NCBI GenBank assembly: GCA_965208525.1
Contig: OZ242340.1
Location: 2,711,737 to 2,775,736 of the forward strand
Length of the DNA stretch: 64,000 bases
DNA from: Pseudomonadales bacterium
GTDB lineage: Bacteria; Pseudomonadota; Gammaproteobacteria; Pseudomonadales; Azotimanducaceae
Direction: 5' to 3'
In this document: positions 1-64,000 of the stretch, piece by piece
How positions within the stretch are numbered: the stretch's first letter is position 1
Layout: each line of letters begins with the position of its first letter
Program-made: the position numbers and the translations under genes
The notes under the pieces: model-generated
Told to the model about the DNA's origin: nothing
Seen by the model: the letters and a program-made list of their open reading frames with translations, nothing else
Databases searched by the model: none

Positions 1-239
1 GCGCGTCCGACAGCTTCGATGCTGCCTTCCCGCACCTCGGCGCGATCTGGCTGGACTTGCCCCACGCCGAGCAACAGGCAGACGGCACCTACGGCGTCTT
101 CGTCGCAAACCTCGATGACTCGCTAGGAGGCTGCGCCGTACAGTCAGTTGCAGACTCCCAGCAAGGCGTCAGGGCGATCCGCAAGGTGGCGCGCAGTAGG
201 GTTATTCCGTTGATAAACAATGCATTGAGTCCACACTGA
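1..239 (+). CDS. 3' end of an unidentified gene running in from the window edge (C-terminal fragment)
   Basis: Frame is open from position 3 to a stop at 237-239 (ORF track 57..239 is its tail). No recognisable family from the ~79 aa visible. Confidence 0.3.
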   Translation, partial: ASDSFDAAFPHLGAIWLDLPHAEQQADGTYGVFVANLDDSLGGCAVQSVADSQQGVRAIRKVARSRVIPLINNALSPH

Positions 240-363
240 GCGTGTCGCTGACGCTCCCGGCGTCTCGCCGGAATGCGGCAGGCAGCACAAGGTTTTGTGG
301 GGCATGTTGGATTCCCGTTCGACGTGGGCGTAGACTTCGGCAACCGTTCGCCGGAGTCCGACC

Positions 364-1515
364 ATGCCCCGACTGTGCCGCAACGCCCTCTCCGCCGCAA
401 GGGTCCGAACCGCGCCCCCCGGCAGCCACACCGACGGCAACGGGCTCATGCTGCGCGTCCGCAAGAGCGGATCGAGGCAGTGGATCCAGCGCATCACCAT
501 CCACGGAAGGCGCGTCGACCTCGGACTCGGCGGCGCGGAGCTCGTGAGCCTCGCCGACGCCCGGCGGACGGCGGCGGAGAACCGGGCCATCGCCCGCACC
601 GGCGGGGACCCTCGGCGCAGCCGGGTGCCGACCTTCGCGGCGGCGGAGGCGGCCTGCTTCGAGCAGAGGCGGGAGTGCTGGCGCACCGAGAGTCCGGCGA
701 AGACCTGGCGCATCGCGATGGACCGGCACGTGCTGCCGCGGCTCGGCGGGGTTCCGGTGGACCGGGTGGGCAGCGCGGCGGTGCACGAGGTGCTGCGGCC
801 ACTGGCGGTGTCCGGGAGGCACGCGACGGTGAAGGCGGCGGGGTCGGCGATCACGGCGGTGCTGGAGTGGGCGCGGATCGAGGAGTTCCGGGCGGAGGGC
901 TCGCCGGTGGAGACGGTGCGGCGTGCGCTGCCGCGGCGGGAGTCGGGGCCCAGGCACCACGCGGCGCTGCACTGGTCGGAGGTGGGCGCGGCGCTGGACC
1001 GGATCGACGCGACGCGGTGCGCGGCGTCGACGAAGCGGGCGGTCCGGTTCACGGCGCTGACGGCGGCGCGGCAGGTGGAGGTTCGGCGGGCGACGTGGGA
1101 CCAGCTGGACCTGGACGCGGCGGTGTGGGTGCGGCCGGCGGAGTCGATGAAGGCGGGGCGCGCGCACCGGGTTCCGCTGTCGCGGCAGGCGCTGGCGGTG
1201 CTGGCGGAGGCGCGCGAGGGCGCCCGGGGCGGGGGGCTGGTGTTCCCCGGCTCGCGTCCGGGTTCGATGCTGGGGGACCGGGTGATGACGCAGGCGCTGC
1301 GGAACGCGGGGATCGCGGCGACGGGTCACGGGTTCCGCTCGAGCTTCAAGGACTGGGCGCGGGGTCACGAGGTGGACGAGCTGCTGTCGGAGTTCGCGCT
1401 GGCGCACGTGGAGGGCTCGGCGACGGTGGCGGCGTACGCGCGCGACGACCTGCTGGAGCGGCGGCGGCCCATGATGCAGCGCTGGGCGGACGCGGTCGCT
1501 GTCAATGGCAACTGA
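364..1515 (+). CDS. int: P4-type tyrosine recombinase / phage integrase (Arm DNA-binding N-domain plus catalytic domain)
   Basis: N-terminus '...DGNGLMLRVRKSGSRQWIQRITIHGRRVDLGLG' is the P4-integrase arm-binding signature. C-terminal catalytic residues are present: R (TALTAAR), 'HGFRSSF' (H-x-x-R), 'LAH', and Y in 'AAYARDD'. ATG at 364. Confidence 0.85.
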   Translation: MPRLCRNALSAARVRTAPPGSHTDGNGLMLRVRKSGSRQWIQRITIHGRRVDLGLGGAELVSLADARRTAAENRAIARTGGDPRRSRVPTFAAAEAACFEQRRECWRTESPAKTWRIAMDRHVLPRLGGVPVDRVGSAAVHEVLRPLAVSGRHATVKAAGSAITAVLEWARIEEFRAEGSPVETVRRALPRRESGPRHHAALHWSEVGAALDRIDATRCAASTKRAVRFTALTAARQVEVRRATWDQLDLDAAVWVRPAESMKAGRAHRVPLSRQALAVLAEAREGARGGGLVFPGSRPGSMLGDRVMTQALRNAGIAATGHGFRSSFKDWARGHEVDELLSEFALAHVEGSATVAAYARDDLLERRRPMMQRWADAVAVNGN

Positions 1516-4045
1516 AAACTGCGCGCTTTCGGGGACGTCGTCCGAGCGGTCTTGACCTTCGGACGGTCGGCACGGCGCTGGCGCGCCCTGCCCGAACGTG
1601 TCCCGGCGAACGTTGGCGAACGGGGCGCCGGTCCGTCGAGGACGGCGGCATGGCCAGCGGCGCGACCCGGCGAGTCGGGTCCCAATGGGGCACCGTGCTA
1701 CGCTTCCGAGCGGCCCCCGCCCGATGTCTCAGGCCTCCCGGCTTCCGTGTTTTGAGGCCCGGACAGCCGAAGGGGCCGAGGGCGGGGGCACCGCCCCTGG
1801 TCGGGGCTTCCGCCGGCGCACCCGCAGCCGCAGGAAGGTCGCAATCCCCGGCTGGGGGCACCTCTGCATCCGCTACCATGCGCGCGCCGGCCCGGTCGGG
1901 GAAGGCGGCCTTTCATTTCAGTCGATGGTGTGGCCGGCCGCCCGTCGCGTCCCTTTGGGGGCTTGCGGCGCCCCGCGCCGGGCCTGCTTCCCCTGGTTGC
2001 GGCAAGGAGTGCATCGTGGGCCGGCGAACGTTGCCGAACGGGCGTCGGCGGGGCGGGGTTCGTCGATCCCCTGCGGCGTTGCGGCTTCCCGAGCGGAGCG
2101 GGACGGCGTGGCCGGGAGGGGCCACGGCGGGCCGCGGGACCGGGCAGGATGCGGCGCGGCGTGTGTGCCGCGCCGCGACCGTACCCGGCGCGGGGCGGTG
2201 GCATCCACCGGCCTGCGCCATGCGGCGATGCGGCGCTGGCGCGTGGGGCGCGATCTCGGCGAGACGCCGTGCGACGCCGGAGGCTCGACGCCCTTCCCTC
2301 CGTCACTACCGGACGGCAGCCGGGGCGGATGCCTGCCGCGCGCGGCGGCCGGTAGTGACGGAGGGAAAACGCGGCATTCGGGCCAGTGGCGGCCAGCGAT
2401 TCGGTAAGAAAAAAGCTGATGATGGCGTGGTGAAGCGCCGCTATGATGCGTCCCATCACCCTGTCGCCCTTTGGCGACGTGGCTGGGCAGAGGCCCGGCG
2501 TGATGGCGTCACCGGAATTGAGGTGACGACCCAGTGCCTAGCTGCAACTGCTGCAGCGCAGGCGGTCGACGCATCGCAAGGCACGGCTCGCCACATCCGC
2601 AGTAGCGCGCGGATGGGGGCGATGCCACCGAGACCTGGGGACTGCCGTGGAAGCGCGGAGTCGATCGCGCTGCCGGAGAGTTTGTCCGGCGTTTGGCGGG
2701 AACCCAGGTCACGGCGCGAGGCTTCGCGCGGACGGGGAGCGATCCCTGTCGTTGCAGCCGAAAGGGCGCAGCGTGCGGAGTCTCGGGTGCCGAAAAGGCT
2801 GGCGGGCCTGATGTCGCAAGACACGCCGCGGCTGCCGCAGGAGACGGCAAGGGAAGACGCGTCGACGGACAGTTCCGCACTTCGGTGCGGGGTCTGCATG
2901 CCCTGGCGGGCAGCGGGCCGTCCATCAGAACTAAGCGAAACGACCCGCTCCCGGCCGCGCCCTGCGGCCGCGGGGTGCGGCCAGAGGCGGCAATGCCGCA
3001 CCCATCCCGATCCCCGACGACGAACGGCGCGGCGCCTCGGCGGCCACTGGCGTGTGCCGGCTGCGGCGCACCTCGCCCGGAGCGCCTGTCGCGTGCACGA
3101 GCGCGGCCTGCTTCGGCTCGTTGCCCGCAAGCGCGCGAAGAACGCCACGCTCGTGCGCGTTCTGCGTGGCGGGATGGCCGAAGGACGCGCTCCTGGCGCG
3201 GTTTTCCGGCAGTGGGCGGACTGCCGCCCCTGCGCCACGGCCCCGAAGAGTCGGATCCGCTCGCCGCGGGGGCAGGGAAGGTGGCCGGGGGAGCGGTCGG
3301 CGGGGTGGCGGAGTTCCCGGCGGAAGCACTGCAGAGCGGAGGCGGCCACCTTCCCTGCGGACAGCGTTGGGTCGCGCCGGATCGCGTCAAGGGAGGCTTC
3401 GCCGGCGAGGACGCCGCCCTTGACACGCTGCGGCGCTCCGAACGTGACCCAGCGTCGCCCTGGCCCGCGACCTGCCCGGTCCGGACGCGCACGGGCGTTG
3501 TCTGGTTCGACTCCTCGCCCGCGCGATCCGAAAGGAGGCGTCCCTCGTTGCCTGCGTCGCGGCGGAATCGGCGACGAACGGGCGCGAATCCTCGAAGGCG
3601 GCGCTCCGGACCGCCACGGCGGCCTCGATCGATGCGATGATGTTCGGCGACGAACGGGCGGACCGGGGTCGTCGAACCGTGGGCCGATGCCCGGGGTGCT
3701 GGGTGCTGGGGCCCGAATCGAGAGGTCAGGTCGTGTCGCGCGACGGCGTGGGGAAGCCTGGGGTCGCGCCCGGGAAGGTGTCGTTTGGTGGGGCAGGCTT
3801 TCTGCGAGGACGTGAAAAATGTCGATATTGCGGTGGGTTGCGTGCACTTTGAATGGCTCCGCCGTAGAAAACGGCGCTGGCTCCTAGCCGTAGCTGCGAG
3901 CGTATGCGAACCCGTAGGCCAGCAGTTGCGAAGCAACTGCCGACGCGCTCGTAGAGCACGCTAGCCGAAGAGTGAGCGCAGGCGAGCTGCCCACCCGCCG
4001 TCGGACAGTAGAAGTGCAGAGACGCAGGACCGGAACCGGTAAGCT
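1516..4045. other. 2.5-kb GC-rich segment without a convincing ORF (possible decayed island remnant or non-coding element)
   Basis: All six frames carry long overlapping R/G/A/P-rich ORFs typical of non-coding high-GC DNA. None has a recognisable motif. The segment is dense in CpG and hairpins. Confidence 0.45.
2296..2365. repeat. Perfect 17-bp inverted repeat (ccctccgtcactaccgg / ccggtagtgacggaggg) with a 36-nt spacer that itself contains a 5-bp stem
   Basis: Read directly from sequence. The two arms are exact reverse complements. Confidence 0.8.
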
Positions 4046-4051
4046 TTGCAG

Positions 4052-5128
4052 ATGGCTGGCAACACGTTCGGACAGGCGTTCTCCGTCACCACCTTTGGCG
4101 AGAGCCACGGGCCGGCGCTTGGTGCGGTGGTTGATGGCTGTCCGCCTGGGCTCGCGCTTTGCGAGGCCGATCTGCAACGCGACTTGGATCGCCGCCGTCC
4201 CGGACAGTCGCGCTATACCACGCAGCGGCGGGAACCGGATCAGGTGCGCATCCTCTCTGGCGTCTTCGAGGGCGTCACTACAGGCACCGCGATTGGTCTT
4301 GCCATCGACAACGTGGACCAGCGTTCGCGGGACTACGGCGCCATCGCCGAGCAATTCCGTCCCGGCCACGCCGACTACACCTATCGCACCAAGTTTGGCC
4401 GCCGCGACTATCGCGGCGGTGGCCGTGCATCCGCACGGGAAACGGCGATGCGTGTCGCCGCCGGCGCCATAGCCCGCAAGTACCTTGCGGAACGGGCCGG
4501 AGTCACGGTGCGGGGCCATCTGTCGCAGATCGGCCGACTGCGGCTTGAGCCGGTGGACATGGACGCCGTGGATTCCAACCCCTTCTTCTGCCCCGACCCC
4601 GATGCCATAGACGCCATCGCCGGCATGATTGAGGCGCTGCGCCGAGACGGCGACTCGGTGGGAGCTCAAGTGACCGTGCGGGCGACCAACGTGCCGGTGG
4701 GACTAGGCGAGCCGGTGTTCGGCAAGCTCGATGCAGCACTCGCCGGGGCGCTGATGGGCATCAACGCTGCCAAGGGGGTGGAGATCGGTGCCGGCTTCGC
4801 CGCCGTGGAACAGCGCGGCAGCGAGCACCGGGACGAACGCGACCGAACGGGCTTCCGCAGCAACCACGCGGGCGGCGTGCTCGGTGGCATCTCGTCGGGC
4901 CAGGACATCGTCGCCCGCGTCGCCTTCAAGCCCACGTCGAGCATCACCAAGCCGGGTCGAAGCCTCGACATTCACGGCAACGAGGTGGAGGTGGTGACCA
5001 CGGGTCGTCACGACCCCTGTGTCGGCATCCGCGCCACCCCCATCGTCGAGGCCATGACGGCACTCGTCCTGATGGACCACCTGCTCCGAGATCGCGGCCA
5101 AAACCAGGACGTTGCGCGCGACGGCTAA
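4052..5128 (+). CDS. aroC: Chorismate synthase
   Basis: '[33 protein letters not shown]...RPGHADYTY...' is the canonical AroC N-terminus and motifs. The ORF track starts at TTG 4046; the ATG at 4052 is more likely. Confidence 0.95.
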
Positions 5129-5146
5129 GCGGCAGCACCGCGGCCT

Positions 5147-6952
5147 TTGCCTCTTCCCGCCTTGCCGAGGGACCGTTTGAACATCCGCAACATCGCCATC
5201 GTCGCGCACGTCGATCATGGCAAGACGACGCTCGTGGATCGCTTGCTGCAGCAGACCGACGCCGATCGTCGCCTCGTGGGCCTAGAACGCGCGCTCGACC
5301 AAGGCGAACTCGAACGCGAGCGCGGCATCACCATCCTGGCCAAGACCACCGCCATCGAGTACCAGGGCTGCCGCATCAACATCGTCGACACGCCGGGGCA
5401 TGCCGACTTCGGCGGCGAGGTGGAGCGCATCCTGTCGATGGTGGATTCGGTGCTGCTGCTGGTCGATGCGGTGGAGGGGCCGATGCCCCAGACCCGGTTC
5501 GTCACCGCCAAGGCGTTTGCCGCTGGCCTCAAGCCCATCCTCGTCGTCAACAAGGTTGATCGCGACGGCGCCCAACCTCATGCCGCAGTGGACAAGGTCT
5601 TTGATCTGTTCGACGCCCTCGGCGCCAGCGAAGAGCAGCTCGACTTCCCGGTGATGTTCGCATCGGCGCTGCAGGGTGTCGCCGGCCCCGACCCCGAGCA
5701 GCTCGAACCGGGCATGGCACCGCTGCTTGATTTGATCGTCGGGCGAGTGCCGCCGCCGACCGTGGATGGTGACGGACCGTTTCGGATGCAGGTGAGCACC
5801 CTCGACTACTCGAGCTACGTCGGCGTCATCGCCATCGGCCGCGTGTCCCGTGGCCGCGTGAAGCCCCGCGATCCGGTGAATGTCGTGAATGCCGAGGGAA
5901 ACGTGCGACGGGCGCGGGTGCTTGAGGTGCAGGCAAGCCAGGGGCTCGCTCGGGTGGATCTTCCCACCGCTGTGGCCGGAGACATCGTCGCCTTGAGCGG
6001 CATCGATGACATCGAGGTCTCTGACACCATCTGCGCCGCAGACTCGGTGGACCCGCTGCCGCGCCTGGCCGTGGACGAGCCGACCCTGACGATGACCTTC
6101 GTCGTCAATTCCGGTCCCTTCGCCGGCAAGGAAGGGCGGTTTCTTACGGCCCGTCACCTGCGCGAGCGATTGTTTCGGGAAGCGACACACAACGTCGCGC
6201 TGCGTGTGGCCGATACAGACCAGCCGGATCGATTCCAGGTCTCGGGGCGCGGCGAACTGCATCTGTCGGTGCTGATCGAGACGATGCGACGGGAGGGCTA
6301 CGAGATGGCGGTGACGCAGCCGTCCGTCATCACTCGCGAGGAGGAAGGTCGCACGCTCGAACCCTGGGAGGTAGTGGCCTTCGACATCGACCTCAGCCAT
6401 CAGGGCGCACTCATGGAGACCTTGGGGGAGCGGCGCGGCGAGCTGCTCGACATGGAAGCTGCTGGCGCTGGACGCGTGCGCCTGCGCTACCGCGTCGCCA
6501 GCCGCGCCTTGCTCGGCCTGCGGTCGGAGTTCGCCTCCTTCACCTCCGGCAGCGGCGCGATGACCTTCGCTCCGGACGGCTACCGCCCCAAGGCCATTGG
6601 CGTGCGCGGCGGTCGCAACACAGGCGTCCTCGTCTCCAATGCCACCGGCAAGGCCGTCGCGTATGCCCTGTTCAATCTGCAACGCCGAGGCGAACTCTTC
6701 ATCGGCCCTGGCGACGCGGTCTATGCCGGCATGGTCGTCGGCGCCCACTCCCGCAGCAACGACCTCGTGGTCAATCCGCTGAAGGAAAAGAAGCTCACCA
6801 ACATCCGCGCCGCCGCCAACGACGAGAACATCCTCCTGACGCCGCCGGCGCGGATGTCCCTCGAACAGGCTCTCAACTACATCGCCCGTGACGAACTCGT
6901 GGAGGTAACCCCGGCAGCCATCCGCATCCGCAAGGCAGATGCGGCGCGCTGA
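5147..6952 (+). CDS. typA: Translational GTPase TypA/BipA
   Basis: '[20 protein letters not shown]...[17 protein letters not shown]...' is the G-domain of the EF-G/BipA family at ~600 aa. The true start may be the TTG at ~5177 (MNIRNIAI...). Confidence 0.9.
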
Positions 6953-6976
6953 CTTTCGGTTGAGGTGGCGGGGTTT

Positions 6977-8086
6977 CTATTCGACGTCGAGCACCGCTCG
7001 CTGCACCCGGCTGAGGCGTTCGAACACCGCCCGATCGAGGAGTGCAGGCACGTCCGTTTGGGTGGGTCGTTCTGCGCGTGTGAAAAACGCGTGCTGTGCC
7101 CGGCGCAGGTCCGGCGAGCAGTTCTGGGTGCCGCTGTGCCACAGGTGGGCGTTGTAGGCGATGCAGCTTCCGGCGACGCCCGTCAGGTGTACTTCGCCGG
7201 GTATCGGCGCCACCAGGTCTCTGGGGCTGCCGTTGACCGCAGAGCCCATCGGGTGTTCGCGCCACCGATGGGAACCTGGCACGACGCGGGTGGGGCCATT
7301 GTCTGCCGTGAAATCGTCGAGCAGCCAGATGGCGTTCACCACTTCGGGGTCGCGCACGCCCCAGCCCCAGTCGGCGTGGATGGCTTGGTGGCCATAGCCG
7401 GGCAGCGGGCAGTGGAAGTTCGTGCTCGAGTAGCGGAAGCGCGGGCCAAGGACGTGCCGCACGGCGGCCAGCAGCTTGGGATGGAAGGAAAACGGATCGA
7501 GCAGCCCATCGTTGTTCAGCGCCTTGATGACCGTGCCGGAGACTCTTGCGATGCCGCGGGTCTGCGACACTTCGTGGCCGGCGACAGCGCCTTCGCCTTC
7601 CACCGCGTTGCCTAGGCGCTGACGCATCGCATCGAGTTGTGCAGTGGTCAGGAGCGGGCCGAGGTTGACGTAGCCGTCCTCGTCGAGCGCCTTGCGTTCG
7701 GCGGCGCTTAAGAGCGGGTTGTTCGCATCGTCGATGCCGAGCTCGCGGCAGGCGGCCTCGATCCGGTCCGGAGGCAGGCGGTTCGCCGCGCCGCCCAGGT
7801 GACGGTTCAACATCTTGCGAGCGGTTTCGAGGGTGGGGGTCTCTGCATTGCAATTGGCCAGCAACTCCCGCCGTTCTGCGTCGGTTGCGCCCGCGCACCA
7901 GATGCGTGTCGCGAGGGCTACCCGCGCTTGGCCCGCGGCACGCAAGGCAGGATCGATCGCTGGCAGACGTGGCGTTCGGAGATCGTTGGGTATACCGGCG
8001 AGGTGTGCGGCCGTTAGGTAGCGGGCGATTTCGACACCGTTCTTTGCCGCCGCGCGCATACCGTTAGCCGATGCCTGCAAGTCCAT
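6977..8086 (-). CDS. Phytanoyl-CoA dioxygenase (PhyH) family Fe(II)/2-oxoglutarate oxygenase with ~120-aa N-terminal extension
   Basis: The PhyH-type core begins at '...ERKALDEDGYVNLGPLLT', with 'HADWGW' and a later 'HLWHSG' His. The N-terminal 120 aa have no recognisable domain. Confidence 0.65.
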   Translation of the reverse strand: MDLQASANGMRAAAKNGVEIARYLTAAHLAGIPNDLRTPRLPAIDPALRAAGQARVALATRIWCAGATDAERRELLANCNAETPTLETARKMLNRHLGGAANRLPPDRIEAACRELGIDDANNPLLSAAERKALDEDGYVNLGPLLTTAQLDAMRQRLGNAVEGEGAVAGHEVSQTRGIARVSGTVIKALNNDGLLDPFSFHPKLLAAVRHVLGPRFRYSSTNFHCPLPGYGHQAIHADWGWGVRDPEVVNAIWLLDDFTADNGPTRVVPGSHRWREHPMGSAVNGSPRDLVAPIPGEVHLTGVAGSCIAYNAHLWHSGTQNCSPDLRRAQHAFFTRAERPTQTDVPALLDRAVFERLSRVQRAVLDVE

Positions 8087-8186
8087 GCCGGGTGCTGTTC
8101 CTAGCCTTCAGTGTGTGGAGCATTGTGCCCCAAGGAGCTTGCGCGCGTGTCCGCGTCGAGTCGAGGGCGCGTGGCAGAATGCCGGG

Positions 8187-9020
8187 ATGGTAGTTGGACC
8201 TCTTCGCAGCCTCGACGCGGCCCACGCGTCGCCCATAAGCTACTCATTGCACGTCGGCGACGAAATCGTGCGGCTGAGCGAGCGCATCGGTGGAGGGCTC
8301 AGGGTGGCGTTCGCTGGCAAGCACGAATGCAGGCATTGCGGGGAGCAAACGGATCGAGGTTTCGGGCGTGGCTTTTGCTATCGGTGCTTCAAGCGCCTCG
8401 CTCGTTGCGACCTGTGCATCGTCTCGCCAGCGCGGTGCCATCACCATCTCGGCACTTGTCGGGAGCCGGATTGGGGCGAGGCGAACTGCATGGTGCCGCA
8501 CACCGTGTATCTCGCGGATTCTGGGGGCCTCAAGGTCGGGCTGACGCGCCATGCGGACGGAATCCCGCGCTGGATCGAGCAGGGCGCTCGCGCCGGCATT
8601 GTCATTGCCCGCGCGCCGACGCGTCGCGTTGCGGGAGAGTTGGAGGCAGCCATCGCCGAGGTCGTGCCGGACAAGAGCGATTGGCGGCGGCAGGTGCTCG
8701 GACACAGCGTCGTCGAATCGCTTGCCGACGAGGCGCATCGCATCGGTCGCCTCGTCGGCGAGGATGCGGCGGGCGGGCTTGGCGCGACTTGGGAGGTCGG
8801 TGAGGCGGTGACGCTGCACTACCCGATCCAGCGTCCGCTGCGTCGCCCCGTGCGCCTGAAGCTCCGCCAGGACTCGCCGCTCGAGGGGCGCCTGATTGGC
8901 ATCGTCGGCAGCTTCGTGCTGTTCGACTACGGCGCGTGGAACGTCGCCGAAGACATCGGCACTCACATCACCATTGACGACGTCGCCAACGTGGCCGACA
9001 AACAAGGAGAGCTGTTTTGA
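8187..9020 (+). CDS. DUF2797-family Cys-rich protein (conserved upstream partner of pepN)
   Basis: Cys cluster 'CRHCG...CYRCFKRLARCDLC...C' followed by 'TVYLADSGGLKVGLTRH'. The ORF track starts at 8085; the internal ATG at 8187 (MVVGPLRS) avoids overlap with the divergent neighbour. Stop overlaps the pepN start (ATGA-type coupling). Confidence 0.6.
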   Translation: MVVGPLRSLDAAHASPISYSLHVGDEIVRLSERIGGGLRVAFAGKHECRHCGEQTDRGFGRGFCYRCFKRLARCDLCIVSPARCHHHLGTCREPDWGEANCMVPHTVYLADSGGLKVGLTRHADGIPRWIEQGARAGIVIARAPTRRVAGELEAAIAEVVPDKSDWRRQVLGHSVVESLADEAHRIGRLVGEDAAGGLGATWEVGEAVTLHYPIQRPLRRPVRLKLRQDSPLEGRLIGIVGSFVLFDYGAWNVAEDIGTHITIDDVANVADKQGELF

Positions 9021-11695
9021 GTGACTCGCAAAAAGGCGAGACGGCGCCAAAGGCGCAGCATCGGCTGGATTACGAACCCTTTCCCTTCGACGTGCCCGAG
9101 ACGCACCTCAAGTTCGACATCCATCCCGGCCAGACTACGGTCACCAGCGAACTCGCCATCGAGCGACTGAGCGATGGTGACCTTGTCCTCAACGGCGCCG
9201 ATCTCGAACTCCTTTCCCTTGGAATCGACGGCCGGGAACTCGGCGGCAACGAGTACCGCATCGACGGCGAGACACTGACCCTATTCGACGTGCCTGAGCG
9301 CTGCACGCTGTCGGTAGTCACCCGCATCCACCCGGAAGCCAACACCGCGCTCGAAGGGCTCTACCGCTCCCGCTCCATGTACTGCACCCAATGCGAGGCA
9401 GAGGGCTTCCGCAAGATCACTTGGTTCCCCGACCGCCCGGACGTGCTCTCCCGCTACACCACCACCATCGTGGCGGATGCCGAGACCTGCCCCGTGCTGC
9501 TCGCCGGCGGCAACCTGCTCGAAGAACGCGAGGAAGGCGGTCGGCGCACCGTCGCCTGGCAAGACCCATTCCCCAAGCCGAGCTACCTGTTCGCCCTGGT
9601 GGCCGGAGACCTTGCGCTGCTCGAGGACGAGTTCGTCACCATGTCCGGTCGCCAGGTGGCGCTCGGCATCTACTCTGAGCCCCACAACATCGGCCAGTGC
9701 GGCTATGCCATGGGCGCGCTCAAGCGAGCCATGCGCTGGGACGAGGAGCGCTTCGGGCGCGAGTACGACCTCGACAACTTCATGATCGTCGCGGTCGAGG
9801 ACTTCAACATGGGGGCAATGGAGAACAAGGGCCTCAACATCTTCAACACTTCCTGCGTGCTCGCATCACCCAACACGGCCACGGATGCCGCCCATCAGCG
9901 CGTCGAGGCGGTGGTGGCGCACGAGTATTTCCACAACTGGTCCGGCAATCGTGTCACCTGCCGCGACTGGTTCCAGCTCAGCCTCAAGGAAGGCTTCACG
10001 GTGTTCCGGGATCAGGAGTTCTCCTCCGACATGAACTCCCGCAGCGTCAAGCGGGTGGAGGACGTGAAGTTTCTGCGCGATGTGCAGTTCGCCGAGGATG
10101 CTGGCCCGCTCGCTCATGCGGTGCGACCGGACAGCTACGTCGAAATCTCCAACTTCTACACCACCACCGTGTACGAGAAGGGCGCGGAGGTGGTACGGAT
10201 GTTGGCGACGCTGCTTGGCAGGGCGAAGTTCCGCGCCGCCTGTGATCTCTATTTCGAGCGCCACGACGGCGAGGCCGTGACCATCGAGGACTTCGTGGCG
10301 GCGATGGAGCGGATCTCGGGCCACGATCTCAGCCAGTTCCGGCGATGGTATGCCCAGGCCGGCACGCCGGTGCTAAACGTCGAGGAAAGCCGCAGCGGCG
10401 ACCGCATCGAGCTCGCCATCGAGCAAACCTGCCCGCCAACGCCGGAGCAGGCGACGAAGGAGCCGTTCCACATCCCCTTGGCGCTGGGTCTCGTGGCCGA
10501 CGGTGGCGACCGGCTCGGTGCATCGGAGAAACCAGCGTCGATTCGCGCGGATGCAGATGTCGAGAAGGAGGGGCTCGGTGCGGTCGTACACATGCGCGGC
10601 AAGCGTCTCGCCCTTGCCTTCGAGAATGCCGGGGAGAATGCCCAGGTGAGTTTCCTGCGCGGCTTCTCGGCGCCGGTCAGGGTGCGGTACCCGCGTTCTT
10701 GGGACGTGCTCGCGGAGCTTGCCGCCACGGACAGCGATGGCTTTGCGCGTTGGGATGCGGCGCAGGACCTGTTGGTGGAGTGCATACTCGCCAGCGACGG
10801 CGAGGATTCGCTGGCGGGCGTGGAAGTGGTGACGGGCCTCTTCGAGCGGCTCTGGCAGCAGGCGATGGAGGCACCAGACGACGGCGAAGCCAAGGCACTC
10901 TTGGCAGCGACGATGACCCTGCCACAGGTGGGCTACCTGCTCGAGACTTCGCCCGGGCGCGACATCTTGGCACTCGCCGACGTGCGCGATGCGTTCCTGG
11001 ACTCGATTGCCGGTCACCTCGATTGGGAGACGCTCGCAGCGGCGCAGGACAGCGCAGAGGCGTACAGTCCGGATTCGGTTTCCATCGCCCGGCGGCAGCT
11101 AAAGGCCACAGCACTGGGCTTTACCGTGCGGGAGCTAGACCGAACGGGCTCCGCAAGGGCACAAGAGCCCCTCGGCAGCCTGCTCGACGGTGCCGACAAC
11201 CTCACGGACCGGCTGCTCGGCTTGCAGGGGCTCCTTGGCCTTGTGTCCATGCCGGAAGCCCGGAAGCAGGAGCGCATCGACGAATTCCACGAAGCGTGGT
11301 CGAGCGAAGCGCTCGTGCTGGACGCTTGGTTCTCCTCGCAAGCCGGCAGCAGCGAGTGGGGGACGTTGCCCCGCATCCGCGCCTTGGCGGAGCACCCATC
11401 GTTCGACATCGCCAACCCCAACAAGGTGCGCGCATTGCACCTGCGCTTCGCCATCGGCAACGTGAGGGGATTTCACGCCGCCGACGGCGCCTCATACCGC
11501 TGGCTGGCGGAAACGGTGGTGGAGATGGACCCATCCAACCCCCAAGTCGCCGCAAGAATGGCCCGCGCCCTGGCGCCTTGGCGACGCCACAGCCCGGCCC
11601 GGGGCCGACTGATGCAAGAAGCCCTGTCGTCAATCCGCCGCCCGGGGTTGTCCAAGGATGTGACCGAGGTGATCGAAAAGGCACTGTCGGGCTAG
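9017..11695 (+). CDS. pepN: Aminopeptidase N (M1 family)
   Basis: 'HEYFHNWSGNRVTCRDWFQLSLKEGFTVFRDQEF' is the HEXXH-(18)-E zinc motif region of PepN, at 892 aa. Confidence 0.95.
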   Translation: MSDSQKGETAPKAQHRLDYEPFPFDVPETHLKFDIHPGQTTVTSELAIERLSDGDLVLNGADLELLSLGIDGRELGGNEYRIDGETLTLFDVPERCTLSVVTRIHPEANTALEGLYRSRSMYCTQCEAEGFRKITWFPDRPDVLSRYTTTIVADAETCPVLLAGGNLLEEREEGGRRTVAWQDPFPKPSYLFALVAGDLALLEDEFVTMSGRQVALGIYSEPHNIGQCGYAMGALKRAMRWDEERFGREYDLDNFMIVAVEDFNMGAMENKGLNIFNTSCVLASPNTATDAAHQRVEAVVAHEYFHNWSGNRVTCRDWFQLSLKEGFTVFRDQEFSSDMNSRSVKRVEDVKFLRDVQFAEDAGPLAHAVRPDSYVEISNFYTTTVYEKGAEVVRMLATLLGRAKFRAACDLYFERHDGEAVTIEDFVAAMERISGHDLSQFRRWYAQAGTPVLNVEESRSGDRIELAIEQTCPPTPEQATKEPFHIPLALGLVADGGDRLGASEKPASIRADADVEKEGLGAVVHMRGKRLALAFENAGENAQVSFLRGFSAPVRVRYPRSWDVLAELAATDSDGFARWDAAQDLLVECILASDGEDSLAGVEVVTGLFERLWQQAMEAPDDGEAKALLAATMTLPQVGYLLETSPGRDILALADVRDAFLDSIAGHLDWETLAAAQDSAEAYSPDSVSIARRQLKATALGFTVRELDRTGSARAQEPLGSLLDGADNLTDRLLGLQGLLGLVSMPEARKQERIDEFHEAWSSEALVLDAWFSSQAGSSEWGTLPRIRALAEHPSFDIANPNKVRALHLRFAIGNVRGFHAADGASYRWLAETVVEMDPSNPQVAARMARALAPWRRHSPARGRLMQEALSSIRRPGLSKDVTEVIEKALSG

Positions 11696-11716
11696 CAGTT
11701 CGCGCGCGCGAACTGC
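11695..11716. terminator. 22-bp perfect GC-rich palindrome (gcagttcgcgcgcgcgaactgc) starting at the pepN stop codon
   Basis: The sequence is self-complementary. It sits between convergent pepN (+) and batD (-). Confidence 0.55.
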
Positions 11717-11777
11717 CGACGAGCCCCTCAGGGCGCGTTTAGCAGCCTGTCGGACTTGTGGACGTGCGGGCCTCGGA

Positions 11778-11876
11778 GGGAAGGCATTCTGCCTTCCCTA
11801 GCGCCGACAGGCGCTTTCTTGCCGCAAGTCGGTCAGCGCGCCCAGAGGGCGCGCAGGGAAGGCAGGATGCCTTCCC
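11778..11876. terminator. Cluster of four hairpins in a convergent intergenic region
   Basis: Two copies of gggaaggcaNNNtgccttccc (9-bp stems), agcgcc-gaca-ggcgct, and gcgcgccc-aga-gggcgcgc. Outer arms cggaggg/ccctccg give a nested, REP-like structure. Confidence 0.5.
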
Positions 11877-11915
11877 TCCGAAGGCCCACCTCGTTCACGC
11901 ACTGGCCCGGATGAT

Positions 11916-13350
11916 TCATGAATGCACCGGTTTTGCGCGCGGCGCACTAGGAGCCGAAGGGTATAGCGAGGGCAGTGGATCATTGGCCGTTGCGGCGTCC
12001 TCGTCCTGGGCGACGATGGCTCTTAGTAGGGGTTCGAGGTCTCTCGGCTTGTCGGGCCGTTGCGCGTAGATGGGATCGTTCAAGGCGTTGAGGAGGTCTT
12101 GGCCCGTTGCCGTGGACTGCAAGCGTTGCAGTGCTTGGATACCGCCTTGGTGCCAATGTTCGCTGAGCCAATCGAGGATCATTGCCTTGGCTTCGGTGGG
12201 CGAGCGTTTGGGCAGGCGGCGCAGCAGTGCTTGCAGGCTTGGGGCGGTGCGGTTTGGCGGCTTGGCGTTTTGGGCGCGGCGCTGGTTGCCTCGATTCCGA
12301 ACGGCAAGGTAGAGGGCGAGGAACCAGCCGATGGCGGCAAGGGTGGCGAGGACGGGCGTTTGCCACGGCATGTTGGGTGAGGTTTCGGGCTCCGGAGTGG
12401 GGCTTGGTGCGACGAAATCTTCGCTGGGCGTCGACTTGGCAGGCCTTTCGGGATTGGCGGTCGGCGTCGACCCCATCACGGTCAAGCGTTTGACCGGCGC
12501 GATCGTGGTGGCAAGTGTGTCCGTGCGGGTGTTCCACCACACCACTTCGACGCTCGGCACCACGAATGCTCCGGCGCTGGTGGGGATCAGCGTGCGCCGC
12601 TCCACGCGTTCGCCGATGACCGCGCCGTCGGCGCGTTCGTTGAGCTCGGCCGGTGCCGGGTAGCTGCGGAACGCGTCCGGCGAACGGGCGACGAGCGGCG
12701 GGATGGCGGATGCTGGGGCACCGCGGGCGGTCACTTTCAGCACGCGGTCGATGGGCTTGCCGACGGCGAGATCGGTTGCCTCGGGCCATTCGTCGCGTAG
12801 CGTCACGTCTTCTGCCGGAAACCAAGCGCTGTTGGTTGGATAGGAGCCGGGCATTGGCGCGACGTCGATGGTCACCGGCGATGAGAGGATCCGCAACACA
12901 TGGCCGCGGTCACCGGGCGCATGGCCCCTGACGCTAACCCGCACGCTGGCTTCAGGAATCACCAGTGGGCCGCTGCGTTCCGGGAATACGGAAAAGCGCT
13001 GCCGGACGCCCTCAAGCGCAATGCCACCGCGTTCAAGCTCCACAGGCCCAGGCGGCCCATGCGCTACTACCATCGCGCCGTCCATGTCCTCGAGCACCGG
13101 CAGCGCCTCGAGCAACCGCACCGGCGTCGAATGCAGCAGCCGACGAGTGACCACGAGTTCCGCATGAACGTACGCCCGCTCGCGGCTGGTCGTCGTTTCC
13201 AGGATGGGCTGCGCCGTTGCCAGCGAGGCTGAGGCAGCGGCGGCCACCGCCGCGGCAGCGAAGAGGTGGCGGCCTCGCGACGGGTGGGCCCGGGCAAGAA
13301 TGCCCCCGAGGGCCCTTGCATGGCCGAAATCAAGCCCCGTAATGCGTTGA
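11916..13350 (-). CDS. batD: BatD (aerotolerance operon protein; secreted/membrane-anchored)
   Basis: The frame has signal-peptide-like 'RHLFAAAAVAAAASASLATAQP', a long beta-rich body, a C-terminal TM helix 'VLATLAAIGWFLALYLAV' and a 'DWLSEHW' tail, as in BatD. The ORF track extends to 13817 but that would overlap batB. The likely non-ATG start (TTG near 13350) is uncertain. Confidence 0.6.
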
Positions 13351-13661
13351 TAAACCGTCAATATGCCTCGAAGCGGAGTCAACACCAATGTGCCGGCCAA
13401 GAGGTTTGCGTCGTTCTGCGACGGAAACCTCTTGGCTAGGTGGGGGCTGGGGCCAGACCCCGAGCGCCAGCGAGGGGTTTGGCGGCGTCGATGGCGCGGT
13501 CCCACACGTCCTTCGGAGCGTGGACCCATCACGTTCCTCCCGCCGAAGGCCAAGAAACCAAGGGCCCGAAGCTGCAACCAGCCCTCCCCCCGCGAGACGG
13601 GCCCGTCGGTGGCGGGAAGGGCCCCTGTTCCCTGCCCTCTGCGGCCCGCCGCTCCCGCCGG
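13345..13661 (+). repeat. Non-coding repeat element, copy 1 (long form), starting 'cgttgataaacc'
   Basis: About 80% identical at nucleotide level to 43563-43791. The shared sequence sits in different reading frames in the two copies, so it is not protein-coding. It lies antisense between batB and batD. Confidence 0.7.
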
Positions 13662-13696
13662 AATGGAGACTTCCTCTTCCACGTAGAGCCCCGCAT

Positions 13697-15415
13697 TCAC
13701 CAAACTCGCTCGGTTTGTCGGTAGCGGTAGTCGCCGGAGCGCAGCCGCCGGCGGGTTTCGTGTTGGAACTTGCGGGCGAGCAGGCCCGTGGGGTCGTCCG
13801 GAATCCGGCGCAGCCATTGCTCGGTGGCGGCGCGGGCTTCCTGGCTGCGGCGGTGCTCGGGATTGCCGGAGTCGTCGGCGACCTGCTGCGCTGACGGATT
13901 GTCCTCGCCGGAGGCAGGCTGGTCACTGGCGGCATCGCCGGCGTTGCCGGTGCTGGAAGGGTCGGGGCGCGCCGCGGATGTCTCCGATGGCATGCCCTCG
14001 CCGGTGCGTCGGTCGCTCGCTGCATTGGGCTCGCCTTCGCTGGCCTCCTGCTGACTCAGCATCTCCTCCACCAGCGCCTTGTTGTGGGCGGCATCCTCGT
14101 GCCCGGGAGCCGCCCGCAGCACTGCGTCGAAGGCCATCACGGCTTCTTCCAGGCGGCCCGCCCGCGCCAGCGCATTGCCGAGATTGAAGCGCCCCGTGGG
14201 CGTGGAATCGACTGCGAAGTCCTGAATCGCGCCGGTGTAGTCGGCGCTGCGGTAGCGCGCCACGGCACGCCAACTGCGGTCCTCGAAGACTCCCGCGGCG
14301 CGTTCGGCGTCACCACCCCTAAGCAATCTGTGTGCGCGCTGGTCGGGCCTTTCCCAGAAATCTGCGCCGGCAGGTTGCGAAACCAGCAATCCACAGACGG
14401 TCACGAGAGCGGGAACCGCCGCCAGCGCGCCGCGTCGAAAGCCGCTCAAAACCAGCAAGCCGAGTGGCAGCAGCAGCCAATAGCCGGCGTCACGCCAGAT
14501 GTCGAACTGGCGCTCCGCCTGGCGCGACTCGGCACGAGTCGGCAGAGGAGTTTCGAGCAATTCTGCGAGATCGGCACCGTCGATGGCGAGGCTGCGGTAG
14601 CGGCCGTGACTGGCTTCGGCCACCTCCTTCAGGTGCTCGGCGTCGAGCCGCACTTGCACCACCGAACCGTCGTCGGCGCGCAGGAGCTGCGGTGGGCGTC
14701 CCGGCACGTGAACCGGAATCGGTGCTCCGGTCGCGGTGCCGACCCCCAGGATCGACACCGGGAAGGATGGCGTCGCGTGTTCGGCAATGTCGCGGGCCCG
14801 CTCCACGGCATCGGTGATAAGCAGAATCCGACCTTGCTCGATGCCGGCGTTGCGATAGAGCTGCCGGGCGAGTTCAAGAGCGGCGGCCGGCCGACTGCCC
14901 TGAACCGGCATCATGGTTGGATGCAGGGCACCGACGAGGTTGGCGATGGTGCGGGTGTCATCCGTTAGCGGCGTGACCACATGGGCATCGCCAGCGTAGG
15001 CGACGAGGGCGGTCAGTCCTTCCTGCCGCTCGCCGAGCAAGTCCGCGAGCTTGTGGCGTGCTCGCGCCATGCGGGAGGGTTCGACATCCTCTGCCAGCAT
15101 GGACATGGACACATCGAGCACCACCACTAGGCCATCCGTGCGTTGCCCCACGGGTTCAGGCAGTCGCTCCCAAGTGGGGCCGGCGAGGGCAAGAATCGTA
15201 AGCAAGGCCGCTGCGACAAGGAGCTTGGTGCGCAAACCGCGGTCTTGGTCGCGCTCCTCGAGGAGCACGCGCAAAAGCTCCGGCGCCACCGCTTCGCGCC
15301 AGCCGCCGGCACCGGCCAGGGCCAGCCGCCCGAGCCACCACAGGAGCGGCGCGACGGGCAGCGCGAACAGCCACAGCGGACGCAAGAAGTGGAAGTCCGC
15401 AAGCGCCTCCATCAT
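13697..15415 (-). CDS. batB: BatB-like vWA plus TPR protein with extended acidic/Pro-rich tail (possible BatB-BatC fusion)
   Basis: N-terminal TM segments, a vWA domain, a TPR-like stretch ('FNLGNALARAGRLEEAVMAFDAVL') and the tail '...EQWLRRIPDDPTGLLARKFQHE'. Start overlaps the batA stop. Confidence 0.75.
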   Translation of the reverse strand: MMEALADFHFLRPLWLFALPVAPLLWWLGRLALAGAGGWREAVAPELLRVLLEERDQDRGLRTKLLVAAALLTILALAGPTWERLPEPVGQRTDGLVVVLDVSMSMLAEDVEPSRMARARHKLADLLGERQEGLTALVAYAGDAHVVTPLTDDTRTIANLVGALHPTMMPVQGSRPAAALELARQLYRNAGIEQGRILLITDAVERARDIAEHATPSFPVSILGVGTATGAPIPVHVPGRPPQLLRADDGSVVQVRLDAEHLKEVAEASHGRYRSLAIDGADLAELLETPLPTRAESRQAERQFDIWRDAGYWLLLPLGLLVLSGFRRGALAAVPALVTVCGLLVSQPAGADFWERPDQRAHRLLRGGDAERAAGVFEDRSWRAVARYRSADYTGAIQDFAVDSTPTGRFNLGNALARAGRLEEAVMAFDAVLRAAPGHEDAAHNKALVEEMLSQQEASEGEPNAASDRRTGEGMPSETSAARPDPSSTGNAGDAASDQPASGEDNPSAQQVADDSGNPEHRRSQEARAATEQWLRRIPDDPTGLLARKFQHETRRRLRSGDYRYRQTERVW

Positions 15416-16473
15416 CGTGCAGCCGCCGCTGGGGGCGGCTGAGGCGTAGCGCCTGCCGCCTGCGCTTCCCCGCTCGGCCTCGGGCCTCGGAGACTTCCGA
15501 TGGGAAACATGGACATCGCCGCGGCCAGCAGCAGGAGCGCGGCGACGGTCAACGGAAGGTGATATAGCTCGCTGACCGGGCGGTACGGCTCGGCATCCTG
15601 CGCCACCGGTTCGAGCTCGTCGATGCGACGATAGACGGCGCGCAGGCTTTCGGTGTCGGCGGCGCGGAACGTGTCGCCGCCGGTGATGCGGGCCACATCG
15701 GCAAGCGTCGCCTCGTCGAGGCCGGAACCCGGGCTGATGGTGCGACCGCCGCCGGCGGCAAGTTGCCGCGCTGGTTCCCGGCCTACCCCGATGGTGTGGA
15801 TACGAATGCCGATGACCGCTGCCAATTGCGCGGCCCGCCTAGGCGATACCGCCCCGGCGTTGTTGGCGCCGTCGGTGAGCAGGACCAGCACGCGGCCTTC
15901 GCTCGGACGGTGGCGCAGGCGCTTGACGGCGAGGCCGATGGCGTCGCCGATCGCGGTCTTGCCGCCGGCGATGCCCACGGGCGCCTCCGTCAGCAATGTC
16001 TCCACGGTGTTGAGATCGAACGTCAGAGGCGATTGCAGGTACGCGCGGGAGCCGAACAGCACCAGCCCCACCCGGTCGCCACGGCGTCGCTGGACGAACT
16101 CCCGCACGACGGTCTTCACGACGGTCAGACGATCGGCCCTACTGCGGCCAAGGGTCAGGTCCTCCGTGCTCATGCTGCCGGATATGTCCACGGCCAGCAT
16201 CAGGTCTCGGCCCTTGGTGGGCAGCAGCACTGGTTCGCCGGTGACCTGGGGCCGAGCCAAGGCGACGATGAGCGCCGCCCATCCCAGCCATAGAAGGGCC
16301 TCACGCCACCGGGCGCGTGTCGCGGCCGCGGCGTGTACATCGGACACGGCGAAGGCGTTGGCGTCGGGCACCAGCAGGGCGCTTTCCGTCGTTTGTGCAG
16401 GACGCGACAGCCAGCGCACAAGCAGAGGCAGCGGCAGTGCCGCGAAGGCGAGGGGCCAGGCGAACTCGATCAT
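15412..16473 (-). CDS. batA: BatA (vWA domain membrane protein)
   Basis: 'MIEFAWPLAFAALPLPLLV...' followed by a vWA MIDAS region 'LMLAVDISGSMSTEDL', then 'LLTDGANNAG'. Confidence 0.8.
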   Translation of the reverse strand: MIEFAWPLAFAALPLPLLVRWLSRPAQTTESALLVPDANAFAVSDVHAAAATRARWREALLWLGWAALIVALARPQVTGEPVLLPTKGRDLMLAVDISGSMSTEDLTLGRSRADRLTVVKTVVREFVQRRRGDRVGLVLFGSRAYLQSPLTFDLNTVETLLTEAPVGIAGGKTAIGDAIGLAVKRLRHRPSEGRVLVLLTDGANNAGAVSPRRAAQLAAVIGIRIHTIGVGREPARQLAAGGGRTISPGSGLDEATLADVARITGGDTFRAADTESLRAVYRRIDELEPVAQDAEPYRPVSELYHLPLTVAALLLLAAAMSMFPIGSLRGPRPSGEAQAAGATPQPPPAAAAR

Positions 16474-17045
16474 GTGCGGCGAAGGCGTTGGAGCTTGGCG
16501 GACTGTGCAGCCAGCGTCGCGCTCGCCTCGCTCAGAAACCGGCGGAGCAGCGCCGTACGCTCGCGCGCCGCGTTTTGCAGCGCGTCGATTGCCGCGGTTG
16601 CAAGGCCCGTCGCGTCGGCGTCGAAGCGTGGCCGAAAGCGTGCCTCGCCGAGTGCCTTGCGCAGCGCAGCCAACTCCGGCTGCGGGAACCGTTCCGTCAG
16701 TGCTTGCGTCCAGGCGTCCCCAGCGGCTGTGGTCGCCCCTTGGCGCCGCTCCACGCGCACCAGCACGCGCTTCAGCACGTCGCTGATCCGGTCTGCCAAG
16801 GCACGGGCGTCGATCTCGCCAGCCGCATGTTGACGCGCAGCAAGGCGGACGTGGCGTTCAGCGGCGACATAGGGCTCGCGCAGTGCGGCCCGCTGCCGCA
16901 GCCAGTGCCTCGCAAGCAATGTCGCGAGCACGATCGCCAACACCCCCAACCCGAACACCAACCACCACCCCGGTGCCGGCGGCCAAAAACCGGGCGCAAC
17001 GGGCTCGTGAATGTCCCTTAGATCACTCAAGAGATCGGGCGGCAC
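16470..17045 (-). CDS. DUF4381-family membrane protein of the Bat/MoxR operon
   Basis: 'LRDIHEPVAPGFWPPAPGWWLVFGLGVLAIVLATLLA' matches the DUF4381 start signature. Probable GTG start at ~17045; the longer ORF-track N-terminus overlaps the DUF58 gene and is rejected. Confidence 0.55.
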   Translation of the reverse strand: MPPDLLSDLRDIHEPVAPGFWPPAPGWWLVFGLGVLAIVLATLLARHWLRQRAALREPYVAAERHVRLAARQHAAGEIDARALADRISDVLKRVLVRVERRQGATTAAGDAWTQALTERFPQPELAALRKALGEARFRPRFDADATGLATAAIDALQNAARERTALLRRFLSEASATLAAQSAKLQRLRRT

Positions 17046-17122
17046 TCGGCGCTCCCCTACACCCCTCAACAACGCCGTCAACTTCCCATACGCAACGCGC
17101 CCTCGCAAGCCGTAGCTGCGGG

Positions 17123-18046
17123 CTAGGAAGTCGGGTCGTTGGTCGCGACGGTTGTGAGGTCGATGCCGGCGTCGCGGCAGCGGGCGGCGAGGAGGTCCAG
17201 GCGGTGAACGAAGCGGCGTTCGTAGTCGTCGGCGCCGAGGCTCGCGTCGAAGCGAACGCGGCGCAGGCCGTCGCTGACGTTGAAGGCACGGCGTACCCTG
17301 GGCAGGCGGCGTTCGAGTGGATCGAAGATGGCGACGAAAGAGGTCGCATTGCGGCTGGCGAGGGCCGTGACCGCATCTAGCCAGTCTTCCCGAGCTGCGA
17401 AGTCGCTGATGACGACGATGCGTTGATTGGCTGGTGCAAGTCGGGCAAGGGTCTCGGGCAGTCGTCCAAGGGAGTTGGCCGTGGCCCGTGCGGGGGAGAG
17501 CGCTTGATTGGCTTTCGCGACCGCCGCGAGGAACCGTCCCACCGCGACGCTGGAGCGATGCGGTCGAAACGCCACAAGCTCGGACTCGCCCATCACCACG
17601 CCGCCTACCCGGTCCCCGGCCTGAAGCGCTCGCCATGCGGTTCGTGCAGCCACTTCCGCTGCCGCAACGGACTTCAACCGCGCCACGCTGCCGAAGAACA
17701 TCGAGCGGGTTTGGTCCACGACGATCAGCGTCGGCAGTTCGCGTTCCTCGCGGAAGACGCGAATGTGGGCGTGAGCCTTGCGCGCCGTGACCCGCCAGTC
17801 GATGTAGCGTGCGTCATCGCCGGGTTGGTATTCCCGCACCTCGTCGAGGTCGATACCGCGTCCCTTGCGGCGGGACTCGTGCATGCCGACGCGCCGGCCC
17901 TTCGCGCGACGGGGAAGGGCTTGAGCGCGTAGGTGGCGCAGCGCAAGGAGTTCCTCAAGGCTCGCATATGCGCCTTTCAGAGCCAGCCCGTCGGCAAACG
18001 CCGGCCCCGACTTGGTCGCCTCAGCGTCAGGCGATGCGCCCCTCAC
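17123..18046 (-). CDS. DUF58 protein (MoxR-associated, vWA-like)
   Basis: '...VGMHESRRKGRGIDLDEVREYQPGDDARYIDW' is the DUF58 core. GTG start at 18046 overlaps the moxR stop by 4 bp (GTGA). Confidence 0.7.
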   Translation of the reverse strand: MRGASPDAEATKSGPAFADGLALKGAYASLEELLALRHLRAQALPRRAKGRRVGMHESRRKGRGIDLDEVREYQPGDDARYIDWRVTARKAHAHIRVFREERELPTLIVVDQTRSMFFGSVARLKSVAAAEVAARTAWRALQAGDRVGGVVMGESELVAFRPHRSSVAVGRFLAAVAKANQALSPARATANSLGRLPETLARLAPANQRIVVISDFAAREDWLDAVTALASRNATSFVAIFDPLERRLPRVRRAFNVSDGLRRVRFDASLGADDYERRFVHRLDLLAARCRDAGIDLTTVATNDPTS

Positions 18047-19035
18047 GGCACCGGCACGTCGCCGAGCAGATCGTCGATCAGGACATCCATCTCGACGCCG
18101 TGCGCTTGCGCCTCGAAGGTGGGAATGAGTCGGTGGCGCATAACGTCGTGCGCCACCGACTGCACATCCTCGGGTGAGGTGTAGTCGCGTCCTTCGAGCC
18201 ATGCCGTGATGCGGGCGCATTGGTCGAGCGCAATGGTGGCGCGGGGGCTGGCGCCGTAGTCGAGGTCCTCCCGCGACCGCGTTGCGGCCACCAGCTCGAC
18301 GATGTAGCGCTCCACCGCCGGCGCCATGAACACCTCGCTCGCTTCCCGCCGCGCCCGAAACACGTCCTCCTGCGACAGTCGGCCTTCCGGCTCCTCGCTA
18401 ACAAGGCCAGCATGCTCTTCCCGGGCCAGCCGCAGAATCTCGTGTTCTACGGCCGGCGGCGGATAGTCCACGCGCACCAGCATGAGAAAGCGGTCGAGCT
18501 GCGCTTCGGGCAGCGGGTAGGCGCCTTCGTGCTCGATGGGGTTTTGCGTCGCCATCACGAGAAACAGGGGCGGCAGGGCAAGGGTGCGCCGTCCCACCGT
18601 CACCTGATGCTCGGCCATGGCTTCGAGCAACGCCGACTGCACCTTGGCAGGGGCCCGGTTGACTTCGTCCGCGAGCACCATGTTGTGAAACACGGGCCCG
18701 GGCTGGAACTCGAAGCTCGCGGTTTCGTTGCGGTAGATCTCGGAGCCCGTGATGTCGCCGGGCAGCAGGTCGGGGGTGAACTGGATGCGGTGGAAGTCCC
18801 CTTCCACGACGCGCGCGAGTTCCTTGATGGCCCGCGTCTTGGCGAGGCCGGGGGCGCCTTCGACCAGCAGGTGCCCGCCGCAAACCAACGCCACCACCAG
18901 GCGTTGCATCAGGCGGTCTTGGCCCACCACCCGCTGTTCGAGCCAACGCCGGGCGGCGCGAACGCGGGGAAGCACCGTGCTGTCGGTCACGGCAGGTCTG
19001 GCTGAATGGCTGGTAGATGGCCGAGCACTTTGCAT
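18043..19035 (-). CDS. moxR: MoxR-family AAA+ ATPase
   Basis: 'VVGQDRLMQRLVVALVCGGHLLVEGAPGLAKTRAIKELARVV...' carries Walker A and the MoxR signature. ATG at 19035 (MQSARPS); the longer upstream ORF is low-complexity. Confidence 0.85.
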   Translation of the reverse strand: MQSARPSTSHSARPAVTDSTVLPRVRAARRWLEQRVVGQDRLMQRLVVALVCGGHLLVEGAPGLAKTRAIKELARVVEGDFHRIQFTPDLLPGDITGSEIYRNETASFEFQPGPVFHNMVLADEVNRAPAKVQSALLEAMAEHQVTVGRRTLALPPLFLVMATQNPIEHEGAYPLPEAQLDRFLMLVRVDYPPPAVEHEILRLAREEHAGLVSEEPEGRLSQEDVFRARREASEVFMAPAVERYIVELVAATRSREDLDYGASPRATIALDQCARITAWLEGRDYTSPEDVQSVAHDVMRHRLIPTFEAQAHGVEMDVLIDDLLGDVPVP

Positions 19036-19156
19036 CCCCTGTCGATGGAACCGCACGGTAGCCGGCACGTGGGCGATGTTCAAACGGGTGGGCCGGAGAC
19101 TTGGCGCGTGGGCTGTTGGCGGTGGGATATGGTGGCGCGTTGTTAGGGGGCAACGT

Positions 19157-20689
19157 ATGTGGCCCCCGTGTCGGTTCGAGGAGGAATGGCCGGTGGAAAT
19201 CGAGAGGCAAATGCGTGAGCGCTGGCTCGGGTTTCCGGGCGTGGTGGTGGCCGAGAAGGGGAATGCCGGAAGTCGGGTGATCGAAGGCCCCGAGGGCGAG
19301 TATGAAGCCGTGCTCGTGTTCGAGGATGGCTTGGACGGAGAGGTGGCGGCGCTGCTCACCGAGCATTTCGTTTCCGGCAAGGCGAGCTGGGTTCGCCGCG
19401 CCGGACCCGTAAGGCGAGAAGCGGTGGCTTCCGATGGCGGTCCTGCGTCCGTGTGCCTGATCGCCGGGGAGGCGCCGATGCGGATGCTGGTGCGCAACTT
19501 CGGCTATGCCTCTGCGCGGATGCATGCGCCCCAGGGTGGCGATACGGCGGACGCAGGACCAGCCGAGTTCAACGCATCGGGCACATTGCCAGCCTTGCTG
19601 AGCCACGCGCTGGTGGCGTTCACCCGGGAATATGGCGAAGCGCCGGCGATGGGGGTCCCCTCGCTCCCCGTGTGGGCGAACGTGCTGCGAGCGGTGGGGC
19701 AGGGTGGCACCGAGGCCGAGGTGCGGGAGCGGGCCATCGTCTCCCGGCGCGTGTTGCGGGTTGTGCTGAGGGAACTGACCGAGACGGGTTGGCTGGCCGT
19801 GGAGGACCCGACGCCAGGGAAACGAGGCAAGGCTCGCGTTCCGAAGCGGATTCATCTGACCGGGCAGGGCCTCGCCATGGAGCGGGCGGGGCGTGAGCGA
19901 GTGGCAGCGGTGGAGTCTCGTTGGCGGCAATGCTTCGGCGATGACGCGGTGGAGCGCCTGCGCGCCGCCCTTGACGAGATCGCGGCCGGCCAAGACTTGG
20001 AGTTGCCTCACTATCTCGTGGGCTATGGCATCGCGGACGCGTCGCTGACAGGCGGTAGCTATGTTCCAGCGGAACCGGGGCCGCCGCGCAAACCGGCGAG
20101 GGGGGAGGAGTGGCCCGTGGTGCCACGTGAAGCGAACGAAGCGCCCTCGTTGACGTTGCCAGCCCTGTTGTCCTGGGCATTGACGGCCTTCACCCTCGAC
20201 TACGAAGCCCACGAGCTCGGCTCCCTCGCGTGGGCATCGGTCTTCCTCAAGCATGTGCCGGACGAGGGAATGTCCCTCGGCGAAGCGCGCAAGCTCTGCG
20301 ACGTGGTGGGCAATGGCCGCTCTGGGCCGGAACGCCATCTATGCGTGGTGGTGACGCCGGGCAAGCCTTCGGACACCTCTCGCATGGTGTATCTGACGCC
20401 GAAGTCGAAGCGTGTGCGCGACGCTTGGCCTTGGCTGGTGCGCGAAGTGGAACGCGAGTGGCAGGAGCGCTTTGGCAGCGCCGTTGCCGACCTGCGACAG
20501 GCCCTGGAAGGGTTCGACGCCCAAGCATGGGCCGGCCTGCCCGACTATCCGGACAGCACCTCGTGGGCATCAACCCTGCACCTGCGCAGCCAAGGCCAAG
20601 CCGACGCCCTGCTCGACCAGCGCGACACCGGGAGCGGGATCAACTTGGCATGGCACGCCGGCCAACGGCCGGTCTCCACCCGGGATTAG
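19157..20689 (+). CDS. Hypothetical protein with an internally duplicated ~135-aa module (winged-helix-like)
   Basis: Two homologous halves: 'LPALLSHALVAFTREYGE...VESRWRQCFGDDAVERLRAAL' and 'LPALLSWALTAFTLDYEA...VEREWQERFGSAVADLRQAL'. Divergent from moxR. Confidence 0.5.
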   Translation: MWPPCRFEEEWPVEIERQMRERWLGFPGVVVAEKGNAGSRVIEGPEGEYEAVLVFEDGLDGEVAALLTEHFVSGKASWVRRAGPVRREAVASDGGPASVCLIAGEAPMRMLVRNFGYASARMHAPQGGDTADAGPAEFNASGTLPALLSHALVAFTREYGEAPAMGVPSLPVWANVLRAVGQGGTEAEVRERAIVSRRVLRVVLRELTETGWLAVEDPTPGKRGKARVPKRIHLTGQGLAMERAGRERVAAVESRWRQCFGDDAVERLRAALDEIAAGQDLELPHYLVGYGIADASLTGGSYVPAEPGPPRKPARGEEWPVVPREANEAPSLTLPALLSWALTAFTLDYEAHELGSLAWASVFLKHVPDEGMSLGEARKLCDVVGNGRSGPERHLCVVVTPGKPSDTSRMVYLTPKSKRVRDAWPWLVREVEREWQERFGSAVADLRQALEGFDAQAWAGLPDYPDSTSWASTLHLRSQGQADALLDQRDTGSGINLAWHAGQRPVSTRD

Positions 20690-20820
20690 CGTGCCTGAGA
20701 GGGACCTCGGGCAGGGATTGTCAAAAGGTCCGAAGCAAGCTGACAGTGGCTCAGAGGCATGTTCGGTCCGCGGCGGGGATTTCCAGCCAAGCTGGTGAAT
20801 GCCTGGTCGCTTGCCTCAGC

Positions 20821-21750
20821 TCACCGGGTGAGCGTCCGAGCCACTCGAAAACCGACGTGAATCAGACGCATGTGCGGTGCGAGCCGGAGGCGGTTGGCGG
20901 CACGCATGGTTCTCGTGTTGTTGAACCAGGAGCCTCCACGCACCATCCGCCTCATGCAGTCGCCCGTGACCCATGCAGACCCGTCAAACGGTGCCCCCGT
21001 GTAGCTACCGTTCAGACAGTCCTCTACCCACTCCCAAACGTTACCGTGCATGTCGTGGAGCCCGAAACCATTCGTCGGAAACGAACCTACAGGCACCGTT
21101 TGCCCAAGGTCCTGCGGACTCCCGCAGCCATCGCAATTCGCCCGGTTCATCCCCACCTCGTCACCCCAGTGATACTTCGTCACCGTTCCCGCCCGCGCCG
21201 CGTACTCCCACTCCGCCTCGGTCGGCAGCCGATAATGTGCCCCTGTCTGCATTGACAACCACTCGGCGTAATCTTGGGCGTCGTCCCACGACACGTTGAT
21301 CATCGGCAGGCGCCCCCGCCCCCAGGCCGCGTCGTCCACCTGCACTGGGAGCGAGAAGCGGTCGTAATCCTCGAACGTCACCTCGTACACGGACAGCGCG
21401 AACGGCGCCGCTATCACCACTTCGTGGACGGGCGCCTCGTCCGCCACGCACGCCGCGTCCGACAGGCAACCCATGTGAAAGCGTCCGGCGGGGACCACCA
21501 CCATCGCCGGTCCTTCCCCGCCCCCGCTCAGGCGGTCCTGGAACACGCAGCCAGGAACAACTGGTCCGGATCGCGACCCTCGACAGCGCGCTTCGCCAGT
21601 CTCGAGCGGCCCGGCCTGCACTCCCTTTCCAGCGCCGTCGCGCTGCTCCCACGTAGAATCTTCGTATTCTCCGCCCGCTCCGTCCGCACTTGCCACCAGC
21701 GGCAGAGCCGCTGCAAACGCAGCTACGCACCACGCCACCTGACCCCTCAT
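20821..21750 (-). CDS. Secreted formylglycine-generating-enzyme (SUMF1/FGE) domain protein
   Basis: Signal peptide 'MRGQVAWCVAAFAAALPLVASA'. The FGE-sulfatase domain motifs 'RGGSWF', 'GFRVAR' and 'HDMHGNVWEWV' are present. Confidence 0.8.
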   Translation of the reverse strand: MRGQVAWCVAAFAAALPLVASADGAGGEYEDSTWEQRDGAGKGVQAGPLETGEARCRGSRSGPVVPGCVFQDRLSGGGEGPAMVVVPAGRFHMGCLSDAACVADEAPVHEVVIAAPFALSVYEVTFEDYDRFSLPVQVDDAAWGRGRLPMINVSWDDAQDYAEWLSMQTGAHYRLPTEAEWEYAARAGTVTKYHWGDEVGMNRANCDGCGSPQDLGQTVPVGSFPTNGFGLHDMHGNVWEWVEDCLNGSYTGAPFDGSAWVTGDCMRRMVRGGSWFNNTRTMRAANRLRLAPHMRLIHVGFRVARTLTR

Positions 21751-22085
21751 GCCTTCGTGCCTCCCCACCTCCATGCAAGACGAGCCGCCCAACGCCTCGA
21801 GGTGCATGACTTCGTCCCTTCACCACGACTGCGACGGCCGGCCGCCGGAGTCAACACGCCGCTGACAGACACGCGTATCTCGGACATCAGGCAGCCTCCT
21901 GAAGCGTAGCGAAGTGGCCGCGGGGCCTGTGCGTACGTTCCACATCGTGCGAGGTTAGCGTAGCGCCTAGTTTTTCTGGGCGATGTGAGTATGTCGTCCA
22001 GGGCGGCGTCGCACTCGACAGCGCCCGGCACTACGTTCGTGGCGCGATATGCTCAAGGGGTCAGGTTGAGGACGTCGAGGGGAGC

Positions 22086-23285
22086 ATGGACATCGAGCGG
22101 CGGTTTCGTCATGCGTTCGGCACCCGCATCGAGGTCGAGGCGCTATTGGCCGAGAGTGGGGCCGGCGTGCGCGTGACGGGCATCGACTTGGGTGAGCCCC
22201 TGCTTCCCGTGCAGGTGGAGTGCCTGCTCGACGCGCTCGCGCATCGGCGCATCCTCTGCCTTGCCGGACAGAATCTCGCCACCTTTTCGCTCCAGCACTT
22301 CGAGCGCTTCGCCAACCATTGGGGGGCGCCGGTGCCGCATCCGAGCAACTTCCTGCGTGGAGGCAAGCCGGCGCAGATGGATGGCGACAGCCTTGGTGCC
22401 ATCGAGTGGCGGCCGCTGGAGCAACGCATGGTATCGGCGGTGAACGGAGCGTTCCCTGATCAGTTGCAGTGCCTGCCGCACGAGTCGCCGGCGGTCTTGG
22501 TGGTTTCCAACTTCCGCAAACCGCGCGCAGGGGGAGGTAGCGAAGGCAACTCGCTGCGCATCGGTGGCGGTGGCTCGTGGCACACCGACATCGAATACGA
22601 GCCGCTGCCCATCTATGTCTCCATGTTCCTGGTGCATCGGATGCCGACAGCCTGCACCCGCCAAGACGATTGGATCGACGCGGATGCGGTCGGTCACGGA
22701 CCGTACTTCGAGGGTGCCGATGCGACGCTGACTCGACGGCGCGAGGCCCTGCCCCGCAACGCCGAAACCTGCTATGCAGACACCGCAGCCGCCTTCGCCG
22801 CGTTGCCCAAGCCGCAGCAAGAACAGTTGCTTGGCGTGCGCGTGCGCCGTCGCCTCAACGAAGGCGACCCCGGCTGGCTCGCGCCCCTCGTGCGCACCAA
22901 TCCGCGCTCCGGCCTGCGCTCCCTGCACAGCCCCGTGTGGGCATCGCGGCCCAGGGTGCGTCCGCCCATCGAGGTTGAGGGCATGTTGGCGGAGGAGTCC
23001 TGCGCATTCCTGGACGAGCTCGAAGCGCACGTGTTGAAGCCGGAGTTCCGCTACGACCACCCGCATGTTTCGGGCGACGTGACCATCTGGGACAACTACA
23101 TGACGCTGCACAACTCGCCGCCCATGAAGGTTGGCATCGACGATGTGGCAGACGCGCGGCTGCTCTATCGGCTGAGTTGCAAGGGCTCGCCGGCGCTGCG
23201 GCTGCCTCGCCGCGACCTGCCTGAGTGGCTGGCGACGCACATTCCCGGCGGCTATGCGACGCCGGACCGGTTGCTGGCGAGCTGA
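22086..23285 (+). CDS. TauD/TfdA-family Fe(II)/2-oxoglutarate dioxygenase
   Basis: 'WHTDIEYEPLP' (H-x-D) and 'IWDNYMTLH' are the 2-His-1-carboxylate facial triad pattern of TauD-like enzymes. Confidence 0.75.
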   Translation: MDIERRFRHAFGTRIEVEALLAESGAGVRVTGIDLGEPLLPVQVECLLDALAHRRILCLAGQNLATFSLQHFERFANHWGAPVPHPSNFLRGGKPAQMDGDSLGAIEWRPLEQRMVSAVNGAFPDQLQCLPHESPAVLVVSNFRKPRAGGGSEGNSLRIGGGGSWHTDIEYEPLPIYVSMFLVHRMPTACTRQDDWIDADAVGHGPYFEGADATLTRRREALPRNAETCYADTAAAFAALPKPQQEQLLGVRVRRRLNEGDPGWLAPLVRTNPRSGLRSLHSPVWASRPRVRPPIEVEGMLAEESCAFLDELEAHVLKPEFRYDHPHVSGDVTIWDNYMTLHNSPPMKVGIDDVADARLLYRLSCKGSPALRLPRRDLPEWLATHIPGGYATPDRLLAS

Positions 23286-23307
23286 TCGCAGACCAAGCGG
23301 GAAACCC

Positions 23308-24210
23308 ATGGACGACGAAGAGAAGTACCTGTTCGACCTGCGCGGCTACATCGTCGTGCGCAACGTCTTGTCGGCCGAACAAGTGGACGATCTGTCTAGC
23401 CGCCTCGAGGCTCATCGGGAAACGCATGGCCGGCGTCGGCTGGGGTCGGACCGCACGATCTTTGCCGACGAAAACGATCCCGCATGGGCTGCCCCATCCC
23501 TGCTCGAATGGGGCGGAACCTACATCGATCTCATCGATCTGCCGGTGATCGTGCCCTACCTTGAGGCGTTGCTTGGCACCGGCTATCGACTCGACCACGA
23601 CTACATCAACGTGGTCAACGCCGAGCATCCGAGCCAGCTTTACCTGCACGGTGGCGGCCAAGGCGCGGGAGGGCCCCAGGATGTCGTCGGGCCGACGGAC
23701 GGCGGCCAGTGCTACTACCACTACAACAACGGCCGCTTCTTCAATGGCTTGGTCACGGTTGCCTTCGAGCTCAACGATGTGCCGCCGGGGGCCGGCGGCT
23801 TCGCCTGCGTCGCCGGCAGCCACAAGGGCAACTTCCCGCTGCCGCCCGTCTGGCGCGTGAGCAAGAAACAGGCTGAGATTCCCGACTGCGTGGACCGGGT
23901 GGCTGCCGACGCCGGCGACGCCATTGTCTTCACCGAAGCCTGCGCCCACGGCACGGTGCCGTGGGAAGGCCACGGCGAACGCCGCACGATTTTCTACAAG
24001 TACTGCCCCCACGCGGTGGCATGGGGCCCGTGCTACTACAACGCCGACCACTACGACGACCTCACCGAACGCCAACGGGCGATCCTGATGCCTCCAAGCG
24101 CCTTCGGCCCCCACAGCCGAACGGCGGTGATCTGGAGGAAGGCACAGGAGGAACAGGTAGAACTGGCGCGCTTGCGGGAGGAAGTGGCAACGCTGCGCGC
24201 AAGGACTTGA
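23308..24210 (+). CDS. PhyH-family Fe(II)/2-oxoglutarate dioxygenase
   Basis: 'KYLFDLRGYIVVRNVLSAEQVD' is a PhyH N-terminus, with 'HLDHDYINV' and a later 'FTEACAHGTVPW'. Confidence 0.7.
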   Translation: MDDEEKYLFDLRGYIVVRNVLSAEQVDDLSSRLEAHRETHGRRRLGSDRTIFADENDPAWAAPSLLEWGGTYIDLIDLPVIVPYLEALLGTGYRLDHDYINVVNAEHPSQLYLHGGGQGAGGPQDVVGPTDGGQCYYHYNNGRFFNGLVTVAFELNDVPPGAGGFACVAGSHKGNFPLPPVWRVSKKQAEIPDCVDRVAADAGDAIVFTEACAHGTVPWEGHGERRTIFYKYCPHAVAWGPCYYNADHYDDLTERQRAILMPPSAFGPHSRTAVIWRKAQEEQVELARLREEVATLRART

Positions 24211-24255
24211 GCGTCGCTGGGCGCCTAGGTTGAAGGTGCTCGCTCTCCGCCGGGA

Positions 24256-27200
24256 TTACGGCGTGCCGCAGCTTGCGCCCTCGTAAACACCCACGTCGTC
24301 GATGTCCACGTCGGCGGAGCTTTGCGCGAAGTCGAAGGCGACGCGGCCGGTTAGGTCGGTTTCCTCCACCGTGAAGGTGTGGCGGAAGCGTGCGTAGGAG
24401 GTGGTGAGTTCGGCGCGGAACTGGCCGCCGGAAATGTTGCTCCAGTTGTCGAGGTTGGTGTCCATGTAGGCGGTGATGTGGCGGCTCGAGGTGGCCTTGG
24501 CGCGGTAGCAGAGGGTGTACTCCTGGCCGCCGATGACCATCACCGAATGGCTGATCTGGGCGTGCCAGGGCTGCTCGGAAGACTCGCGCAGATTCACTCG
24601 CACCGCGCCATTTCGCACTTCGATGGAGTCTGTCGCGATCTCCACCGTGTTCCAGTTGTCGCGAAACTGGCCCTGGTTGTTGAACGTGCCGCCGCTGGTG
24701 ATGAGGTTGCCGCGCCGTGGTCTGAGCGCCGTCTGTTCCGAGAAGAACAGCATGTCGTTGCTGAAGAGCCCTTGCCGGTTCTGCAACTGCAGGAAGTGCA
24801 GGCCGCCATGCGTCGGCGCCCGGGCGAGGGTGACGAGGAACACTTCGTCGTCACAGGCCGGCAGGTCGCCGGATTCGCAAGCGAGGGTGGCGCTCGCCTT
24901 GCGTCCGTCCACGAAAACGGTTGCGCCGGACTCGATGTGGCGGGCATTGAAGCGCAGTGTGAGTTCGCCCGCAAGGAAGGGGATGTCCACGCCTCGGGTC
25001 TGCGCCTCGATCTCGCCAACGGGCCACAGCGCCGGCTGGGCGTGGTCGGAGGTGGTGTTGACGCCGGCACGGGCCGTGATGGTGAGGAGCAGACTGCCGG
25101 CGGCGGCGTCGCGGACGATGCGCGCGCGGCTTAGGGCCAGGCGAGGATCGCCCGGCCGGTTGCGGTAGCGCGACTTGCGGTATTCGAGCGCAACCGGTGT
25201 CGCCGCGCCGTCCTCGTCGAACCGCAGTCCTTCCGCCTGGAGCATCACCGCGCCCTGATTGGCGGAGCGTTCGAGCGCCCCGAGCATGTGCGCCGTCTGC
25301 GCAAGTTCTGCGGTGTCTTCGTTCAGCGTCACCTGGCGGGCGAAGCTGCCGGAGAAGCCGGTGCTGCCTTCGAGCACCATGTCCCAGATTTCGTCGGACG
25401 CGCCGGCCAGGATCCACATGTCCCGCTCCGGGAAGCTCGTGTCCATGTTCACGAGCTGCAACAGGTCAATGATGTTGAGCCGGGCTTGGGGCGTGATCAT
25501 CCAGCGTTCGTAGGCGCCGCGCCAAGTCGGTGCCTCCATGCCGGTTCCGGGCGTGTTGGTGCTGACCAGGAACGGCATGCGATGGCAGGCGCCGCAGGTC
25601 TGCGTGCCGGTGTTGGGCTCGGACGTGTCGTTGATGAAGTTGAACTCGAAGAAGCCGTCCTGGGCGCTTTGGCTGAGCACGTTGTGGTAGGCGCGACTCG
25701 GTGCCGGTGCGAACGGCACGCTCAAGAGGTACTCGGCGAGGGCGTCTCGGGCCGCGGCATCGAGCAGCCCCAGCTTGCCCTCGTCGTTTGCGGGGCAGTT
25801 GCCCACATCGCACATGGTGGTCGCCATGCTTCCGTCCACGAGCACGCGGGTGCAGCTTGCCGGGTCTTCGATGGAGCAGTTGGGCTCTACCGGCGCGTTG
25901 ATGGACTGGGTGTTGTTGCCGCCGTAAGGGTCGCCGGGAATGCCGTCCCAATGGTAGGGCTGGGTATCCCGCAAGCCTTTGGCCGGCATGGTCAGGCGGG
26001 GCGGAATCTGGGTGCAGCCGTCCACGTCGCAAACCGGCGTTTCCAACACCCAGATGAGTTGGTCGGTGTGGTTGTCCGGGTGGCAGCTCTCGCAGGAAAA
26101 GGTGCCGGTGGAGGAAGCGTCGGCATCGTTGAAGGCCATGCGGCCTTGCTTGACGATTTCCGGCGTCGGGTCGGCGAGCGTGACGGTGCGCAGCAGTGCC
26201 GGGTTGGCAGTGTCGGCAAGGTTGACCTGCGAGACGGTGTTGGCGACGGCGTTCAACACCCATGCGTGTCTCAGGGCCCCCGTTCGGTCGGACACCAGCG
26301 CGACGCCGCGCGGCGTGGACTCGACCGAGACTCGACCGAGCACTTCGCCGGTGTCGGCGTCCATCGTGAAAAGCTTGTCGGAGCCGGCTGCGGTGACCAC
26401 GAGGGTCGAGTCGTCGGGACTGACCTGGATACCGAAGGGGGTTGCCAGTGCCTGTCCCGTCTCAGGGTGCGAAGGCGGCAGCGGTTCGAGATCGAAAAAG
26501 GTGGGTACGCCGCAGCGCACCGAGCAGTCCACCCGAGTGATCTGGTTCAGGAAGGCGCGGTTCTCCATCTCCGCGAGGCCATGGCCTTCGGTGCCGGCAC
26601 GTCCATTCTCGACGTTGCGGGCGTCGGTCTGGGCGATGAAAACGCGCCCTTGGCTGTCGATGGCGAGGCCGTAGAGCAGGGTGCCCAAGGATTCGACGAT
26701 CTGCTGCGGACGATCCGTGCGGGTGTTGAAGACAAACATGTCCCGATCCGGCAGTTCCGGGTTCTTCACGATGTCGGCGTCGTAGTGGGTAGAGAGCACG
26801 TTGTTGTTGGTGAATACGTGCTCGACGGCATCGAACGTGCACGTGTCGCCGTCGATGTCGTCCTCCAGGCAGCCGGAAAGCTGGCTCTGGTTGTTGGACT
26901 CGAATGGAAGCACGAACAGCCGGTCGCCGTGAACGGCCAGCGCCCGCGGCTCCTGGGCGCGAATGGGTAGGTGTCCGGCAACCGAACGCGTCGCCACATC
27001 GATGATGGCGACGCGGTTGGCGGGCGATAGCGCGACGTAGGCTTTCCTGCTGTTGCTGGCGAAGGCGATGCCCACCGGCTCGTCGAAGTTGGTGGCGTAG
27101 GTGCCGGCGTCGAGGTCCTGAACCGTATGCACCACCTGATGGAACGTGCTGCTCGTTGGACGGGCGTCGATCACGCTCACAGAATCCGAGACGTGGTTGA

Positions 27201-27582
27201 CGACCCACACTTCCCGCCGATCGGGGCGCACAGCAACGCTCACCGGATCGACTCCGACATTGATGCGAATCACGACCGCGCCAGTTCTGGCGCGGATTAC
27301 ATCGAGCGTGTCCGCCGGCGTGTTGACCACATAGACATAGCCACGGCTGTAGGCGATGGGGTTCGCGTGGGGACTCGCGAAGGTGGGGTGCCCCACATTG
27401 TCGCTGATGGCAAGCTGGACGCCGGCATTGGCGTACGCCGGGCCGGCCGACATAAGCGCCGTGATGAGCCACAGCAAACCGCCACGGACGGGCGCAAGAA
27501 GCCGTCCGCCTATGGGCTCGTCGCTGGCGATCCGCACCACGAAGCCAAGGCCTTGGAGAAGACGACGTCCGAAACGTAGCAC
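24256..27582 (-). CDS. Large secreted multidomain protein: YVTN-type beta-propeller, then a di-haem cytochrome-c-peroxidase-like region (two CxxCH), then a C-terminal CBM4/9-like carbohydrate-binding module
   Basis: Signal-like 'LLWLITALMSAGPAYA'. Repeats of the 'YVYVVN...VSVIDA' beta-propeller type. 'FSCESCH' and 'TCGACH' are ~130 aa apart. The C-terminal ~150 aa resemble a beta-sandwich CBM. Confidence 0.65.
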   Translation of the reverse strand: MLRFGRRLLQGLGFVVRIASDEPIGGRLLAPVRGGLLWLITALMSAGPAYANAGVQLAISDNVGHPTFASPHANPIAYSRGYVYVVNTPADTLDVIRARTGAVVIRINVGVDPVSVAVRPDRREVWVVNHVSDSVSVIDARPTSSTFHQVVHTVQDLDAGTYATNFDEPVGIAFASNSRKAYVALSPANRVAIIDVATRSVAGHLPIRAQEPRALAVHGDRLFVLPFESNNQSQLSGCLEDDIDGDTCTFDAVEHVFTNNNVLSTHYDADIVKNPELPDRDMFVFNTRTDRPQQIVESLGTLLYGLAIDSQGRVFIAQTDARNVENGRAGTEGHGLAEMENRAFLNQITRVDCSVRCGVPTFFDLEPLPPSHPETGQALATPFGIQVSPDDSTLVVTAAGSDKLFTMDADTGEVLGRVSVESTPRGVALVSDRTGALRHAWVLNAVANTVSQVNLADTANPALLRTVTLADPTPEIVKQGRMAFNDADASSTGTFSCESCHPDNHTDQLIWVLETPVCDVDGCTQIPPRLTMPAKGLRDTQPYHWDGIPGDPYGGNNTQSINAPVEPNCSIEDPASCTRVLVDGSMATTMCDVGNCPANDEGKLGLLDAAARDALAEYLLSVPFAPAPSRAYHNVLSQSAQDGFFEFNFINDTSEPNTGTQTCGACHRMPFLVSTNTPGTGMEAPTWRGAYERWMITPQARLNIIDLLQLVNMDTSFPERDMWILAGASDEIWDMVLEGSTGFSGSFARQVTLNEDTAELAQTAHMLGALERSANQGAVMLQAEGLRFDEDGAATPVALEYRKSRYRNRPGDPRLALSRARIVRDAAAGSLLLTITARAGVNTTSDHAQPALWPVGEIEAQTRGVDIPFLAGELTLRFNARHIESGATVFVDGRKASATLACESGDLPACDDEVFLVTLARAPTHGGLHFLQLQNRQGLFSNDMLFFSEQTALRPRRGNLITSGGTFNNQGQFRDNWNTVEIATDSIEVRNGAVRVNLRESSEQPWHAQISHSVMVIGGQEYTLCYRAKATSSRHITAYMDTNLDNWSNISGGQFRAELTTSYARFRHTFTVEETDLTGRVAFDFAQSSADVDIDDVGVYEGASCGTP

Positions 27583-27722
27583 AGTTGGTTTCGAGCGGGC
27601 AAACGGTTGACTGCGATGCGCCTCTGCACCTCGCGCCCAGAAACGGCCACCATGAAACTCGTTCGCATTGCCTCCGTGGGCGCAAGGTATAGTCTGGCCA
27701 CGCTCCCGGATGAGGTGCGGCG

Positions 27723-28751
27723 TTGCGAATCGGCTTGATGGGGCTTGGACATGTGGGGCGCCAGATCTACGGCTTGGCCCTGGGCCAGCCCGACTGCGAG
27801 GTGGTGGCGGTTTCGGACATCGGCCAGCCGGGAATCCTCCACCACCTGCTGGCGAAGACGCTGCCGAAGGGCACGTCGGTACGTCTTGTCGGGAACTACC
27901 TCGAAGGCAAGGTCGATGGCAATGCGGACCCGGTTGCCCAGACCCGCCTGATGGCGGCAGAACGGCCGGAGGAGATCCCCTGGGACCTGCTTGGTGTCGA
28001 CCTCGTGATCGACGCCACGGGCCGCTTCCGCTCCGCCGAGGAACTCGCGCCCCATCTAGACAACGGCGCTCGCCGGGTTTTGGTCTCCAGCCTCCCGGAG
28101 GGCGACGTGGATCGGGTGGTGCTGAGTGGCGTGAACGATGGCGACGCGAAGAGTGCGGATCGCATCGTCTCTGCCGGCTCCGCGTCCACCACTGCGCTCG
28201 CGCTTGCTCTCAAGGTACTGGTGGACGAGCGCCCCATCGTCCATGCCACGATGACATCGGTGCATGCCTACACCGGCGACATGAGCCTGCAGGACCATGC
28301 GGCGAGCGACTACCGACGCAGTCGCTCCGGAGCGCGCAACATCATCCCCAACGACACGCTTGCCCCGGCTTGGGTGGAGCGCGCCCTACCCGCCGTGCGC
28401 GGCAGGTTAAGCGGATTCGCGCTGAACGTGCCGGTGGGCGAGGGCTCCCTGATGGATCTCACGGTGGCCTATCGGGAGCCCGCGCCGGAGCGGGATGTCG
28501 TCAACGGCCTCTTTGCCGCCGCGGCCCAGAGAGACCCGCGCCGCCTCGCCGTCACGGACGATCCCGTCGTCTCGTCGGATGTTCTCGGCAGCGCTGAGTC
28601 GATCTTGGTGGACCTGCAAGGCACGCTCCGTTCGGGCGGCCGGCTGGTGAAGGTGCTCGGCTGGCACGAGAGCCTGGGCCATGCCCGCAGCATCCTGGAC
28701 TTGGCTCGCCTTTACGCCGGGCTCGACTCGGCTGCGGCGGCTTCGGGGTAG
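27723..28751 (+). CDS. GAPDH-like paralogue lacking the catalytic cysteine (SNASCTTN is replaced by SAGSASTT)
   Basis: Rossmann motif 'MRIGLMGLGHVGRQIY' and 'TSVHAYTGDMSLQD' are conserved. The active-site segment reads 'IVSAGSASTTALAL'. TTG start. Confidence 0.75.
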   Translation: MRIGLMGLGHVGRQIYGLALGQPDCEVVAVSDIGQPGILHHLLAKTLPKGTSVRLVGNYLEGKVDGNADPVAQTRLMAAERPEEIPWDLLGVDLVIDATGRFRSAEELAPHLDNGARRVLVSSLPEGDVDRVVLSGVNDGDAKSADRIVSAGSASTTALALALKVLVDERPIVHATMTSVHAYTGDMSLQDHAASDYRRSRSGARNIIPNDTLAPAWVERALPAVRGRLSGFALNVPVGEGSLMDLTVAYREPAPERDVVNGLFAAAAQRDPRRLAVTDDPVVSSDVLGSAESILVDLQGTLRSGGRLVKVLGWHESLGHARSILDLARLYAGLDSAAAASG

Positions 28752-28763
28752 GGGAGGGCAGTC

Positions 28764-29765
28764 GTGCGAGTGGCCATCAACGGTTTTGGGCGCATCGGTC
28801 GGGCCGTGTTCCGCATCGCCGAGCGGCAAAGCGATGTCGAGGTGGTAGCGATCAACGATCTCTTCGACCACGACATGCTGGCTTACTTGCTGACCTACGA
28901 CACCGTGATGGGGCGCTTCGACGGCGGCGTGGAAATCACGGACGGCGAACTGGTGACGCCGCACGGCCGCGCCCGCATGGTGAGCGAAGCCGATCCGTTG
29001 CGCCTGCCTTGGGGCGAGTTGGAGGTGGATGCGGTGGTGGAATCCACCGGCGTCTTCCGCAAGCGCGAGCAGATCGCAAGGCATCTCGATGCGGGTGCCC
29101 GCCGCGTCCTGCTTACCGTGCCGGCAGGCGACCCCATCGACTACACGGTGGTGCTTGGCGTCAACGACGAAGGCTTGCTGCCCGAACATCGTCTGGTCTC
29201 CAACGCGAGCTGCACCACGAACTGTCTCGCCCCCGTGGCGCGGGTGCTCCACGACGCCTTCGGCATTCGCGAAGGCGTCATCAACACGGTGCACGCCTAC
29301 ACCAACGACCAGAGCCTCGCCGACGTGCCGCATTCGGACTGGCGACGCAGCCGAGCGGCGGCGGAGAACATCATCCCCACCTCCACGGGCGCGGCGCGTG
29401 CCGTGGGCGAAGTGCTGCCGGAACTCAAGGGCAAGCTCGACGGCATCGCCTCCCGCGTGCCGGTGCCGGACGGCTCGGTGGTGGACCTGTTCGCCGAACT
29501 CGAAACGGAAACCAGCATGGACGAGATCCACGACGCCGTGCGAGCCGCAGCCGATTCACCCCGAATGCAAGGCGTGCTGTCGTTCACGGACGAACCCGTG
29601 GTGTCCTCCGACGTCATCGGCAATCCCCACTCCTCCATCTACGACGCCTCCTTCACCCAGGTGAGCGAAGGCCGCTTCCTCAAGGCGCTTGCCTGGTACG
29701 ACAACGAATGGGGCTACTCCAACCGCGTCTGCGACGTGCTGCGCCTGATGGCGAATTTCGACTAA
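28764..29765 (+). CDS. gapA: Glyceraldehyde-3-phosphate dehydrogenase (type I)
   Basis: 'MRVAINGFGRIGRAVF', 'SNASCTTNCLAP', 'TVHAYTNDQ' and 'WYDNEWGYS' are all canonical. Confidence 0.93.
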   Translation: MRVAINGFGRIGRAVFRIAERQSDVEVVAINDLFDHDMLAYLLTYDTVMGRFDGGVEITDGELVTPHGRARMVSEADPLRLPWGELEVDAVVESTGVFRKREQIARHLDAGARRVLLTVPAGDPIDYTVVLGVNDEGLLPEHRLVSNASCTTNCLAPVARVLHDAFGIREGVINTVHAYTNDQSLADVPHSDWRRSRAAAENIIPTSTGAARAVGEVLPELKGKLDGIASRVPVPDGSVVDLFAELETETSMDEIHDAVRAAADSPRMQGVLSFTDEPVVSSDVIGNPHSSIYDASFTQVSEGRFLKALAWYDNEWGYSNRVCDVLRLMANFD

Positions 29766-29928
29766 AGCCGGCCCTGCGCCGCTCGGGGAAGGCAAAATGC
29801 CGCCCGTGGAGGGCATTCGCAGGTCGATTGCGTACGTCGAAGGGGCCCCTTCTTGGAAGAGCATCTCGCGCTCGATGCGAGCGGCGGTGCCGGCCAATGG
29901 TGGGTTGGGTGTTAAGGGCAACGTAGCT

Positions 29929-30537
29929 GTGCCAGGAAACGTGATCGTGCTCGACGCGATGGGGGTGATATATCGCGCCCGGGATGATGTGGCGGAGCTC
30001 CTCGTCCCGTTCGTGCAGCGGCATCGCCCGTCCGTTCCCGCCAGTGAAGTGACGGCGCGTTATACGGAGGCGAGCCTCGGCCGGATCGACGCAGACGCGT
30101 TCTGGAGGTCGCTCGGCTTGCCCCCTGGCGTCGAGGACGACTACCTGTCTGCCCACCGTCTCACCGACGGCGTGCTCGACTTCCTTGCGCTGACACGAGA
30201 CTCGGACATCGACGTGTGGTGCCTGTCGAACGACGTGTCGCGGTGGTCGATCAAGCTCCGCGAGCGCTTCGGACTAGACGGTATCTTCTCGGGCTTTGTC
30301 ATCAGCGGCGACATCGGCCACCGCAAGCCATCCACCGCAGCATACCGCTTCCTCCTGGACCGCCTCGGTACGACACCGCAGCTATTCGTCGACGACCGGC
30401 CCCGCAACGTCGCCGCCGCCCGCAACTTGGACATTCCCTCGGTGTGCTTTGGCCCGGGCTGCGGCGAAACCGACTGCGTGGCAGACTTCGCGGAACTGGC
30501 ACGGTCACGGAGGAGCATGTGGCGTCGTCGCGCTTGA
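29929..30537 (+). CDS. HAD-superfamily hydrolase
   Basis: 'VIVLDAMGVIY' (motif I) and 'FVISGDIGHRKP ... LFVDD' (motifs III/IV). The ORF track starts at 29797, but that gives 50 aa before motif I; the GTG at ~29929 is more typical. Confidence 0.6.
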   Translation: MPGNVIVLDAMGVIYRARDDVAELLVPFVQRHRPSVPASEVTARYTEASLGRIDADAFWRSLGLPPGVEDDYLSAHRLTDGVLDFLALTRDSDIDVWCLSNDVSRWSIKLRERFGLDGIFSGFVISGDIGHRKPSTAAYRFLLDRLGTTPQLFVDDRPRNVAAARNLDIPSVCFGPGCGETDCVADFAELARSRRSMWRRRA

Positions 30538-30660
30538 CCGGCATTCCGCAGTTGCCCTTCTGCGGCCCATCGGCGCAGGTGGGCGACGGACGCTTCCTCA
30601 AGGCTCCCTTGGCAGAATGCATGTCAAAGCTTGGTTTGCAGCCTGCGGAGGCGTCAAGGC

Positions 30661-31296
30661 ATGGGTGAGTGGCTTGAAGGATTGAGCGCCTTGCAGCAGA
30701 CGCTTCTGGGCGTTGCTGGCTTCTCGACGGGGGTCTATGCGATCCAGACCCTCCTGACGCTTACGGGCGTGCTTGGCGATGCCGATGGCGGCGATGCAGG
30801 AGCAGATGGTGACGGCATCTCCTTCGGCGACCTGTTCACGGTCCGCAATGGCGTCTCCTTTCTCATGGGCTTCTCCTGGGGCGCGCTCATGGCCACCGGC
30901 TGGGGCGTTGCCAATGCGTTTCTGCTGGTCGTGGTGGGGCTGTTCGGCGGCTCGGCCTTCGTCGGGCTCAACCTCGGGTTGCTCGCATTGATGGCGATGC
31001 TCGAGAGTCGCGGCAACGTGGACACGGCGTCAGCGTCCGGTGCTGACGCCACCGTGACCCTGACTGTGCCGGCGTCGCGTCGCGGGGTCGGCAAGGTGAC
31101 CGTAGCGGTGTCGGGTAGGTTGATGGAGTACCACGCCGTCACGGACGACGGCGCGCCGCTTGATCGGGGCTCATCGGTTGTTGTGCGCGAGGTTTCCGGC
31201 AACCAGTTGGTGGTGGGGAGCCGCGTCCCCGGGCAGGAACTCCCGGCAGGGGAAAGCGGCCAGAAGCCGGCAATCGAAACTGGAACGGAGCGTTAG
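30661..31296 (+). CDS. nfeD: NfeD-family membrane protein (short form, OB-fold C-terminus)
   Basis: N-terminal TM helices plus C-terminal 'GKVTVAVSGRLMEYHAVTDDGAPLDRGSSVVVREVSGNQLVV'. Immediately upstream of the flotillin gene. Confidence 0.7.
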   Translation: MGEWLEGLSALQQTLLGVAGFSTGVYAIQTLLTLTGVLGDADGGDAGADGDGISFGDLFTVRNGVSFLMGFSWGALMATGWGVANAFLLVVVGLFGGSAFVGLNLGLLALMAMLESRGNVDTASASGADATVTLTVPASRRGVGKVTVAVSGRLMEYHAVTDDGAPLDRGSSVVVREVSGNQLVVGSRVPGQELPAGESGQKPAIETGTER

Positions 31297-31300
31297 CGTC

Positions 31301-32701
31301 ATGGACTTCACCGTCATATTCGTCGCCGTGCTGGCGATCGTCCTGGTCGTTGCGATCATCGCTGCGGCATCGCGCATCAAGACCTGTCCGTCCGACCAGG
31401 TCCTCGTCAAGTACGGGCAAGTAGGCGGGGACCGCATGGCCAAGGCCATCCACGGCGGCACGACCTTCGTCTGGCCGGTGGTACAAGGCTTCCGCTTCCT
31501 GGACCTCACGCCCATGACCGTGGACATTGACCTGCGCGGTGCCCTCTCGAAGCAGAACATCCGCGTCAACGTCCCGTCGCGCTTCACCTTCGGCATCGGC
31601 ACCGTCGAAGAGCTCATGAACAACGCCGCCGAACGGCTGCTCTCCCTCGACAATCCGCAGATCGAGGACACCGCGAAGGACATCATCTACGGCCAGTTGC
31701 GCGCCACCATTGCCATGATGGACATCGAGGAGATTAACGGCGATCGCGAGAAGTTCGAGTCTCGGGTGCTCGAGAACATCGAGTCGGAGCTGATGAAGAT
31801 TGGCCTCCGGCTCATCAACGTCAACATCTCGGACATCACCGACGAGTCGGGCTACATCGAGGCGCTCGGTCAGCGAGCCGCGGCCGAGGCCATCAACAAG
31901 GCCAAGGTGGACGTGGCGCAGCAGGAGCGCGACGGTGCCGTGGGGTCTGCGGAAGCGGAGCAAGAGCAACGCGTGCGGGTTGCGGAAGCGAACGCCCGAG
32001 CGGTGGCCGGCGAGAATGATGCCAAGGCGGTGGAGGCGTCGTCGCAAGCCGATCTGCGGGAAGCCGAGGCGGAAGCGCGCCGGCGAGGCGATGCCGCCGA
32101 GGCAGTCAAGCACGCCGCCGCCGAGCAGGAGGGCTACAGCGCCGAGCGCGAGGCGGAAGTCGCCCGCGCCGAACGCGATCGAGCGCGGGAGTTTGCCAAC
32201 ATCGTCGTACCGGCGGAGATCGAGCGGGACCGGATCCGCACGGAGGCGGAAGGCGAGAAGCAGCGCGAAGTGCTCGCCGGCGAAGCGGAAGGCGAGGCCG
32301 TCCGTGCCAAGCTTGCCGGCGAGGCCGAGGGCCGCATGGAAGTCCTGACCAAGATGGCCGAGGGCTTCCGCGAGATCGTCGAAGCAGCCGGTGCCGACCC
32401 GGACAAGGCCGCGCGACTCATGATTGTCGACAAGATCGAGGACATCGCAGCCGCTCAAGCGAGCGCCATCAGCAACATCGCGTTCGACAAGGTGGTGGTG
32501 TACGACAGCGGCAAAGGCAACGCGGTCGGCAACTTCCTCGGCGGCCTGACCCAGGCCCTGCCGCCGTTCCACGAGGTTGCCAAGATGGCCGGTGTGGAAC
32601 TGCCGGAGTACTTGGGGCGGATGGCGCAGGTGGCGAACGTGGGCCAGGATGCGGCAGCGTCGCCGCCTGCGGATGCGGACGCGGAGACAGAGAACGAGTA
32701 G
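31301..32701 (+). CDS. floT: Flotillin-like SPFH/band-7 protein
   Basis: N-terminal TM helix, SPFH domain and a long coiled-coil E/A/R-rich region. Confidence 0.8.
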   Translation: MDFTVIFVAVLAIVLVVAIIAAASRIKTCPSDQVLVKYGQVGGDRMAKAIHGGTTFVWPVVQGFRFLDLTPMTVDIDLRGALSKQNIRVNVPSRFTFGIGTVEELMNNAAERLLSLDNPQIEDTAKDIIYGQLRATIAMMDIEEINGDREKFESRVLENIESELMKIGLRLINVNISDITDESGYIEALGQRAAAEAINKAKVDVAQQERDGAVGSAEAEQEQRVRVAEANARAVAGENDAKAVEASSQADLREAEAEARRRGDAAEAVKHAAAEQEGYSAEREAEVARAERDRAREFANIVVPAEIERDRIRTEAEGEKQREVLAGEAEGEAVRAKLAGEAEGRMEVLTKMAEGFREIVEAAGADPDKAARLMIVDKIEDIAAAQASAISNIAFDKVVVYDSGKGNAVGNFLGGLTQALPPFHEVAKMAGVELPEYLGRMAQVANVGQDAAASPPADADAETENE

Positions 32702-32806
32702 GCGACCGCTCCCGCGATCAGCCGCATGTTCGAAGCCGTAGCGCGGGAAAGGACCTCCGTCCCACGGCGTTACCATGCCGCCATTCGAGGTGGAAAGGCA
32801 GCGCGG

Positions 32807-33598
32807 ATGTCGGACTCGTTCTACGAGGAGCTCTTTGGCGTGCGGGGAAAGGTGGCGTTGGTCACTGGGGGCACGCGGGGCATTGGACTCATGATTGCGG
32901 AGGGGCTGGTGCGGGCCGGGGCGCGGGTCTATGTCGCGTCGCGGAAGGTGGATGCCTGCGTCGAGACCGAGCGTGCCTTGGGACAGTTTGGCCACTGCAC
33001 GGCGATTCCGAGCGACATCGGCAATGTGGCCGGTTGCGAGTTGCTGGCAGGTGAAATCGGTTCGCGAGAGGAGCGATTGCACATCCTGGTCAACAACGCC
33101 GGGTTGACTTGGAGCCTGCCGATTGACGACTTCACCGAGAAGGCTTGGGATCGGGTTGTGGACCTGGATGTCAAAAGCCCGTTCTTCCTCACGCAGAAGC
33201 TCTTGCCGCTGCTTCGGGCTGCGGCAACGCCGGACGAGCGGGCTTCCGTCGTCAACATCACGTCCGTGAACGGCATCAAGCCGAGTGGGCTCATGAACTA
33301 CTCGTACGTCGCCGCCAAGGCGGGGCTAGGGCAGCTTTCGGCGCAGATGGCGCGGGACTTGATGGACGATCACATCAACGTCAACGTCATTGCGCCCGGT
33401 CCGTTCAAGTCGAAGATGACTGCGCCACTTTTCGCCACCGACGAGATGGATCGGCAGATGATCGAGAGTTTTGCGATGAAGCGCTGGGGACGGATGGAGG
33501 ACGCTGCGGGGTTGACGATCTTCCTTTCGTCGCGGGCTGGCTCCTATCTCACAGGCGTCACGCTGCCTTGTGACGGGGGCGCCACGACCATTGGCTGA
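32807..33598 (+). CDS. Short-chain dehydrogenase/reductase (SDR)
   Basis: 'ALVTGGTRGIG' (TGxxxGxG), 'NNAG' and the 'YVAAK' catalytic Y-x-x-x-K. Confidence 0.85.
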   Translation: MSDSFYEELFGVRGKVALVTGGTRGIGLMIAEGLVRAGARVYVASRKVDACVETERALGQFGHCTAIPSDIGNVAGCELLAGEIGSREERLHILVNNAGLTWSLPIDDFTEKAWDRVVDLDVKSPFFLTQKLLPLLRAAATPDERASVVNITSVNGIKPSGLMNYSYVAAKAGLGQLSAQMARDLMDDHINVNVIAPGPFKSKMTAPLFATDEMDRQMIESFAMKRWGRMEDAAGLTIFLSSRAGSYLTGVTLPCDGGATTIG

Positions 33599-34763
33599 CG
33601 ATATCCGTCCTGAAGTTCCGCGTAAGCGGAACCTCCAACCTGCCCGAGGGGCACGCCACGACAGCGCCATTCCGCTGTGGTCGGATGGCGCACCGGGGGC
33701 GCTCGGTGATGGCGACTTGGATCGTCCGCAGATCACGGTGCACCTGCCGGATCGGCATGCCACAGGGGTTGGCGTCATCGTCAACCCTGGCGGCGGCTAT
33801 CGCATCCTTGCCTCGGATTGGGAGGGCTTGCAGGTCGCACGCTGGTTGAACCGGGCCGGCATTGCGGCGTTTGTGCTGCGCTATCGCGTCGGCGAGCGCT
33901 ATCACTCGGACGTTTCCCTGCTCGACGGGCTGCGCGCCGTTCGGCTGGTGCGGGCGCAGGCGGAGGATTTTGGCATCGCCCCCAACCGCATCGGGATGCT
34001 CGGTTTCTCCGCCGGCGGGCACCTGACGGTGGCCGTCGGAACGGCGTGGGACGATGGCGATCCAAGTGCCGAGGATGCGGTGGAGCGTGAATCGAGCAGG
34101 CCGGACTTCCTCGCGCCGGTCTATGCGGTGACCGACGGCATCCAGCGCGGCCGCAAGGCGAACGAGTACACGCCGACGCCCGACCGGGTAAACGCCCACA
34201 CGCCTCCGACCTTCCTCGTGCACACCCACGAAGACGCGATCGTGCCAGGCACGCAGTCCACGCTGTTCTACGACGCCTTGCTGCGGGCCGGTGTGGCGGC
34301 CGAGATGCACATCTACGGCTTTGGCGAGCACGGCACCGGGCTTGGCGTTGGCGATCCGGATTTCCGCGCCTGGCCGCGCCTGTTCACAAACTGGCTCCGA
34401 CGAGGCGGTTTCCTTACCGCTGCAGAGCGGGTCGGCGTGCGCGGCCGAGTCACTTTGGACGGCAAGGCGATGGGCATGGCGTGGATCACCCTCACGCCGG
34501 AAGACCCGCACTCGCCTCCGGCACGAGTGCGAACGTCCCGAGGCGAGGACGGCGCGTTCGAGATTCCGGCGAGCCACGGCATCGTGCCGGGGCCGCATCG
34601 CGTAGAGGTGTTCCACGTCAGCGAGCAGCACCCCCACGTGGCCACAGGCATCTACACGCTGGCCGACGCCAGCCGCTTCGATCTTGGCGTGCGGCGGATT
34701 GGTGCCGATCCGGTGCAAATCGACGTTGCGGGGGCGGACGCGCTGCCCGTCCTCGACGCCTGA
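33570..34763 (+). CDS. Alpha/beta-hydrolase (esterase) with C-terminal carboxypeptidase-regulatory-like beta-sandwich domain
   Basis: 'GFSAGGH' nucleophile elbow and 'HTHEDAIVP'. The tail is 'GRVTLDGKAMGMAWITL...'. Start uncertain because it overlaps the SDR gene's end. Confidence 0.6.
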   Translation: MTGAPRPLADDIRPEVPRKRNLQPARGARHDSAIPLWSDGAPGALGDGDLDRPQITVHLPDRHATGVGVIVNPGGGYRILASDWEGLQVARWLNRAGIAAFVLRYRVGERYHSDVSLLDGLRAVRLVRAQAEDFGIAPNRIGMLGFSAGGHLTVAVGTAWDDGDPSAEDAVERESSRPDFLAPVYAVTDGIQRGRKANEYTPTPDRVNAHTPPTFLVHTHEDAIVPGTQSTLFYDALLRAGVAAEMHIYGFGEHGTGLGVGDPDFRAWPRLFTNWLRRGGFLTAAERVGVRGRVTLDGKAMGMAWITLTPEDPHSPPARVRTSRGEDGAFEIPASHGIVPGPHRVEVFHVSEQHPHVATGIYTLADASRFDLGVRRIGADPVQIDVAGADALPVLDA

Positions 34764-34768
34764 CCAAC

Positions 34769-35821
34769 GTGGATCCGATCAGTCAAGGTGCAGTTGGCGC
34801 GGCGACGGCAAAGGGGCTTTTGCCACGCTCGCTGCTGCAGCCGGCGAACCTGCGCGTAGCGGCGTTGCTCGGCTGTCTCGCCGGCATGGCGCCGGACCTC
34901 GATGTCTTCATCTCATCGCCTACGGATTCGCTGCTGTTCCTGGAGTATCACCGGCAGTTCACCCATGCGCTGGTGTTTGTCCCCGTTGGGGCGGCGATCG
35001 TGGCTGCCGCCGCCTATCCGTTCGTGCGGCGGCGGCTGTCGTTTGGGGTGGCCTGGCTTGTTTGCTTGGTGGGCTATGGTTCCCACGGGCTGCTTGACGC
35101 CTGCACTTCCTATGGAACGCAGCTCTTCTGGCCCTTCTCCAACCACCGGGTGGCGTGGAACAACGTGGCCGTGGTGGATCCGTTCTTCACCGTGCCGCTG
35201 CTGGTAATGCTGGGCATCGGGGTGGTGCGGCGCAACCGGCGCTTTACGGTGGCTGGCTTGGTATGGGGGCTCGCGTATCTCGGCGCCGGCGTGGTGCAGA
35301 ACCAGCGCGCGGAAGCGACCGGTCGCGAACTGGCCGCCATGCGTGGCCACGAACCGCAGCGTCTTGGCGCGAAGCCTGGTTTCGCCAACCTTCTGGTGTG
35401 GAAGGTGGTGTACGAGCACGATGGACGCTACTACATCGACGCGGTGCGGACGGGATGGAAGAGCACCGTCTGTCCCGGTTCGAGCGTGCCGGTGCTGGAC
35501 ATCGCGGAACACCTGCCGTGGGTCGATCGAGCCAGCCAGCAGGCGCGGGACATCGAGCGCTTTCGGTGGTTCTCGTCGGATTATCTGACGCCAGACCCCA
35601 TGCATCCCAACCGCGTGATTGACGCCCGCTACTCCCTCGTGCCGAACCGCATCGATCCGCTGTGGGGGATTGAGCTCTCGCCCGATGCGCCGGCGAATCG
35701 GCATGTCCTCTTCGTGGCGGACCGTGCCGCAGATGCAGAGGAGTTCGCAGCTCTCGGCGCGCTCTTCTCCGGCGAGGGATGCCACGGCGTAGAATCCGCC
35801 GCTTTCGCCCAGGGCCGGTGA
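34769..35821 (+). CDS. Membrane-bound metal-dependent hydrolase (YdjM/DUF457-like)
   Basis: Multiple TM segments plus 'YHRQFTHALVF' and 'GYGSHGLLDACTSYGTQLFWPFS'. GTG start just after the upstream stop. Confidence 0.55.
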   Translation: MDPISQGAVGAATAKGLLPRSLLQPANLRVAALLGCLAGMAPDLDVFISSPTDSLLFLEYHRQFTHALVFVPVGAAIVAAAAYPFVRRRLSFGVAWLVCLVGYGSHGLLDACTSYGTQLFWPFSNHRVAWNNVAVVDPFFTVPLLVMLGIGVVRRNRRFTVAGLVWGLAYLGAGVVQNQRAEATGRELAAMRGHEPQRLGAKPGFANLLVWKVVYEHDGRYYIDAVRTGWKSTVCPGSSVPVLDIAEHLPWVDRASQQARDIERFRWFSSDYLTPDPMHPNRVIDARYSLVPNRIDPLWGIELSPDAPANRHVLFVADRAADAEEFAALGALFSGEGCHGVESAAFAQGR

Positions 35822-35848
35822 GGACACTGTGGGCGCAGGAGGACAGGC

Positions 35849-36676
35849 ATGAAGATAGGCGTCTCGCTCCCCATTCGAGAACTCAAGGACGACATCGGCG
35901 CGTTGGTGGCATTCGCGCAAGCGGCTGACGAGCTTGGCTATTCCCACCTACGGGTGCCGGATCAGGTGCTGCGCCCGAACAGCGGGCATCTGCACGAGCC
36001 GCTGATCGCCTTGGCCTATATCGCTGCGGCAACGAAGAACATTGAGCTCTGCCCTTCGGTGATCGTGGCGCCGGCGCGGCAGACGGTGCTGCTAGCCAAA
36101 CAGCTCGCAACGCTGGATGCCATGAGCGGCGGGCGGGTGCGGCTTGGCATTGGCGTCGGCGGAAGCGCGCCGGAGTACGAGGCTCTCGGCGAGGATTTCC
36201 ACACGCGCGGCCGGCGCTGTGAAGAGCAGATCGACCTCCTGCGCCGTCTGTGGACGGAAGAGACGGTGGATTTCGAGGGACGCTGGGACGCGGTGCATGG
36301 CGCGGGCCTCGATCCGCTCCCCGTCCAGAGGCCCATTCCCATCTGGATCGGTGCCGCCGGCGTGCCTGTGCCACGCATCCTGCGCCGCATGGGCCGGCAA
36401 GCGGACGGTTGGTTCGTGCTTTGTTCGCCGGAACAGTTTGATGACGTGAAGGCGGGGATCGACGCCGCTGCGGTGGATGCGGGCCGAGACCCAAGCGAAG
36501 TCGGCACGGAAGCTGGCGTCGCGGTGGTGGGTGCGCGCGAGGCGGAGTGGAAGGACCGCGTTCAGGGTTGGCAAGCGAAAGGCGTGGGCCGCATCTGCCT
36601 AAGGACGCTAGGCGGTGGCCTGGACGCCGACGGCCACATCGCCAAGCTGAAAGAGGCCTGGCAAGAAAAGCCATAG
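35849..36676 (+). CDS. LLM-class (luciferase-like) flavin/F420-dependent oxidoreductase
   Basis: 'MKIGVSLPIRELKDDIGALVAFAQAADELGYSHLRVPDQ' is the typical LLM N-terminus; also 'RVRLGIGVGGSAPEYEALG'. Confidence 0.75.
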   Translation: MKIGVSLPIRELKDDIGALVAFAQAADELGYSHLRVPDQVLRPNSGHLHEPLIALAYIAAATKNIELCPSVIVAPARQTVLLAKQLATLDAMSGGRVRLGIGVGGSAPEYEALGEDFHTRGRRCEEQIDLLRRLWTEETVDFEGRWDAVHGAGLDPLPVQRPIPIWIGAAGVPVPRILRRMGRQADGWFVLCSPEQFDDVKAGIDAAAVDAGRDPSEVGTEAGVAVVGAREAEWKDRVQGWQAKGVGRICLRTLGGGLDADGHIAKLKEAWQEKP

Positions 36677-36805
36677 CCCCGGCGACCATGGCTGGCGCCT
36701 AGACGCTGCCTGCCGAGGATGTTGAGGACGCCTGTTCGGTGCGGGTGATGGCGTGAAGGGCCGGCGCGCTGAAGCGGTGCGGATTGAGGGAAGGGAAGGG
36801 GCAAG

Positions 36806-38236
36806 ATGAAGCTGTTGGTTGCGAACCGTGGGGAGATAGCGATCCGCGTGATGCGTGCGGCGGCGGAGCTGGGGATTTCTACGGTTGCGATTGCGCCGAG
36901 GGACGACGCCGGGTCGCTGCACACGGGCAAGGCGGACGAGTTCGTGACGCTTGAGGGGGCGGGCGCGTCGGCCTACCTCGACATCGGGCAGGTGGTGGGG
37001 GCGGCGCGGGAGACGGGCTGCGACGCGGTGCATCCGGGCTACGGCTTCCTGTCGGAGAACGCGGAGCTGGCGCGGGCGTGCTCCGAGGCGGGGCTGACGT
37101 TCGTGGGGCCGCGGGAGGAGACGCTGCGGCTGTTCGGCGACAAGGCGCGCGCCCGGTCGGCGGCGTCGGCGGCGGGGGTGCCGGTGATCCGTGGCATCGA
37201 CCACGCGGTGTCGCTGGACGAGGCGGAGGCGTTCTTCGCGAGCCTGGGCGCTGGCAGCGCGATGATGCTGAAGGCGGTGGGCGGCGGCGGCGGTCGGGGC
37301 TCGCGCATGGTGGAGCGTGCGGAGGAGGTTGCGGAGGCGTTCGAGCGCTGCCGCGCGGAGGCGGAGGCGAGCTTCGGCAACGGCGAGCTGTACGTGGAGG
37401 AGTTCATGCGCCGGGCGCGGCACGTGGAGGTGCAGGTGCTGGGCGACGGCAGCGGCGCGGCCCAGCATCTCGGCGAGCGGGAGTGCAGCGTGCAGCGGCG
37501 TTTCCAGAAGATCGTCGAGGTGGCGCCGGCGCCGGGTCTTGCCGAGGGGGTGCGGGAGGCGGTGATCGAGGCGGCGGTTCGGTTCGCCTCGGGCGTGGAC
37601 TACCTGAGCGCCGGCACGTTCGAGTTTCTGGTGGACGTTTCGGCGGACGCCTCGGGGGGCGGGTTCGCGTTCATCGAGACGAACGCGCGGCTGCAGGTGG
37701 AGCACACGGTGACGGAGGAGGTCACCGGGGTCGACGTCGTGGCCTCGCAGCTCCGGCTGGCGCAGGGCGCGACGATTTCCGACCTGGGGCTGGACGCGCC
37801 GCCTGCCCTGCGGGGCTACGCGATCCAGTCGCGGGTGTGCATGGAGTCGGTTCGCGAAGACGGTTCCATCGTTCCGACCGGCGGGGTGCTGACGGCGTAC
37901 GAGGCGCCGAGCGGCCCGGGTGTGCGCACGGACGGCTTCGGCTACGGCGGCTACGAGACGAGCCTGAACTACGACCCGCTGCTGGCGAAGGTGATCGCGC
38001 ACTCGCCGTCGCCGGACTTCGGCGACGCCGTCGCCCGCTCGCTGCGGGCGCTGGCGGAGTTCCGGGTCGAGGGGGTGGAGACGAACATCGCCTTCCTCGA
38101 GAGCATCCTGCGCCACCCGGACTTCGCCGCCGCCGAGGTGCACACCCGCTTCGTCGACGAGAACATGGCCAGCCTCGCCGCCGCCGAGCAAGGCGCACGC
38201 TTCGTCACCCCGCCCGGATTCGAGCCGCAGGCGGCA
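36806..38236 (+). repeat. Direct repeat unit A (1.43 kb; identical bar 1 mismatch seen to 40296-41726)
   Basis: Compared by eye across the region. Overlapping spurious ORFs 37078..38340 vs 40568..41830 and 37722..38198 vs 41212..41688 are identical or differ by 1 aa. One substitution was seen (NYDP/NYDS). Confidence 0.9.
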
Positions 38237-40273
38237 GACGGATTCGCCGGTGCCAGAGTCGAGGATGCCCGCGACCCCCTTGCACTTTTCCTGCACGACA
38301 CCCGCGTCAAGTCCGAACAGGACGACGAGGACGAAGCTGAAAGCGGCCCGGTCGTCGTGCCGGCCCCGGTTCCCGGCGAGGTGCGCGCCGTGCATGTCCT
38401 CGCCGGAGACGAGGTGCTGACGGGCCAACCGCTCGCAACCATTCACTCGCTGGAGATCGACCACATCGTTCGCGCTGACGAGGGCGGTGCCGTGGAAACC
38501 GTCGCCGTGGACGCCGGCAATGTCGTCCGCGCCGGCGACTCCTTGCTGCAAATCGTCAAGTCCGACATGGCCGGCCGTTGGGCCGAACCTGCTGCGGAGG
38601 CAGACTTCGACACCCGCCGCTCCGACCTGGCCCTCGTGGACCAGCGCCGCACCTACATCGAAGACGACTTCCGCGCCGAACGCATCGGTCGACGCCACGC
38701 CAAGGAGCAGCGCAGCCCGCGCGAGAACATCGAACACCTCATGGACGGCACCTTCCGCGAGTACGGTCCCCTCGTCACCGCGGCAAGCTGGCAGAAGCAG
38801 GAATGGCTGCGGGAGACGACCCAGGCGGATGGCCTCGTCATGGGCATCGGCAGCATCAACGGCGATCTCTTCGATGCCGACGCCTCCCGCGCGGTGGTGG
38901 TTCACTACGACTACATGGTGGTGGCGGGCACCCAGGGCGGGCGCGGCCACTACAAGCAGGATCGCATCTACGAACTGGCCGGACGCTTCCGGTTGCCCCT
39001 GATCCTCTTTGCCGAGGGCGGCGGCGGTCGACCCGGCATCAGCGGCGGCGAACGGGCAGAAGCCGTGGACATCGCCATCGAGGCGGGGCTGCGCAAGCTT
39101 GGCGAGAAGGCGCCGCCCGGTTCCCGCGCCAGCGCCGTGGACGTGGCCGGTCGCGGCGGCGGGGGCGTGCCGGTGGACTCCTACACCTTCACCAAGCTCT
39201 GCGAGCTGAGCGGCCTGGTGCCCTTGGTGGGCGTCAACTCCGGGCGCTGCTTCGCCGGCAACACGGTGATGCTGGCGTCCTGCGATGTCATCATCGCGGC
39301 GGAGAACTCCACCATTGGCCTTGGTGGCCCTGCCATGATCGAAGGCGGGGGCCTCGGCATCTACACGCCGGAAGAAGTGGGTCCCATGTCCTTCCAGGTG
39401 CCAAACGGTGTCGTGGACATCCTCGTCAAGGACGACGAGGCGGCCATCGAGACGGCGAAAAAATACCTTTCCTACTTCCAGGGCGCGGTGGATAGCTGGG
39501 AGACGCCGGACCAGCGCCGCCTCCGCGCGATCATTCCGGAAGACCGCAGCGCGCTCTACGACATGCGCGAGCTCATCGCCACTTTGGCGGACGAAGACTC
39601 CATCCTCGAAATCCGCGAAGCCTTCGGCGTCGGGATCATCACCGCCTTCATCCGCATCGAAGGCGAGCCGATGGGCCTCATCGCCAATAACCCCGCGCAC
39701 CTATCTGGCGCCATCGACAGCGATGCCGCCGACAAGGCGGCGCGCTTCCTGCAACTCTGCGACACCTTCGACATCCCGGTGCTGTCGCTGATGGACTGTC
39801 CCGGCCTCATGCCGGGGCCGGAGTACGAGCAGGCAGCACTGCTTCGCCACTCAGGCCGCATGTTCGTCACCGGCGCCAACATGACCACGCCCATGTTCGG
39901 CGTCGTGGTGCGCAAGGCCTATGGAATGGGCGTGCGAGCGATGTGCGGCGGCAGCTCGCTGGAACCGTTCTTCACCGTCGCCTGGCCCACGGCAGAGTTC
40001 GCCGACATGACCATCGACGGCAGAGTCAATCTCATGTACGGCGAGGAACTGGCCGCGATTGAGGATGCAGCGGAACGAGAAGCGGTGCACCAACGCCTGA
40101 TGGATGCCCACGTCGATCGAGTGCGCGCGGTGAACGCGGGCGGCACCAACTACGGCATCGACGACGTCATCGACCCGGCCGACACCCGAGCGTGGATCGC
40201 GCAGGGGCTTAGGAGCGTGCCGAAACCCCCGCCGCGGGAGGAAAAGAAGCGACCCAATGTGGACACGTGGTAG
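36806..40273 (+). CDS. Single-chain biotin-dependent acyl-CoA carboxylase paralogue 1 (BC - degenerate BCCP - carboxyltransferase); BCCP lacks the biotin-acceptor lysine
   Basis: ATP-grasp biotin carboxylase (aa 1-450), a biotinyl-like domain with 'ATIHSLEIDHIV' instead of AMKM, and a PccB/AccD-like CT domain ('VVVHYDYMVVAGTQGG', '...RKAYGMGVRAM'). 1155 aa. Confidence 0.85.
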   Translation: MKLLVANRGEIAIRVMRAAAELGISTVAIAPRDDAGSLHTGKADEFVTLEGAGASAYLDIGQVVGAARETGCDAVHPGYGFLSENAELARACSEAGLTFVGPREETLRLFGDKARARSAASAAGVPVIRGIDHAVSLDEAEAFFASLGAGSAMMLKAVGGGGGRGSRMVERAEEVAEAFERCRAEAEASFGNGELYVEEFMRRARHVEVQVLGDGSGAAQHLGERECSVQRRFQKIVEVAPAPGLAEGVREAVIEAAVRFASGVDYLSAGTFEFLVDVSADASGGGFAFIETNARLQVEHTVTEEVTGVDVVASQLRLAQGATISDLGLDAPPALRGYAIQSRVCMESVREDGSIVPTGGVLTAYEAPSGPGVRTDGFGYGGYETSLNYDPLLAKVIAHSPSPDFGDAVARSLRALAEFRVEGVETNIAFLESILRHPDFAAAEVHTRFVDENMASLAAAEQGARFVTPPGFEPQAADGFAGARVEDARDPLALFLHDTRVKSEQDDEDEAESGPVVVPAPVPGEVRAVHVLAGDEVLTGQPLATIHSLEIDHIVRADEGGAVETVAVDAGNVVRAGDSLLQIVKSDMAGRWAEPAAEADFDTRRSDLALVDQRRTYIEDDFRAERIGRRHAKEQRSPRENIEHLMDGTFREYGPLVTAASWQKQEWLRETTQADGLVMGIGSINGDLFDADASRAVVVHYDYMVVAGTQGGRGHYKQDRIYELAGRFRLPLILFAEGGGGRPGISGGERAEAVDIAIEAGLRKLGEKAPPGSRASAVDVAGRGGGGVPVDSYTFTKLCELSGLVPLVGVNSGRCFAGNTVMLASCDVIIAAENSTIGLGGPAMIEGGGLGIYTPEEVGPMSFQVPNGVVDILVKDDEAAIETAKKYLSYFQGAVDSWETPDQRRLRAIIPEDRSALYDMRELIATLADEDSILEIREAFGVGIITAFIRIEGEPMGLIANNPAHLSGAIDSDAADKAARFLQLCDTFDIPVLSLMDCPGLMPGPEYEQAALLRHSGRMFVTGANMTTPMFGVVVRKAYGMGVRAMCGGSSLEPFFTVAWPTAEFADMTIDGRVNLMYGEELAAIEDAAEREAVHQRLMDAHVDRVRAVNAGGTNYGIDDVIDPADTRAWIAQGLRSVPKPPPREEKKRPNVDTW

Positions 40274-40295
40274 GGAAGCAGGGGGAGAGGCAAAG

Positions 40296-41726
40296 ATGAA
40301 GCTGTTGGTTGCGAACCGTGGGGAGATAGCGATCCGCGTGATGCGTGCGGCGGCGGAGCTGGGGATTTCTACGGTTGCGATTGCGCCGAGGGACGACGCC
40401 GGGTCGCTGCACACGGGCAAGGCGGACGAGTTCGTGACGCTTGAGGGGGCGGGCGCGTCGGCCTACCTCGACATCGGGCAGGTGGTGGGGGCGGCGCGGG
40501 AGACGGGCTGCGACGCGGTGCATCCGGGCTACGGCTTCCTGTCGGAGAACGCGGAGCTGGCGCGGGCGTGCTCCGAGGCGGGGCTGACGTTCGTGGGGCC
40601 GCGGGAGGAGACGCTGCGGCTGTTCGGCGACAAGGCGCGCGCCCGGTCGGCGGCGTCGGCGGCGGGGGTGCCGGTGATCCGTGGCATCGACCACGCGGTG
40701 TCGCTGGACGAGGCGGAGGCGTTCTTCGCGAGCCTGGGCGCTGGCAGCGCGATGATGCTGAAGGCGGTGGGCGGCGGCGGCGGTCGGGGCTCGCGCATGG
40801 TGGAGCGTGCGGAGGAGGTTGCGGAGGCGTTCGAGCGCTGCCGCGCGGAGGCGGAGGCGAGCTTCGGCAACGGCGAGCTGTACGTGGAGGAGTTCATGCG
40901 CCGGGCGCGGCACGTGGAGGTGCAGGTGCTGGGCGACGGCAGCGGCGCGGCCCAGCATCTCGGCGAGCGGGAGTGCAGCGTGCAGCGGCGTTTCCAGAAG
41001 ATCGTCGAGGTGGCGCCGGCGCCGGGTCTTGCCGAGGGGGTGCGGGAGGCGGTGATCGAGGCGGCGGTTCGGTTCGCCTCGGGCGTGGACTACCTGAGCG
41101 CCGGCACGTTCGAGTTTCTGGTGGACGTTTCGGCGGACGCCTCGGGGGGCGGGTTCGCGTTCATCGAGACGAACGCGCGGCTGCAGGTGGAGCACACGGT
41201 GACGGAGGAGGTCACCGGGGTCGACGTCGTGGCCTCGCAGCTCCGGCTGGCGCAGGGCGCGACGATTTCCGACCTGGGGCTGGACGCGCCGCCTGCCCTG
41301 CGGGGCTACGCGATCCAGTCGCGGGTGTGCATGGAGTCGGTTCGCGAAGACGGTTCCATCGTTCCGACCGGCGGGGTGCTGACGGCGTACGAGGCGCCGA
41401 GCGGCCCGGGTGTGCGCACGGACGGCTTCGGCTACGGCGGCTACGAGACGAGCCTGAACTACGACTCGCTGCTGGCGAAGGTGATCGCGCACTCGCCGTC
41501 GCCGGACTTCGGCGACGCCGTCGCCCGCTCGCTGCGGGCGCTGGCGGAGTTCCGGGTCGAGGGGGTGGAGACGAACATCGCCTTCCTCGAGAGCATCCTG
41601 CGCCACCCGGACTTCGCCGCCGCCGAGGTGCACACCCGCTTCGTCGACGAGAACATGGCCAGCCTCGCCGCCGCCGAGCAAGGCGCACGCTTCGTCACCC
41701 CGCCCGGATTCGAGCCGCAGGCGGCG
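40296..41726 (+). repeat. Direct repeat unit B of the 1.43-kb BC-domain repeat
   Basis: See unit A. Confidence 0.9.
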
Positions 41727-43517
41727 GCAGCGCAGCAGGCCGAGCAGGCGGTGGGGCCAGAGGGGTCCGTGGGCCTGGTTGCCCCCATGCAAGGAACCAT
41801 CGTCGAGATTGGCGTTGCCATTGGCGATGAGGTGCGCGTTGGTCAAGCCGTGGCCGTCGTTGAGGCAATGAAGCTGCAGCACGACATCCGGGCGGACCGC
41901 AACGGTGTTGTCTGCGCCGTCTCCATGGCGGAAGGCGACGTGGTGCGCGAGGGCTTTCCCATCGTCTTCCTGCACGAGTCCGATGTGGAAGGCGGCGCCC
42001 TCGAGGGCGATGCAGGAATGGACCTCGATCTCCTCCGGGGCGACATGCAGGAGGTCAACGAACTCATCGACCAAACCCTCGATGCCGCCAAGGCAGAAGC
42101 GGTGGCTGGGCTGCGCGAGAGCAACCGGCGCACTCCTAGGGAGAATCTCGACGATTTCCTGGACGAAGGCTCCTTCCGCGAGTTCGGTCCCCCAGCGGCC
42201 GGCTCCGCCGCCGGCGGCACCATCATGGGCTTCGGCAGCGTCAATGCCGACCTCGTCGGAGACGAGCGCAGCCGCGTGGCGGTGGTACACAGCAACTACC
42301 CAACCGCCGCCTACACCCACGGTCACTATCGTCAGGAGCAGATTCACGAGATGGCCAGGGACTGGCGCGTCCCTGTGGTGCTCTTCTCCGAAGGGGAGGG
42401 TGGCCCGCACGGCAACGTCGGCGGCGTCGGCATGGACGCCAGCGTCTTCACCGATTTCGCGAGGCTGTCGGGGCTGGTGCCGCTCATCGGCGTCAACACC
42501 GGCGACTGCTTCGCCGGCAATGCCGCCCTCCTCGCCTGCTGCGACGTCATCATCGCCACGGAGGACTCCACCATCGGCATGAACGGCCCGGCCGTCGTCG
42601 AGTCGAGCGGATTGGGCACGCACAGTGCCGCGGAACTCGGCGGCATGTCGTTCCAGGCAGCCAACGGCAGCGTCGACATCGTGGTTGAGGACGACGCGGC
42701 CGCGGTGGCCACCGCCAAGCAATATCTCTCTTACTTTCAGGGGCCTGTGTCGGACTGGGAAGCGCCAGACCAGCGCCGGATGCGGCATGTCATCCCGGAA
42801 GACCGCGTGCGCGCCTACGACATGCGCGAAATCATCGAGACCTTGGCCGACGAGGGCTCGGTGCTGGAGATCCGCAAAGACTTCGGCATCGGCGTCATCA
42901 CCTCCTTCATCCGCGTGGAAGGTCAGCCGATGGGCGTCGTGGCCAACAACCCGGCGCACCTCGCCGGCGCCGTGGACAGCCCAGGGGCAGACAACGGCGC
43001 CCGCTTCTTCCAGCTCTGCGACGCCTTCGACATCCCGGTGGTGGTGTTCATGGACTGTCCGGGGATCATGGTGGGCCCAGACCACGAGCGCACGGCCCTG
43101 GTCCGCCACGCCGTGCGCCTGTTCAACATTGGCGCCAACTGCACGGCGCCCATGTTCGGCATCATGGTGCGCAAGGCATACGGGCTCGGCGTGCAAGCCA
43201 TGATCGGCGGCGCCTCCTCGGTACCGTTCCTGACGGTGGCATGGCCCACGGCAGAATTCGCTGGCATGAACATCGACGGTGCCGTCAAGCTCTCCGCCCG
43301 CCGCGAACTGGCCGCCATCGAAGATGCCGAAGAGCGCAAGGACGCCTACGAACGACGCGTCGCCCAAGGCTATGAGTCGGCAAGAGCCGTCAACTCCGGC
43401 GCAAGATACGTGATCGACCCAGCCGACACCCGCGCCTTCATCGCTCGAGGCATGAAGAGCCTCCCACCAACCCCACCCCGCACGAAGAAGAAGCGCCCCT
43501 ATGTTGACACGTGGTAA
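40296..43517 (+). CDS. Single-chain biotin-dependent acyl-CoA carboxylase paralogue 2 (BC-BCCP-CT) with intact biotinylation motif
   Basis: Same BC domain as paralogue 1. BCCP has 'VVEAMKLQHDI'. The CT domain is ~55-60% identical to paralogue 1 and lacks its ~40-aa insertion. Start taken at the MKLLVAN ATG with a purine-rich RBS, not the upstream 40257 ATG that overlaps paralogue 1. Confidence 0.85.
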   Translation: MKLLVANRGEIAIRVMRAAAELGISTVAIAPRDDAGSLHTGKADEFVTLEGAGASAYLDIGQVVGAARETGCDAVHPGYGFLSENAELARACSEAGLTFVGPREETLRLFGDKARARSAASAAGVPVIRGIDHAVSLDEAEAFFASLGAGSAMMLKAVGGGGGRGSRMVERAEEVAEAFERCRAEAEASFGNGELYVEEFMRRARHVEVQVLGDGSGAAQHLGERECSVQRRFQKIVEVAPAPGLAEGVREAVIEAAVRFASGVDYLSAGTFEFLVDVSADASGGGFAFIETNARLQVEHTVTEEVTGVDVVASQLRLAQGATISDLGLDAPPALRGYAIQSRVCMESVREDGSIVPTGGVLTAYEAPSGPGVRTDGFGYGGYETSLNYDSLLAKVIAHSPSPDFGDAVARSLRALAEFRVEGVETNIAFLESILRHPDFAAAEVHTRFVDENMASLAAAEQGARFVTPPGFEPQAAAAQQAEQAVGPEGSVGLVAPMQGTIVEIGVAIGDEVRVGQAVAVVEAMKLQHDIRADRNGVVCAVSMAEGDVVREGFPIVFLHESDVEGGALEGDAGMDLDLLRGDMQEVNELIDQTLDAAKAEAVAGLRESNRRTPRENLDDFLDEGSFREFGPPAAGSAAGGTIMGFGSVNADLVGDERSRVAVVHSNYPTAAYTHGHYRQEQIHEMARDWRVPVVLFSEGEGGPHGNVGGVGMDASVFTDFARLSGLVPLIGVNTGDCFAGNAALLACCDVIIATEDSTIGMNGPAVVESSGLGTHSAAELGGMSFQAANGSVDIVVEDDAAAVATAKQYLSYFQGPVSDWEAPDQRRMRHVIPEDRVRAYDMREIIETLADEGSVLEIRKDFGIGVITSFIRVEGQPMGVVANNPAHLAGAVDSPGADNGARFFQLCDAFDIPVVVFMDCPGIMVGPDHERTALVRHAVRLFNIGANCTAPMFGIMVRKAYGLGVQAMIGGASSVPFLTVAWPTAEFAGMNIDGAVKLSARRELAAIEDAEERKDAYERRVAQGYESARAVNSGARYVIDPADTRAFIARGMKSLPPTPPRTKKKRPYVDTW

Positions 43518-43562
43518 GCCTCGGAACGCTTCAAGGCCACCCTGACGCCTTCCAACGCAACA

Positions 43563-43791
43563 CGTTGATAAACCAACAATGTGGCTCGAAGCCGAGCCAA
43601 CACCAACGTGCGGGCCGGATGGCGCGGTCCCACACGCCTTTCGGAGCGAGGGCCTTTTCACGCTCCTCCCGCCGAAGGCGAAGCAACCAAGGGCCGGAAG
43701 CTACAACCAGCCGTCTCCCCGCGAGACAGGCCTGGCAGACGGCGTGGATGGCTGTCTGTTTCCTGCCGTCCCTAGCCCTGCGTCCCTCCTG
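43563..43791 (+). repeat. Non-coding repeat element, copy 2 (short form), starting 'cgttgataaacc'
   Basis: Aligns with 13345-13661 except for a ~90-bp deletion. Lies in the 340-bp gap between carboxylase-2 and the first CoA-transferase gene. Confidence 0.7.
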
Positions 43792-43856
43792 GAGTAAGAA
43801 CTCGCTCCCGCTCGCAGTCCGCTATTCTTGCCTGCCGTGCAGGGAAGGGTTAGGGG

Positions 43857-44996
43857 ATGAGTGAGGAAGCCGCGCTGGCGGGCATTCGGGTGGTGGATGC
43901 CGCCGGGAGCATCGCCACGGCCTATTGCGGCAAGCTGTTTGCGGATCATGGCGCGGCTGTGGTCAATGCCGAGCCCCCCGAAGGCTTCGCCACGCGGCGG
44001 GAAGAACCGTTTCTGCCCGGCGCCCTGGCTCCGGAAAACAGCGCCCTCCACGCTTGGCTCTCCACCAACAAGGCGAGCGCAGTGGTCGAGTCGGTCGGCG
44101 ACATCCGCGACTTGGCGCGGGGGGCGCAGGTGGTGCTTGACGACGGGCGTTTCGATTGCGAGCACTTCTCGGCGCTCGCGCCCAACGTCGTGGTTTCTAC
44201 GGTGACCTGGTTCGGACGCACCGGGCCATATGCGGATTATCAAGGCACGGATGGCGTGGTGCAGTCGCTCATCGGCATGGTGCGCGGCATCGGTCTCGAG
44301 GAGGGCCCGCCCATTCTTCCCGCTGGCTGTCAGGCGCAGATCGTCGGCGGTCTCGCCGCCTACATCGGCACCCTCGGCCAGGTGATCGCCCGCGAGATCG
44401 GCAATGCCCGAGGCCCAGTCCGGCTCGACACGAGCATCTTCGAGGCCAATCTCTGCTTCACGGAGGTCGGTGGCGTGGGCGGCCACCGCAGCGGTCGCCG
44501 CGTCCGACGCATGGGCGTGAACCGCTACCCGCCCACCTATCCGCTCGGCATCTATCCCTGCCGTGATGGCTGGCTCGGCGTCACCGCGCTGACGCCATCG
44601 CAGTGGAAGAGCTTCTGTGCCTTGCTCGACATGCAGGAGTTTGCCGACGTGCCGCAATACCAGAGCGCGATCGGCCGCTTGCAGGATGCGGAGATGCTCG
44701 ACCCGCTCATCCACGAGCGGGTGCGGGAGCAGAGCGCGACGGAGCTCTTCAACCGCGGGCAGGGCGCGCGCATCCCGCTGGCGTTGGTGCCGACGATGGA
44801 GCAACTGTTCACGGTGGACCAGTATGTCGCCCGACGGGCGTTCGATGAGGTGCGGCCGCCGGGGCAGGAGGGCTTCGTGGCTCCGGTAACGCCGTTCCGC
44901 CTGTTCCGTACCCCTGCCACTCGCGGCGGCGACGTGGCCCCCCTCGGGTCGATGCCTCCGACGCCTGTCGAACCACCTCGGAGCGTGCGCGCATGA
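43857..44996 (+). CDS. Family III CoA-transferase (CaiB/BaiF family)
   Basis: 'GIRVVDAAGSIATAYCGKLFADHGAAVV' is a family-III N-terminus, at ~380 aa. Confidence 0.8.
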   Translation: MSEEAALAGIRVVDAAGSIATAYCGKLFADHGAAVVNAEPPEGFATRREEPFLPGALAPENSALHAWLSTNKASAVVESVGDIRDLARGAQVVLDDGRFDCEHFSALAPNVVVSTVTWFGRTGPYADYQGTDGVVQSLIGMVRGIGLEEGPPILPAGCQAQIVGGLAAYIGTLGQVIAREIGNARGPVRLDTSIFEANLCFTEVGGVGGHRSGRRVRRMGVNRYPPTYPLGIYPCRDGWLGVTALTPSQWKSFCALLDMQEFADVPQYQSAIGRLQDAEMLDPLIHERVREQSATELFNRGQGARIPLALVPTMEQLFTVDQYVARRAFDEVRPPGQEGFVAPVTPFRLFRTPATRGGDVAPLGSMPPTPVEPPRSVRA

Positions 44997-46216
44997 GCCG
45001 CCCCGGCCTGCTCGAAGGCGTGCGCGTCGTGGATCTCTCGATGGGCTGGGCCGGCCCCTTGGCGGCGCGGCATCTCGCCGACATGGGCGCTGATGTCATC
45101 AAGGTGGAAGGTTGCGTCCGCTTCGACTGGTGGCGTGGCTGGGAGGCCACCCAGGAGTGGATCGATGAGGGTGGCGCCGAGATGTCGCCGGCGTTCAACA
45201 TGGTGAACCGCAACAAGCGCGACCTGACGCTGGACCTCTCAACTTCGGAAGGGGCGGACCTGCTGTTGCGCTTGGTGGCCATCTCCGACGTCGTGGTGGA
45301 GAACTACTCCGCCGGCGTGCTGCCGAAGCTTGGCCTCGACTACCCCGTGCTGGCGAAGGCCAACCCCGAAGTCGTGATGATCTCGATGCCCGCTTTCGGC
45401 AGCAACGGCCCATGGCAAGGCTATCGAGCCTACGGTTCAACGGTCGAGCAGGCATCCGGCTTGCCGCATCAGTCCGGCGAGGAGTCCATGCCGCCCACCA
45501 TGACTCACGTCGCGCTTGGCGATTCGGTGGGTGGCCTCAACGGCGCGGCGGCGCTGCTCACGGCACTCCGGGCCCGGCGCAGAACCGGCAAGGGCCAGCA
45601 CCTCGACCTGTCGCAGTCGGAATGCCTGTTTCCGCTCGGCATCAAAGGCATCCTGACGCAGTCTGTCACCGGCTCGCCGCCGCAGCGACTCGGAAATCGC
45701 TCCCTCGAACACGCGCCGCACGGGGTCTATCCCTGCGCCGGCGACGACGAGTGGATCGTCATCCAGGTTCGCTCGGAAGCGGAGTGGAAGGCGTTCGAGG
45801 CGGCGAGTGGCATTGGCGGATTTGGCGATGCTGCGGATCGGCTGGCACGGCGGGAGGAACTCGACGACGCCGTGCGAGCTTTCACCTCGACGCAGGTTGT
45901 CGAGCTCTTGATGCCAGAGTTGCAGGAAGCGGGCGTCCCGGCGGCACGCTTGGCCGGGGGGCTGGAACTCACCACGGACCCGCACCTGGCGGCGCGGGGC
46001 TTTTGGAAGATGATGCAGCGCGACTATGTCGGCGAGCTGCCGCACCCGGCGCCGCCCTATCGCGTTGGCGAAGCGCCGTTCGACATCGACCGTCCGGCGC
46101 CGACCCTCGGCCAACACAACGTTGAGGTGCTGTCGGAAGTGCTGGGCCTCGCGCCCGACGAGATCGCGGCGTTGGCGGAGAAGGGCGTCATCGGCACCAA
46201 GCCGCGACTGCCATGA
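44993..46216 (+). CDS. Family III CoA-transferase (CaiB/BaiF family)
   Basis: 'GVRVVDLSMGWAGPLAARHLADMGADVIKVE'. 4-bp overlap with the upstream gene (translational coupling). Confidence 0.85.
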   Translation: MSRPGLLEGVRVVDLSMGWAGPLAARHLADMGADVIKVEGCVRFDWWRGWEATQEWIDEGGAEMSPAFNMVNRNKRDLTLDLSTSEGADLLLRLVAISDVVVENYSAGVLPKLGLDYPVLAKANPEVVMISMPAFGSNGPWQGYRAYGSTVEQASGLPHQSGEESMPPTMTHVALGDSVGGLNGAAALLTALRARRRTGKGQHLDLSQSECLFPLGIKGILTQSVTGSPPQRLGNRSLEHAPHGVYPCAGDDEWIVIQVRSEAEWKAFEAASGIGGFGDAADRLARREELDDAVRAFTSTQVVELLMPELQEAGVPAARLAGGLELTTDPHLAARGFWKMMQRDYVGELPHPAPPYRVGEAPFDIDRPAPTLGQHNVEVLSEVLGLAPDEIAALAEKGVIGTKPRLP

Positions 46217-48597
46217 CGGCGCCGCCGCTCACCGGCACACGCGTCGTCGATGCCACCACACGCTGGGGCGAAATGGCGGGACGCATCCTCGCGGAGCTTG
46301 GTGCCGACGTCATCAAGATCGAGCCGGCCGCTGGGTGTGATTCCCGCCGCGTGGGGCCATTCCACGAGGGAGAGTCGCTGTACTGGGCGGCGATGGGCGC
46401 CGGCAAGCACAGCGTGGTTGCGGACGACCCGGAGCCGTATCTCTCGGACGCGGATGTATTCATCGAGTCGGGCTTCCGCGGGGCGCTGAATGAGCGCTTT
46501 CCGCGCTTGATCCATGCCTGCGTGACGCCGTTTGGCCTCGGTGGCCCGTTGGCGGATGCGCCAGCCGCCGAGGTCACCGTCGAAGCCGCGGGGGGCCTCG
46601 TCAACCTGCAAGGCAACGGCGACCGACCGCCGCTGCCCATGGGCGCAATGCCGCAGGCTGCGTTCCATGCCGGCGCGCAGGCGGCGGCGGACATCGTGGT
46701 GGCGCTCAACGCGCGGGAAGGCTCGGGGCTGGGGCAACGGCTGGATGTTTCCGCGCAGGCATGCATCGTCTGGACTCTGATGAATGCCACCGGCTTTCCG
46801 CCGAACACCGGGCGCAACCCACCGGGCACCAGCGAGTTTCGTGGCCAGTTGCCGCCCTTGGTCGCACCGGGTCTCAAGCTGCCGAACATCGTGCGCTGCC
46901 GCGACGGCCATGCCCAGCTTCGCTTGCAGATGCCGGTGATCGGCGAGCGCACCTTCCATGCGCTACTGCGTTGGGCGGAGGAAAGCGGGCTCGACGTGCC
47001 CGACGCGTTGCGCGGACGAGACATGACCGGCTGGCTGGCGGCGCTGGCAGCCGGCGAGGTGAAAGCGGAAGACGTGGGCATCGCGGCGGAACGTGTCGTG
47101 GATGTCTTGGCGCTGCACACGAAGCGCGAGATCCAGTCGTTCTCGGCGAAGCACGGTCTCACCCTTGCCGCCATCTACACGGTCGCCGATCTCGCCACCG
47201 ATCCGCAGCTCGAAGACCGTGACTACTGGGTGCATTGTGACGGGCGGCGCTACGCAGGTCCGTTCGCCCGGCTGTCCCGAACGCCGCTGTCGCGTGCCCG
47301 CCACGCCCCGGCGATCGGCGAGTCCATGGCGAGCACGCGAACTGCGACCGATGTGCAGGACAAGACGCCCGCCGATCAGGCCAACCTGGACGCGCGCCGG
47401 CAGGCACCTTCTTCGTCGCGGCGTGTTTCGTCGGCTTTCGAGGGGCTGCGCGTGGCCGACTTCAGTTGGGTGGGTGTCGGTCCCATGATCGGCAAGGCGC
47501 TGGCGGATCATGGCGCGACGGTGGTGCGCATCGAGTCCTCGAGCCGGCTCGACCTCCTGCGCACGTCGGCACCCTTCAAGGACGGCAAGCGCCACCCCGA
47601 CCGGGCGCAGTTCATGGCCAACTTCAACACCTCCAAGCGCGGCATCACGCTGGACCTCAAGAATCCGGAGGGCCAACGGGTCGCCCGGCGCATGGCGGAT
47701 TGGGCAGACGTGGTGCTCGAGAGCTTCTCGCCGGGCACGATGGCTCGCTTTGGCCTCGACTGGGACGCGCTCTCGAGCGAGCGCGACGACCTCATCATGC
47801 TGTCCACCTGCATGCGAGGCCAGACGGGGAGGGAGCGAACCTACTCCGGTTTCGGCGGCCAGGGCGCAGCCATTGCGGGGCTCTTTGGGCTGGTCGGCTG
47901 GCAAGACCGTCCGCCTTCCGGGCCGTGGGGCGCCTACACGGACTTCATCACCCCTCGCTTCGCCACCGCTACCCTCGGCGCCGCGCTCCTGCACAGGCAG
48001 CGCACGGGCAAGGGGCAGTACATCGATGTCTCGCAGATCGAGTGCGGCATTCGCTTCCTCGAACCGTTGGTGCTCGAACACGCGGCCAACGGCAACGTCG
48101 CCACCCGATTGGGACAGGGCTCGCCACAGCTCGATCCACACGGCGTCTTCGCCTGTCGTGGCACCCATCGCTATGTCGCCGTGGGCGTGGAGACAGACGC
48201 CGAGCGCGAGGCGCTGGCGAGTGCCATCGGGCATGCTTGCGCAGATGCCAGCGCCGGTCTCGATGGGGCGTTAACGTCGTGGTGCGCGTCGCGCGATGCC
48301 TTCGCCGCCGCAGCCTGCTTGCGCGATCACGGCGTGCCGGCGCATGTCGTCGCTCGCCCTGCGGACCTCTACCACGACGAGCAGCTGGCGCACCGTCACT
48401 TCTTCGTGACGCTGAACCATCCTGTCATGGGTCCCACGCCCTACGACGGCCCGGCCACCATCTACTCCCGTACGCCGCCGCGCCTGCGGACGCCAGCGCC
48501 ATGTCTCGGCCAGCACAATCGCGAGGTGATGGGTGGGATGCTGGGCATCGACGGCGCCGAATACGAACGCCTGCGCGCGGCCGGCGCCTTCGGCTAG
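46213..48597 (+). CDS. Double-domain family III CoA-transferase (two CaiB-like modules fused)
   Basis: First module 'GTRVVDATTRWGEMAGRILAELGADVIKIE'. Second module begins 'FEGLRVADFSWVGVGPMIGKALADHGATVVRIE'. 794 aa. 4-bp overlap with the upstream gene. Confidence 0.8.
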   Translation: MTAPPLTGTRVVDATTRWGEMAGRILAELGADVIKIEPAAGCDSRRVGPFHEGESLYWAAMGAGKHSVVADDPEPYLSDADVFIESGFRGALNERFPRLIHACVTPFGLGGPLADAPAAEVTVEAAGGLVNLQGNGDRPPLPMGAMPQAAFHAGAQAAADIVVALNAREGSGLGQRLDVSAQACIVWTLMNATGFPPNTGRNPPGTSEFRGQLPPLVAPGLKLPNIVRCRDGHAQLRLQMPVIGERTFHALLRWAEESGLDVPDALRGRDMTGWLAALAAGEVKAEDVGIAAERVVDVLALHTKREIQSFSAKHGLTLAAIYTVADLATDPQLEDRDYWVHCDGRRYAGPFARLSRTPLSRARHAPAIGESMASTRTATDVQDKTPADQANLDARRQAPSSSRRVSSAFEGLRVADFSWVGVGPMIGKALADHGATVVRIESSSRLDLLRTSAPFKDGKRHPDRAQFMANFNTSKRGITLDLKNPEGQRVARRMADWADVVLESFSPGTMARFGLDWDALSSERDDLIMLSTCMRGQTGRERTYSGFGGQGAAIAGLFGLVGWQDRPPSGPWGAYTDFITPRFATATLGAALLHRQRTGKGQYIDVSQIECGIRFLEPLVLEHAANGNVATRLGQGSPQLDPHGVFACRGTHRYVAVGVETDAEREALASAIGHACADASAGLDGALTSWCASRDAFAAAACLRDHGVPAHVVARPADLYHDEQLAHRHFFVTLNHPVMGPTPYDGPATIYSRTPPRLRTPAPCLGQHNREVMGGMLGIDGAEYERLRAAGAFG

Positions 48598-48718
48598 GGG
48601 GCCTGCGAAGTTTCCGCGACGCAGTCCCCACAAAGCGACGTTTTCTGTCGCACCGCTTTTTCGCCGTGCGCCTGGTGTCGTACAATCGCGCAGATCGCAG
48701 TTATGTGACAGGTGGCCC

Positions 48719-49735
48719 ATGCGCAAGGCAGGCGACACGATCATGCGCTCGCTGACGATGCTGCAGGTGATTCCGGTGCAGCCCCGTTCCAAGACCACGC
48801 GGGAAATCGGCGAGGAACTGCTCGCGGTGGACCCCGACTACGAGGTGGACATCCGCTCGATCCAGCGCAGCCTCGAGAAACTCTCTGCCATCTTCCCAAT
48901 CAGCAGCGAGCGGGACGGTCGTGCCAACCGCTGGTTCTGGACTCAAAAGGACGCCATCACCCAAATCCCGGCGATGAGCCGGGAGACGGCCTTCGCGCTG
49001 AAGCTCGCGGGCGAGTACCTCAAGCCCATCATGCCGCCCTCCACCCTGCGTCTGATCGCCGGTCACCTGCGCGCCGCCGACGAGATGCTCAAGGGCGAGT
49101 CGAAGCTCGGCGCATGGGCGCGCAAGGCGCGCATCGTCGAACGGGGCATTGCCATGACACCGCCGAGCGTGCGTCAGGACGTGATCGAGGAGGTGTATCG
49201 GGCACTGCTCGACGACCAGCGCATCGAGGTCACATGCAGCGCCCCCGGGGAGCGGGCCACGCGACGGGTGTTGAATCCCCTTGGGGTCGTCTTCCGGGGC
49301 GGCATCATCCATCTGGTGGCCACAGAGGAAGGCGAGGAGGGCGAGGGCGAAGTGCAGCATTTCGTGCTGCATCGGCTGTCGAATCCCACCGTGCTGGCGG
49401 AGGCAGTGCAACGTCCGCGCGGGTTCAGCCTGTCGCGCCACCTCGACGAGACGGAGGAGTTCTCGTCTGAGGTGGGCGCCGGCAAGCTCAAGCTGCGAGC
49501 GGCGTTTCAGCCCGAGGCGTTCGGTCAGCTAGGCGACGCCAAGCTCGCGTCCGATCACCGCACAACCATGCGACGCGACGGCCGCATCCTCGTCGAGGCC
49601 ACGGTTGCCGACTCGGATGAGCTCCGCACTTGGCTCATGGGCTTCGGCGCAATGGTGGAAGTGCTGTCGCCAAAGCGCCTGCGCAACGAATTCACGGCGC
49701 ACGCCGAAGCCCTGCACGCGGCCTACGTCGGATAG
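48719..49735 (+). CDS. WYL-domain transcriptional regulator (HTH-WYL-WCX; YafY/PafBC/BrxR-type architecture)
   Basis: N-terminal wHTH '...TREIGEELLAVDPDYEVDIRSIQRSLEKLSAIFPI', a central WYL-like beta-region 'RRVLNPLGVVFRGGIIHLVA' and a C-terminal WCX-like '...ELRTWLMGFGAMVEVLSPKRLRNEF'. Alternative start at 48743. Confidence 0.7.
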   Translation: MRKAGDTIMRSLTMLQVIPVQPRSKTTREIGEELLAVDPDYEVDIRSIQRSLEKLSAIFPISSERDGRANRWFWTQKDAITQIPAMSRETAFALKLAGEYLKPIMPPSTLRLIAGHLRAADEMLKGESKLGAWARKARIVERGIAMTPPSVRQDVIEEVYRALLDDQRIEVTCSAPGERATRRVLNPLGVVFRGGIIHLVATEEGEEGEGEVQHFVLHRLSNPTVLAEAVQRPRGFSLSRHLDETEEFSSEVGAGKLKLRAAFQPEAFGQLGDAKLASDHRTTMRRDGRILVEATVADSDELRTWLMGFGAMVEVLSPKRLRNEFTAHAEALHAAYVG

Positions 49736-49811
49736 TTCCTGTAGCGCTTGCCTGGGGAAGCCGACTCGCTTGGTTGGGTGCTGCACCGTGTCCGGTGCCT
49801 TGACCGGAGCC

Positions 49812-50786
49812 CTAAACGTAAGGAACCCCCTGCGTCTCCACATACAGCGAGTACAGCGACTGCGAGCCGGTCATGAACAGCCGGTTGCGCTTCACGCCGC
49901 CGAAGCAGACGTTGGACACGCCCTCCGGCAGGTGGATTTCACCGATCTTGTCCCCGTCGGGCGCGAACACGTGGACGCCGTCGTAGCCATCGCCGCCCCA
50001 GCCGGCGGCTGACCAGACGTTGCCGTCCACATCCACGCGAATGCCGTCCGAACTGCCGGCACCCATGTCGCAGAATACGCGGGGGCTCGCAAGCGTTGCA
50101 TTGTCCACGACGTCGAACGCCGTGATGTGGTGCGGATGCCCGGGCACGTGCGAGGCGCCGGTGTCCACAAGGTAGAGCGTCTTGTAGTCGGGCGAGAAGG
50201 CGAGCCCGTTCGGCTTTTCCAGGCTCTCGTCCACCACCGCGGCTTCGAGCGTTTCCGGCGCCAGCCGATAGACGCGCGTTGGCAGCTCGAACGGCGCCTT
50301 GTGGCCTTCGTAGTTGACGTGAATGCCATAGCCGGGGTCCGTGAACCAGATGCCGCCGTCCGCGTGCACCACGACGTCGTTTGGCGCGTTCAGGCGCTTG
50401 CCCTCGAAGCGATCCATGAGCACGGTGACGGTGCCGTCGTGCTCGGTGCGCGTGACCCGACGGGACCCGTGCTCGCAGGTGACGAGTCGGCCTTGCCGGT
50501 CTCTGGTGTTGCCGTTGGCGTTGTCGGCCGGAGAACGCCAGACGGTTACCTCGCCGGTGATCTCGTCGAAGCGCAGGATGCGGTCGTTCGGGATGTCGCT
50601 CCACAAGAGGTAGCGCCCGTCGCCGAACCACACCGGCCCTTCCGCCCAGCGACAGCCGACATAAAGCCGCTCCACGGCGGCGCTGCCCAGCACATAGCGG
50701 CGAAAGCGCCGATCCAGAACCTGCACGGCGGGGTCTGGGTAGCGCACCGGCTCGTTCCAGTCGCGCGATGGGGTGGCACCGTCCAT
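49812..50786 (-). CDS. SMP-30/gluconolactonase/LRE-family lactonase
   Basis: 'GPVWFGDGRYLLWSDIPNDRILRFD', 'NAPNDVVVHADGGIWFTDPGYG' and 'SSDGIRVDVDGNVWSA' are typical six-bladed propeller lactonase motifs. ATG at 50786 (MDGATPS). Confidence 0.75.
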   Translation of the reverse strand: MDGATPSRDWNEPVRYPDPAVQVLDRRFRRYVLGSAAVERLYVGCRWAEGPVWFGDGRYLLWSDIPNDRILRFDEITGEVTVWRSPADNANGNTRDRQGRLVTCEHGSRRVTRTEHDGTVTVLMDRFEGKRLNAPNDVVVHADGGIWFTDPGYGIHVNYEGHKAPFELPTRVYRLAPETLEAAVVDESLEKPNGLAFSPDYKTLYLVDTGASHVPGHPHHITAFDVVDNATLASPRVFCDMGAGSSDGIRVDVDGNVWSAAGWGGDGYDGVHVFAPDGDKIGEIHLPEGVSNVCFGGVKRNRLFMTGSQSLYSLYVETQGVPYV

Positions 50787-51124
50787 TTTTTTGCCTCTTG
50801 CATTGAAATCCCTTGCAACCTGAGCCCTCCGCCCCTCGGAATGGCTCGTCGCCTTGGCTCCGTGGCCGCCGACGATAGGCCCTCGATTGTATGTGCCGGA
50901 GACCGAAACGGGCGGTCCTCGAGGGACGTGTGCTCGTTCGAGCGACCGCACCGCCCCGTCGCGGCGTCACGAGTCGGACTGATATCTTACTGATACCAAA
51001 AATGGGCGTTTGCGCTATTTCGCCTCTGCACCCCTCGCTTGGTGGCGCCAGTGGCGCTGCTGGGGCTTCTGATATCTGTTGCCCGAAGAGGCAACCGTGA
51101 GAAGGAAAAGAGAGGAGAAACGAA

Positions 51125-51865
51125 ATGATCAGAGTTGTAATCGCGGATCACCACCGGCTGTTTCGGTCGGGACTGAGGAGATTGTTGAACGACACGCGCA
51201 CGATCGACATCGTTGCGGAAGCCGGTTCCGGCGATGCGCTGGTGGACATCGCAAGAGACCTTCGGCCGCATGTAGTGCTGGTGGAGATCGCCATGCCGGG
51301 CATTGGCGGGCTGGAGGCGGCTCGGCGTGTCATCAGGCTCGGCAAGGACATCCGGGTGGTCGTCGTCACCGGCGCATACGACGAACCGTATGCGGCGCAG
51401 GCACTGCGGGTGGGTGTGAGCGGCTTCGTCACGAAGAGTTCGTCAAGTGAAGACGTGGTGACGGCCATCAAGTGCGCGCACGCGGGTCAGCGGTTCGTCA
51501 GCAGCGACGTGGCGCAGCGGCTGGCCTTTCGCTCGTTTGAGGAGGACGTGGGATCGCCGTTCGACCAGCTCTCGTCGAGAGAGATGCAGATCACGCTCAT
51601 GGTGATCAACTGCCACCGCGTGCAGGACATTTCCGACAACCTGCACCTGTCGCCAAAGACGGTGAACAGCTGCCGCTACCGCATCTTCAACAAGCTGAGT
51701 GTGTCGAGCGATGTGGAACTGGCTCTCCTCGCAGTCAAGCACGGAATGATCAACCCGAAGTTCGGCAACGTCGGCGCGACCCGCATCGGCGAATCGTGGG
51801 GCGAACGGTTGCTGCCAGCGCACAGTGAGGGGCTGCCGTCCCGACGCACCGCGTCGCTGCCCTGA
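51125..51865 (+). CDS. gacA: Two-component response regulator, GacA/UvrY (NarL/FixJ family), with ~25-aa C-terminal extension
   Basis: Near-colinear with E. coli UvrY: 'VVLVEIAMPGIGGLEA', 'DVAQRLAF', 'SPFDQLSSREMQITLMVI' and 'LSPKTVNSCRYRIFNKL'. Sits immediately upstream of uvrC. Confidence 0.9.
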   Translation: MIRVVIADHHRLFRSGLRRLLNDTRTIDIVAEAGSGDALVDIARDLRPHVVLVEIAMPGIGGLEAARRVIRLGKDIRVVVVTGAYDEPYAAQALRVGVSGFVTKSSSSEDVVTAIKCAHAGQRFVSSDVAQRLAFRSFEEDVGSPFDQLSSREMQITLMVINCHRVQDISDNLHLSPKTVNSCRYRIFNKLSVSSDVELALLAVKHGMINPKFGNVGATRIGESWGERLLPAHSEGLPSRRTASLP

Positions 51866-51985
51866 GGGCGGCCTCGCGACTCTCGGGGGGCCCCGCGGGC
51901 GGACGCTGGCATTTGCCGAAACCGCCGAGCGTGTTGACAATGCACGGGCATGGCAGATTACCGTTCGGACACGGGTGCCCCTCGG

Positions 51986-53875
51986 ATGGGCAAGCACCGC
52001 CGGGGGCGTGAGCAACCGGCGGAGGGGGCCTCCCTTGAACTGCCGGCGGCAACCGAGGCCGTTTCAGTGGATTTCGAGGCCTTGCTCAAGAACCTGACCA
52101 CGAAGCCTGGCGTGTATCGCATGGTGGGGGCAGGTGGTGAGGTGCTCTATGTCGGCAAGGCGCGCAACCTCAAGGCGCGGGTGACCAGCTACTTCCGGGC
52201 ATCCGGCCTCACCACCAAGACGATGGCCATGGTGGCCCGGCTCGAAGGCGTGGAAGTGACGGTCACGTCCAGCGAGACCGAGGCGCTGCTGCTCGAACAG
52301 AGCCTCATCAAGGAACATCGACCGACGTACAACGTCGTGTTGCGGGACGACAAGTCCTACCCCTACATCCACCTCACCGACCACGCCTTTCCGCGGCTGA
52401 CGCTGTATCGCGGCTCGCGCAAGGCGCCGGGGCGCTACTTCGGCCCGTATCCGAGCGCCGGCGCGGTGCGCGACAGCATCAACGTGCTGCAGAAGCTGTT
52501 CGGCATTCGCCCGTGCGAGGACGGCTTCTACAAGAATCGCTCGCGTCCGTGCCTGCAACACCAGATCGGCCGTTGCAGCGCACCGTGCGTGGGGCTCGTC
52601 ACCCGCGAGCGCTACGCCGAAGACCTGCGCCTCGCGCAGATGTTCCTCGAAGGGCGCAGCCAAGCCATCCTGGAAGAGTTCAAGGGGCGCATGGAGGAAG
52701 CGTCGTCGAAGCTGGAGTTCGAGCGGGCGGCGCGATTTCGCGACCAGATCCAGCACTTGCGGCGGGTGCAGGAGAACCAGTATGTGCATGGCGATGGCGG
52801 CGACGTGGACGTATTTGGCGTGGCCCTCGCCTCGGGGCAAGCCTGCGTGCAGGGGCTCTTCGTGCGTGGCGGTCGTCTCCTTGGCAACCGCAACTGGTAT
52901 CCGCGGAACGAGTTGGGCCTCGGCGAGCAGGACCTCTTGTTCGCGTTTCTGTCGCAGTATTACCTCGGCGGTGCGGAGCGCGAACTGCCGAAGTCGGTGG
53001 TGGCGCCCCTTGCCGCCGCGGACGCGGAGCTGCTTGCGCGAGCGTTGGCGGAGAAGGCCGGGCGGGCGGTGGCCGTGGCGAGCGTGGTGCGGTCGCAGCG
53101 GGCGCGCTGGGCGAGCATGGCGCGGGACAATGCGGAGCTTTCGCTGCAAACGCTGCTGGCGGACCGCAAGAACGTGCTTGGCCGCTTCGTGGCGTTGCAG
53201 GAGGCGCTCGAATGGGAAGACACGCCGCAGCGGCTCGAATGCTTCGACATCAGCCACTCGGCTGGCGAGGCGACGGTGGCATCCTGTGTCGTGTTCGACA
53301 CCGAGGGGCCGTTGAAGTCCGACTATCGTCGCTTCAACATTGAGGGCGTGCCTCGGGGCGACGACTACGGTGCCATGGAGCAAGCGCTTCGGCGACGTTA
53401 CACGCGCCTCAAGCAAGGCGAGGGCGCGCTGCCGGACGCCCTCGTGATCGATGGCGGCAAGGGCCAGGTGGGACGGGCCGTGGAAGTGCTGGAAAACCTG
53501 CAAATCGACGACGTGGCGGTGCTGGGCGTCGCCAAGGGGCCTTCACGCAAGGCCGGTCTCGAATCGGTGCTGCTTGCCGGGCGGGGGGAGCTTGCGCTGC
53601 CACCGAACGGTCCCGCCATGCATCTGTTGCAGCACATCCGCGACGAGGCGCATCGCTTCGCCATCACTGGGCATCGCGGCCGCCGGCAGAAGAAGCGGCG
53701 CCAGTCGGTGCTGGACGGCATACCCGGCGTGGGCGCGAAGCGAAAGCGACAACTGCTGACGCATTTCGGTTCGGTGGCGTCGGTGCAGGGGGCCAGCATC
53801 GAGGAGATCGCCAAGGTGCCGGGCATCAGCACCAAGCTCGCGGACGAGATTCATGGAACGCTCCATGCGACTTGA
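51986..53875 (+). CDS. uvrC: Excinuclease ABC subunit C
   Basis: 'KPGVYRMVGAGGEVLYVGKARNLKARVTSYF' (GIY-YIG), a UvrBC-interaction region and C-terminal RNaseH-like/HhH domains. Start uncertain (alternative GTG at ~52067). Confidence 0.9.
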   Translation: MGKHRRGREQPAEGASLELPAATEAVSVDFEALLKNLTTKPGVYRMVGAGGEVLYVGKARNLKARVTSYFRASGLTTKTMAMVARLEGVEVTVTSSETEALLLEQSLIKEHRPTYNVVLRDDKSYPYIHLTDHAFPRLTLYRGSRKAPGRYFGPYPSAGAVRDSINVLQKLFGIRPCEDGFYKNRSRPCLQHQIGRCSAPCVGLVTRERYAEDLRLAQMFLEGRSQAILEEFKGRMEEASSKLEFERAARFRDQIQHLRRVQENQYVHGDGGDVDVFGVALASGQACVQGLFVRGGRLLGNRNWYPRNELGLGEQDLLFAFLSQYYLGGAERELPKSVVAPLAAADAELLARALAEKAGRAVAVASVVRSQRARWASMARDNAELSLQTLLADRKNVLGRFVALQEALEWEDTPQRLECFDISHSAGEATVASCVVFDTEGPLKSDYRRFNIEGVPRGDDYGAMEQALRRRYTRLKQGEGALPDALVIDGGKGQVGRAVEVLENLQIDDVAVLGVAKGPSRKAGLESVLLAGRGELALPPNGPAMHLLQHIRDEAHRFAITGHRGRRQKKRRQSVLDGIPGVGAKRKRQLLTHFGSVASVQGASIEEIAKVPGISTKLADEIHGTLHAT

Positions 53876-54455
53876 ACTGACATCGCTCAACCTGCCGAAC
53901 GTCCTCACCATCGCGCGCATCGCGCTGATCCCGGTGTTCGCGCTCATCTATTTCTTCGCCGACGAACACTACTGGGTGGCGTCGCTGTTCTTCGGTGCCG
54001 CCGCCTTCACCGACTGGCTGGACGGCTATCTGGCGCGGCGCCTGAACCAGACCACGCGCTTTGGCGCCTTCCTGGATCCGGTCGCGGACAAGCTGATCGT
54101 GGTCACGGCGCTGGTGCTCTTGATCGGCAACCACGCCAACCTGCTGCTGACGATTCCGGGCGTGGTCATCATCGGACGCGAAATCGTCATCTCGGCCTTG
54201 AGAGAGTGGATGGCGGAGATGGACCGGCGCGGCGTGGTGGCCGTGTCCTGGATCGGGCGGGCCAAAACGACGATGCAAATGGTCGCGATCTTCATGCTGC
54301 TGGCGAATCCACCCGTGCTCGGACGCCCGTGGGTGATCGTTGGCCTCGTGCTGCTCTACGCCGCCGCGCTGCTGACGCTGTGGTCCATGGCAACGTACCT
54401 TCGCGCGGCCTGGCCCTCGCTGGTCGAGGGATTGAACTCAGACGACGAGGCGTAG
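53865..54455 (+). CDS. pgsA: CDP-diacylglycerol--glycerol-3-phosphate 3-phosphatidyltransferase
   Basis: 'NLPNVLTIARIALIPVF' and 'DWLDGYLARRLNQTTRFGAFLDPVADKL' (CDP-alcohol phosphatidyltransferase motif). Overlaps the uvrC stop. Confidence 0.9.
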   Translation: MRLELTSLNLPNVLTIARIALIPVFALIYFFADEHYWVASLFFGAAAFTDWLDGYLARRLNQTTRFGAFLDPVADKLIVVTALVLLIGNHANLLLTIPGVVIIGREIVISALREWMAEMDRRGVVAVSWIGRAKTTMQMVAIFMLLANPPVLGRPWVIVGLVLLYAAALLTLWSMATYLRAAWPSLVEGLNSDDEA

Positions 54456-54590
54456 GAGTTCGGACCCGTTGTTCACGTCGGCGCATGAACAGCGTCACCC
54501 GCAGAAGGGCCACGCATGCGTCGCCCTTGCGGTGCTAAGCACGGGGGACAAGCCTTGCCCCTACGCAGGTGATATGCTCGCGCGCCGTTC

Positions 54591-54664
54591 GGCTGGATGG
54601 CAGAGTGGTTATGCAGCGGACTGCAACTCCGTGTACGCCGGTTCGATTCCGACTCCAGCCTCCA
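54591..54664 (+). tRNA. tRNA-Cys (anticodon GCA), 74 nt including encoded CCA, discriminator U
   Basis: Position-by-position similar to E. coli tRNA-Cys. Perfect 7-bp acceptor (GGCTGGA/TCCAGCC), anticodon arm CGGA-CTGCAAC-TCCG and T-loop TTCGATT. One C48.A62 mismatch in the T-stem. Confidence 0.8.
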
Positions 54665-54722
54665 ACAACCTAAGGTTAGGTTGCTCGACGACCTGCCCCA
54701 CCCAAAATGGAATGGCCGTGAC

Positions 54723-55799
54723 TCAGGCGGGCAACGCCACCGTGATGGTGCTTTCCGCCGTCGCGAGCCCTGCCTGATTCTCGTTCCACACCGAAAGATC
54801 GACCAGGTTCTCGCCGTTTTCCACGTACTTGCGCGCCACCTTGCCGAATACGGTGTTGGTGTCGCCGACGACGTTGGGGTGGCGCACGCGAGTCTGCATT
54901 CGCTTCAAGGTGCCGTCGTCGCCCATCCAGTCGGTGGCCATTTGCGCTAGCCAGCAGACGCGCTGCGGGCCCCAGTCGAACTGGCCCGGCATGTTGCGGC
55001 GGTCGCGGGCGTGCTTTTCGTCGTAGCGGCCGCCGCCACCAAGGTCTTTCGAGTCCTCCGCTTCCAAGGCTCTGCGCGGGCTGCGTCCGGTGCCCACCAC
55101 GCCGTGGGTGAACAGGAACAGTTCCGTCACCGTGTAGGTGCCCTTGTAGAGCGTCGGCATGTCATCGCCTTCCTTCACCGCCGCCCAGCTTTGCGGCGTG
55201 GCGCCCTGCCGTTCGCGCTCGTAGACCAAGGGATCGGGCGACTCCTCGATCACCTGCGTCTTCTTCTCGCGGTCGTAGCGGATGGTCTTGCCGCCGCCCA
55301 AGTTGCGGTAGCGAGCCATGAGGGTGGTTTTCTCCGCCACCAGCTCCTGGCGCTGGTTGTGGTAGGTGATGCGCGCTTCGCAGATGCAGAAGTCGCCGAT
55401 GCGCTCGCTGTGCTTGCGCGTGATGCCGGTGACTTCCTCGCGGGCGCTGATGCGGTCGCCGGGCCAGATGGTGCGGTGGAAGTCGATGGTGCCGCCGGCG
55501 TAGTTCATCGGGAAGTAGCTCGACGACAGGCGGCGGCCGTCGATGCCGCCGTTGATGGCAAGCGCAATGCCCAGGCTCGCGCCATAGACGAAGATGGGCG
55601 GTGCGGTGACCATGCCGAAGCGGCTCTTGGCGGCGTGCTCCTCGTCGCGGTAGAGCGGGTTGTAGTCGCCGACGCCATCGCCAAAGCGGCGAATGTTGTC
55701 GAGGCTCGCTTCCCGCGCGCCCCGTGGCGCCAGCGCGTGGCCGATGGTCTTGCGGTATTCGTCCTCGAACTCGTCGAGGGTGGTGATGAGATCCGCCAC
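54723..55799 (-). CDS. MaoC-like (R)-specific enoyl-CoA hydratase/dehydratase, double hot-dog
   Basis: Two hot-dog halves with a long linker. GTG start at ~55799 is preceded by 'gggaggag' (MADLITTLDEFE...). Confidence 0.65.
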   Translation of the reverse strand: MADLITTLDEFEDEYRKTIGHALAPRGAREASLDNIRRFGDGVGDYNPLYRDEEHAAKSRFGMVTAPPIFVYGASLGIALAINGGIDGRRLSSSYFPMNYAGGTIDFHRTIWPGDRISAREEVTGITRKHSERIGDFCICEARITYHNQRQELVAEKTTLMARYRNLGGGKTIRYDREKKTQVIEESPDPLVYERERQGATPQSWAAVKEGDDMPTLYKGTYTVTELFLFTHGVVGTGRSPRRALEAEDSKDLGGGGRYDEKHARDRRNMPGQFDWGPQRVCWLAQMATDWMGDDGTLKRMQTRVRHPNVVGDTNTVFGKVARKYVENGENLVDLSVWNENQAGLATAESTITVALPA

Positions 55800-55929
55800 G
55801 TTCGCTCCTCCCGAAAAACTGGCCGCAACCGGCCAAAGGCGACTTCGCAACCTACCTTGCCGCCGCGCACGCTGTCAAAACGTCGCCGATTGGTGAACAA
55901 TGCAGAGGTGATGCAAGGGGAGGAGATCC

Positions 55930-56439
55930 ATGCTGAGTCTCAAGATCAACGGCGAGGAGCGGAAGGTGGACGACGCCGATCCGTCCACGCCCCTGTTGTG
56001 GGTGCTGCGGGACGAACTCGGCCTTGTGGGGGCCAAGTTTGGCTGCGGCATCGCGCGCTGCGGTGCGTGCACGGTGCTGCTCGACGGCGCTCCGGTGCGG
56101 TCCTGTTCGGTGCCGGTGGCCGCCGCCGCGGAAGGCGAAGTAACCACCATCGAGGGCCTTGCCGACGAAAGCGACGAACTGACGCCCGTGCAGCAGGCGT
56201 GGGTCGATCTCGATGTCGCCCAGTGCGGCTATTGCCAGGCGGGGCAGATCATGGCCGCCACCGCGCTCCTGGCGCGCGATCCAGACCCTGACGATGCCGC
56301 CATCGATCAAGCCATGGCCGGCAACCTGTGCCGCTGTGGCACCTACACGCGCATTCGCGAGGCGGTCAAGGTCGCCGCTGGACGCGCTTGGGAGGCGCGC
56401 AAGGTCTCGCCGGCGGGTGACGGAGGAGACGCCGCATGA
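55930..56439 (+). CDS. iorA: [2Fe-2S]-binding small subunit of a molybdenum hydroxylase (IorA-like)
   Basis: '[16 protein letters not shown]' and '[11 protein letters not shown] ... CRCGTY' are the two [2Fe-2S] motifs. Confidence 0.9.
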
Positions 56440-58667
56440 ACGCATACGACGATCTGCAGAGCCTCGCCGAGCGCATGGACGCCCTACCCATAGACATCGC
56501 CCCGCGCAAGCTCTCGCGGCGGCGCTTCATGCAGCTCACCGGCGTCGTTGGCGGTGGTTTGATGCTGGGCTTCACGCTTAAGGGACGGGAGGCGGAGGCT
56601 GCCTCCACCTTCGAACCCAACGCCTTCATCCGCATCGATGCCGACGGCATCCTGATCCACGCCAAGAACCCGGAGGTGGGGCAGGGCGTGAAGACCTCGC
56701 TGCCGATGATCGTTGCCGAGGAACTCGATGCCGCCTGGGACGATGTGACGGTGGCGCAGTCGTCGGTGGACGAGGAAGCGTTCGGCTTCCAGATGGCCGG
56801 TGGTTCGATGTCCGTGCCGATGAACTGGGACGTGCTGCGGCAAAGTGGTGCTGCGGCGCGGGCCATGTTGGTTGGTGCGGCGGCGGACAAGCTCGGTGTT
56901 GCCGCATCGGAACTCAGCACCCGCGACAGCAAGGTCATCCACGAGGCCAGTGGCCGCAGCCTGCGCTACACGGAACTGGCGGATGCTGCCGCAGCCTTGC
57001 CGGTGCCAGAGGTGGACTCGCTGCGACTCAAGAGCACCGACGAATACCGCCTCCTGGGGCGCCGCATCACAGGCGTCGACAACGAGGCGCTGGTGCGGGG
57101 CGAGGCCCTCTTCGGCATCGACCAGACGCTGCCGGGCATGAAGTTCGCCACGTACAGCAAATGTCCGGCAGTGGGCGGGACGGTGGTTTCGGCCAATCTC
57201 GATGCGGTGAAGGCGCTGCCCGGCGTGGTGGATGCCTTCGCCATTGACGGCAACGAGGCGGTCGGCTTGCTGTCCGGGGTGGCGATCGTTGCCGACTCCA
57301 CTTGGGCCGCCATCCGTGCGCGGCGAGAGCTCAAGGTGGAGTGGGATGAATCGAATGCCGCCTCTGACAGCTGGAGTGCTGCCAGCGCCAAGGCGGAGGA
57401 ACTGCGCAGCAAGCCCGGCGCGACCCGTCCGGTGGACGATGGCGACGCCGATGCGGCGCTCGAAGCCGCCGACAAGCGCCTGAGTGCCTACTACACCTAT
57501 CACTTCGCCTCCCACGCCCAGCTCGAACCGCAGAACTGCACCGCGTGGAGCCACGACGGCATCATGGAGCTTTGGGCGCCGACGCAGCTTCCCGGTCGCG
57601 GCCGGCAGGCGGTGGCGGATTTGCTTGGCCTCGAGAAGGCGCAAGTGACGGTGAACCAATTGCGCGGCGGTGGCGGCTTCGGCCGGCGTCTGCACAACGA
57701 CTTCATGGTGGAAGTGGCGGCCATTGCCAATCGCCTGGACGTGCCCGTGAAGTTGCAGTGGACCCGTGAAGACGACATGTCGCACGACACGTTCCGCGCC
57801 GGCGGCTTCCACCAAGTGGATGCCGGCCTCGATGCCGAAGGCCGCATCACGGCGTGGCGCGACCGCTTCATCACTTTCAGCCGCGACGGGCAGCGCCCGG
57901 TGAGCGGTGGTTCGCTGCGCCCCGGCGTGTTCCCGGCTGGTGTGCTGGAGAACTGCCGCTACGAACAGACGGCGCTGGAGTGGAAGACGCCCTGTGGCCC
58001 TTGGCGCGCGCCGGGTTCGAACGTGTTCGGCTTCGTCGAGCAGAGCTTCATCCATGAACTCGCCGTTGCTGCCGGCCGGGATCACTTGGAAGTGCTCTTG
58101 GAGATGTTCGGCGAGCCGCGCTGGCTGGCGGAAGGCAACCCGCGTGCGCTGCACACCGGTCGTGCCGCCGGAGTCGTGAAGCTGGCGGCACAGAAGGCGG
58201 GCTGGGGCCGCGAGATGCCGGAAGGCAGGGCACTCGGCCTCGCGTTCTACTTCAGCCACGCCGGCCACATCGCCGAAGTGGCGGACGTGAGCGTCGACGC
58301 GGGCCGCAAGATCACGGTGCACGGAGTGACGGCGGCAGCGGACGTGGGCCCGATCATCAACCTGAGCGGCGCCGAGAACCAAGTGCAGGGCTCCATCGTC
58401 GATGGCCTTTCGACCATGCTCGGGCAGTCGGTGACGTTCGAGAAGGGCCGGGTGGAACAGTCGAACTTCGACGCCTACCCGATGCTGCGCATGGCCAACA
58501 CCCCGGCGATAGACGTGCATTTCATCGAAAGCGACTACCCGCCCACCGGCCTCGGCGAACCGGCCTTGCCGCCGCTGGCGCCAGCGGTGTGCAACGCGAT
58601 CTTCACCGCCACCGGGCACCGCATCCGCATCATGCCCATTGCGAACGAGGGGTACTCAATCGCGTAG
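56436..58667 (+). CDS. iorB: Molybdopterin-dependent aldehyde oxidoreductase large subunit (IorB-like), Tat-exported
   Basis: Tat signal '[19 protein letters not shown]'. About 740 aa of the xanthine dehydrogenase/aldehyde oxidase Mo-binding family. 4-bp overlap with iorA. Confidence 0.85.
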
Positions 58668-58719
58668 CGGGAACCTCTGAGCCAGCAGGTCCTTCTGACG
58701 AAGGGCGACGGCCCGTCCC

Positions 58720-59136
58720 TTACGGAACGCGGGCCGACGCCTCCCTGGCCCGGAGGAACAGCATCCGCGCCAACATGGCCAAGAGGGCAATGCAACCGGT
58801 GGCGGCGGTGGCGATCACCCACGGCAGCGGCTTCATGCCGAGGCGGCGCGCTTCCGGGACCAGGAATGCGAGGGCGATGCCGGCGGCGATCAAGAGGTCG
58901 ATGAAGATCTGATTCGACCAGAGACTGCGGCTGATCTCCTGCCAGATGGCGACCAGTCCATCGCTGGCGAGGGCATACAGGGTCCATGCGAGAAACGCGA
59001 CGCAAATCGTCGCGGGGAGCATCCATGCGCTGGCGCGAGGTGCGGATTCCGAGCGCAGAGGGACGACTGCCACCGTAAGTACGAAGGCGACGAAGCCCAG
59101 GGCGGCGAGGATTGGTGCGGCTGTGGTGAGGGTCAT
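58720..59136 (-). CDS. Small integral membrane protein (4 predicted TM helices), function unknown
   Basis: Hydrophobic segments 'AAPILAALGFVAFVLTVAVV', 'MLPATICVAFLAWTLYAL', 'IFIDLLIAAGIALAFLV' and 'WVIATAATGCIALLAML'. Confidence 0.5.
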   Translation of the reverse strand: MTLTTAAPILAALGFVAFVLTVAVVPLRSESAPRASAWMLPATICVAFLAWTLYALASDGLVAIWQEISRSLWSNQIFIDLLIAAGIALAFLVPEARRLGMKPLPWVIATAATGCIALLAMLARMLFLRAREASARVP

Positions 59137-59307
59137 GGCAACCTCCCATGGATTGTGGATGGCGTCTCACTTCGACTTGCGCCTGATGCCGCTGTCCTCT
59201 GGACGGAGGGGCGTTCGGCCCTTCAAAGCGCCCGCAAGGGCGCGCATCCTTCATATGCAGCGAGTGTTCTGCGCGCCTTGCAGCGCGATGGAGGGCAAGA
59301 GCGTGCA

Positions 59308-60252
59308 CTAGACAAACAGCCGTGAGACGCTCTCGCCCGAGTGGATGGCGTAGATGGCGTCGGCGAAGAGCTTAGCGACGGAGACTGTCGCGACCTTCTC
59401 CATACTCTGGCCGCTTGGCGTGGGGATCGTGTTGGTGACCACGAGTCGTTCGATGGGGGAGTCGGCGAGGCGTTCGTAGGCGTGGCCGCTCAGCACCGGG
59501 TGGACGGCGGCGGCCGCGATGCGCTGGGCGCCGTTTTCGAGCAGGAACTGGGCGGCGGCGATCATGGTGCCGCCACTGGTGATCTCGTCGTCGATGAGCA
59601 GGGCATTGCGACCGGCAACGTCGCCGATCAGCCCCACCGCCTTGGCGTTTTCCGAGTCATCGGGGCGGCGCTTGTCGATGATCGCGATCGGGGCGCCCAG
59701 GCGATTGGCGTAGTCCTCGAGGTCCTTCGCCTCACCCACGTCACTTGCCACCAGCACGCTGTCGCCGAGTTCGCTGGTGCTGCGCAGTTCGTTGCAGACG
59801 ATGGGCGTTGCGTTCAGTTGGTCCACAGGGATGCGGAAGAACCCCGCGACCTGCGGCGAGTGCAGGTTCATGGTCAGCACCCGGTCGGCGCCGGCGGTTT
59901 CGAGGAGGTCAGCCATCAGCCGCGCCGTGATGGAAATGCGCGGGCGATCCTTCTTGTCGGAGCGCGCATAGGGGAAGTACGGCAGCACGGCGGTGATGCG
60001 TCGCGCCGATGCGTGCTTGAGCGCGTCGATAGCGATCAGGAGTTCCATGATGTGGTCGGAAAGCGGCGGGCAGGAGGTCTGGATGACGAAGACATCCGAC
60101 TCGCGCACGTTTTCCTGACACTGGAACAGGATGTTCTCGTTGCCGAAGCGGATGATCTCGGTGGCGGTGGGGCGCACGCCGAGATGCGCGCAGATCTCCT
60201 CGGCGAGCTCAGGATGCGAGGAGAGGGCGATCACACTAATATCGTTGGCCAT
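59308..60252 (-). CDS. prs: Ribose-phosphate pyrophosphokinase
   Basis: 'MANDISVIALSSHPELAEEIC...' with the PRPP-binding loop 'LIDDEITSGGT'. ATG at 60252. Confidence 0.92.
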   Translation of the reverse strand: MANDISVIALSSHPELAEEICAHLGVRPTATEIIRFGNENILFQCQENVRESDVFVIQTSCPPLSDHIMELLIAIDALKHASARRITAVLPYFPYARSDKKDRPRISITARLMADLLETAGADRVLTMNLHSPQVAGFFRIPVDQLNATPIVCNELRSTSELGDSVLVASDVGEAKDLEDYANRLGAPIAIIDKRRPDDSENAKAVGLIGDVAGRNALLIDDEITSGGTMIAAAQFLLENGAQRIAAAAVHPVLSGHAYERLADSPIERLVVTNTIPTPSGQSMEKVATVSVAKLFADAIYAIHSGESVSRLFV

Positions 60253-60427
60253 GGCGTGCGAGGTGGTTCCCGTTCGGCGGTTTCGGCAATTTTGGTGGCG
60301 ATGCTTGGCCGTTCGCAACCAGCACGTGTGTGTCCGCGTAGGGGCGGGGCTTGTCCGCGCCCGTGTCCAGGGCACCAGACGGCGTTGGTTCGGTCTAGCG
60401 GTGGGCGAGGCGGCGACAATCAGGCGC

Positions 60428-60757
60428 ATGGTCCACGGCACCGAAGTGGTCGGCGTCGATGTGGACGAATGCACCCGCTGCGGCCACTACCACGGCCCCC
60501 TCGACATCATCGCCTTGCGCTTTCGCTGCTGCGACGAATGGTATCCCTGTATCGACTGCCACCGCGAACTCGCCGGACACGCGGCTGAGGTGTGGCCCAT
60601 GAGTGAGCACGACGAATACGCCGTGCTGTGCGGCGCGTGCGGACATCGAATGACTGTGCGCGAATACCTTGGCTGCGATTCGACCTGCCCGTCATGCTCC
60701 GCCGCCTTCAATCCTGGCTGCGCGCTGCACTACCACCTCTACTTCGAACTGGAGTAG
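60428..60757 (+). CDS. CHY-type zinc-finger protein
   Basis: 'CTRCGHYHGPLDIIALRFRCCDEWYPCIDCH...CGACGHRMTVREYLGCDSTCPSCSAAFNPGC' is the Cys/His-rich CHY pattern. Confidence 0.6.
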   Translation: MVHGTEVVGVDVDECTRCGHYHGPLDIIALRFRCCDEWYPCIDCHRELAGHAAEVWPMSEHDEYAVLCGACGHRMTVREYLGCDSTCPSCSAAFNPGCALHYHLYFELE

Positions 60758-60763
60758 GCCGCC

Positions 60764-62851
60764 GTGGCCGAAGGAGTGAACGCAGTAGGGCGCTTGGCCG
60801 TGGACATCGGCGGAACCTTCACGGATGTCGTGTTCGACTTTCGCGGCCGGCGCACCTCTACCAAGGTGCTCACCACGCCCAACGCGCCAGCTGACGGCGT
60901 GCTGACGGGCCTCGAGCGCGTGCTGGGCCTGGCCGGCGCTACGTCGGCCGACGTCGGGGTGGTGCTCCATGGCACGACCCTGGCGACCAATGCCCTGATT
61001 GAGCGGCGCGGTGCGAAGACCGCGCTAGTCACCACCGAAGGCCACCGCGACGTGTTGGAGATGGCGTTCGAGAACCGCTTCGAGCAATACGACATCAACA
61101 TCGGCCGGCCGGCGCCGCTGGTGCCGCGTGGGCTGCGTCTGACGGTGCCCGAGCGCATGAATGCGGCGGGAGAGGCATTGATGCCGCTCGACCTGGCCGC
61201 GGTGCGGGAAGTTGCGCGGACGCTAGAGCAAGAACAGGTGGAAAGCGTCGCGGTGGGGTACCTGCACGGCTACGCCAATCCGGAGCACGAACTACGGACC
61301 CGGGACGAACTCGCACGAACTCTGCCGGGCCTCTCGATCACGCTCGCGTCCGGCGTATGCCCGGAAATCCGCGAGTTCGAGCGCTTCTCCACGGCCTGCG
61401 CCAATGCCTACGTGCGGCCGCTGATGTCCCGCTACCTCGAAGACATGGCGAGTCGGCTTGCCGCGCTGGGCGTGAACAGCCCGTTTCTGATGATGACCTC
61501 CGGCGGTGGCCTGACTTCGGTGGCATCCGCGCGCGAGTACCCCATTCGCCTGGTGGAATCCGGCCCCGCTGGCGGTGCCATTCTCGCGGCGCACATGGCG
61601 AGGGAACTCTGCATCGACCGCGCCGTGTCCTTCGATATGGGCGGCACCACGGCCAAGATTTGCCTGATCGACGACGGCGAACCTTTGCTCTCGCGCTCGT
61701 TCGAGGTGGATCGCAGCTATCGCTTCAAGCGTGGCAGTGGCTTGCCGGTGCGCATTCCGGTGATTGAGATGGTGGAGATCGGCGCCGGTGGCGGCTCCAT
61801 CGCCTCGGTGGACGGACTTGGGCGCATTCATGTGGGGCCGGAGAGCGCGGGCTCCATGCCGGGGCCCGCGAGCTATGGCCGGGGTGGCGAGCACCCCACG
61901 GTGACCGATGCCGACCTTCTTCTCGGTCGCCTCGACGCCAAGGGATTCGCGGGCGGGCGCTTGCCGCTCGACGAAGGCGCCGCCCGCAAGGCTTTGGCAG
62001 ACGAGATCGGCAGCAACATCCCCGAGCTCGCCGATCCGCGCCAAGGTGCCCACGCCGTGTCGGAAGTGGTGGACGAAAACATGGCGGCGGCGGCTCGTGC
62101 CCACGCCAGCGAATGGGGCAAGGACCTTGCGGGGCGCACGCTAATCGTCATGGGCGGGGCGGCGCCGCTCCACGCCGCCCGCCTGATGCAGAAGCTCGAC
62201 GTCGACGCGGTGGTCGTGCCCCGTGACGCTGGTGTGGGATCGGCGGTGGGCTTCCTCGTCGCGCCCATCTCCTACGAAGTCGTTCGCAGTCGCTACATGC
62301 GCCTGTCCGAGTTCCGTGCCGGCCTCGTGGACGAGGTCATGGCGGATATGCGGGCGGAGGCGCTCGGCGTTGTCGGCGAGGTAGCTACCGGCGAGTTGCG
62401 GGAACGGCGCCGTGCGTACATGCGCTATGTGGGGCAAGGTTACGAGATTGCCGTGGCATTGACCCAGGGCATGGACCAGGAGTCGTTGCGAGAGGCCTTC
62501 GAGGCGGCCTACAGAGAGCTGTATGGGCGCATCATCCCGGGCCTCGATGCCGAGGTACTGAGTTGGACCCTGACGGTCGAAACGCCTCCGAATCAGGTTG
62601 CATTGGCGCCGCCGGAGCTCGGAGGCGGCCGCAAGGCGCTCGCCGATGCACCATTGTTCGACGGTGAGCGCGAGATTCGGGCCGCGCGGCGTGAGCGTGA
62701 CTCGCTTGGCGTGGGAGCATCGCTCGCCGGGCCGGCGGCCATCGTCGAGGAGCAGACGACGCTGGTCGTGCCGGAAGGGTTCGTTGCACATGTTTCCGAT
62801 CGCGGTGACTTGGTGATGCGGCGCAACGCTCGCGCCAACGCAGGGCCTTAA
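60764..62851 (+). CDS. hyuA: Hydantoinase/oxoprolinase family subunit A (HyuA-like; family includes acetone/acetophenone carboxylases)
   Basis: 'LAVDIGGTFTDVVF' (ASKHA fold N-terminus), at 695 aa. Confidence 0.85.
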   Translation: MAEGVNAVGRLAVDIGGTFTDVVFDFRGRRTSTKVLTTPNAPADGVLTGLERVLGLAGATSADVGVVLHGTTLATNALIERRGAKTALVTTEGHRDVLEMAFENRFEQYDINIGRPAPLVPRGLRLTVPERMNAAGEALMPLDLAAVREVARTLEQEQVESVAVGYLHGYANPEHELRTRDELARTLPGLSITLASGVCPEIREFERFSTACANAYVRPLMSRYLEDMASRLAALGVNSPFLMMTSGGGLTSVASAREYPIRLVESGPAGGAILAAHMARELCIDRAVSFDMGGTTAKICLIDDGEPLLSRSFEVDRSYRFKRGSGLPVRIPVIEMVEIGAGGGSIASVDGLGRIHVGPESAGSMPGPASYGRGGEHPTVTDADLLLGRLDAKGFAGGRLPLDEGAARKALADEIGSNIPELADPRQGAHAVSEVVDENMAAAARAHASEWGKDLAGRTLIVMGGAAPLHAARLMQKLDVDAVVVPRDAGVGSAVGFLVAPISYEVVRSRYMRLSEFRAGLVDEVMADMRAEALGVVGEVATGELRERRRAYMRYVGQGYEIAVALTQGMDQESLREAFEAAYRELYGRIIPGLDAEVLSWTLTVETPPNQVALAPPELGGGRKALADAPLFDGEREIRAARRERDSLGVGASLAGPAAIVEEQTTLVVPEGFVAHVSDRGDLVMRRNARANAGP

Positions 62852-62863
62852 GGAGGCTCGTCC

Positions 62864-64000
62864 ATGAACCCCATCCGCGACCAACTGGTGTGGAACCGCC
62901 TGCTCGCCATCGTCGAGGAGCAAGCGCAAACGCTCATGCGAACAGCGTTCTCCACCGTGGTGCGGGAGGCCGGCGACCTTTCGGCGGGCGTCTTCAACAC
63001 CCAAGGCGCGATGCTCGCGCAGGCGGTGACCGGCACGCCGGGGCACGTCAACGCGATGGCTCGGAGCGTCGGCAAATTCCTCGCGCATCACCCGGTGGCA
63101 ACGCTGCACCCGGGCGATGTGTTGGTGACAAACAACCCGTGGGACGGGACCGGTCACCTCAACGACTTCACGGTGGTGACGCCGATCTTCGCGCCGGAGC
63201 ACGAAGCTCGGCCTGTGGCACTCTTTGCCGCCACCAGCCACATCGCCGATGTCGGCGGTCTTGGTTTTGGCCCGGACGGTCGCGAGATCTACGAGGAGGG
63301 GCTGCACGTTCCCATCATGCCGCTGTTCGAGCGCGGCGAGATCAACGCGACGCTGATGCGGCTGATTGCCGCCAACGTGCGCGATCCGATGGTGGCAGAG
63401 GGTGATCTGTATTCCCTTGCCACCTGCAACCGCACCGGGGGCCAACAGCTCCTGAAGGCGCTGGCCGAGTTCGAGCTCGAGGAACTCGACACCGTGGGGC
63501 AGCGAATCATCGACACCTCGCGCCGTGCCATGGCGGCCGAAATCTCGCGGGTGCCGGACGGCCGCTACCGGCACACCATGACGGTGGACGGGTACGACTC
63601 CCCCATCACGGTCGCCTGCTGCCTGACGGTCGACGGCGATGCCATCGACATCGACTTCGACGGCACCTCGCCAACATCGCCCCGCGGCATCAACGTGCCA
63701 CTTAACTACACCGAGGCCTATGCCTCCTTCGGCGTACGCTGTGTGGTTGGCAACGATATTCCCAACAATGCCGGCTCGCTCGAAGCCATCACGGTGCGTG
63801 CGCCCGCCGGCTGCATCCTGAACGCGGAGTTTCCGGCGGCGGTCTCCGCCCGGCACGCCCTGGGACAAATGCTCCCGGACGTGATCCTGGGCTGCCTAGA
63901 GCAAGCGTTGCCCGGCAGCGCCCCGGCCGAGGGCGCATCGTGCATCTGGAATCCGGTGCTGCGCTCGGCCTCCGGAGCGCAAGGCAACTTCGCAAGCCGT
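62864..64000 (+). CDS. hyuB: Hydantoinase B/oxoprolinase family subunit (HyuB-like), 5' part; continues beyond window
   Basis: 'MNPIRDQLVWNRLLAIVEEQAQTLMRTAFSTVVREAGDLSAGVF' is the typical HyuB start, preceded by 'aaggagg'. No stop before the window end. Confidence 0.8.
   Translation, partial: MNPIRDQLVWNRLLAIVEEQAQTLMRTAFSTVVREAGDLSAGVFNTQGAMLAQAVTGTPGHVNAMARSVGKFLAHHPVATLHPGDVLVTNNPWDGTGHLNDFTVVTPIFAPEHEARPVALFAATSHIADVGGLGFGPDGREIYEEGLHVPIMPLFERGEINATLMRLIAANVRDPMVAEGDLYSLATCNRTGGQQLLKALAEFELEELDTVGQRIIDTSRRAMAAEISRVPDGRYRHTMTVDGYDSPITVACCLTVDGDAIDIDFDGTSPTSPRGINVPLNYTEAYASFGVRCVVGNDIPNNAGSLEAITVRAPAGCILNAEFPAAVSARHALGQMLPDVILGCLEQALPGSAPAEGASCIWNPVLRSASGAQGNFASR

Follow-up and report, generated by a model that had tools for sequence, protein, structure and literature searches.

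The window, meaning the whole 64-kb stretch of DNA analysed here, holds an integrase gene followed by about 2.5 kb of G+C-rich DNA that reaches to aroC and in which no credible gene had been recognised, and the locus raises the question of what such a gene desert represents. The original prediction had proposed decayed cargo or a large structured non-coding RNA, and had recommended a codon-periodicity scan, an Rfam search and a comparison with the empty site. Our analysis accounts for the apparent desert as the inner part of a mobile element whose limits could be drawn: positions ~131-3866 (3.73 kb) likely constitute a small integrative element whose sole gene encodes a CP4/P4-type integrase, and whose interior is a non-decayed patchwork of hairpin modules free of protein genes. 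The 2.3 kb from the integrase stop to the right arm is its cargo bay, which here contains no protein-coding gene.

Comparison with an empty site delimits the insertion

In a relative (locus L046), a methyltransferase gene is followed by a 134-bp spacer and then by aroC. Window positions 1-126 and 4018-5122 aligned to the two sides of this spacer at 88-90% identity, and since the methyltransferase gene of L046 lies directly beside aroC, the whole of ~131-3866 represents an insertion, present in the window and absent from its relative, as in a site-specific integrative element. By these alignments the stretch is evidently the interior of a mobile element and not chromosomal intergenic DNA. The left-hand match is to the end of a 293-aa MTS/PrmA-type methyltransferase encoded directly upstream of aroC, whose gene we take to be prmB by analogy with the prmB-aroC arrangement of E. 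coli; in the window its open frame now runs into the element and stops at 237-239.

No att repeats had originally been found by eye, a statement overturned by comparison with relatives and with the empty site, which revealed a 10-bp direct repeat at the two junctions (CTGCGCCGTA at 131-140 and CTCCGCCGTA at 3857-3866) and a 17-bp inverted repeat flanking the element. The direct repeat carries one mismatch in the window, in its right copy, and is perfect in the sibling elements L007a and L006; the exact 10-mer CTGCGCCGTA is unique in the window. Homology to at least six sibling elements begins at 121-123, with the left end conserved from 121/122 onward in L001, L002, L006, L007 (two copies) and L054. 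At the other end, the right arm matched the right-hand termini of L006 (16500-16667) and L007a (5775-5936) at 78-80% identity, and in the tandem pair of L007 a sequence like window 3715-3964 abuts the left end of the next element. As its relatives are metagenomic contigs and MAGs, the window itself probably stems from a metagenome assembly, and misassembly or chance could in principle have brought the integrase next to the G+C-rich stretch; this is extremely improbable, as independent contigs from other samples reproduce the left end, the right arm, the junction repeat and the S unit (see below) and the flanks are collinear with L046.

The inverted repeats lie within a 39-bp palindrome, hp1, which is situated between two housekeeping genes and is split by the element into the halves 123-139 and 3871-3887; the motif of the left half also marks the left junction of 10 sibling elements. 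Closed copies, with the halves M and M' joined by a 5-nt loop and nothing inserted, were found in L006 (9647-9685) and L052 (~7795-7833) and would fit a virgin and a restored attB alike. To the right of hp1 lies the 77-bp S unit, which elsewhere separates the tandem elements of L007, precedes those of L006 and L002 on their left side, and accompanies hp1 without any element in L052. In siblings its far end can accommodate a second element, and the window itself contains an unoccupied relative of the unit at 11690-11745. The orthologous spacer of L046 holds only degenerate hp1-like and S-like sequence, and hp1 and S may for this reason have come with the element or before it, instead of belonging to the ancestral DNA of the host. 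The last ~180 bp before aroC (3867-4045) accordingly comprise the right half of the palindrome, the S unit and the aroC leader; of the single gene-free segment first described as reaching aroC, 1516-3856 stands, and these last ~180 bp are host-side sequence.

An element spanning 121-3964 and flanked by CGCTAG was dropped, as the arm homology of L006 ends at the 10-bp repeat (16648-16657) with no S unit after it, and as hp1 and S occur without an element. A transposon-like reading of the 17-bp inverted repeats was rejected on the same evidence; rather, they appear to be the two halves of a pre-existing palindrome. The transposase and target-site duplication that define insertion sequences and transposons were absent, the sole gene being a tyrosine integrase. 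The exact crossover point was deduced from a small number of junctions, with the right repeat mismatched in the window. The boundaries in L002 and L006 were ambiguous owing to extra copies of palindrome halves nearby.

Table 1. Features of the element and its host flanks (window coordinates)
Feature	Position	Strand	Remarks
Host methyltransferase 3' end (prmB-like)	3-122	+	coding-like GC1/GC2/GC3; 1-126 89.7% identical to L046 9727-9852
hp1 left half M, CTAGGAGGCTGCGCCGT	123-139	+	includes left junction repeat (131-140)
Left arm (P' arm)	141-363	+	upstream of int; candidate arm-type site TTTGTGGGGCATG at 294-306
CP4/P4-type heterobivalent tyrosine integrase	364-1515	+	383 aa, intact; three Pfam domains
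Block A	1582-1630	+	conserved just after int stop
Block C	2015-2396	+	noncoding; common to L007a (79%), L006 (78%) and, in part, L008
Strongly self-folding segment	2448-2830	+	dense short perfect hairpins
Block E	2824-2982	+	noncoding; common to L003 (77.6% over 161 bp, E = 8e-30)
Block F	3077-3164	+	hairpin I6 (3092-3115 / 3136-3159); two copies in L002
Block G	3256-3436	+	hairpin I7 (3272-3287 / 3343-3358, 16 bp perfect) common to L002
Right arm (P arm)	3709-3856	+	second candidate arm-type site TTGGTGGGGCAGG at 3785-3797
Right junction	3857-3887	+	CTCCGCCGTA (3857-3866), loop GAAA, hp1 right half M' ACGGCGCTGGCTCCTAG (3871-3887)
S unit	3888-3964	+	77-bp host-side repeat; hairpin GCAGTTGCGAAGCAACTGC at 3922-3940; ends CGCTAG
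Host aroC leader	3965-4045	+	alignable with L046 from ~4003/4018 onward
aroC	4046/4052-5128

The integrase, its family and its candidate binding sites

The integrase is intact, as first reported, and has the three-domain architecture of the CP4/P4 group (arm-binding N-terminal, central core-binding and C-terminal catalytic domains), with matches to Arm-DNA-bind_3 (PF13356, 4e-15), Phage_int_M (PF22022, 5e-12) and Phage_integrase (PF00589, 9e-10), to PDB entry 3jtz (the N-terminal domain of a CP4-like integrase) and, at the domain level and below the full-length cut-off, to NCBIfam PRK09692. Across 36 homologues R236, K263, H322, R325 and H348 were invariant and Y358 nearly invariant, and by motif position (TAARQVE; HGFRSSF; LAH...Y) these residues would form the catalytic-type R-K-H-R-H/W-Y set. 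With a dN/dS of 0.27-0.32, the gene is evidently under purifying selection. Its target is an intergenic palindrome, whereas the CP4/P4 group commonly, though not as a strict requirement, integrates at the 3' ends of tRNA or tmRNA genes; the original remark that no tRNA lies adjacent holds, the sole tRNA gene of the window being tRNA-Cys at 54591.

More than 1,700 homologues were found (~60 clusters at 75% identity or above), in many marine metagenome assemblies, in multiple copies and in tandem copies or arrays, and close relatives occur in MAGs labelled Gammaproteobacteria, Pseudomonadales, Azotimanducaceae and Dehalococcoidia. The exact sequences of the window integrase, aroC and P0003 gave no record in a look-up, viral contigs contained neither the I1 hairpin described below nor a close integrase, and the literature on integrase-only elements with inverted repeats and on RNA-guided tyrosine recombinases offered nothing applicable.

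Both arms carry the 13-mer TTKGTGGGGCAKG, a candidate arm-type site for the N-terminal domain of the integrase: its two exact occurrences in the window are the sites at 294-306 and 3785-3797, in the same orientation and with a single copy per arm, and it recurs in both arms of L006 and of L007a, making three elements with that of the window. Another sequence, CGAACGGG, was enriched in the window element and rejected as an arm-type site, its position being inconsistent among siblings. No excisionase was recognisable in the element.

Coding content of the interior

The claim that no credible gene is present was borne out for 1516-3856. Over 1516-3888 the period-3 Fourier signal-to-noise ratio averaged 1.18 (maximum 2.56), a noise level compared with 11.1 in the integrase and 6.7 in the host genes at 4046-11695, and the scan revealed no missed genes. 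Coding-type GC1/GC2/GC3 was found in no ORF of at least 60-70 aa between the integrase and aroC, no Pfam domain rose above noise in the six frames or the long ORFs of the interior, and the conserved blocks had no protein homologue in a six-frame search of 5.8 billion proteins. Searches by tblastn with sibling cargo proteins left no trace in the interior, and those with 120 integrase homologues detected no integrase remnant. A search for tandem repeats also found none.

The bay can nevertheless hold genes, as siblings carry between 0 and 6 (the window copy has zero): HU, bactofilin and DUF4268 in L002, a phrog_3630-like protein, an Integrase_1-type recombinase and DUF2059 in L006, and GIY-YIG in L009. 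Together with weak frame signals at 3000-3350 and 3420-3660 and a G+C content unusual in noncoding DNA (73.3% at 1516-3700 vs 66.7% elsewhere in the window), this would suit an island that was formerly larger and whose cargo has decayed into pseudogenes, its genes now unrecognisable. We consider such decay doubtful, because period-3 power is at noise throughout, even locally, and frameshifts alone would shift and not erase local periodicity; besides the missing Pfam, protein and sibling-cargo traces, G+C has not relaxed toward the host value of 67%, and the integrase copies are only dS ~0.2-0.4 apart, which leaves too little time for complete gene scrambling. Of the proposal of a decayed cargo, membership in an integrated element is thus retained and pseudogenisation is not. 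A DUF3991/toprim pseudogene was likewise rejected, the plasmid match in question being a hairpin and not a protein trace.

A mosaic interior rich in hairpins

Blocks A, C, E, F, G and H have counterparts in different siblings, and L001, whose integrase is 95% identical at the amino acid level, has only 44 bp of interior in common with the window, so that the interior is, on sequence comparison, evidently variable and mosaic. The position of modules also varies: block C of L006 lies at a different position relative to int, block E of L003 sits 330 bp after that element's integrase, and both block F copies of L002 are downstream of the integrase. Block A recurs within the element as a 28-bp direct repeat (1597-1624 / 2015-2042), and the 418-bp segment enclosed by the repeat is missing from L007a. 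We read the interior, in preference to decayed genes, as a patchwork of hairpin-rich noncoding modules exchanged among siblings.

Folding energies set the interior apart from the host genes (mean z -1.22, with 11 of 37 windows below -2, vs -0.06). The segment 2448-2830 had a minimum free energy of -220.5 kcal/mol vs -184.5 in shuffled sequences (z = -6.15 and -4.40 for the + and - strands, respectively), and block G had z = -2.66. The enrichment in hairpins is shared with L007a and not with the interiors of L010, L003 and L001; hairpin richness was therefore rejected as a family trait. The hairpins of the element are unrelated to one another and have no common boxes.

Within block C, hairpin I1 (arms 2294-2326 / 2335-2367) has a 19-bp perfect stem (2294-2312 / 2349-2367) that is invariant in three copies, while in L008 three pairs are changed on both sides and one has become G-T; the covariation thus spans four elements and rests on this one divergent sequence. 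The stem is followed by a conserved flank (GCGGC..T..GG.CAG.GGCGGC.AG) and by the only A+T-richer patch (2395-2450), which contains a TATGAT-like hexamer conserved in four elements. These changes suggest that the I1 stem has been kept by selection, and nothing links I1 to a relaxase. In block G, the window and L002 differ at I7 by one compensatory change (A-T to C-G), and the core (3372-3428) of a further hairpin (3374-3436) resembles a hairpin conserved in Rhizobiales conjugative plasmids (80-86% identity, E = 2e-5). The plasmid counterpart lies next to a toprim-domain gene, in what is presumably the transfer-proximal ('leading') region.

The folding excess, greater on the + strand, the compensatory changes in I1 and I7 with the additional G-U-compatible change, and the conserved hexamer are also what one or more functional structured RNAs would leave, either a large non-coding RNA or an RNA acting with the integrase. 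This reading is improbable as well, as excess folding on both strands suits DNA palindromes equally well, promoters and terminators are at chance level (no sigma-70-like promoter, no terminator excess), and Rfam 15, including group II introns, GOLLD, ROOL, HEARO and OLE, gave no match at or near the gathering score; at E<=1 there were five matches only, all eukaryotic miRNA hairpin models scoring 25-30 bits against thresholds of 79-100. Moreover, the most strongly folded part, 2448-2830, had no homologue by BLAST in any fetched locus and is therefore not a conserved partner of the integrase, and in L001, which has the closest integrase copy, the interior is unrelated and folds poorly. The data do not support a single conserved large RNA; what remains of the structured-RNA proposal is that the DNA folds far better than shuffles.

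A transfer origin would be another use for such modules. Integrative elements equipped with an oriT alone and lacking a relaxase are reportedly common (bioRxiv 10.64898/2026.01.13.699239), and the window element could be an oriT-only hitcher of this 'iOriT' type, with I1, its 3' flank and the A+T-richer patch as transfer origin, a relaxase supplied by a co-resident conjugative element and the other hairpins acting in the single-stranded transferred DNA. Such a role would extend the integrative-element reading and does not exclude it. It agrees with the compensatory changes and conserved flank of I1, with the persistence of the I1 module amid reshuffled surroundings, with the plasmid-like hairpin, and with the spread of integrase relatives from Gammaproteobacteria- to Dehalococcoidia-labelled MAGs, for which some vehicle is needed. 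We consider it rather unlikely, since no relaxase, helper element or known oriT is linked to the element, block C is absent from L001, L002, L003 and L054 and, like 2448-2830, has no plasmid homologue, and the match to the plasmid hairpin is short and, on the plasmid side, overlaps in part with coding sequence.

Proposed mechanism and implications

Under the favoured reading of a small integrative element, integration would proceed by lambda-type site-specific recombination, in which the catalytic and core-binding domains engage the CTGCGCCGTA identity block present in both attP and the chromosomal palindrome hp1, and the N-terminal arm-binding domain bridges to the TTKGTGGGGCAKG sites in both arms. 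Integration would split hp1, so that 17-bp terminal inverted repeats seem to bound the element; an additional site at the distal end of the adjacent S unit would permit tandem accretion. In the excised circle the right arm would meet the left arm in the order ...TTTGAATGG-CTSCGCCGTA-CAGTCAGTTGCAG..., and excision would restore the site CTAGGAGGCTGCGCCGT-AGAAA-ACGGCGCTGGCTCCTAG. For I1 we speculate that it is most likely a cis-acting DNA site, for example a transfer origin used via a helper conjugative element, and possibly a small RNA. It is conceivable, at rather low probability, that the interior as a whole consists of exchangeable, selected nucleic-acid modules (I1, the 2448-2830 fold and the 3372-3428 hairpin) that serve, as single-stranded DNA or RNA, the transfer, priming or maintenance of a palindrome-targeting, integrase-only element.

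The locus brings to light a family, widespread in marine metagenome assemblies, of very small elements that carry only an integrase, use a palindromic intergenic repeat instead of a tRNA gene as landing site and accrete in tandem. If the selected-module reading is true, the element would be a hitchhiker of minimal protein content, with nothing but structural nucleic acid as its 'cargo'. If the hairpin modules are transfer origins or RNAs, it would provide a compact natural case of intercellular movement by one protein plus structured nucleic acid, and would extend the oriT-only hitcher class, a recent proposal, beyond clinical species; if they are neither, it is an ordinary small island with junk cargo.

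Comparison with known systems

The large non-coding RNAs of mobile elements (GOLLD, ROOL, HEARO, OLE) likewise occupy kilobase-scale, strongly folding, gene-free DNA inside a mobile element, whereas the window interior matches none in Rfam and is not conserved as a unit in siblings. Integrons share a tyrosine recombinase beside DNA rich in imperfect palindromes; however, the window integrase has an arm-binding domain and lacks the IntI-type integron architecture, and the element has no attI, no R'/R'' attC boxes and no attC-bounded cassette ORFs, its hairpins being mutually unrelated. Tandem accretion and cis-mobilizable elements (CIMEs) are known from ICE and IME work in streptococci, and the L007 tandem elements parted by an att-bearing spacer and the element-free att remnants in L006 and L052 are comparable, although the spacer here consists of a discrete 77-bp hairpin unit, both ends of which offer a usable site.

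Relaxase-less IMEs of the iOriT type (Ares-Arroyo et al., bioRxiv 10.64898/2026.01.13.699239) resemble the element in combining an integrase, att sites and noncoding cis elements without relaxase or mating genes (none was detected by Pfam in six frames of the interior) and in forming large families that outnumber any helper. They differ in being defined in six nosocomial species and usually carrying many cargo genes, and I1 is only a candidate oriT here. Unlike the CP4-57/P4-type islands (DUF4102/Arm-DNA-bind_3 N-terminal domain), the window element targets the centre of a 39-bp intergenic palindrome and not a tRNA or tmRNA 3' end, measures just 3.7 kb with no cargo gene or recognisable excisionase, and is multi-copy and forms tandem arrays. 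It has in common with them the same three-domain integrase, its place at one end of the insert, a short identity block at both junctions and conserved arms beside the core. Overall, the element amounts to a modest variation on an already known type.

An integrase-only element between a methyltransferase gene and aroC

The gene-free stretch is the cargo bay (the DNA between the integrase stop and the right arm) of a 3.7-kb integrase-only integrative element, which has inserted into a palindromic repeat, with a methyltransferase gene on one side and aroC on the other. Comparison with the empty site in the related contig L046 delimited the insertion, as the original prediction had proposed: there, an MTS/PrmA-type methyltransferase gene is followed by 134 bp and then by an aroC 96% identical to that of the window. 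Positions 1-126 aligned to the end of the L046 methyltransferase gene (89.7% identity) and 4018-9000 to its aroC and beyond (84-89%), with no BLAST alignment to L046 between 126 and 4018, showing that the integrase and the gene-free stretch form a single inserted block. The insertion exchanged a few C-terminal codons of the methyltransferase for element sequence: the protein ends in ...NLDDLPASVP* in L046, and in the window it reads ...NLDDS followed by about 38 element codons (…NLDDSLGGCAVQ…NALSPH*).

None of the open frames between the integrase and aroC carried the GC1/GC2/GC3 pattern of the neighbouring real genes, and the period-3 signal-to-noise ratio averaged 1.18 (maximum 2.56) versus 11.1 for the integrase and 6.7 for host genes. 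Pfam searches with the long ORFs and complete six-frame translations of the interval matched no family; a single CMD match (E = 0.014) was dismissed as noise. Six-frame queries with the conserved interior blocks found no match among 5.8 billion proteins, and Rfam returned only miRNA-hairpin noise on the stretch at E ≤ 1. These analyses, including the periodicity and Rfam checks suggested at the outset, therefore confirm that an intact integrase is followed by DNA with no credible gene; the reported lack of an adjacent tRNA also held, none being found near the stretch. G+C content was 73% in the gene-free stretch, 76% in the integrase and 66.7% in the remaining window.

Coordinates of the element, its modules and the flanking genes in the window
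Feature	Position	Remarks
Host gene fragment	3..239	frame open from window start
10-bp direct repeat, left	131-140	CTGCGCCGTA
13-mer, left arm	294-306	TTKGTGGGGCAKG
Integrase	364-1515	intact
Block C	2015-2396	common to L007a, L006 and part of L008
Hairpin I1	2294-2367	19-bp stem
Strongly folding segment	2448-2830	z = -6.15
Block E	2824-2982	common to L003
Block F	3077-3164	common to L002 (two copies)
Block G	3256-3414	common to L002
Plasmid-like hairpin	3372-3428	GCGTCAAGGGAGGCTTCGCC...CCCTTGAC
17-bp perfect direct repeat	3568-3584; 3644-3660	TCGGCGACGAACGGGCG
13-mer, right arm	3785-3797	TTKGTGGGGCAKG
10-bp direct repeat, right	3857-3866	CTCCGCCGTA
S unit	3888-3964	77 bp, own hairpin, adjoins hp1
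aroC	4046/4052-5128	
typA/bipA	5147-6952	
S relative, unoccupied	11690-11745	GGCTAGCAGTTCGCGCGCGCGAACTGCCGACGAGCCCCTCAGGGCGCGTTTAG

The element splits a 39-bp palindrome

Nucleotide homology to related (sibling) elements, namely those of loci L001, L002, L006 and L054 and the two copies of L007 (L007a and L007b), starts at 121-123. The L007 copies lie in tandem (1259-6027 and 6023 onward) with the S unit alone between them; sequence resembling window 3715-3964 directly abuts the left end of the next element. The integrase 3' end of the first copy is frameshifted, giving an annotated 501-aa protein whose frame extends into block C, and the second copy is followed by restriction-type genes (Mrr_cat_2/ResIII).

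All left junctions read (C/G)G|CTAGGAGNCNGCGCCGT-A, and its reverse complement, ACGGCGCNGNCTCCTAG, stands at the right junctions. In L006 (9647-9685) and in L052 (~7795-7833, between ftsE-like and ftsY-like genes), the two 17-mers flank a 5-nt loop with no insert. The apparent terminal inverted repeats are therefore halves of one 39-bp palindrome, hp1, which the element splits. Closed hp1 with an S unit and no element spans 9647-9685 in L006 and ~7717-7833 (minus strand) in L052; these may be either virgin attB sites or sites restored after excision. An additional closed palindrome lies at L006 16931-16959. Just inside the junctions is a 10-bp direct repeat, perfect in L007a and L006, although att repeats had not been found by eye; such a repeat is the usual signature of crossover inside an identity block common to attP and attB.

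The elements of L006 and L002 also have an S unit on their left, and in L052 the unit occurs with hp1 but with no element. Its unoccupied relative after pepN spans the TAG stop (11693-11695) of this peptidase-M1 (pepN-like) gene and is possibly a landing site or a member of a host repeat family. A free S-like copy is also present at L006 18293-18340. In L046, the spacer shows weak alignment to S and to the left hp1 half, which suggests that S/hp1 may be a host-resident repeat.

The interior is a mosaic of hairpin-rich modules

Siblings do not share the interior (1516 to ~3700) as a whole: L001, whose integrase is the closest (95% aa identity), has only a 44-bp block just past the stop codon in common with it, and the order of the blocks differs from sibling to sibling. 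Sibling bays hold 0-6 genes each, none for transfer or replication. Decayed cargo, as originally suggested, is argued against, since neither the sibling bay genes nor an integrase remnant left a trace in the window interior. Because block identity (~78%) is near the synonymous divergence of the integrases, most block conservation looks neutral. Two sibling elements from a single sample have a 605-bp stretch in common at 96% identity (L007 3082-3685 and L052 18306-18908); called as a 317-aa gene in L052, it lacks codon periodicity (GC123 0.73/0.72/0.69) and is a further shared noncoding module.

Hairpin I1 is the exception to this neutral pattern: its stem is invariant in three copies, and in L008 three pairs are changed on both sides, with one G-T. 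Hairpin I7 shows one compensatory change relative to L002. The interior folded much better than shuffles, with a mean z of -1.22 (11/37 windows below -2) versus -0.06 for host genes. L007a has the same strong folding, whereas L010, L003 and L001 do not; no homologue of the best-folding part was found. Searches of the interior also turned up no promoter-like sites, no excess of terminators and no tandem repeats.

The noncoding parts conserved among the elements are the 240 bp left of the integrase and ~150 bp before the right junction. The 13-mer TTKGTGGGGCAKG occurs in the same orientation in both arms, with no further exact match in the 64-kb window. L006 and L007a likewise carry it in each arm, and L001 in the left one; it is a candidate arm-type site to which the arm-binding domain of the integrase would bind. 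At 200-300 bp from the right end, inside the element, TCGGCGACGAACGGGCG occurs twice, 76 bp apart; the element is also enriched in the related motif CGAACGGG (5/14 window occurrences), at positions not conserved in siblings.

The 55-nt plasmid-like hairpin (3372-3428) has 80-86% identity (E = 2e-5) to a hairpin kept in many conjugative plasmids of Rhizobiales (Rhizobium, Agrobacterium, Sinorhizobium and Bosea; L048 3001-3054, L049 6001-6054 and L050 5001-5050), where the end of a DUF3991-toprim gene holds it and DUF1419, DUF3085 and a large helicase follow downstream. This match and hairpin I1 raise the possibility that the modules might take part in processing conjugative DNA. Integrative elements that lack a relaxase and have only an oriT were recently reported to be common (bioRxiv 10.64898/2026.01.13.699239).

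The integrase family and known elements

Homologues of the integrase number more than 1,700, with about 60 clusters at 75-91% identity, and several copies can occur in a single genome; the sibling loci came from MAGs labelled Gammaproteobacteria, Pseudomonadales or Azotimanducaceae and from metagenome contigs. Pairwise dN/dS was 0.27-0.32 (dS 0.2-0.75), catalytic-type residues are conserved among the homologues, and the N-terminal domain gives a match to 3jtz, a CP4-like integrase domain of known structure. In L001, an inverted second integrase C-terminal fragment (4925-5432) ends the contig ~1.3 kb downstream of the first integrase. A Dehalococcoidia MAG contig (L004 7995-8235) carries only the first ~80 integrase codons (79% aa identity) beside a 2,448-aa ORF, which suggests cross-phylum transfer, or else a binning or assembly artefact.

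Collectively, the element is of an already known kind, except that it carries no cargo gene and no recognisable excisionase, has a hairpin-rich mosaic interior and occupies a palindromic repeat instead of the usual tRNA gene.

What the first reader, a model, noticed from the sequence alone, without database searches (positions are those of the whole stretch)
27723..29765. GAPDH pseudo-enzyme paralogue (catalytic Cys replaced by Ala) directly upstream of bona fide gapA
Both proteins align end to end. The second has the invariant 'SNASCTTNCLAP' nucleophile. The first has 'SAGSASTTALAL' at the same positions, while keeping the Rossmann GxGxxG and the 'TSVHAYT' His. Without the thiol it cannot form the thioacyl intermediate. 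It could be a regulatory or scaffolding paralogue, an NAD-binding moonlighter, or a dehydrogenase with altered chemistry. Tandem arrangement with gapA suggests functional linkage.
Basis: partly seen in the sequence, partly recalled or inferred. Interest (0 to 1): 0.6.

Follow-up and report, generated by a model that had tools for sequence, protein, structure and literature searches.

The report
Cysteine-less GAPDH partner gene before gapA
A conserved copy of the glycolytic enzyme GAPDH that has lost its catalytic cysteine sits directly in front of the normal GAPDH gene in hundreds of bacterial species. It is probably a non-catalytic partner subunit, which has not, as far as I could find, been described for bacterial GAPDH.

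Summary
ORF 27723-28751 ("GapX", 342 aa) and ORF 28764-29765 (GapA, 333 aa) are full-length type I GAPDH homologues, 39% identical. GapA has every catalytic residue. GapX has Cys149->Ala, Cys153->Ala, Arg231->Asn, Asn313->Ser and Glu314 deleted, and keeps GxGxxG, Asp32, His176, Thr179 and Arg195.

GapX is not a pseudogene. All 120 listed homologues (57-95% identity) lack the cysteine. dN/dS is 0.10-0.29. The remodelled active-site region and the S-loop are its most conserved segments.

The gene was found in 409 species genomes, almost all Pseudomonadales (Pseudohongiella, Ca. Azophilus, sponge symbionts). In every locus with room, a cysteine-bearing gapA follows directly. Flanking genes are not conserved.

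GapX is one branch of a wider family marked by Arg231->Asn (Acidobacteriota, Desulfobacterales, many metagenomes). That family also always sits directly upstream of a canonical gapA. Its residue 149 switched between Cys and non-Cys at least five times.

Best reading (inferred, not shown): GapX is a non-catalytic, ligand-binding subunit of a hetero-oligomeric GAPDH. Seven literature searches found no description. It is a new variant of the pseudoenzyme-partner theme.

The parts
27712..27716 (+). Shine-Dalgarno-like GAGGT, 6 nt (27717-27722) before the TTG start of gapX
   Evidence: Read directly from the sequence. Not tested further. The consensus scan found no sigma-70 promoter.
27723..28751 (+). 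gapX: 342-aa type I GAPDH paralogue without the catalytic cysteine (pseudo-GAPDH)
   Evidence: ORF. Gp_dh_N and Gp_dh_C hits. TIGR01534 score of 212.6 bits, below the 367.2 cut-off. 39% identical to GapA. AlphaFold2 pLDDT 87.7 and pTM 0.87; best PDB match is GAPDH, TM 0.83. dN/dS 0.10-0.29.
28170..28205 (+). Former nucleophile motif SAGSASTTALAL (Ser150-Leu161). Ala154 replaces Cys149 and Ala158 replaces Cys153.
   Evidence: Translation. Alignment columns. Residue 149 is A in 70, G in 3 and S in 2 of 75 Pseudomonadales pairs, and never C.
28263..28265 (+). His181, the equivalent of catalytic-base His176, retained and invariant in the family
28419..28436 (+). ALNVPV: Asn235 replaces the substrate-phosphate ligand Arg231. 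This is the hallmark of the wider paralogue family.
   Evidence: Translation. N in 75 of 75 GapX and 45 of 49 wider-family upstream genes, never R. The downstream genes have R in 124 of 124.
28662..28682 (+). WHESLGH, which replaces WYDNEWGY: Tyr311->His, Asn313->Ser, Glu314 deleted, Tyr317->His
   Evidence: Translation. Family frequencies.
28752..28763 (+). 12-nt spacer between gapX (TAG stop 28749-28751) and gapA. It carries GGAGG (28753-28757) 6 nt before the GTG start, and there is no terminator.
   Evidence: Sequence. No terminator-like site between or after the genes. In related loci the downstream start abuts or overlaps the upstream stop.
28764..29765 (+). gapA: canonical phosphorylating type I GAPDH with Cys149, His176, Arg195, Arg231 and Asn313
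   Evidence: ORF. TIGR01534 score of 414.4 bits against a cut-off of 367.2. Catalytic columns. Sits inside canonical GAPDHs in the NJ tree.

Best explanation
gapX encodes a pseudo-GAPDH. It has the complete GAPDH fold but has lost the thiol nucleophile (Cys149->Ala), the substrate-phosphate arginine (Arg231->Asn) and the nicotinamide-positioning Asn313/Glu314. It therefore cannot carry out thioacyl catalysis (shown from sequence plus established GAPDH enzymology). It is made from the same transcript as the canonical GapA, and the gapA ribosome-binding site starts right after the gapX stop codon (sequence shown; co-transcription and coupling inferred). The most likely role is as a non-catalytic subunit that assembles with GapA into a hetero-oligomeric GAPDH, for example A2X2. 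In that complex its conserved dinucleotide fold, retained anion-site residues, His176 and S-loop would bind a ligand (NAD(H) or a triose phosphate) or the neighbouring subunit, and so tune the activity, cooperativity or stability of the catalytic subunits (inferred). GapX is the Pseudomonadales branch of a wider, phylum-spanning family of Arg231->Asn GAPDH paralogues. That family is always encoded directly upstream of a canonical gapA, and in it the nucleophile has repeatedly proved dispensable.
For: Loss of catalytic residues. Not decaying: all 120 listed homologues at 57-95% identity lack Cys; dN/dS is 0.10-0.29 against 0.07-0.16 for GapA; 151 of 334 columns are >=90% conserved; the former active-site helix (0.91) and S-loop (0.90) are the most conserved segments against 0.73 overall; G7, G9, G12 and D32 are invariant in 94 sequences. 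Fold kept: pLDDT 87.7, TM 0.83 to GAPDH. The only low-confidence stretch is the S-loop (182-203), which in GAPDH is ordered by inter-subunit contacts (own knowledge), yet it is highly conserved here. Obligate pairing: 409 species genomes carry the gene. In 78 of 80 fetched loci a Cys-bearing gapA follows directly on the same strand, and the other two loci end at the contig edge. No flanking gene is shared beyond close relatives. One genome holds three separate pairs. Wider family: three genome places and all 49 metagenome and genome loci in which both genes could be read in full show the same order. The upstream gene never has R231, and its residue 149 is C in 28 and S, V, N or I in 21. The downstream gene always has C149, R231 and N6 (124 of 124). 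At least 5 Cys/non-Cys transitions are needed on the NJ tree. The two partners co-diverge: trees are congruent and distances correlate at r = 0.93, with GapX evolving about 1.7 times faster. SD and spacer.
Against: There is no direct evidence of physical interaction. No clean natural GapX-GapA fusion was found. No multimer prediction or inter-protein covariation analysis could be run. Adjacency and coupling are also compatible with mere co-regulation. The distance correlation is confounded by shared phylogeny. The S-loop differs from canonical GAPDH at Pro188->Ala and His190->Gly, which could alter the classical interface. R10, N313 and residues 207-211 are variable within GapX, so NAD binding may be weakened. 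Members of the wider family that keep Cys149 and His176 could still be enzymes, so the ancestral role of the family need not be non-catalytic.
Confidence: 0.5

Rival explanations
1. GapX is a stand-alone protein (homo-oligomer) with a new, thiol-independent activity or a metabolite- or NAD(H)-binding function in triose-phosphate metabolism. It is co-expressed with GapA but is not part of the same complex. The remodelled pocket (His181 plus new His315 and His320, Glu316, Asp146, Trp217, Asn235) would then be a new active or sensor site.
For: The remodelled site is conserved rather than relaxed. Replacement residues are invariant or nearly so: N6M, H142D, A213W, R231N, Y311H, Y317H. GxGxxG, D32, H176, T179, R195/R197, S148 and T208 are retained. 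A 2025 review of the GapDH superfamily notes clades that lost the Cys and are still enzymatically active (PMC12041015).
Against: The strict adjacency to gapA, often with overlap, across phyla, together with co-duplication of the pair, is typical of subunits rather than of consecutive enzymes. Residue 149 varies (A, G, S, P, V, I, N) as if its chemistry were irrelevant. No candidate substrate pathway is conserved around the pair.
Confidence: 0.27
2. GapX has a moonlighting role unrelated to glycolysis (nucleic-acid binding, surface or adhesion role, redox signalling), as reported for canonical GAPDHs. It rides on the gapA promoter only for expression.
For: GAPDH proteins are well known to moonlight (own knowledge). 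No conserved partner other than gapA was found.
Against: The strongest conservation in GapX lies in the former active site and the S-loop, not on a new surface. Absolute retention of gene order and spacing over order- to phylum-level divergence is not expected for mere promoter sharing. There is no signal peptide or extra domain: 342 aa, aligned end to end with GAPDH.
Confidence: 0.1
3. GapX is still a GAPDH or E4P dehydrogenase and uses another nucleophile, for example Ser153 or Ser155 or a distant Cys.
For: Ser153 (position 148) and Ser155 (position 150) flank the lost Cys and are invariant, and His181 is kept.
Against: No conserved cysteine exists anywhere in the family, and the window protein has only the non-conserved Cys25. 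Arg231, Asn313 and Glu314 are lost as well. The protein scores far below every GAPDH and Epd equivalog cut-off. The engineered C149A and C149S enzymes of G. stearothermophilus are used as inactive mutants (PDB 1NPT and 1NQ5, which are the best structural matches; inactivity from own knowledge).
Confidence: 0.03
4. GapX is a decaying duplicate (recent pseudogene) or an assembly artefact.
For: None beyond the missing cysteine.
Against: The ORF is intact, with native codon usage (GC3 0.83). It is present in 409 species genomes. dN/dS is about 0.14. In the NJ tree it does not group with its neighbour gapA, so it is not a recent copy of it.
Confidence: 0.01

Closest known systems
Type I phosphorylating GAPDH (GapA; NCBIfam TIGR01534, Pfam Gp_dh_N and Gp_dh_C)
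   Same: Same two-domain fold and length. Alignable end to end at 34-39% identity. Keeps GxGxxG, Asp32, Ser148, His176, Thr179, Asp181, Arg195 and Thr208.
   Different: Lacks Cys149, Cys153, Arg231, Asn313 and Glu314. Also has N6M, P188A, Y311H and Y317H. Scores 212.6 bits against a cut-off of 367.2.
Chloroplast GapA/GapB heteromeric GAPDH (A2B2 / A8B8) of land plants
   Same: Precedent for a GAPDH built from two paralogous subunits, one of which confers regulation (own knowledge; AB-GAPDH preprint listed).
   Different: GapB is catalytically active. Its regulation comes from a CP12-like C-terminal extension with two cysteines. GapX has no catalytic Cys and only a short, variable, cysteine-free tail. 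A heteromer is not shown here.
Pseudoenzyme-enzyme paralogue complexes: trypanosomatid AdoMetDC 'prozyme', plant PDX1.2/PDX1
   Same: A catalytically dead paralogue under purifying selection, present alongside the active paralogue and (in those systems) forming hetero-oligomers that tune its activity (abstracts of PMC6221367, and of 10.1101/717082 and PMC6829848).
   Different: Those are eukaryotic, are not operon-encoded, and involve other enzyme families. For GapX the complex and any activation are inferred only.
Engineered C149A / C149S mutants of G. stearothermophilus GAPDH (PDB 1NPT, 1NQA, 1NQ5, 1NQO)
   Same: Same substitution at the nucleophile. 1NPT is the top structural match (TM 0.83) and is among the top sequence matches. 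These mutants still bind NAD+, as the PDB titles state.
   Different: The laboratory mutants keep Arg231, Asn313 and the rest of the site. GapX is a natural, extensively remodelled and selected protein.
Erythrose-4-phosphate dehydrogenase (Epd; TIGR01532) and ArsJ-associated GAPDH (NF033735)
   Same: Divergent GAPDH paralogues of Gammaproteobacteria with altered function. Both families are hit.
   Different: Both use Cys149. GapX scores 142.9 against a cut-off of 530.6, and 152.6 against 450. The neighbours of the pair that were scanned against Pfam are unrelated to arsenic resistance; arsJ was not searched for explicitly.

Membership tests
Type I GAPDH (EC 1.2.1.12; TIGR01534) | Gp_dh_N plus Gp_dh_C two-domain fold | tested here: met
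   Pfam 51.3 and 109.1 bits, both above cut-off. AF2 model has TM 0.83 to GAPDH structures.
Type I GAPDH (EC 1.2.1.12; TIGR01534) | Catalytic nucleophile Cys149 in the S-x-x-S-C-T-T motif | tested here: not met
   Ala154 at that column. Never Cys in 75 Pseudomonadales pairs.
Type I GAPDH (EC 1.2.1.12; TIGR01534) | General base His176 | tested here: met
   His181 is invariant.
Type I GAPDH (EC 1.2.1.12; TIGR01534) | Substrate-phosphate (Ps) site Arg195 plus Arg231 | tested here: not met
   The Arg195 equivalent is kept, but Arg231 is Asn235, invariant.
Type I GAPDH (EC 1.2.1.12; TIGR01534) | Asn313/Glu314 (W-Y-D-N-E) positioning the nicotinamide | tested here: not met
   WHES-LGH: N313->S and E314 deleted.
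Type I GAPDH (EC 1.2.1.12; TIGR01534) | Score at or above the curated equivalog cut-off | tested here: not met
   212.6 bits against 367.2. The neighbouring GapA scores 414.4.
Type I GAPDH (EC 1.2.1.12; TIGR01534) | NAD-dependent oxidative phosphorylation of G3P | not testable with these tools
   Needs an enzyme assay.
Erythrose-4-phosphate dehydrogenase (TIGR01532 / NF010058) | Cys149 nucleophile and score above cut-off | tested here: not met
   No Cys. 142.9 against 530.55 bits, and 150 against 539 bits.
Plant-type regulatory GAPDH subunit (GapB) | Catalytically competent subunit with a CP12-like C-terminal extension bearing a cysteine pair | tested here: not met
   No catalytic Cys. The C-terminal tail 'GLDSAAAASG' is short, cysteine-free and variable (conservation 0.46).
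Pseudoenzyme partner of an active paralogue (prozyme-type) | Loss of essential catalytic residue(s) with the fold retained | tested here: met
Pseudoenzyme partner of an active paralogue (prozyme-type) | Purifying selection and long-term conservation of the dead paralogue | tested here: met
   dN/dS 0.10-0.29. 409 species genomes. 151 of 334 columns >=90% conserved.
Pseudoenzyme partner of an active paralogue (prozyme-type) | Obligate co-occurrence with the active paralogue | tested here: met
   78 of 80 loci have gapA directly downstream, and the other two are cut by the contig end. 124 of 124 scorable pairs have the same asymmetric pattern.
Pseudoenzyme partner of an active paralogue (prozyme-type) | Physical hetero-oligomer that changes the activity of the catalytic subunit | not testable with these tools
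   Needs co-purification, native MS and kinetics, or at least multimer structure prediction.

The most novel reading that the evidence does not exclude
In several bacterial phyla, and in most of the order Pseudomonadales outside the model genera, the central glycolytic enzyme GAPDH is not a homotetramer. It is an obligate heteromer of a canonical catalytic subunit and a paralogous Arg231->Asn subunit whose own nucleophile is dispensable and has been lost repeatedly. This would be a hard-wired 'half-of-the-sites' GAPDH, in which the dead subunit acts as an allosteric or NAD(H)-sensing partner.
Probability: 0.4. Interest if true: 0.8.

Novelty: new variant of a known kind. Interest (0 to 1): 0.66.

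Why it matters
GAPDH is one of the most studied enzymes, and bacterial GAPDH is treated as a homotetramer of identical active subunits. This finding points to a conserved two-gene GAPDH module with a nucleophile-less subunit. It occurs in hundreds of species, including ecologically important marine and sponge-associated Gammaproteobacteria, and relatives occur in Acidobacteriota and Desulfobacterales.

If confirmed, it would add a bacterial, operon-encoded example to the pseudoenzyme-partner paradigm. It would also offer a natural system for studying half-of-the-sites reactivity and inter-subunit communication in GAPDH.

There is an immediate annotation consequence. These proteins are named "glyceraldehyde-3-phosphate dehydrogenase" in public records. 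At least one nucleophile-less member (P0321, Cys149->Ile) passes the TIGR01534 equivalog cut-off. Metabolic reconstructions therefore count two GAPDHs where probably only one is catalytic. Cultured Pseudohongiella species exist, which makes the hypothesis directly testable.

Tried and rejected
1. Recent pseudogene or artefact: rejected.

2. A substitute cysteine near the active site: none. The window protein has only the non-conserved Cys25, and no cysteine column is conserved.

3. Recent tandem duplicate of the neighbouring gapA: rejected. In the NJ tree GapX groups with other R231N paralogues, and GapA sits within canonical GAPDHs. The tree is a rough NJ tree, so long-branch effects are possible.

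4. Natural GapX-GapA fusion proteins as 'Rosetta stone' evidence: none found.
   - The 680-aa ORF in L027 is an alternative-frame artefact.
   - P0271 (673 aa) is a frameshift-merged gene call of a C149S paralogue plus gapA.
   - P0124, P0133 and P0154 are multi-GAPDH proteins with all cysteines present and are unrelated to GapX.

5. Stop-codon read-through: in the window the two ORFs are in the same frame, separated by TAG plus 12 nt. The frame relation is not conserved in the closest relatives (offsets 1039, 1037, 1041 and 1035 nt), so this has no significance.

6. Conserved third genes or pathway context: none. Flanks differ between loci. Window neighbours are a HAD hydrolase, an SPFH/flotillin pair, an SDR and a beta-propeller/haem protein.

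7. Promoter and terminator scan of 27400-30700: no sigma-70 match and no terminator between or after the genes.

8. Literature: seven full-text searches and one review read gave no description of a cysteine-less or heteromeric bacterial GAPDH. Subscription-only literature was not searched.

9. Single-chain AlphaFold modelling of the pair: considered but not run. The tool returns no inter-chain confidence, and any two GAPDH paralogues would probably be docked like a homodimer, so the test would not discriminate.

10. Inter-protein covariation: not attempted. 124 pairs are too few.
Full report
**Observation**

The window has two co-directional ORFs at exactly the reported coordinates. They are 27723..28751 (TTG start, 342 aa, here "GapX") and 28764..29765 (GTG start, 333 aa, GapA).
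- They align over their whole lengths at 39% identity, E = 3e-67.
- Both carry Gp_dh_N and Gp_dh_C.
- GapA passes the NCBIfam type I GAPDH equivalog (414.4 bits; cut-off 367.2). GapX reaches only 212.6 bits and passes no GAPDH or Epd model.
- The quoted motifs are real. 28170-28205 encodes SAGSASTTALAL, aligned to SNASCTTNCLAP.
- GC3 of both genes (0.83 and 0.84) matches the rest of the window.

**Anatomy of GapX**

I mapped GapX on G. stearothermophilus GAPDH. Residue roles come from established GAPDH enzymology (my own knowledge). The essential Cys/thiohemiacetal and the His176 role are also stated in PMC12041015.

| Status | Residues |
|---|---|
| Lost | Cys149 (Ala154), Cys153, Arg231 (Asn235, ALNVPV), Asn313 and Glu314 (WHES-LGH) |
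| Also changed | N6M, R10H, P188A, H190, T206N, G209L, A213W, Y311H, Y317H |
| Kept | GxGxxG, Asp32, Ser148, His176, Thr179, Asp181, Arg195/197, Thr208 |

The only cysteine in the window protein is Cys25, and it is not conserved. No cysteine column is conserved in the family.

An AlphaFold2 model built on a 94-sequence alignment is confident (pLDDT 87.7, pTM 0.87). It matches GAPDH structures at TM 0.83. The top hit is the engineered C149A mutant 1NPT. The only low-confidence stretch is the S-loop, residues 182-203.

**Not a pseudogene**
- A protein search returned more than 1000 relatives. The 120 listed (57-95% identity) all lack the cysteine: SAGS[A/G/P/S][S/T]T.
- Nei-Gojobori dN/dS is 0.10-0.29 for GapX and 0.07-0.16 for GapA over 12 locus pairs.
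- In 62 paired sequences, 151 of 334 GapX columns are >=90% conserved, against 211 for GapA.
- The most conserved GapX segments are the former active-site helix (0.91) and the S-loop (0.90), against 0.73 overall. Many of the replacement residues are themselves invariant.
- The pocket has been rebuilt under constraint, not abandoned.

**Distribution and linkage**

A scan of one genome per species found the gene in 409 species. The 80 loci that were listed and fetched are nearly all assigned to Pseudomonadales or to unclassified Gammaproteobacteria: Pseudohongiella, Ca. Azophilus, Porticoccaceae, Cellvibrionales and many sponge-symbiont bins. The closest relatives of the window (95%) are sponge MAGs.
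- In 78 of 80 fetched loci, a cysteine-bearing gapA follows GapX directly on the same strand. The other two loci end at the contig edge.
- No flanking gene is conserved beyond the closest relatives. The pair is a self-contained two-gene module.
- One genome carries three separate pairs.
- In the window the spacer is 12 nt, with GGAGG 6 nt before the gapA start. There is no terminator.
- In relatives, the downstream start abuts or overlaps the upstream stop.

**A wider family**

I ran a profile search of 1.84 billion representatives and a second protein search. They show that GapX is one branch of a larger divergent GAPDH-like family. Its hallmarks are N6M, R231N, E314G and G209N/W. Sources name Acidobacteriota (Thermoanaerobaculia) and Desulfobacterales, and it is common in soil, sediment and marine metagenomes.
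- In the 119 best members, 106 keep Cys149 and 13 have V, N, I, G or S.
- In three genome places and in all 49 metagenome and genome loci in which both genes could be read in full, the paralogue again lies immediately upstream of a canonical gapA.

| Position | Upstream gene (124 scorable pairs) | Downstream gene |
|---|---|---|
| 231 | never Arg | Arg in 124 of 124 |
| 149 | non-Cys in 96 of 124 | Cys in 124 of 124 |
| 6 | M in 116 of 124, never Asn | Asn in 124 of 124 |

- Residue 149 needs at least 5 Cys/non-Cys transitions on the NJ tree of the upstream proteins.
- In an NJ tree, GapX groups with these paralogues and not with its neighbour. The X and A subtrees are congruent.
- Pairwise distances of partners correlate at r = 0.93, and GapX evolves about 1.7 times faster. 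This correlation is confounded by shared descent.

**Interpretation**

Shown:
- GapX is a selected, full-length GAPDH-fold protein.
- It cannot form the thioacyl intermediate and lacks a key substrate-phosphate ligand.
- It is permanently linked to a canonical gapA in an operon-like, translationally coupled arrangement.

Inferred:
- GapX is a non-catalytic subunit that assembles with GapA.
- The arguments for this are the subunit-like gene arrangement across phyla, co-duplication of the pair, co-divergence, and the repeated dispensability of the nucleophile in the upstream gene only.
- A further argument is the strong conservation of the S-loop, an element that is structured by inter-subunit contacts in GAPDH tetramers.
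- The invariant GxGxxG and Asp32 and the retained anion-site residues suggest that GapX still binds a dinucleotide and/or a phosphorylated ligand. This would suit an allosteric or sensing role.
- The idea that such a heteromer is a hard-wired half-of-the-sites enzyme is speculation.

Confidence:
- About 0.9 that GapX is a functional, non-thioacyl GAPDH paralogue tied to gapA.
- About 0.5 that it is a subunit of a heteromer.
- The main rival (about 0.27) is a stand-alone protein with new chemistry or a ligand-binding role. This is suggested by the conserved new His, Glu, Asp and Trp residues in the pocket.

**Comparison with what is known**

GapX works like the dead paralogue in pseudoenzyme-enzyme pairs such as the trypanosomatid prozymes and plant PDX1.2. 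It also recalls plant A2B2 GAPDH. It fails the defining tests for an active type I GAPDH, for Epd and for a GapB-type subunit (membership table). Seven literature searches and a 2025 review of the GapDH superfamily gave no description of such a protein. Public records call these proteins "glyceraldehyde-3-phosphate dehydrogenase" or "GAPDH NAD-binding domain-containing protein". A Cys149->Ile member even passes the TIGR01534 cut-off.

**Verdict**

I rate it a new variant of a known kind: a bacterial, operon-encoded pseudo-subunit of GAPDH. Interest is about 0.66. The decisive experiments are co-purification, native MS and kinetics of GapA with and without GapX. They are feasible with cultured Pseudohongiella species or with recombinant proteins.

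Noticed in passing
window 36806-40273 and 40257-43517 (+), then 43857-48597 (+): Two tandem, slightly overlapping genes each encode a single-chain biotin carboxylase + BCCP + carboxyltransferase protein (1155 and 1086 aa), which is another tandem paralogue pair. Three family-III CoA-transferase genes follow, and the last (794 aa) has a doubled domain.
   Followed up: no
window 1-4000; integrase ORF 364-1515 (+): A phage-type tyrosine integrase (Arm-DNA-bind_3, Phage_int_M, Phage_integrase) has an unusually high GC3 (0.95). The first 4 kb of the window have 72-73% GC, against 64-70% in the rest. This may be the edge of an integrated element.
   Followed up: no
window 24256-27582 (-): An 1108-aa protein lies divergently upstream of gapX. 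It has YNCE/lactonase-type beta-propeller repeats and a CxxCH / di-haem cytochrome c peroxidase-like stretch. It is shared with only the five closest loci.
   Followed up: partly
window 29797-30537, 30631-31296, 31160-32701 (+): Downstream of gapA are a HAD-family hydrolase, a membrane protein with no Pfam hit, and an SPFH/Band-7 (flotillin-like) protein. None is conserved next to the gap pair in other loci.
   Followed up: partly
window 6977-8086 (-), 20821-21807 (-), 22086-23285 (+), 23254-24210 (+): A cluster of PhyH-type and TauD-type dioxygenases and an FGE-sulfatase-domain protein. I recall this gene content as typical of sponge symbionts. It fits the closest relatives of the locus being sponge MAGs.
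   Followed up: no
P0321 / L084 5001-6014; P0311 / L082 5001-6017: Wider-family paralogues with Cys149->Ile or Val. P0321 still scores 375.5 bits on TIGR01534 (cut-off 367.2), so nucleophile-less proteins can be auto-annotated as 'type I GAPDH'.
   Followed up: partly
L010, L016, L057 (all from OZ244830.1, Ca. Azophilus sp.): One genome carries three separate GapX-GapA pairs. In L057 the gapA match is split at 7340/7342, which could be a frameshift or a long-read assembly error.
   Followed up: no
P0271 (673 aa, from a 579-kb contig): This gene call merges a Cys149->Ser paralogue, about 90 residues of out-of-frame sequence, and a complete canonical GapA. It looks like a frameshifted tandem pair rather than a true fusion.
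   Followed up: partly
L046 (JBLHIH010000092.1, labelled Flavobacterium sp. MAG): A typical Pseudomonadales-type GapX-GapA pair sits on a contig binned as Flavobacterium. This is probably a mis-binned contig rather than horizontal transfer.
   Followed up: no

What the first reader, a model, noticed from the sequence alone, without database searches (positions are those of the whole stretch)
36806..43517. Two tandem single-polypeptide BC-BCCP-CT acyl-CoA carboxylases
Most bacteria encode biotin carboxylase, BCCP and carboxyltransferase as separate subunits. Here two adjacent ~1100-aa genes each fuse all three domains in BC-BCCP-CT order, and both end in the same 'KKKRPxVDTW' tail. They sit downstream of LLM-oxidoreductase, hydrolase and SDR genes. 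Immediately downstream are three family-III CoA-transferases and a WYL regulator. This looks like an uncharacterised carboxylation/CoA-transfer catabolic module, not fatty-acid ACC. The substrate cannot be read from sequence.
Basis: partly seen in the sequence, partly recalled or inferred. Interest (0 to 1): 0.8.

Follow-up and report, generated by a model that had tools for sequence, protein, structure and literature searches.

The report
Paired half-degenerate single-chain acyl-CoA carboxylase genes
Two adjacent genes each encode a complete-looking biotin carboxylase of the known single-chain LCC type, but the first cannot carry biotin and the second has a divergent transferase half, so they most likely build one two-protein enzyme, and their ATP-using domains are repeatedly copied onto each other.

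Summary
C1 (36806-40273, 1155 aa) and C2 (true start 40296, to 43517, 1073 aa) both read BC-BCCP-CT. The fusion itself is not new: both align end to end with the solved single-chain long-chain acyl-CoA carboxylase MapLCC (4rcn, E 1e-253).

1. C1 has Glu where the biotin-bearing Lys should be (HSLEID, against EAMKLQ in C2). 100 of 102 relatives also lack it.
2. C2 keeps the Lys but has a divergent CT N-subdomain (AGTQGG becomes AAYTHG, plus deletions).
3. This long/short pair is adjacent in 25 of 25 genomes examined, all uncultured marine or sponge Gammaproteobacteria and Dehalococcoidia. The two Lys-bearing long-type relatives have no partner gene.
4. The first 1.43 kb (the BC domain) of the two genes differs by one base, while the rest is about 55% identical in protein. 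CT trees split by type and BC trees cluster by genome, which indicates recurrent gene conversion confined to BC.

Best reading: an obligate heteromeric LCC-type carboxylase produced by duplication and complementary degeneration. Substrate is unknown. The link to the CoA-transferases is not conserved. I rate it a new variant of a known kind, of moderate to high interest.

The parts
36806..40273 (+). C1, the 'long' (L-type) paralogue, 1155 aa: BC, conserved linker motif, Lys-less BCCP-like domain, CT with an insertion
   Evidence: ORF, translation, Pfam, PDB 4rcn and 5fif. There are 102 full-length relatives at 58-95% identity.
36803..38235 (+). Direct repeat copy 1, covering the BC domain of C1 (aa 1-477)
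   Evidence: Ungapped comparison with 40293-41725 shows one mismatch at offset 1170 (Pro391 against Ser391). Identity falls to about 30% immediately outside the repeat. The repeat finder gives a spacing of 3490.
38240..38311 (+). L-type linker motif GFAGARVEDARDPLALFLHDTRVK (aa 479-502), function unknown
   Evidence: Nine residues are invariant in 86 sequences and dN/dS is about 0. It is absent from S-type proteins and from MapLCC but present in the singleton P0118. No Pfam or PDB match.
38342..38563 (+). BCCP-like domain of C1 without a biotinylation site. Glu550 (codon 38453-38455, GAG) occupies the biotinyl-Lys position.
   Evidence: Weak Pfam Biotin_lipoyl match, 31.9 bits. Alignment to C2 and to MapLCC. 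This column reads E 83, G 16, D 1, K 2 among 102 relatives. The AF2 model keeps the beta-sandwich (pLDDT about 86) with the hairpin tip at residues 549-550, and the only Lys in the domain is K585. dN/dS is 0.19-0.43.
38603..40270 (+). CT domain of C1. It keeps YDYMVVAGTQGGRGHYKQDR and GGGGRPG, and has a variable 30-45 aa insertion (aa 745-786, nt 39038-39163).
   Evidence: Pfam Carboxyl_trans, split into two stretches by the insertion. Alignments. Invariant columns. dN/dS is 0.03-0.10.
40274..40295 (+). 22-nt spacer between the C1 stop and the C2 start, purine-rich (GGGAAGCAGGGGGAGAGGCAAAG)
   Evidence: Sequence shown. The short gap is consistent with co-transcription and coupled translation, which is an inference.
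40296..43517 (+). C2, the 'short' (S-type) paralogue, 1073 aa: BC, canonical BCCP, CT with a divergent N-subdomain
   Evidence: Translation, Pfam, and an end-to-end match to 4rcn at E 1e-253.
40293..41725 (+). Direct repeat copy 2, covering the BC domain of C2
41769..41975 (+). BCCP domain of C2 with the canonical EAMKLQH motif. The biotinyl-Lys is K526 (codon 41871-41873, AAG).
   Evidence: Pfam Biotin_lipoyl 51.8 bits. Lys is present in 25 of 25 S-type orthologues. dN/dS is 0.02-0.08.
42018..43514 (+). CT domain of C2. AGTQGG is replaced by AAYTHG, GGGGRPG by GEGGPHG, a 12-aa segment (SWQKQEWLRETT) is deleted, and 5 aa are deleted near the C-terminus.
   Evidence: Alignments. The column of L-type G708 reads Y 20, G 3, D 1, T 1 in S-type proteins, against G in 25 of 25 L-type proteins.

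Best explanation
C1 and C2 are the two subunits of one hetero-oligomeric, LCC-type biotin-dependent acyl-CoA carboxylase. They are not two separate enzymes.

Origin. An ancestral complete single-chain LCC-like gene was duplicated in tandem, and the two copies then degenerated in complementary ways. That ancestor carried a biotinylatable BCCP, an intact CT and the linker motif, and forms like it still exist as singletons.
- The long copy (C1) lost the biotinyl-lysine but kept a canonical BC and a very strongly conserved CT N-subdomain.
- The short copy (C2) kept a strongly conserved, biotinylatable BCCP. It lost the linker motif and diverged at CT N-subdomain positions that are invariant in the long copy, in MapLCC and in the D. 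radiodurans enzyme.

Mechanism, inferred by analogy with the MapLCC hexamer. In that enzyme domains are swapped between chains and CT sites lie at N/C' dimer interfaces. Here the biotin on C2 would be carboxylated at a BC domain of either chain. It would then deliver CO2 to an acyl-CoA at a composite CT site formed across a C1:C2 interface, most likely with the N-subdomain of C1 and the C-subdomain of its partner.

BC homogenisation. The BC domains have not specialised, so they tolerate being overwritten. Gene conversion running from the start codon to the end of BC (about aa 477) recurs in many lineages and has just happened in this genome.

Status of each step. Shown: the sequence features, the co-occurrence and the conversion pattern. 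Inferred: heteromer formation, the stoichiometry, and which half-sites are active. The substrate is unknown; an acyl-CoA carboxylated at the alpha-carbon is a guess from CT similarity.
For: 1. Family. Both proteins match MapLCC end to end. Their CT domains are closest to 4rcn and 5fif.
2. C1 has Glu at the biotinyl-Lys position. 100 of 102 long-type relatives lack Lys there, while the BCCP fold is retained.
3. C1 nevertheless keeps a canonical BC, which only makes sense if it acts on biotin carried by another chain. In lineages without recent conversion (L040-L042) the long-type BC is the canonical one. The short-type BC there carries changes at positions invariant in 86 long-type sequences: H206, R225/E226 and Q297.
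4. Complementary features hold in all 25 genomes. Long type: no Lys, G708 kept. Short type: Lys kept, G708 changed to Y, D or T in 22 of 25.
5. Long and short genes are adjacent on the same strand in 25 of 25 loci with enough flank, in two gene orders and in two phyla, while the flanking genes vary.
6. Natural control. The only two Lys-bearing long-type proteins (P0118, P0102) have no partner gene. P0118 combines an S-like BCCP with an L-like CT N-subdomain.
7. CT trees show two reciprocally monophyletic clades with mirrored topology, r = 0.98, reached by 0 of 2000 permutations.
8. Both CT domains and the short-type BCCP are under strong purifying selection (dN/dS 0.02-0.11). The long-type BCCP-like domain is relaxed (0.19-0.43).
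9. Gene conversion. The repeat is 1431 nt with one mismatch. Within-genome BC identity is 0.47-1.00, against 0.53-0.67 for CT. In the BC tree the nearest neighbour is the own-genome partner for 34 of 50 sequences, against 0 of 50 in the CT tree. Tracts always stop at about aa 470-480.
10. Precedent for CT cores built from paralogues: the mycobacterial AccD4(2)AccD5(4) core.
Against: - No physical evidence of a complex exists. AF2 could only be run on a monomer, and it gave low confidence for the linker and for several conserved CT loops.
- Both oxyanion-type motifs (CFAGN and KAYG[ML]G) are intact in both proteins. C2's CT may therefore be fully active, and 'degenerate' may be too strong a word for it.
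- C1 could instead use a free-standing BCCP encoded elsewhere. Whole genomes were not examined.
- The MapLCC architecture is recalled from memory, because Tran et al. 2015 could not be read.
- P0102 sits on a contig of only 5 kb, so its singleton status rests on one gene on each side.
- BC shows unexpectedly high dN/dS (0.14-0.24). The model accommodates this through redundancy but did not predict it.
Confidence: 0.65

Rival explanations
1. C1 and C2 are two independent homomeric LCC isozymes with different acyl-CoA specificities, kept side by side. This is essentially the first reader's view.
For: Both are full-length and intact. Both have conserved CT domains under purifying selection. Their CT domains have differed by about 43% since before the sampled lineages split. 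The residue I recall (from memory, not checked here) as lining up with the PccB specificity position differs: Arg in L, Gln in S.
Against: C1 and 100 of 102 relatives lack the biotinyl-Lys, so C1 cannot act as a carboxylase by itself. Co-occurrence is strict, and Lys is retained only in the unpaired relatives.
Confidence: 0.08
2. C1 is a non-catalytic regulator or scaffold, comparable to plant BADC proteins. On this view it joins or caps C2 hexamers and tunes their activity rather than contributing catalytic parts.
For: C1 has a Lys-less BCCP-like domain under relaxed constraint. The pairing is conserved. Non-biotinylated BCCP look-alikes that inhibit ACCase are known in plants; this is from my own knowledge and was not checked here.
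Against: C1's BC and its CT N-subdomain are the better-conserved, canonical versions. The segments YDYMVVAGTQGGRGHYKQDR and GGGGRPGISGGE are invariant and CT dN/dS is 0.03-0.10. In unconverted lineages it is the short-type BC that deviates at conserved positions. A pure regulator would not need these kept.
Confidence: 0.12
3. C1 works with a separate free-standing BCCP, or acts as a biotin-independent enzyme such as an acyl-CoA decarboxylase or transcarboxylase half. On this view its adjacency to C2 reflects a shared pathway rather than a shared complex.
For: This was not excluded, because only about 15-23 kb around each pair was examined.
Against: No small BCCP gene lies next to the pair in any locus listed. 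The complementary losses and the mirrored trees fit a complex better. BC-domain interchange between C1 and C2 implies the two BC domains do equivalent jobs.
Confidence: 0.1
4. The 1.43-kb identity is an assembly artefact (collapsed or chimeric repeat), or C1 is a decaying pseudogene copy.
For: A perfect repeat inside a metagenome-derived sequence invites suspicion.
Against: The two copies differ by one base and sit in frame within two genes that diverge strongly downstream. BC nucleotide identity of at least 97% over nearly the whole BC domain recurs in six other independent assemblies (L002, L009, L012, L019, L024, L036), and intermediate levels of identity occur in others. C1 is an intact ORF with CT dN/dS of 0.03-0.10 and has orthologues in two phyla.
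Confidence: 0.03

Closest known systems
[quoted passage not shown] 2015 Nature). Also the Deinococcus radiodurans single-chain carboxylase (PDB 5fif CT, 5h80 BC).
   Same: Same BC-BCCP-CT order in a chain of about 120 kDa. C2 aligns over residues 2-1051 to MapLCC residues 4-1071 at E 1e-253. The CT domains of both proteins are closest to these two structures. The motifs AGTQG, GGGGRPG, CFAGN and KxYGxG are shared with C1.
   Different: LCC is described as a homo-hexamer of one biotinylated chain (PMC6491548). Here there are two co-inherited paralogues. One has no biotinylation site, an added 30-45 aa CT insertion and a conserved linker motif absent from MapLCC. The other has a divergent CT N-subdomain. 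The BC domains evolve in concert.
[quoted passage not shown]
   Same: Its CT core is built from two paralogous CT proteins with different roles, as an AccD4(2)AccD5(4) heterohexamer. This is the nearest precedent for a mixed CT core.
   Different: There BC-BCCP (AccA3) and CT are separate polypeptides, an epsilon subunit organises the complex, and no carrier domain is degenerate. CT similarity to the window proteins is much lower (E about 1e-48).
Plant BADC proteins (biotin attachment domain-containing, non-biotinylated BCCP paralogues). This comparison is from my own knowledge.
   Same: A BCCP-fold domain that has lost the biotinyl-lysine yet is conserved and associates with a carboxylase.
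   Different: BADCs are small stand-alone inhibitors of heteromeric ACCase. Here the Lys-less domain is embedded in a chain that also carries conserved BC and CT domains.
Domain-restricted concerted evolution of tandem paralogues by gene conversion (a general phenomenon, for example bacterial tuf genes). This comparison is from my own knowledge.
   Same: A near-identical tract lies within otherwise diverged paralogues. Paralogues cluster by genome for that tract only. The events recur independently in different lineages.
   Different: Here the tract coincides exactly with one catalytic domain of a multidomain enzyme. It stops at the same domain border in every lineage, next to domains that have specialised.

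Membership tests
Single-chain LCC (MapLCC-type) carboxylases | BC, BCCP and CT fused in that order in one chain of about 1100 aa | tested here: met
   Pfam domain order in both proteins.
Single-chain LCC (MapLCC-type) carboxylases | End-to-end sequence homology to a solved LCC, with the CT domain closer to LCC than to PCC, ACC, MCC or GCC CT domains | tested here: met
   4rcn at E 1e-253 over the full length. For the C1 segment from linker to C-terminus (aa 478-1155): 4rcn 8e-154, 5fif 2e-140, next best 12S at 1e-59, PCC beta about 1e-50, MCC and GCC beta about 1e-30. This ranking rests on similarity. No formal phylogeny with outgroups was built.
Single-chain LCC (MapLCC-type) carboxylases | Biotinylatable lysine in an (A/V)MK(M/L) hairpin of the BCCP domain | tested here: not met
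   Met for C2 (EAMKLQ, K526). Not met for C1 (HSLEID, E550), which has no other Lys in the hairpin. C1 alone therefore cannot be a functional LCC.
Single-chain LCC (MapLCC-type) carboxylases | Homo-hexameric holoenzyme | not testable with these tools
   Only monomer prediction was available. The sequence and co-occurrence evidence points to a heteromer instead.
Single-chain LCC (MapLCC-type) carboxylases | Activity on acyl-CoAs with a preference for long chains (C2-C16, per PMC6491548) | not testable with these tools
   This needs an enzyme assay. The neighbourhood gives no consistent hint.
Housekeeping multi-subunit acetyl-CoA carboxylase (AccABCD) | CT made of AccA and AccD type subunits, with accB and accC as separate genes, reaching the NCBIfam equivalog scores | tested here: not met
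   Only a weak partial ACCA match (36 bits). All NCBIfam accC and ACC models score below their cut-offs and cover the BC domain only.
Tandem paralogues homogenised by gene conversion | A near-identical tract with sharp borders inside diverged paralogues, tree discordance between the tract and the rest, and independent recurrence | tested here: met
   1431 nt with one mismatch, against about 30% ungapped identity outside. BC and CT trees disagree. Tract profiles in 25 genomes. No formal GENECONV or RDP test was run.
Paralogue pair formed by duplication-degeneration-complementation | Each copy has lost a different ancestral sub-function, an unduplicated relative keeps both, and the copies are always co-retained | tested here: met
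   Complementary losses. The singleton P0118 has both Lys and AGTQGG. The pair is retained in 25 of 25 genomes. The functional consequences of the losses are inferred, not measured.

The most novel reading that the evidence does not exclude
This is a previously undescribed holoenzyme class: an obligate hetero-oligomer of two full-length single-chain carboxylase paralogues. One chain supplies the only biotin arm. The other supplies the canonical BC, the acyl-CoA-binding CT half, a pseudo-carrier domain and a strictly conserved docking-type linker peptide. The shared BC domain is kept interchangeable by recurrent, domain-exact gene conversion. The system is confined to uncultured marine and sponge-associated Gammaproteobacteria and Dehalococcoidia and moves between phyla as a two-gene unit. 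It may carboxylate an unusual acyl-CoA, for example an anionic one, given the Arg at the position I recall (from memory, not checked here) as the PccB specificity site, in the degradation of recalcitrant organic matter.
Probability: 0.45. Interest if true: 0.75.

Novelty: new variant of a known kind. Interest (0 to 1): 0.62.

Why it matters
Biotin-dependent carboxylases serve as a model for how multidomain enzymes with a swinging carrier domain are assembled. Single-chain LCCs are known only as homo-hexamers. A conserved pair in which one chain has given up its carrier lysine and the other has altered half of its transferase domain would be a natural experiment in subfunctionalisation inside a domain-swapped oligomer. 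It would predict a new architecture with half the biotin arms.

The BC-only gene conversion is a clean case of selection allowing homogenisation of the unspecialised domain and blocking it at the border of the specialised ones. That pattern could be used as a sequence-only marker of which domains of paralogous multidomain enzymes remain interchangeable.

In practice, automated annotation calls these proteins carbamoyl-phosphate synthase large subunit, pyruvate carboxylase or acetyl/propionyl-CoA carboxylase (names). The pair occurs in abundant uncultured sponge and ocean bacteria, where CO2-fixing and acyl-CoA steps in the breakdown of organic matter are poorly understood.

Tried and rejected
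- Tran et al. 2015 (the primary LCC paper) could not be read by DOI or PMC id. Its content is cited from memory and through PMC6491548.
- Exact look-up of C1 in the assembly index found nothing.
- Literature searches for heteromeric or non-biotinylated LCC paralogues found nothing relevant. That is absence of evidence in an open-access subset only.
- The Rfam scan of 28-52 kb gave no hits. The promoter and terminator scan showed nothing above shuffles. No regulatory element is proposed.
- The L-type linker motif has no Pfam or PDB match even at E of 10 or below.
- The AF2 monomer model of C1 (pLDDT 73.5) confirmed the BC and BCCP-like folds. It left the linker and several conserved CT loops at pLDDT below 50, so it says nothing about docking. 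No fold search was run, because the sequence matches to solved structures were already decisive.
- The exhaustive representative search with the linker plus BCCP-like segment returned mostly generic biotinyl or lipoyl domains and fragments. It gave no usable estimate of family size.
- A conserved operon with LLM, SDR, hydrolase and CoA-transferase genes was considered and rejected, because it is conserved only among the closest relatives.
- Pseudogene and assembly artefact were considered and rejected (see the rival explanations).
- The S-type family was not searched separately in the large protein database. The 25 S-type sequences recovered from loci were judged sufficient.


Full report
**1. 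Observation.**
The window is 64-73% G+C. It carries two adjacent ORFs on the + strand at 36806-40273 and 40257/40296-43517. Both translate without interruption. In both, Pfam finds Biotin_carb_N, CPSase_L_D2, Biotin_carb_C, Biotin_lipoyl and Carboxyl_trans in that order.

The second gene almost certainly starts at 40296 (MKLLVANRGE), 22 nt after the stop of the first. Identity with gene 1 begins 3 nt before that ATG, and every orthologue starts there.

**2. Family.**
C2 aligns from residue 2 to 1051 with the solved long-chain acyl-CoA carboxylase of M. avium paratuberculosis (4rcn, E 1e-253). The C1 segment from the linker to the C-terminus (aa 478-1155) matches, in order:
- 4rcn at 8e-154;
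- the D. radiodurans single-chain carboxylase CT (5fif) at 2e-140;
- 12S transcarboxylase at 1e-59;
- PCC beta and AccD5 at about 1e-50;
- MCC and GCC beta at about 1e-30.

No NCBIfam equivalog cut-off is reached.

The fused architecture is therefore a known kind. LCC is described as a homo-hexamer active on C2-C16 acyl-CoAs (PMC6491548). The primary paper, Tran et al. 2015, could not be read. This is not the housekeeping ACC.

**3.
(a) The two proteins are identical over residues 1-477 except P391/S391, and then drop to about 45-57% identity. At the DNA level, 36803-38235 and 40293-41725 differ at one base. Identity is about 30% immediately on either side.

(b) C1's carrier domain reads ...ATIHSLEIDH... 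where C2 has ...AVVEAMKLQH... and MapLCC has ...EAMKMQH.... Glu550 replaces the biotinyl-lysine. The only Lys in the domain is K585, far from the hairpin tip. The AF2 model keeps the beta-sandwich fold.

(c) C1 has a 24-residue linker motif (GFAGARVEDARDPLALFLHDTRVK) and a 30-45 aa insertion after GGGGRPGISGGE. C2 and MapLCC have neither.

(d) C2's CT N-subdomain differs in three ways:
- AAYTHG replaces the AGTQGG found in C1, MapLCC and the D. radiodurans enzyme;
- GEGGPHG replaces GGGGRPG;
- there are a 12-aa and a 5-aa deletion.

**4. These features define two conserved orthologue groups that always travel together.**
A database search with the C-terminal two-thirds of C1 found more than 100 clusters at 58-95% identity. 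In 100 of 102 full-length hits the Lys column holds E (83), G (16) or D (1).

Context look-ups and a scan of 185,579 species genomes returned 34 loci. All are uncultured MAGs. They belong to marine or sponge-associated Gammaproteobacteria (Pseudomonadales, Ca. Azotimanducaceae) and to Dehalococcoidia/Chloroflexota.

In every one of the 25 non-redundant genomes with enough flank, a long Lys-less gene and a short Lys-bearing gene are adjacent on one strand. The order is usually long then short; a basal clade has short then long. In those 25 genomes:
- the long protein never has the Lys and always has G708;
- the short protein always has EAMKLQH;
- the short protein has Y, D or T at the G708 column in 22 of 25.

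Flanking genes are not conserved beyond four close relatives. Family-III CoA-transferases adjoin the pair in 6 of 23 loci. A 95%-identical relative lacks them. Such transferases are hugely expanded in these organisms (PMC5395668). I therefore do not regard the CoA-transferases as part of a demonstrable module.

**5. Natural control.**
The only two long-type relatives that retain the lysine (P0118 and P0102) have no partner gene. P0118 was checked in three contigs with 8 kb on each side. P0102 sits on a 5-kb contig between a membrane protein and an SDR.

P0118 combines the features that are split between the two paralogues:
- the linker motif;
- an S-like BCCP (EAMKLQH...);
- an L-like CT N-subdomain (AGTQGG, GGGGRPG) without the large insertion.

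Its CT is roughly equidistant from both clades, at 0.70 and 0.65 identity. This is what an un-subfunctionalised ancestor should look like.

**6. Evolutionary pattern.**
CT trees split cleanly into long and short clades with mirrored topologies. The nearest neighbour is of the same type in 50 of 50 cases. The mirror-tree correlation is r = 0.98, reached by 0 of 2000 permutations. The duplication therefore predates all sampled lineages. The pair has also crossed between phyla as a unit.

BC trees instead cluster the two copies of a genome together; the nearest neighbour is the own partner in 34 of 50 cases. Within-genome BC identity ranges from 0.47 to 1.00, while CT stays at 0.53-0.67.

Codon-aligned nucleotide profiles show that the homogenised tract always runs from the start codon to about aa 470-480. 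It never enters the linker, BCCP or CT. Tract ages differ between lineages:
- at least 97% identity over nearly the whole BC domain in the window, L002, L009, L012, L019, L024 and L036;
- lower, intermediate identity in many other lineages;
- none in L040-L042.

This is recurrent gene conversion confined to BC.

In the unconverted basal pairs the short-type BC sits on long branches. It is changed at positions invariant in 86 long-type sequences: H206, R225/E226 and Q297. The long-type BC is canonical, and all converted BCs group with the long type.

dN/dS between the window and five relatives:

| Region | dN/dS |
|---|---|
| BC (both copies) | 0.14-0.24 |
| Long CT | 0.03-0.10 |
| Short CT | 0.025-0.11 |
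| Short BCCP | 0.02-0.08 |
| Long BCCP-like domain | 0.19-0.43 |
| Linker motif | about 0-0.1 |

**7. Interpretation.**
A protein with a conserved biotin carboxylase domain but no biotin of its own must act on biotin carried by another chain. The always-adjacent partner carries a highly conserved biotin domain. The partner's own CT N-subdomain, and in basal lineages its BC, are the divergent versions.

The simplest reading is one hetero-oligomeric LCC-type carboxylase produced by tandem duplication and complementary degeneration. C2 would be the sole biotin carrier, and CT sites would be composite across C1:C2 interfaces. In known CT hexamers, active sites lie between the N-subdomain of one chain and the C-subdomain of its dimer partner. 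That point is established for PCC beta and 12S, and I give it from my own knowledge.

A paralogue-mixed CT core has a precedent in mycobacterial AccD4(2)AccD5(4).

BC, being unspecialised and possibly redundant (two BC domains per biotin), tolerates overwriting. Conversions that extend into the specialised domains would presumably be purged, which would explain the sharp common border.

Heteromer formation, stoichiometry and the identity of the active half-sites are inferred, not shown. Both oxyanion-type motifs (CFAGN, KAYGxG) persist in both chains. C2's CT may thus be altered rather than dead, and two kinds of site remain possible.

**8. Substrate.**
The substrate is unknown. The CT similarity suggests carboxylation of an acyl-CoA at the alpha-carbon. 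From memory, not checked here, one CT residue lines up with PccB Asp422, the specificity position. It is Arg in most long-type proteins and Gln in all short-type proteins. That is only a lead.

**9. Verdict.**
The real finding is a conserved pair of half-degenerate LCC paralogues with domain-exact concerted evolution. I could not find this described in the searchable literature.

I classify it as a new variant of a known kind. My confidence that the two proteins work as one enzyme is about 0.65. Interest is 0.62.

Noticed in passing
window 38240-38311 (C1 aa 479-502): The strictly conserved linker peptide GFAGARVEDARDPLALFLHDTRVK lies between BC and the Lys-less carrier domain. Nine residues are invariant in 86 sequences and dN/dS is about 0. 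It is present in long-type proteins and in the Lys-bearing singleton P0118, and absent from short-type proteins and MapLCC. It has no Pfam or PDB match, and AF2 gives low confidence there. Its function is unknown.
   Followed up: partly
window 36806-38236 and 40296-41726, compared with L001, L008, L009, L010, L012: The BC domain evolves 3-5 times faster in dN/dS (0.14-0.24) than either CT domain (0.03-0.11). This is unusual for biotin carboxylases, in which BC is normally the most conserved part. It is possibly a redundancy effect.
   Followed up: partly
L040, L041, L042 (short-type genes at about 1972-5478, 1015-4335 and 2252-5494): In the basal clade with short-then-long gene order and no BC conversion, the short-type BC carries substitutions at positions invariant elsewhere. 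RHVEVQ becomes R(L/Q)(I/V)EVQ in L040 and L041 (L042 keeps RHVEVQ); GERECS becomes G(T/L)(C/I/V)D(C/S)S and RLQVEH becomes RLEVEH in all three. The ancestral short-type BC may have been impaired before conversion replaced it.
   Followed up: partly
L043-L045 (gene at 8001-11402 of L043) and L046 (1411-4911): These are unpaired, Lys-bearing long-type relatives (P0118, P0102), each followed by an SDR gene. P0118 looks like the un-subfunctionalised ancestor. P0102 already has the CT insertion but keeps the Lys (EAIKLHH).
   Followed up: partly
L031, L032, L035, L036 (Dehalococcoidia) against L002, L038 (marine and Ca. Azotimanducaceae): In both CT trees the Dehalococcoidia pairs nest among gammaproteobacterial pairs. 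The two-gene unit has therefore been transferred between phyla.
   Followed up: no
whole window; closest record L009 (JAPPDJ010000077, Gammaproteobacteria bacterium IRC4_bin_23): The window comes from an uncultured gammaproteobacterium (Pseudomonadales-like) related to sponge-associated MAGs. It is only about 90-92% nt identical to its nearest relative across the locus. Ordinary chromosomal genes (BipA 5147-6952, PepN-like 9017-11695, UvrC 51950-53875) show that it is chromosomal.
   Followed up: partly
window 46213-48597: This 794-aa protein is made of two family-III CoA-transferase domains in tandem. Similar double-domain proteins of 760-858 aa flank the carboxylase pair in L002 and L005.
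   Followed up: no
window C1 aa 1044 (nt 39935-39937) and C2 aa 967 (nt 43194-43196): From memory, not checked here, this residue lines up with the PccB specificity position (Asp422). It is Arg in 77 of 102 long-type proteins and Gln in 25 of 25 short-type proteins. It may hint at an anionic substrate.
   Followed up: no
window 273-3815 (+) and 24256-27582 (-): Two very large ORFs with little or no annotation. The 1180-aa ORF has no Pfam hit and may not be a real gene in this high-GC DNA. The 1108-aa protein has only weak lactonase/YncE beta-propeller matches, and its homologue is also present near the pair in L001.
   Followed up: no
window 43518-43856: The 339-nt gap between C2 and the first CoA-transferase contains a perfect 7-bp hairpin (43582-43599) without a T-run and has no Rfam match. 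The carboxylase pair may be a transcription unit separate from the transferases.
   Followed up: partly
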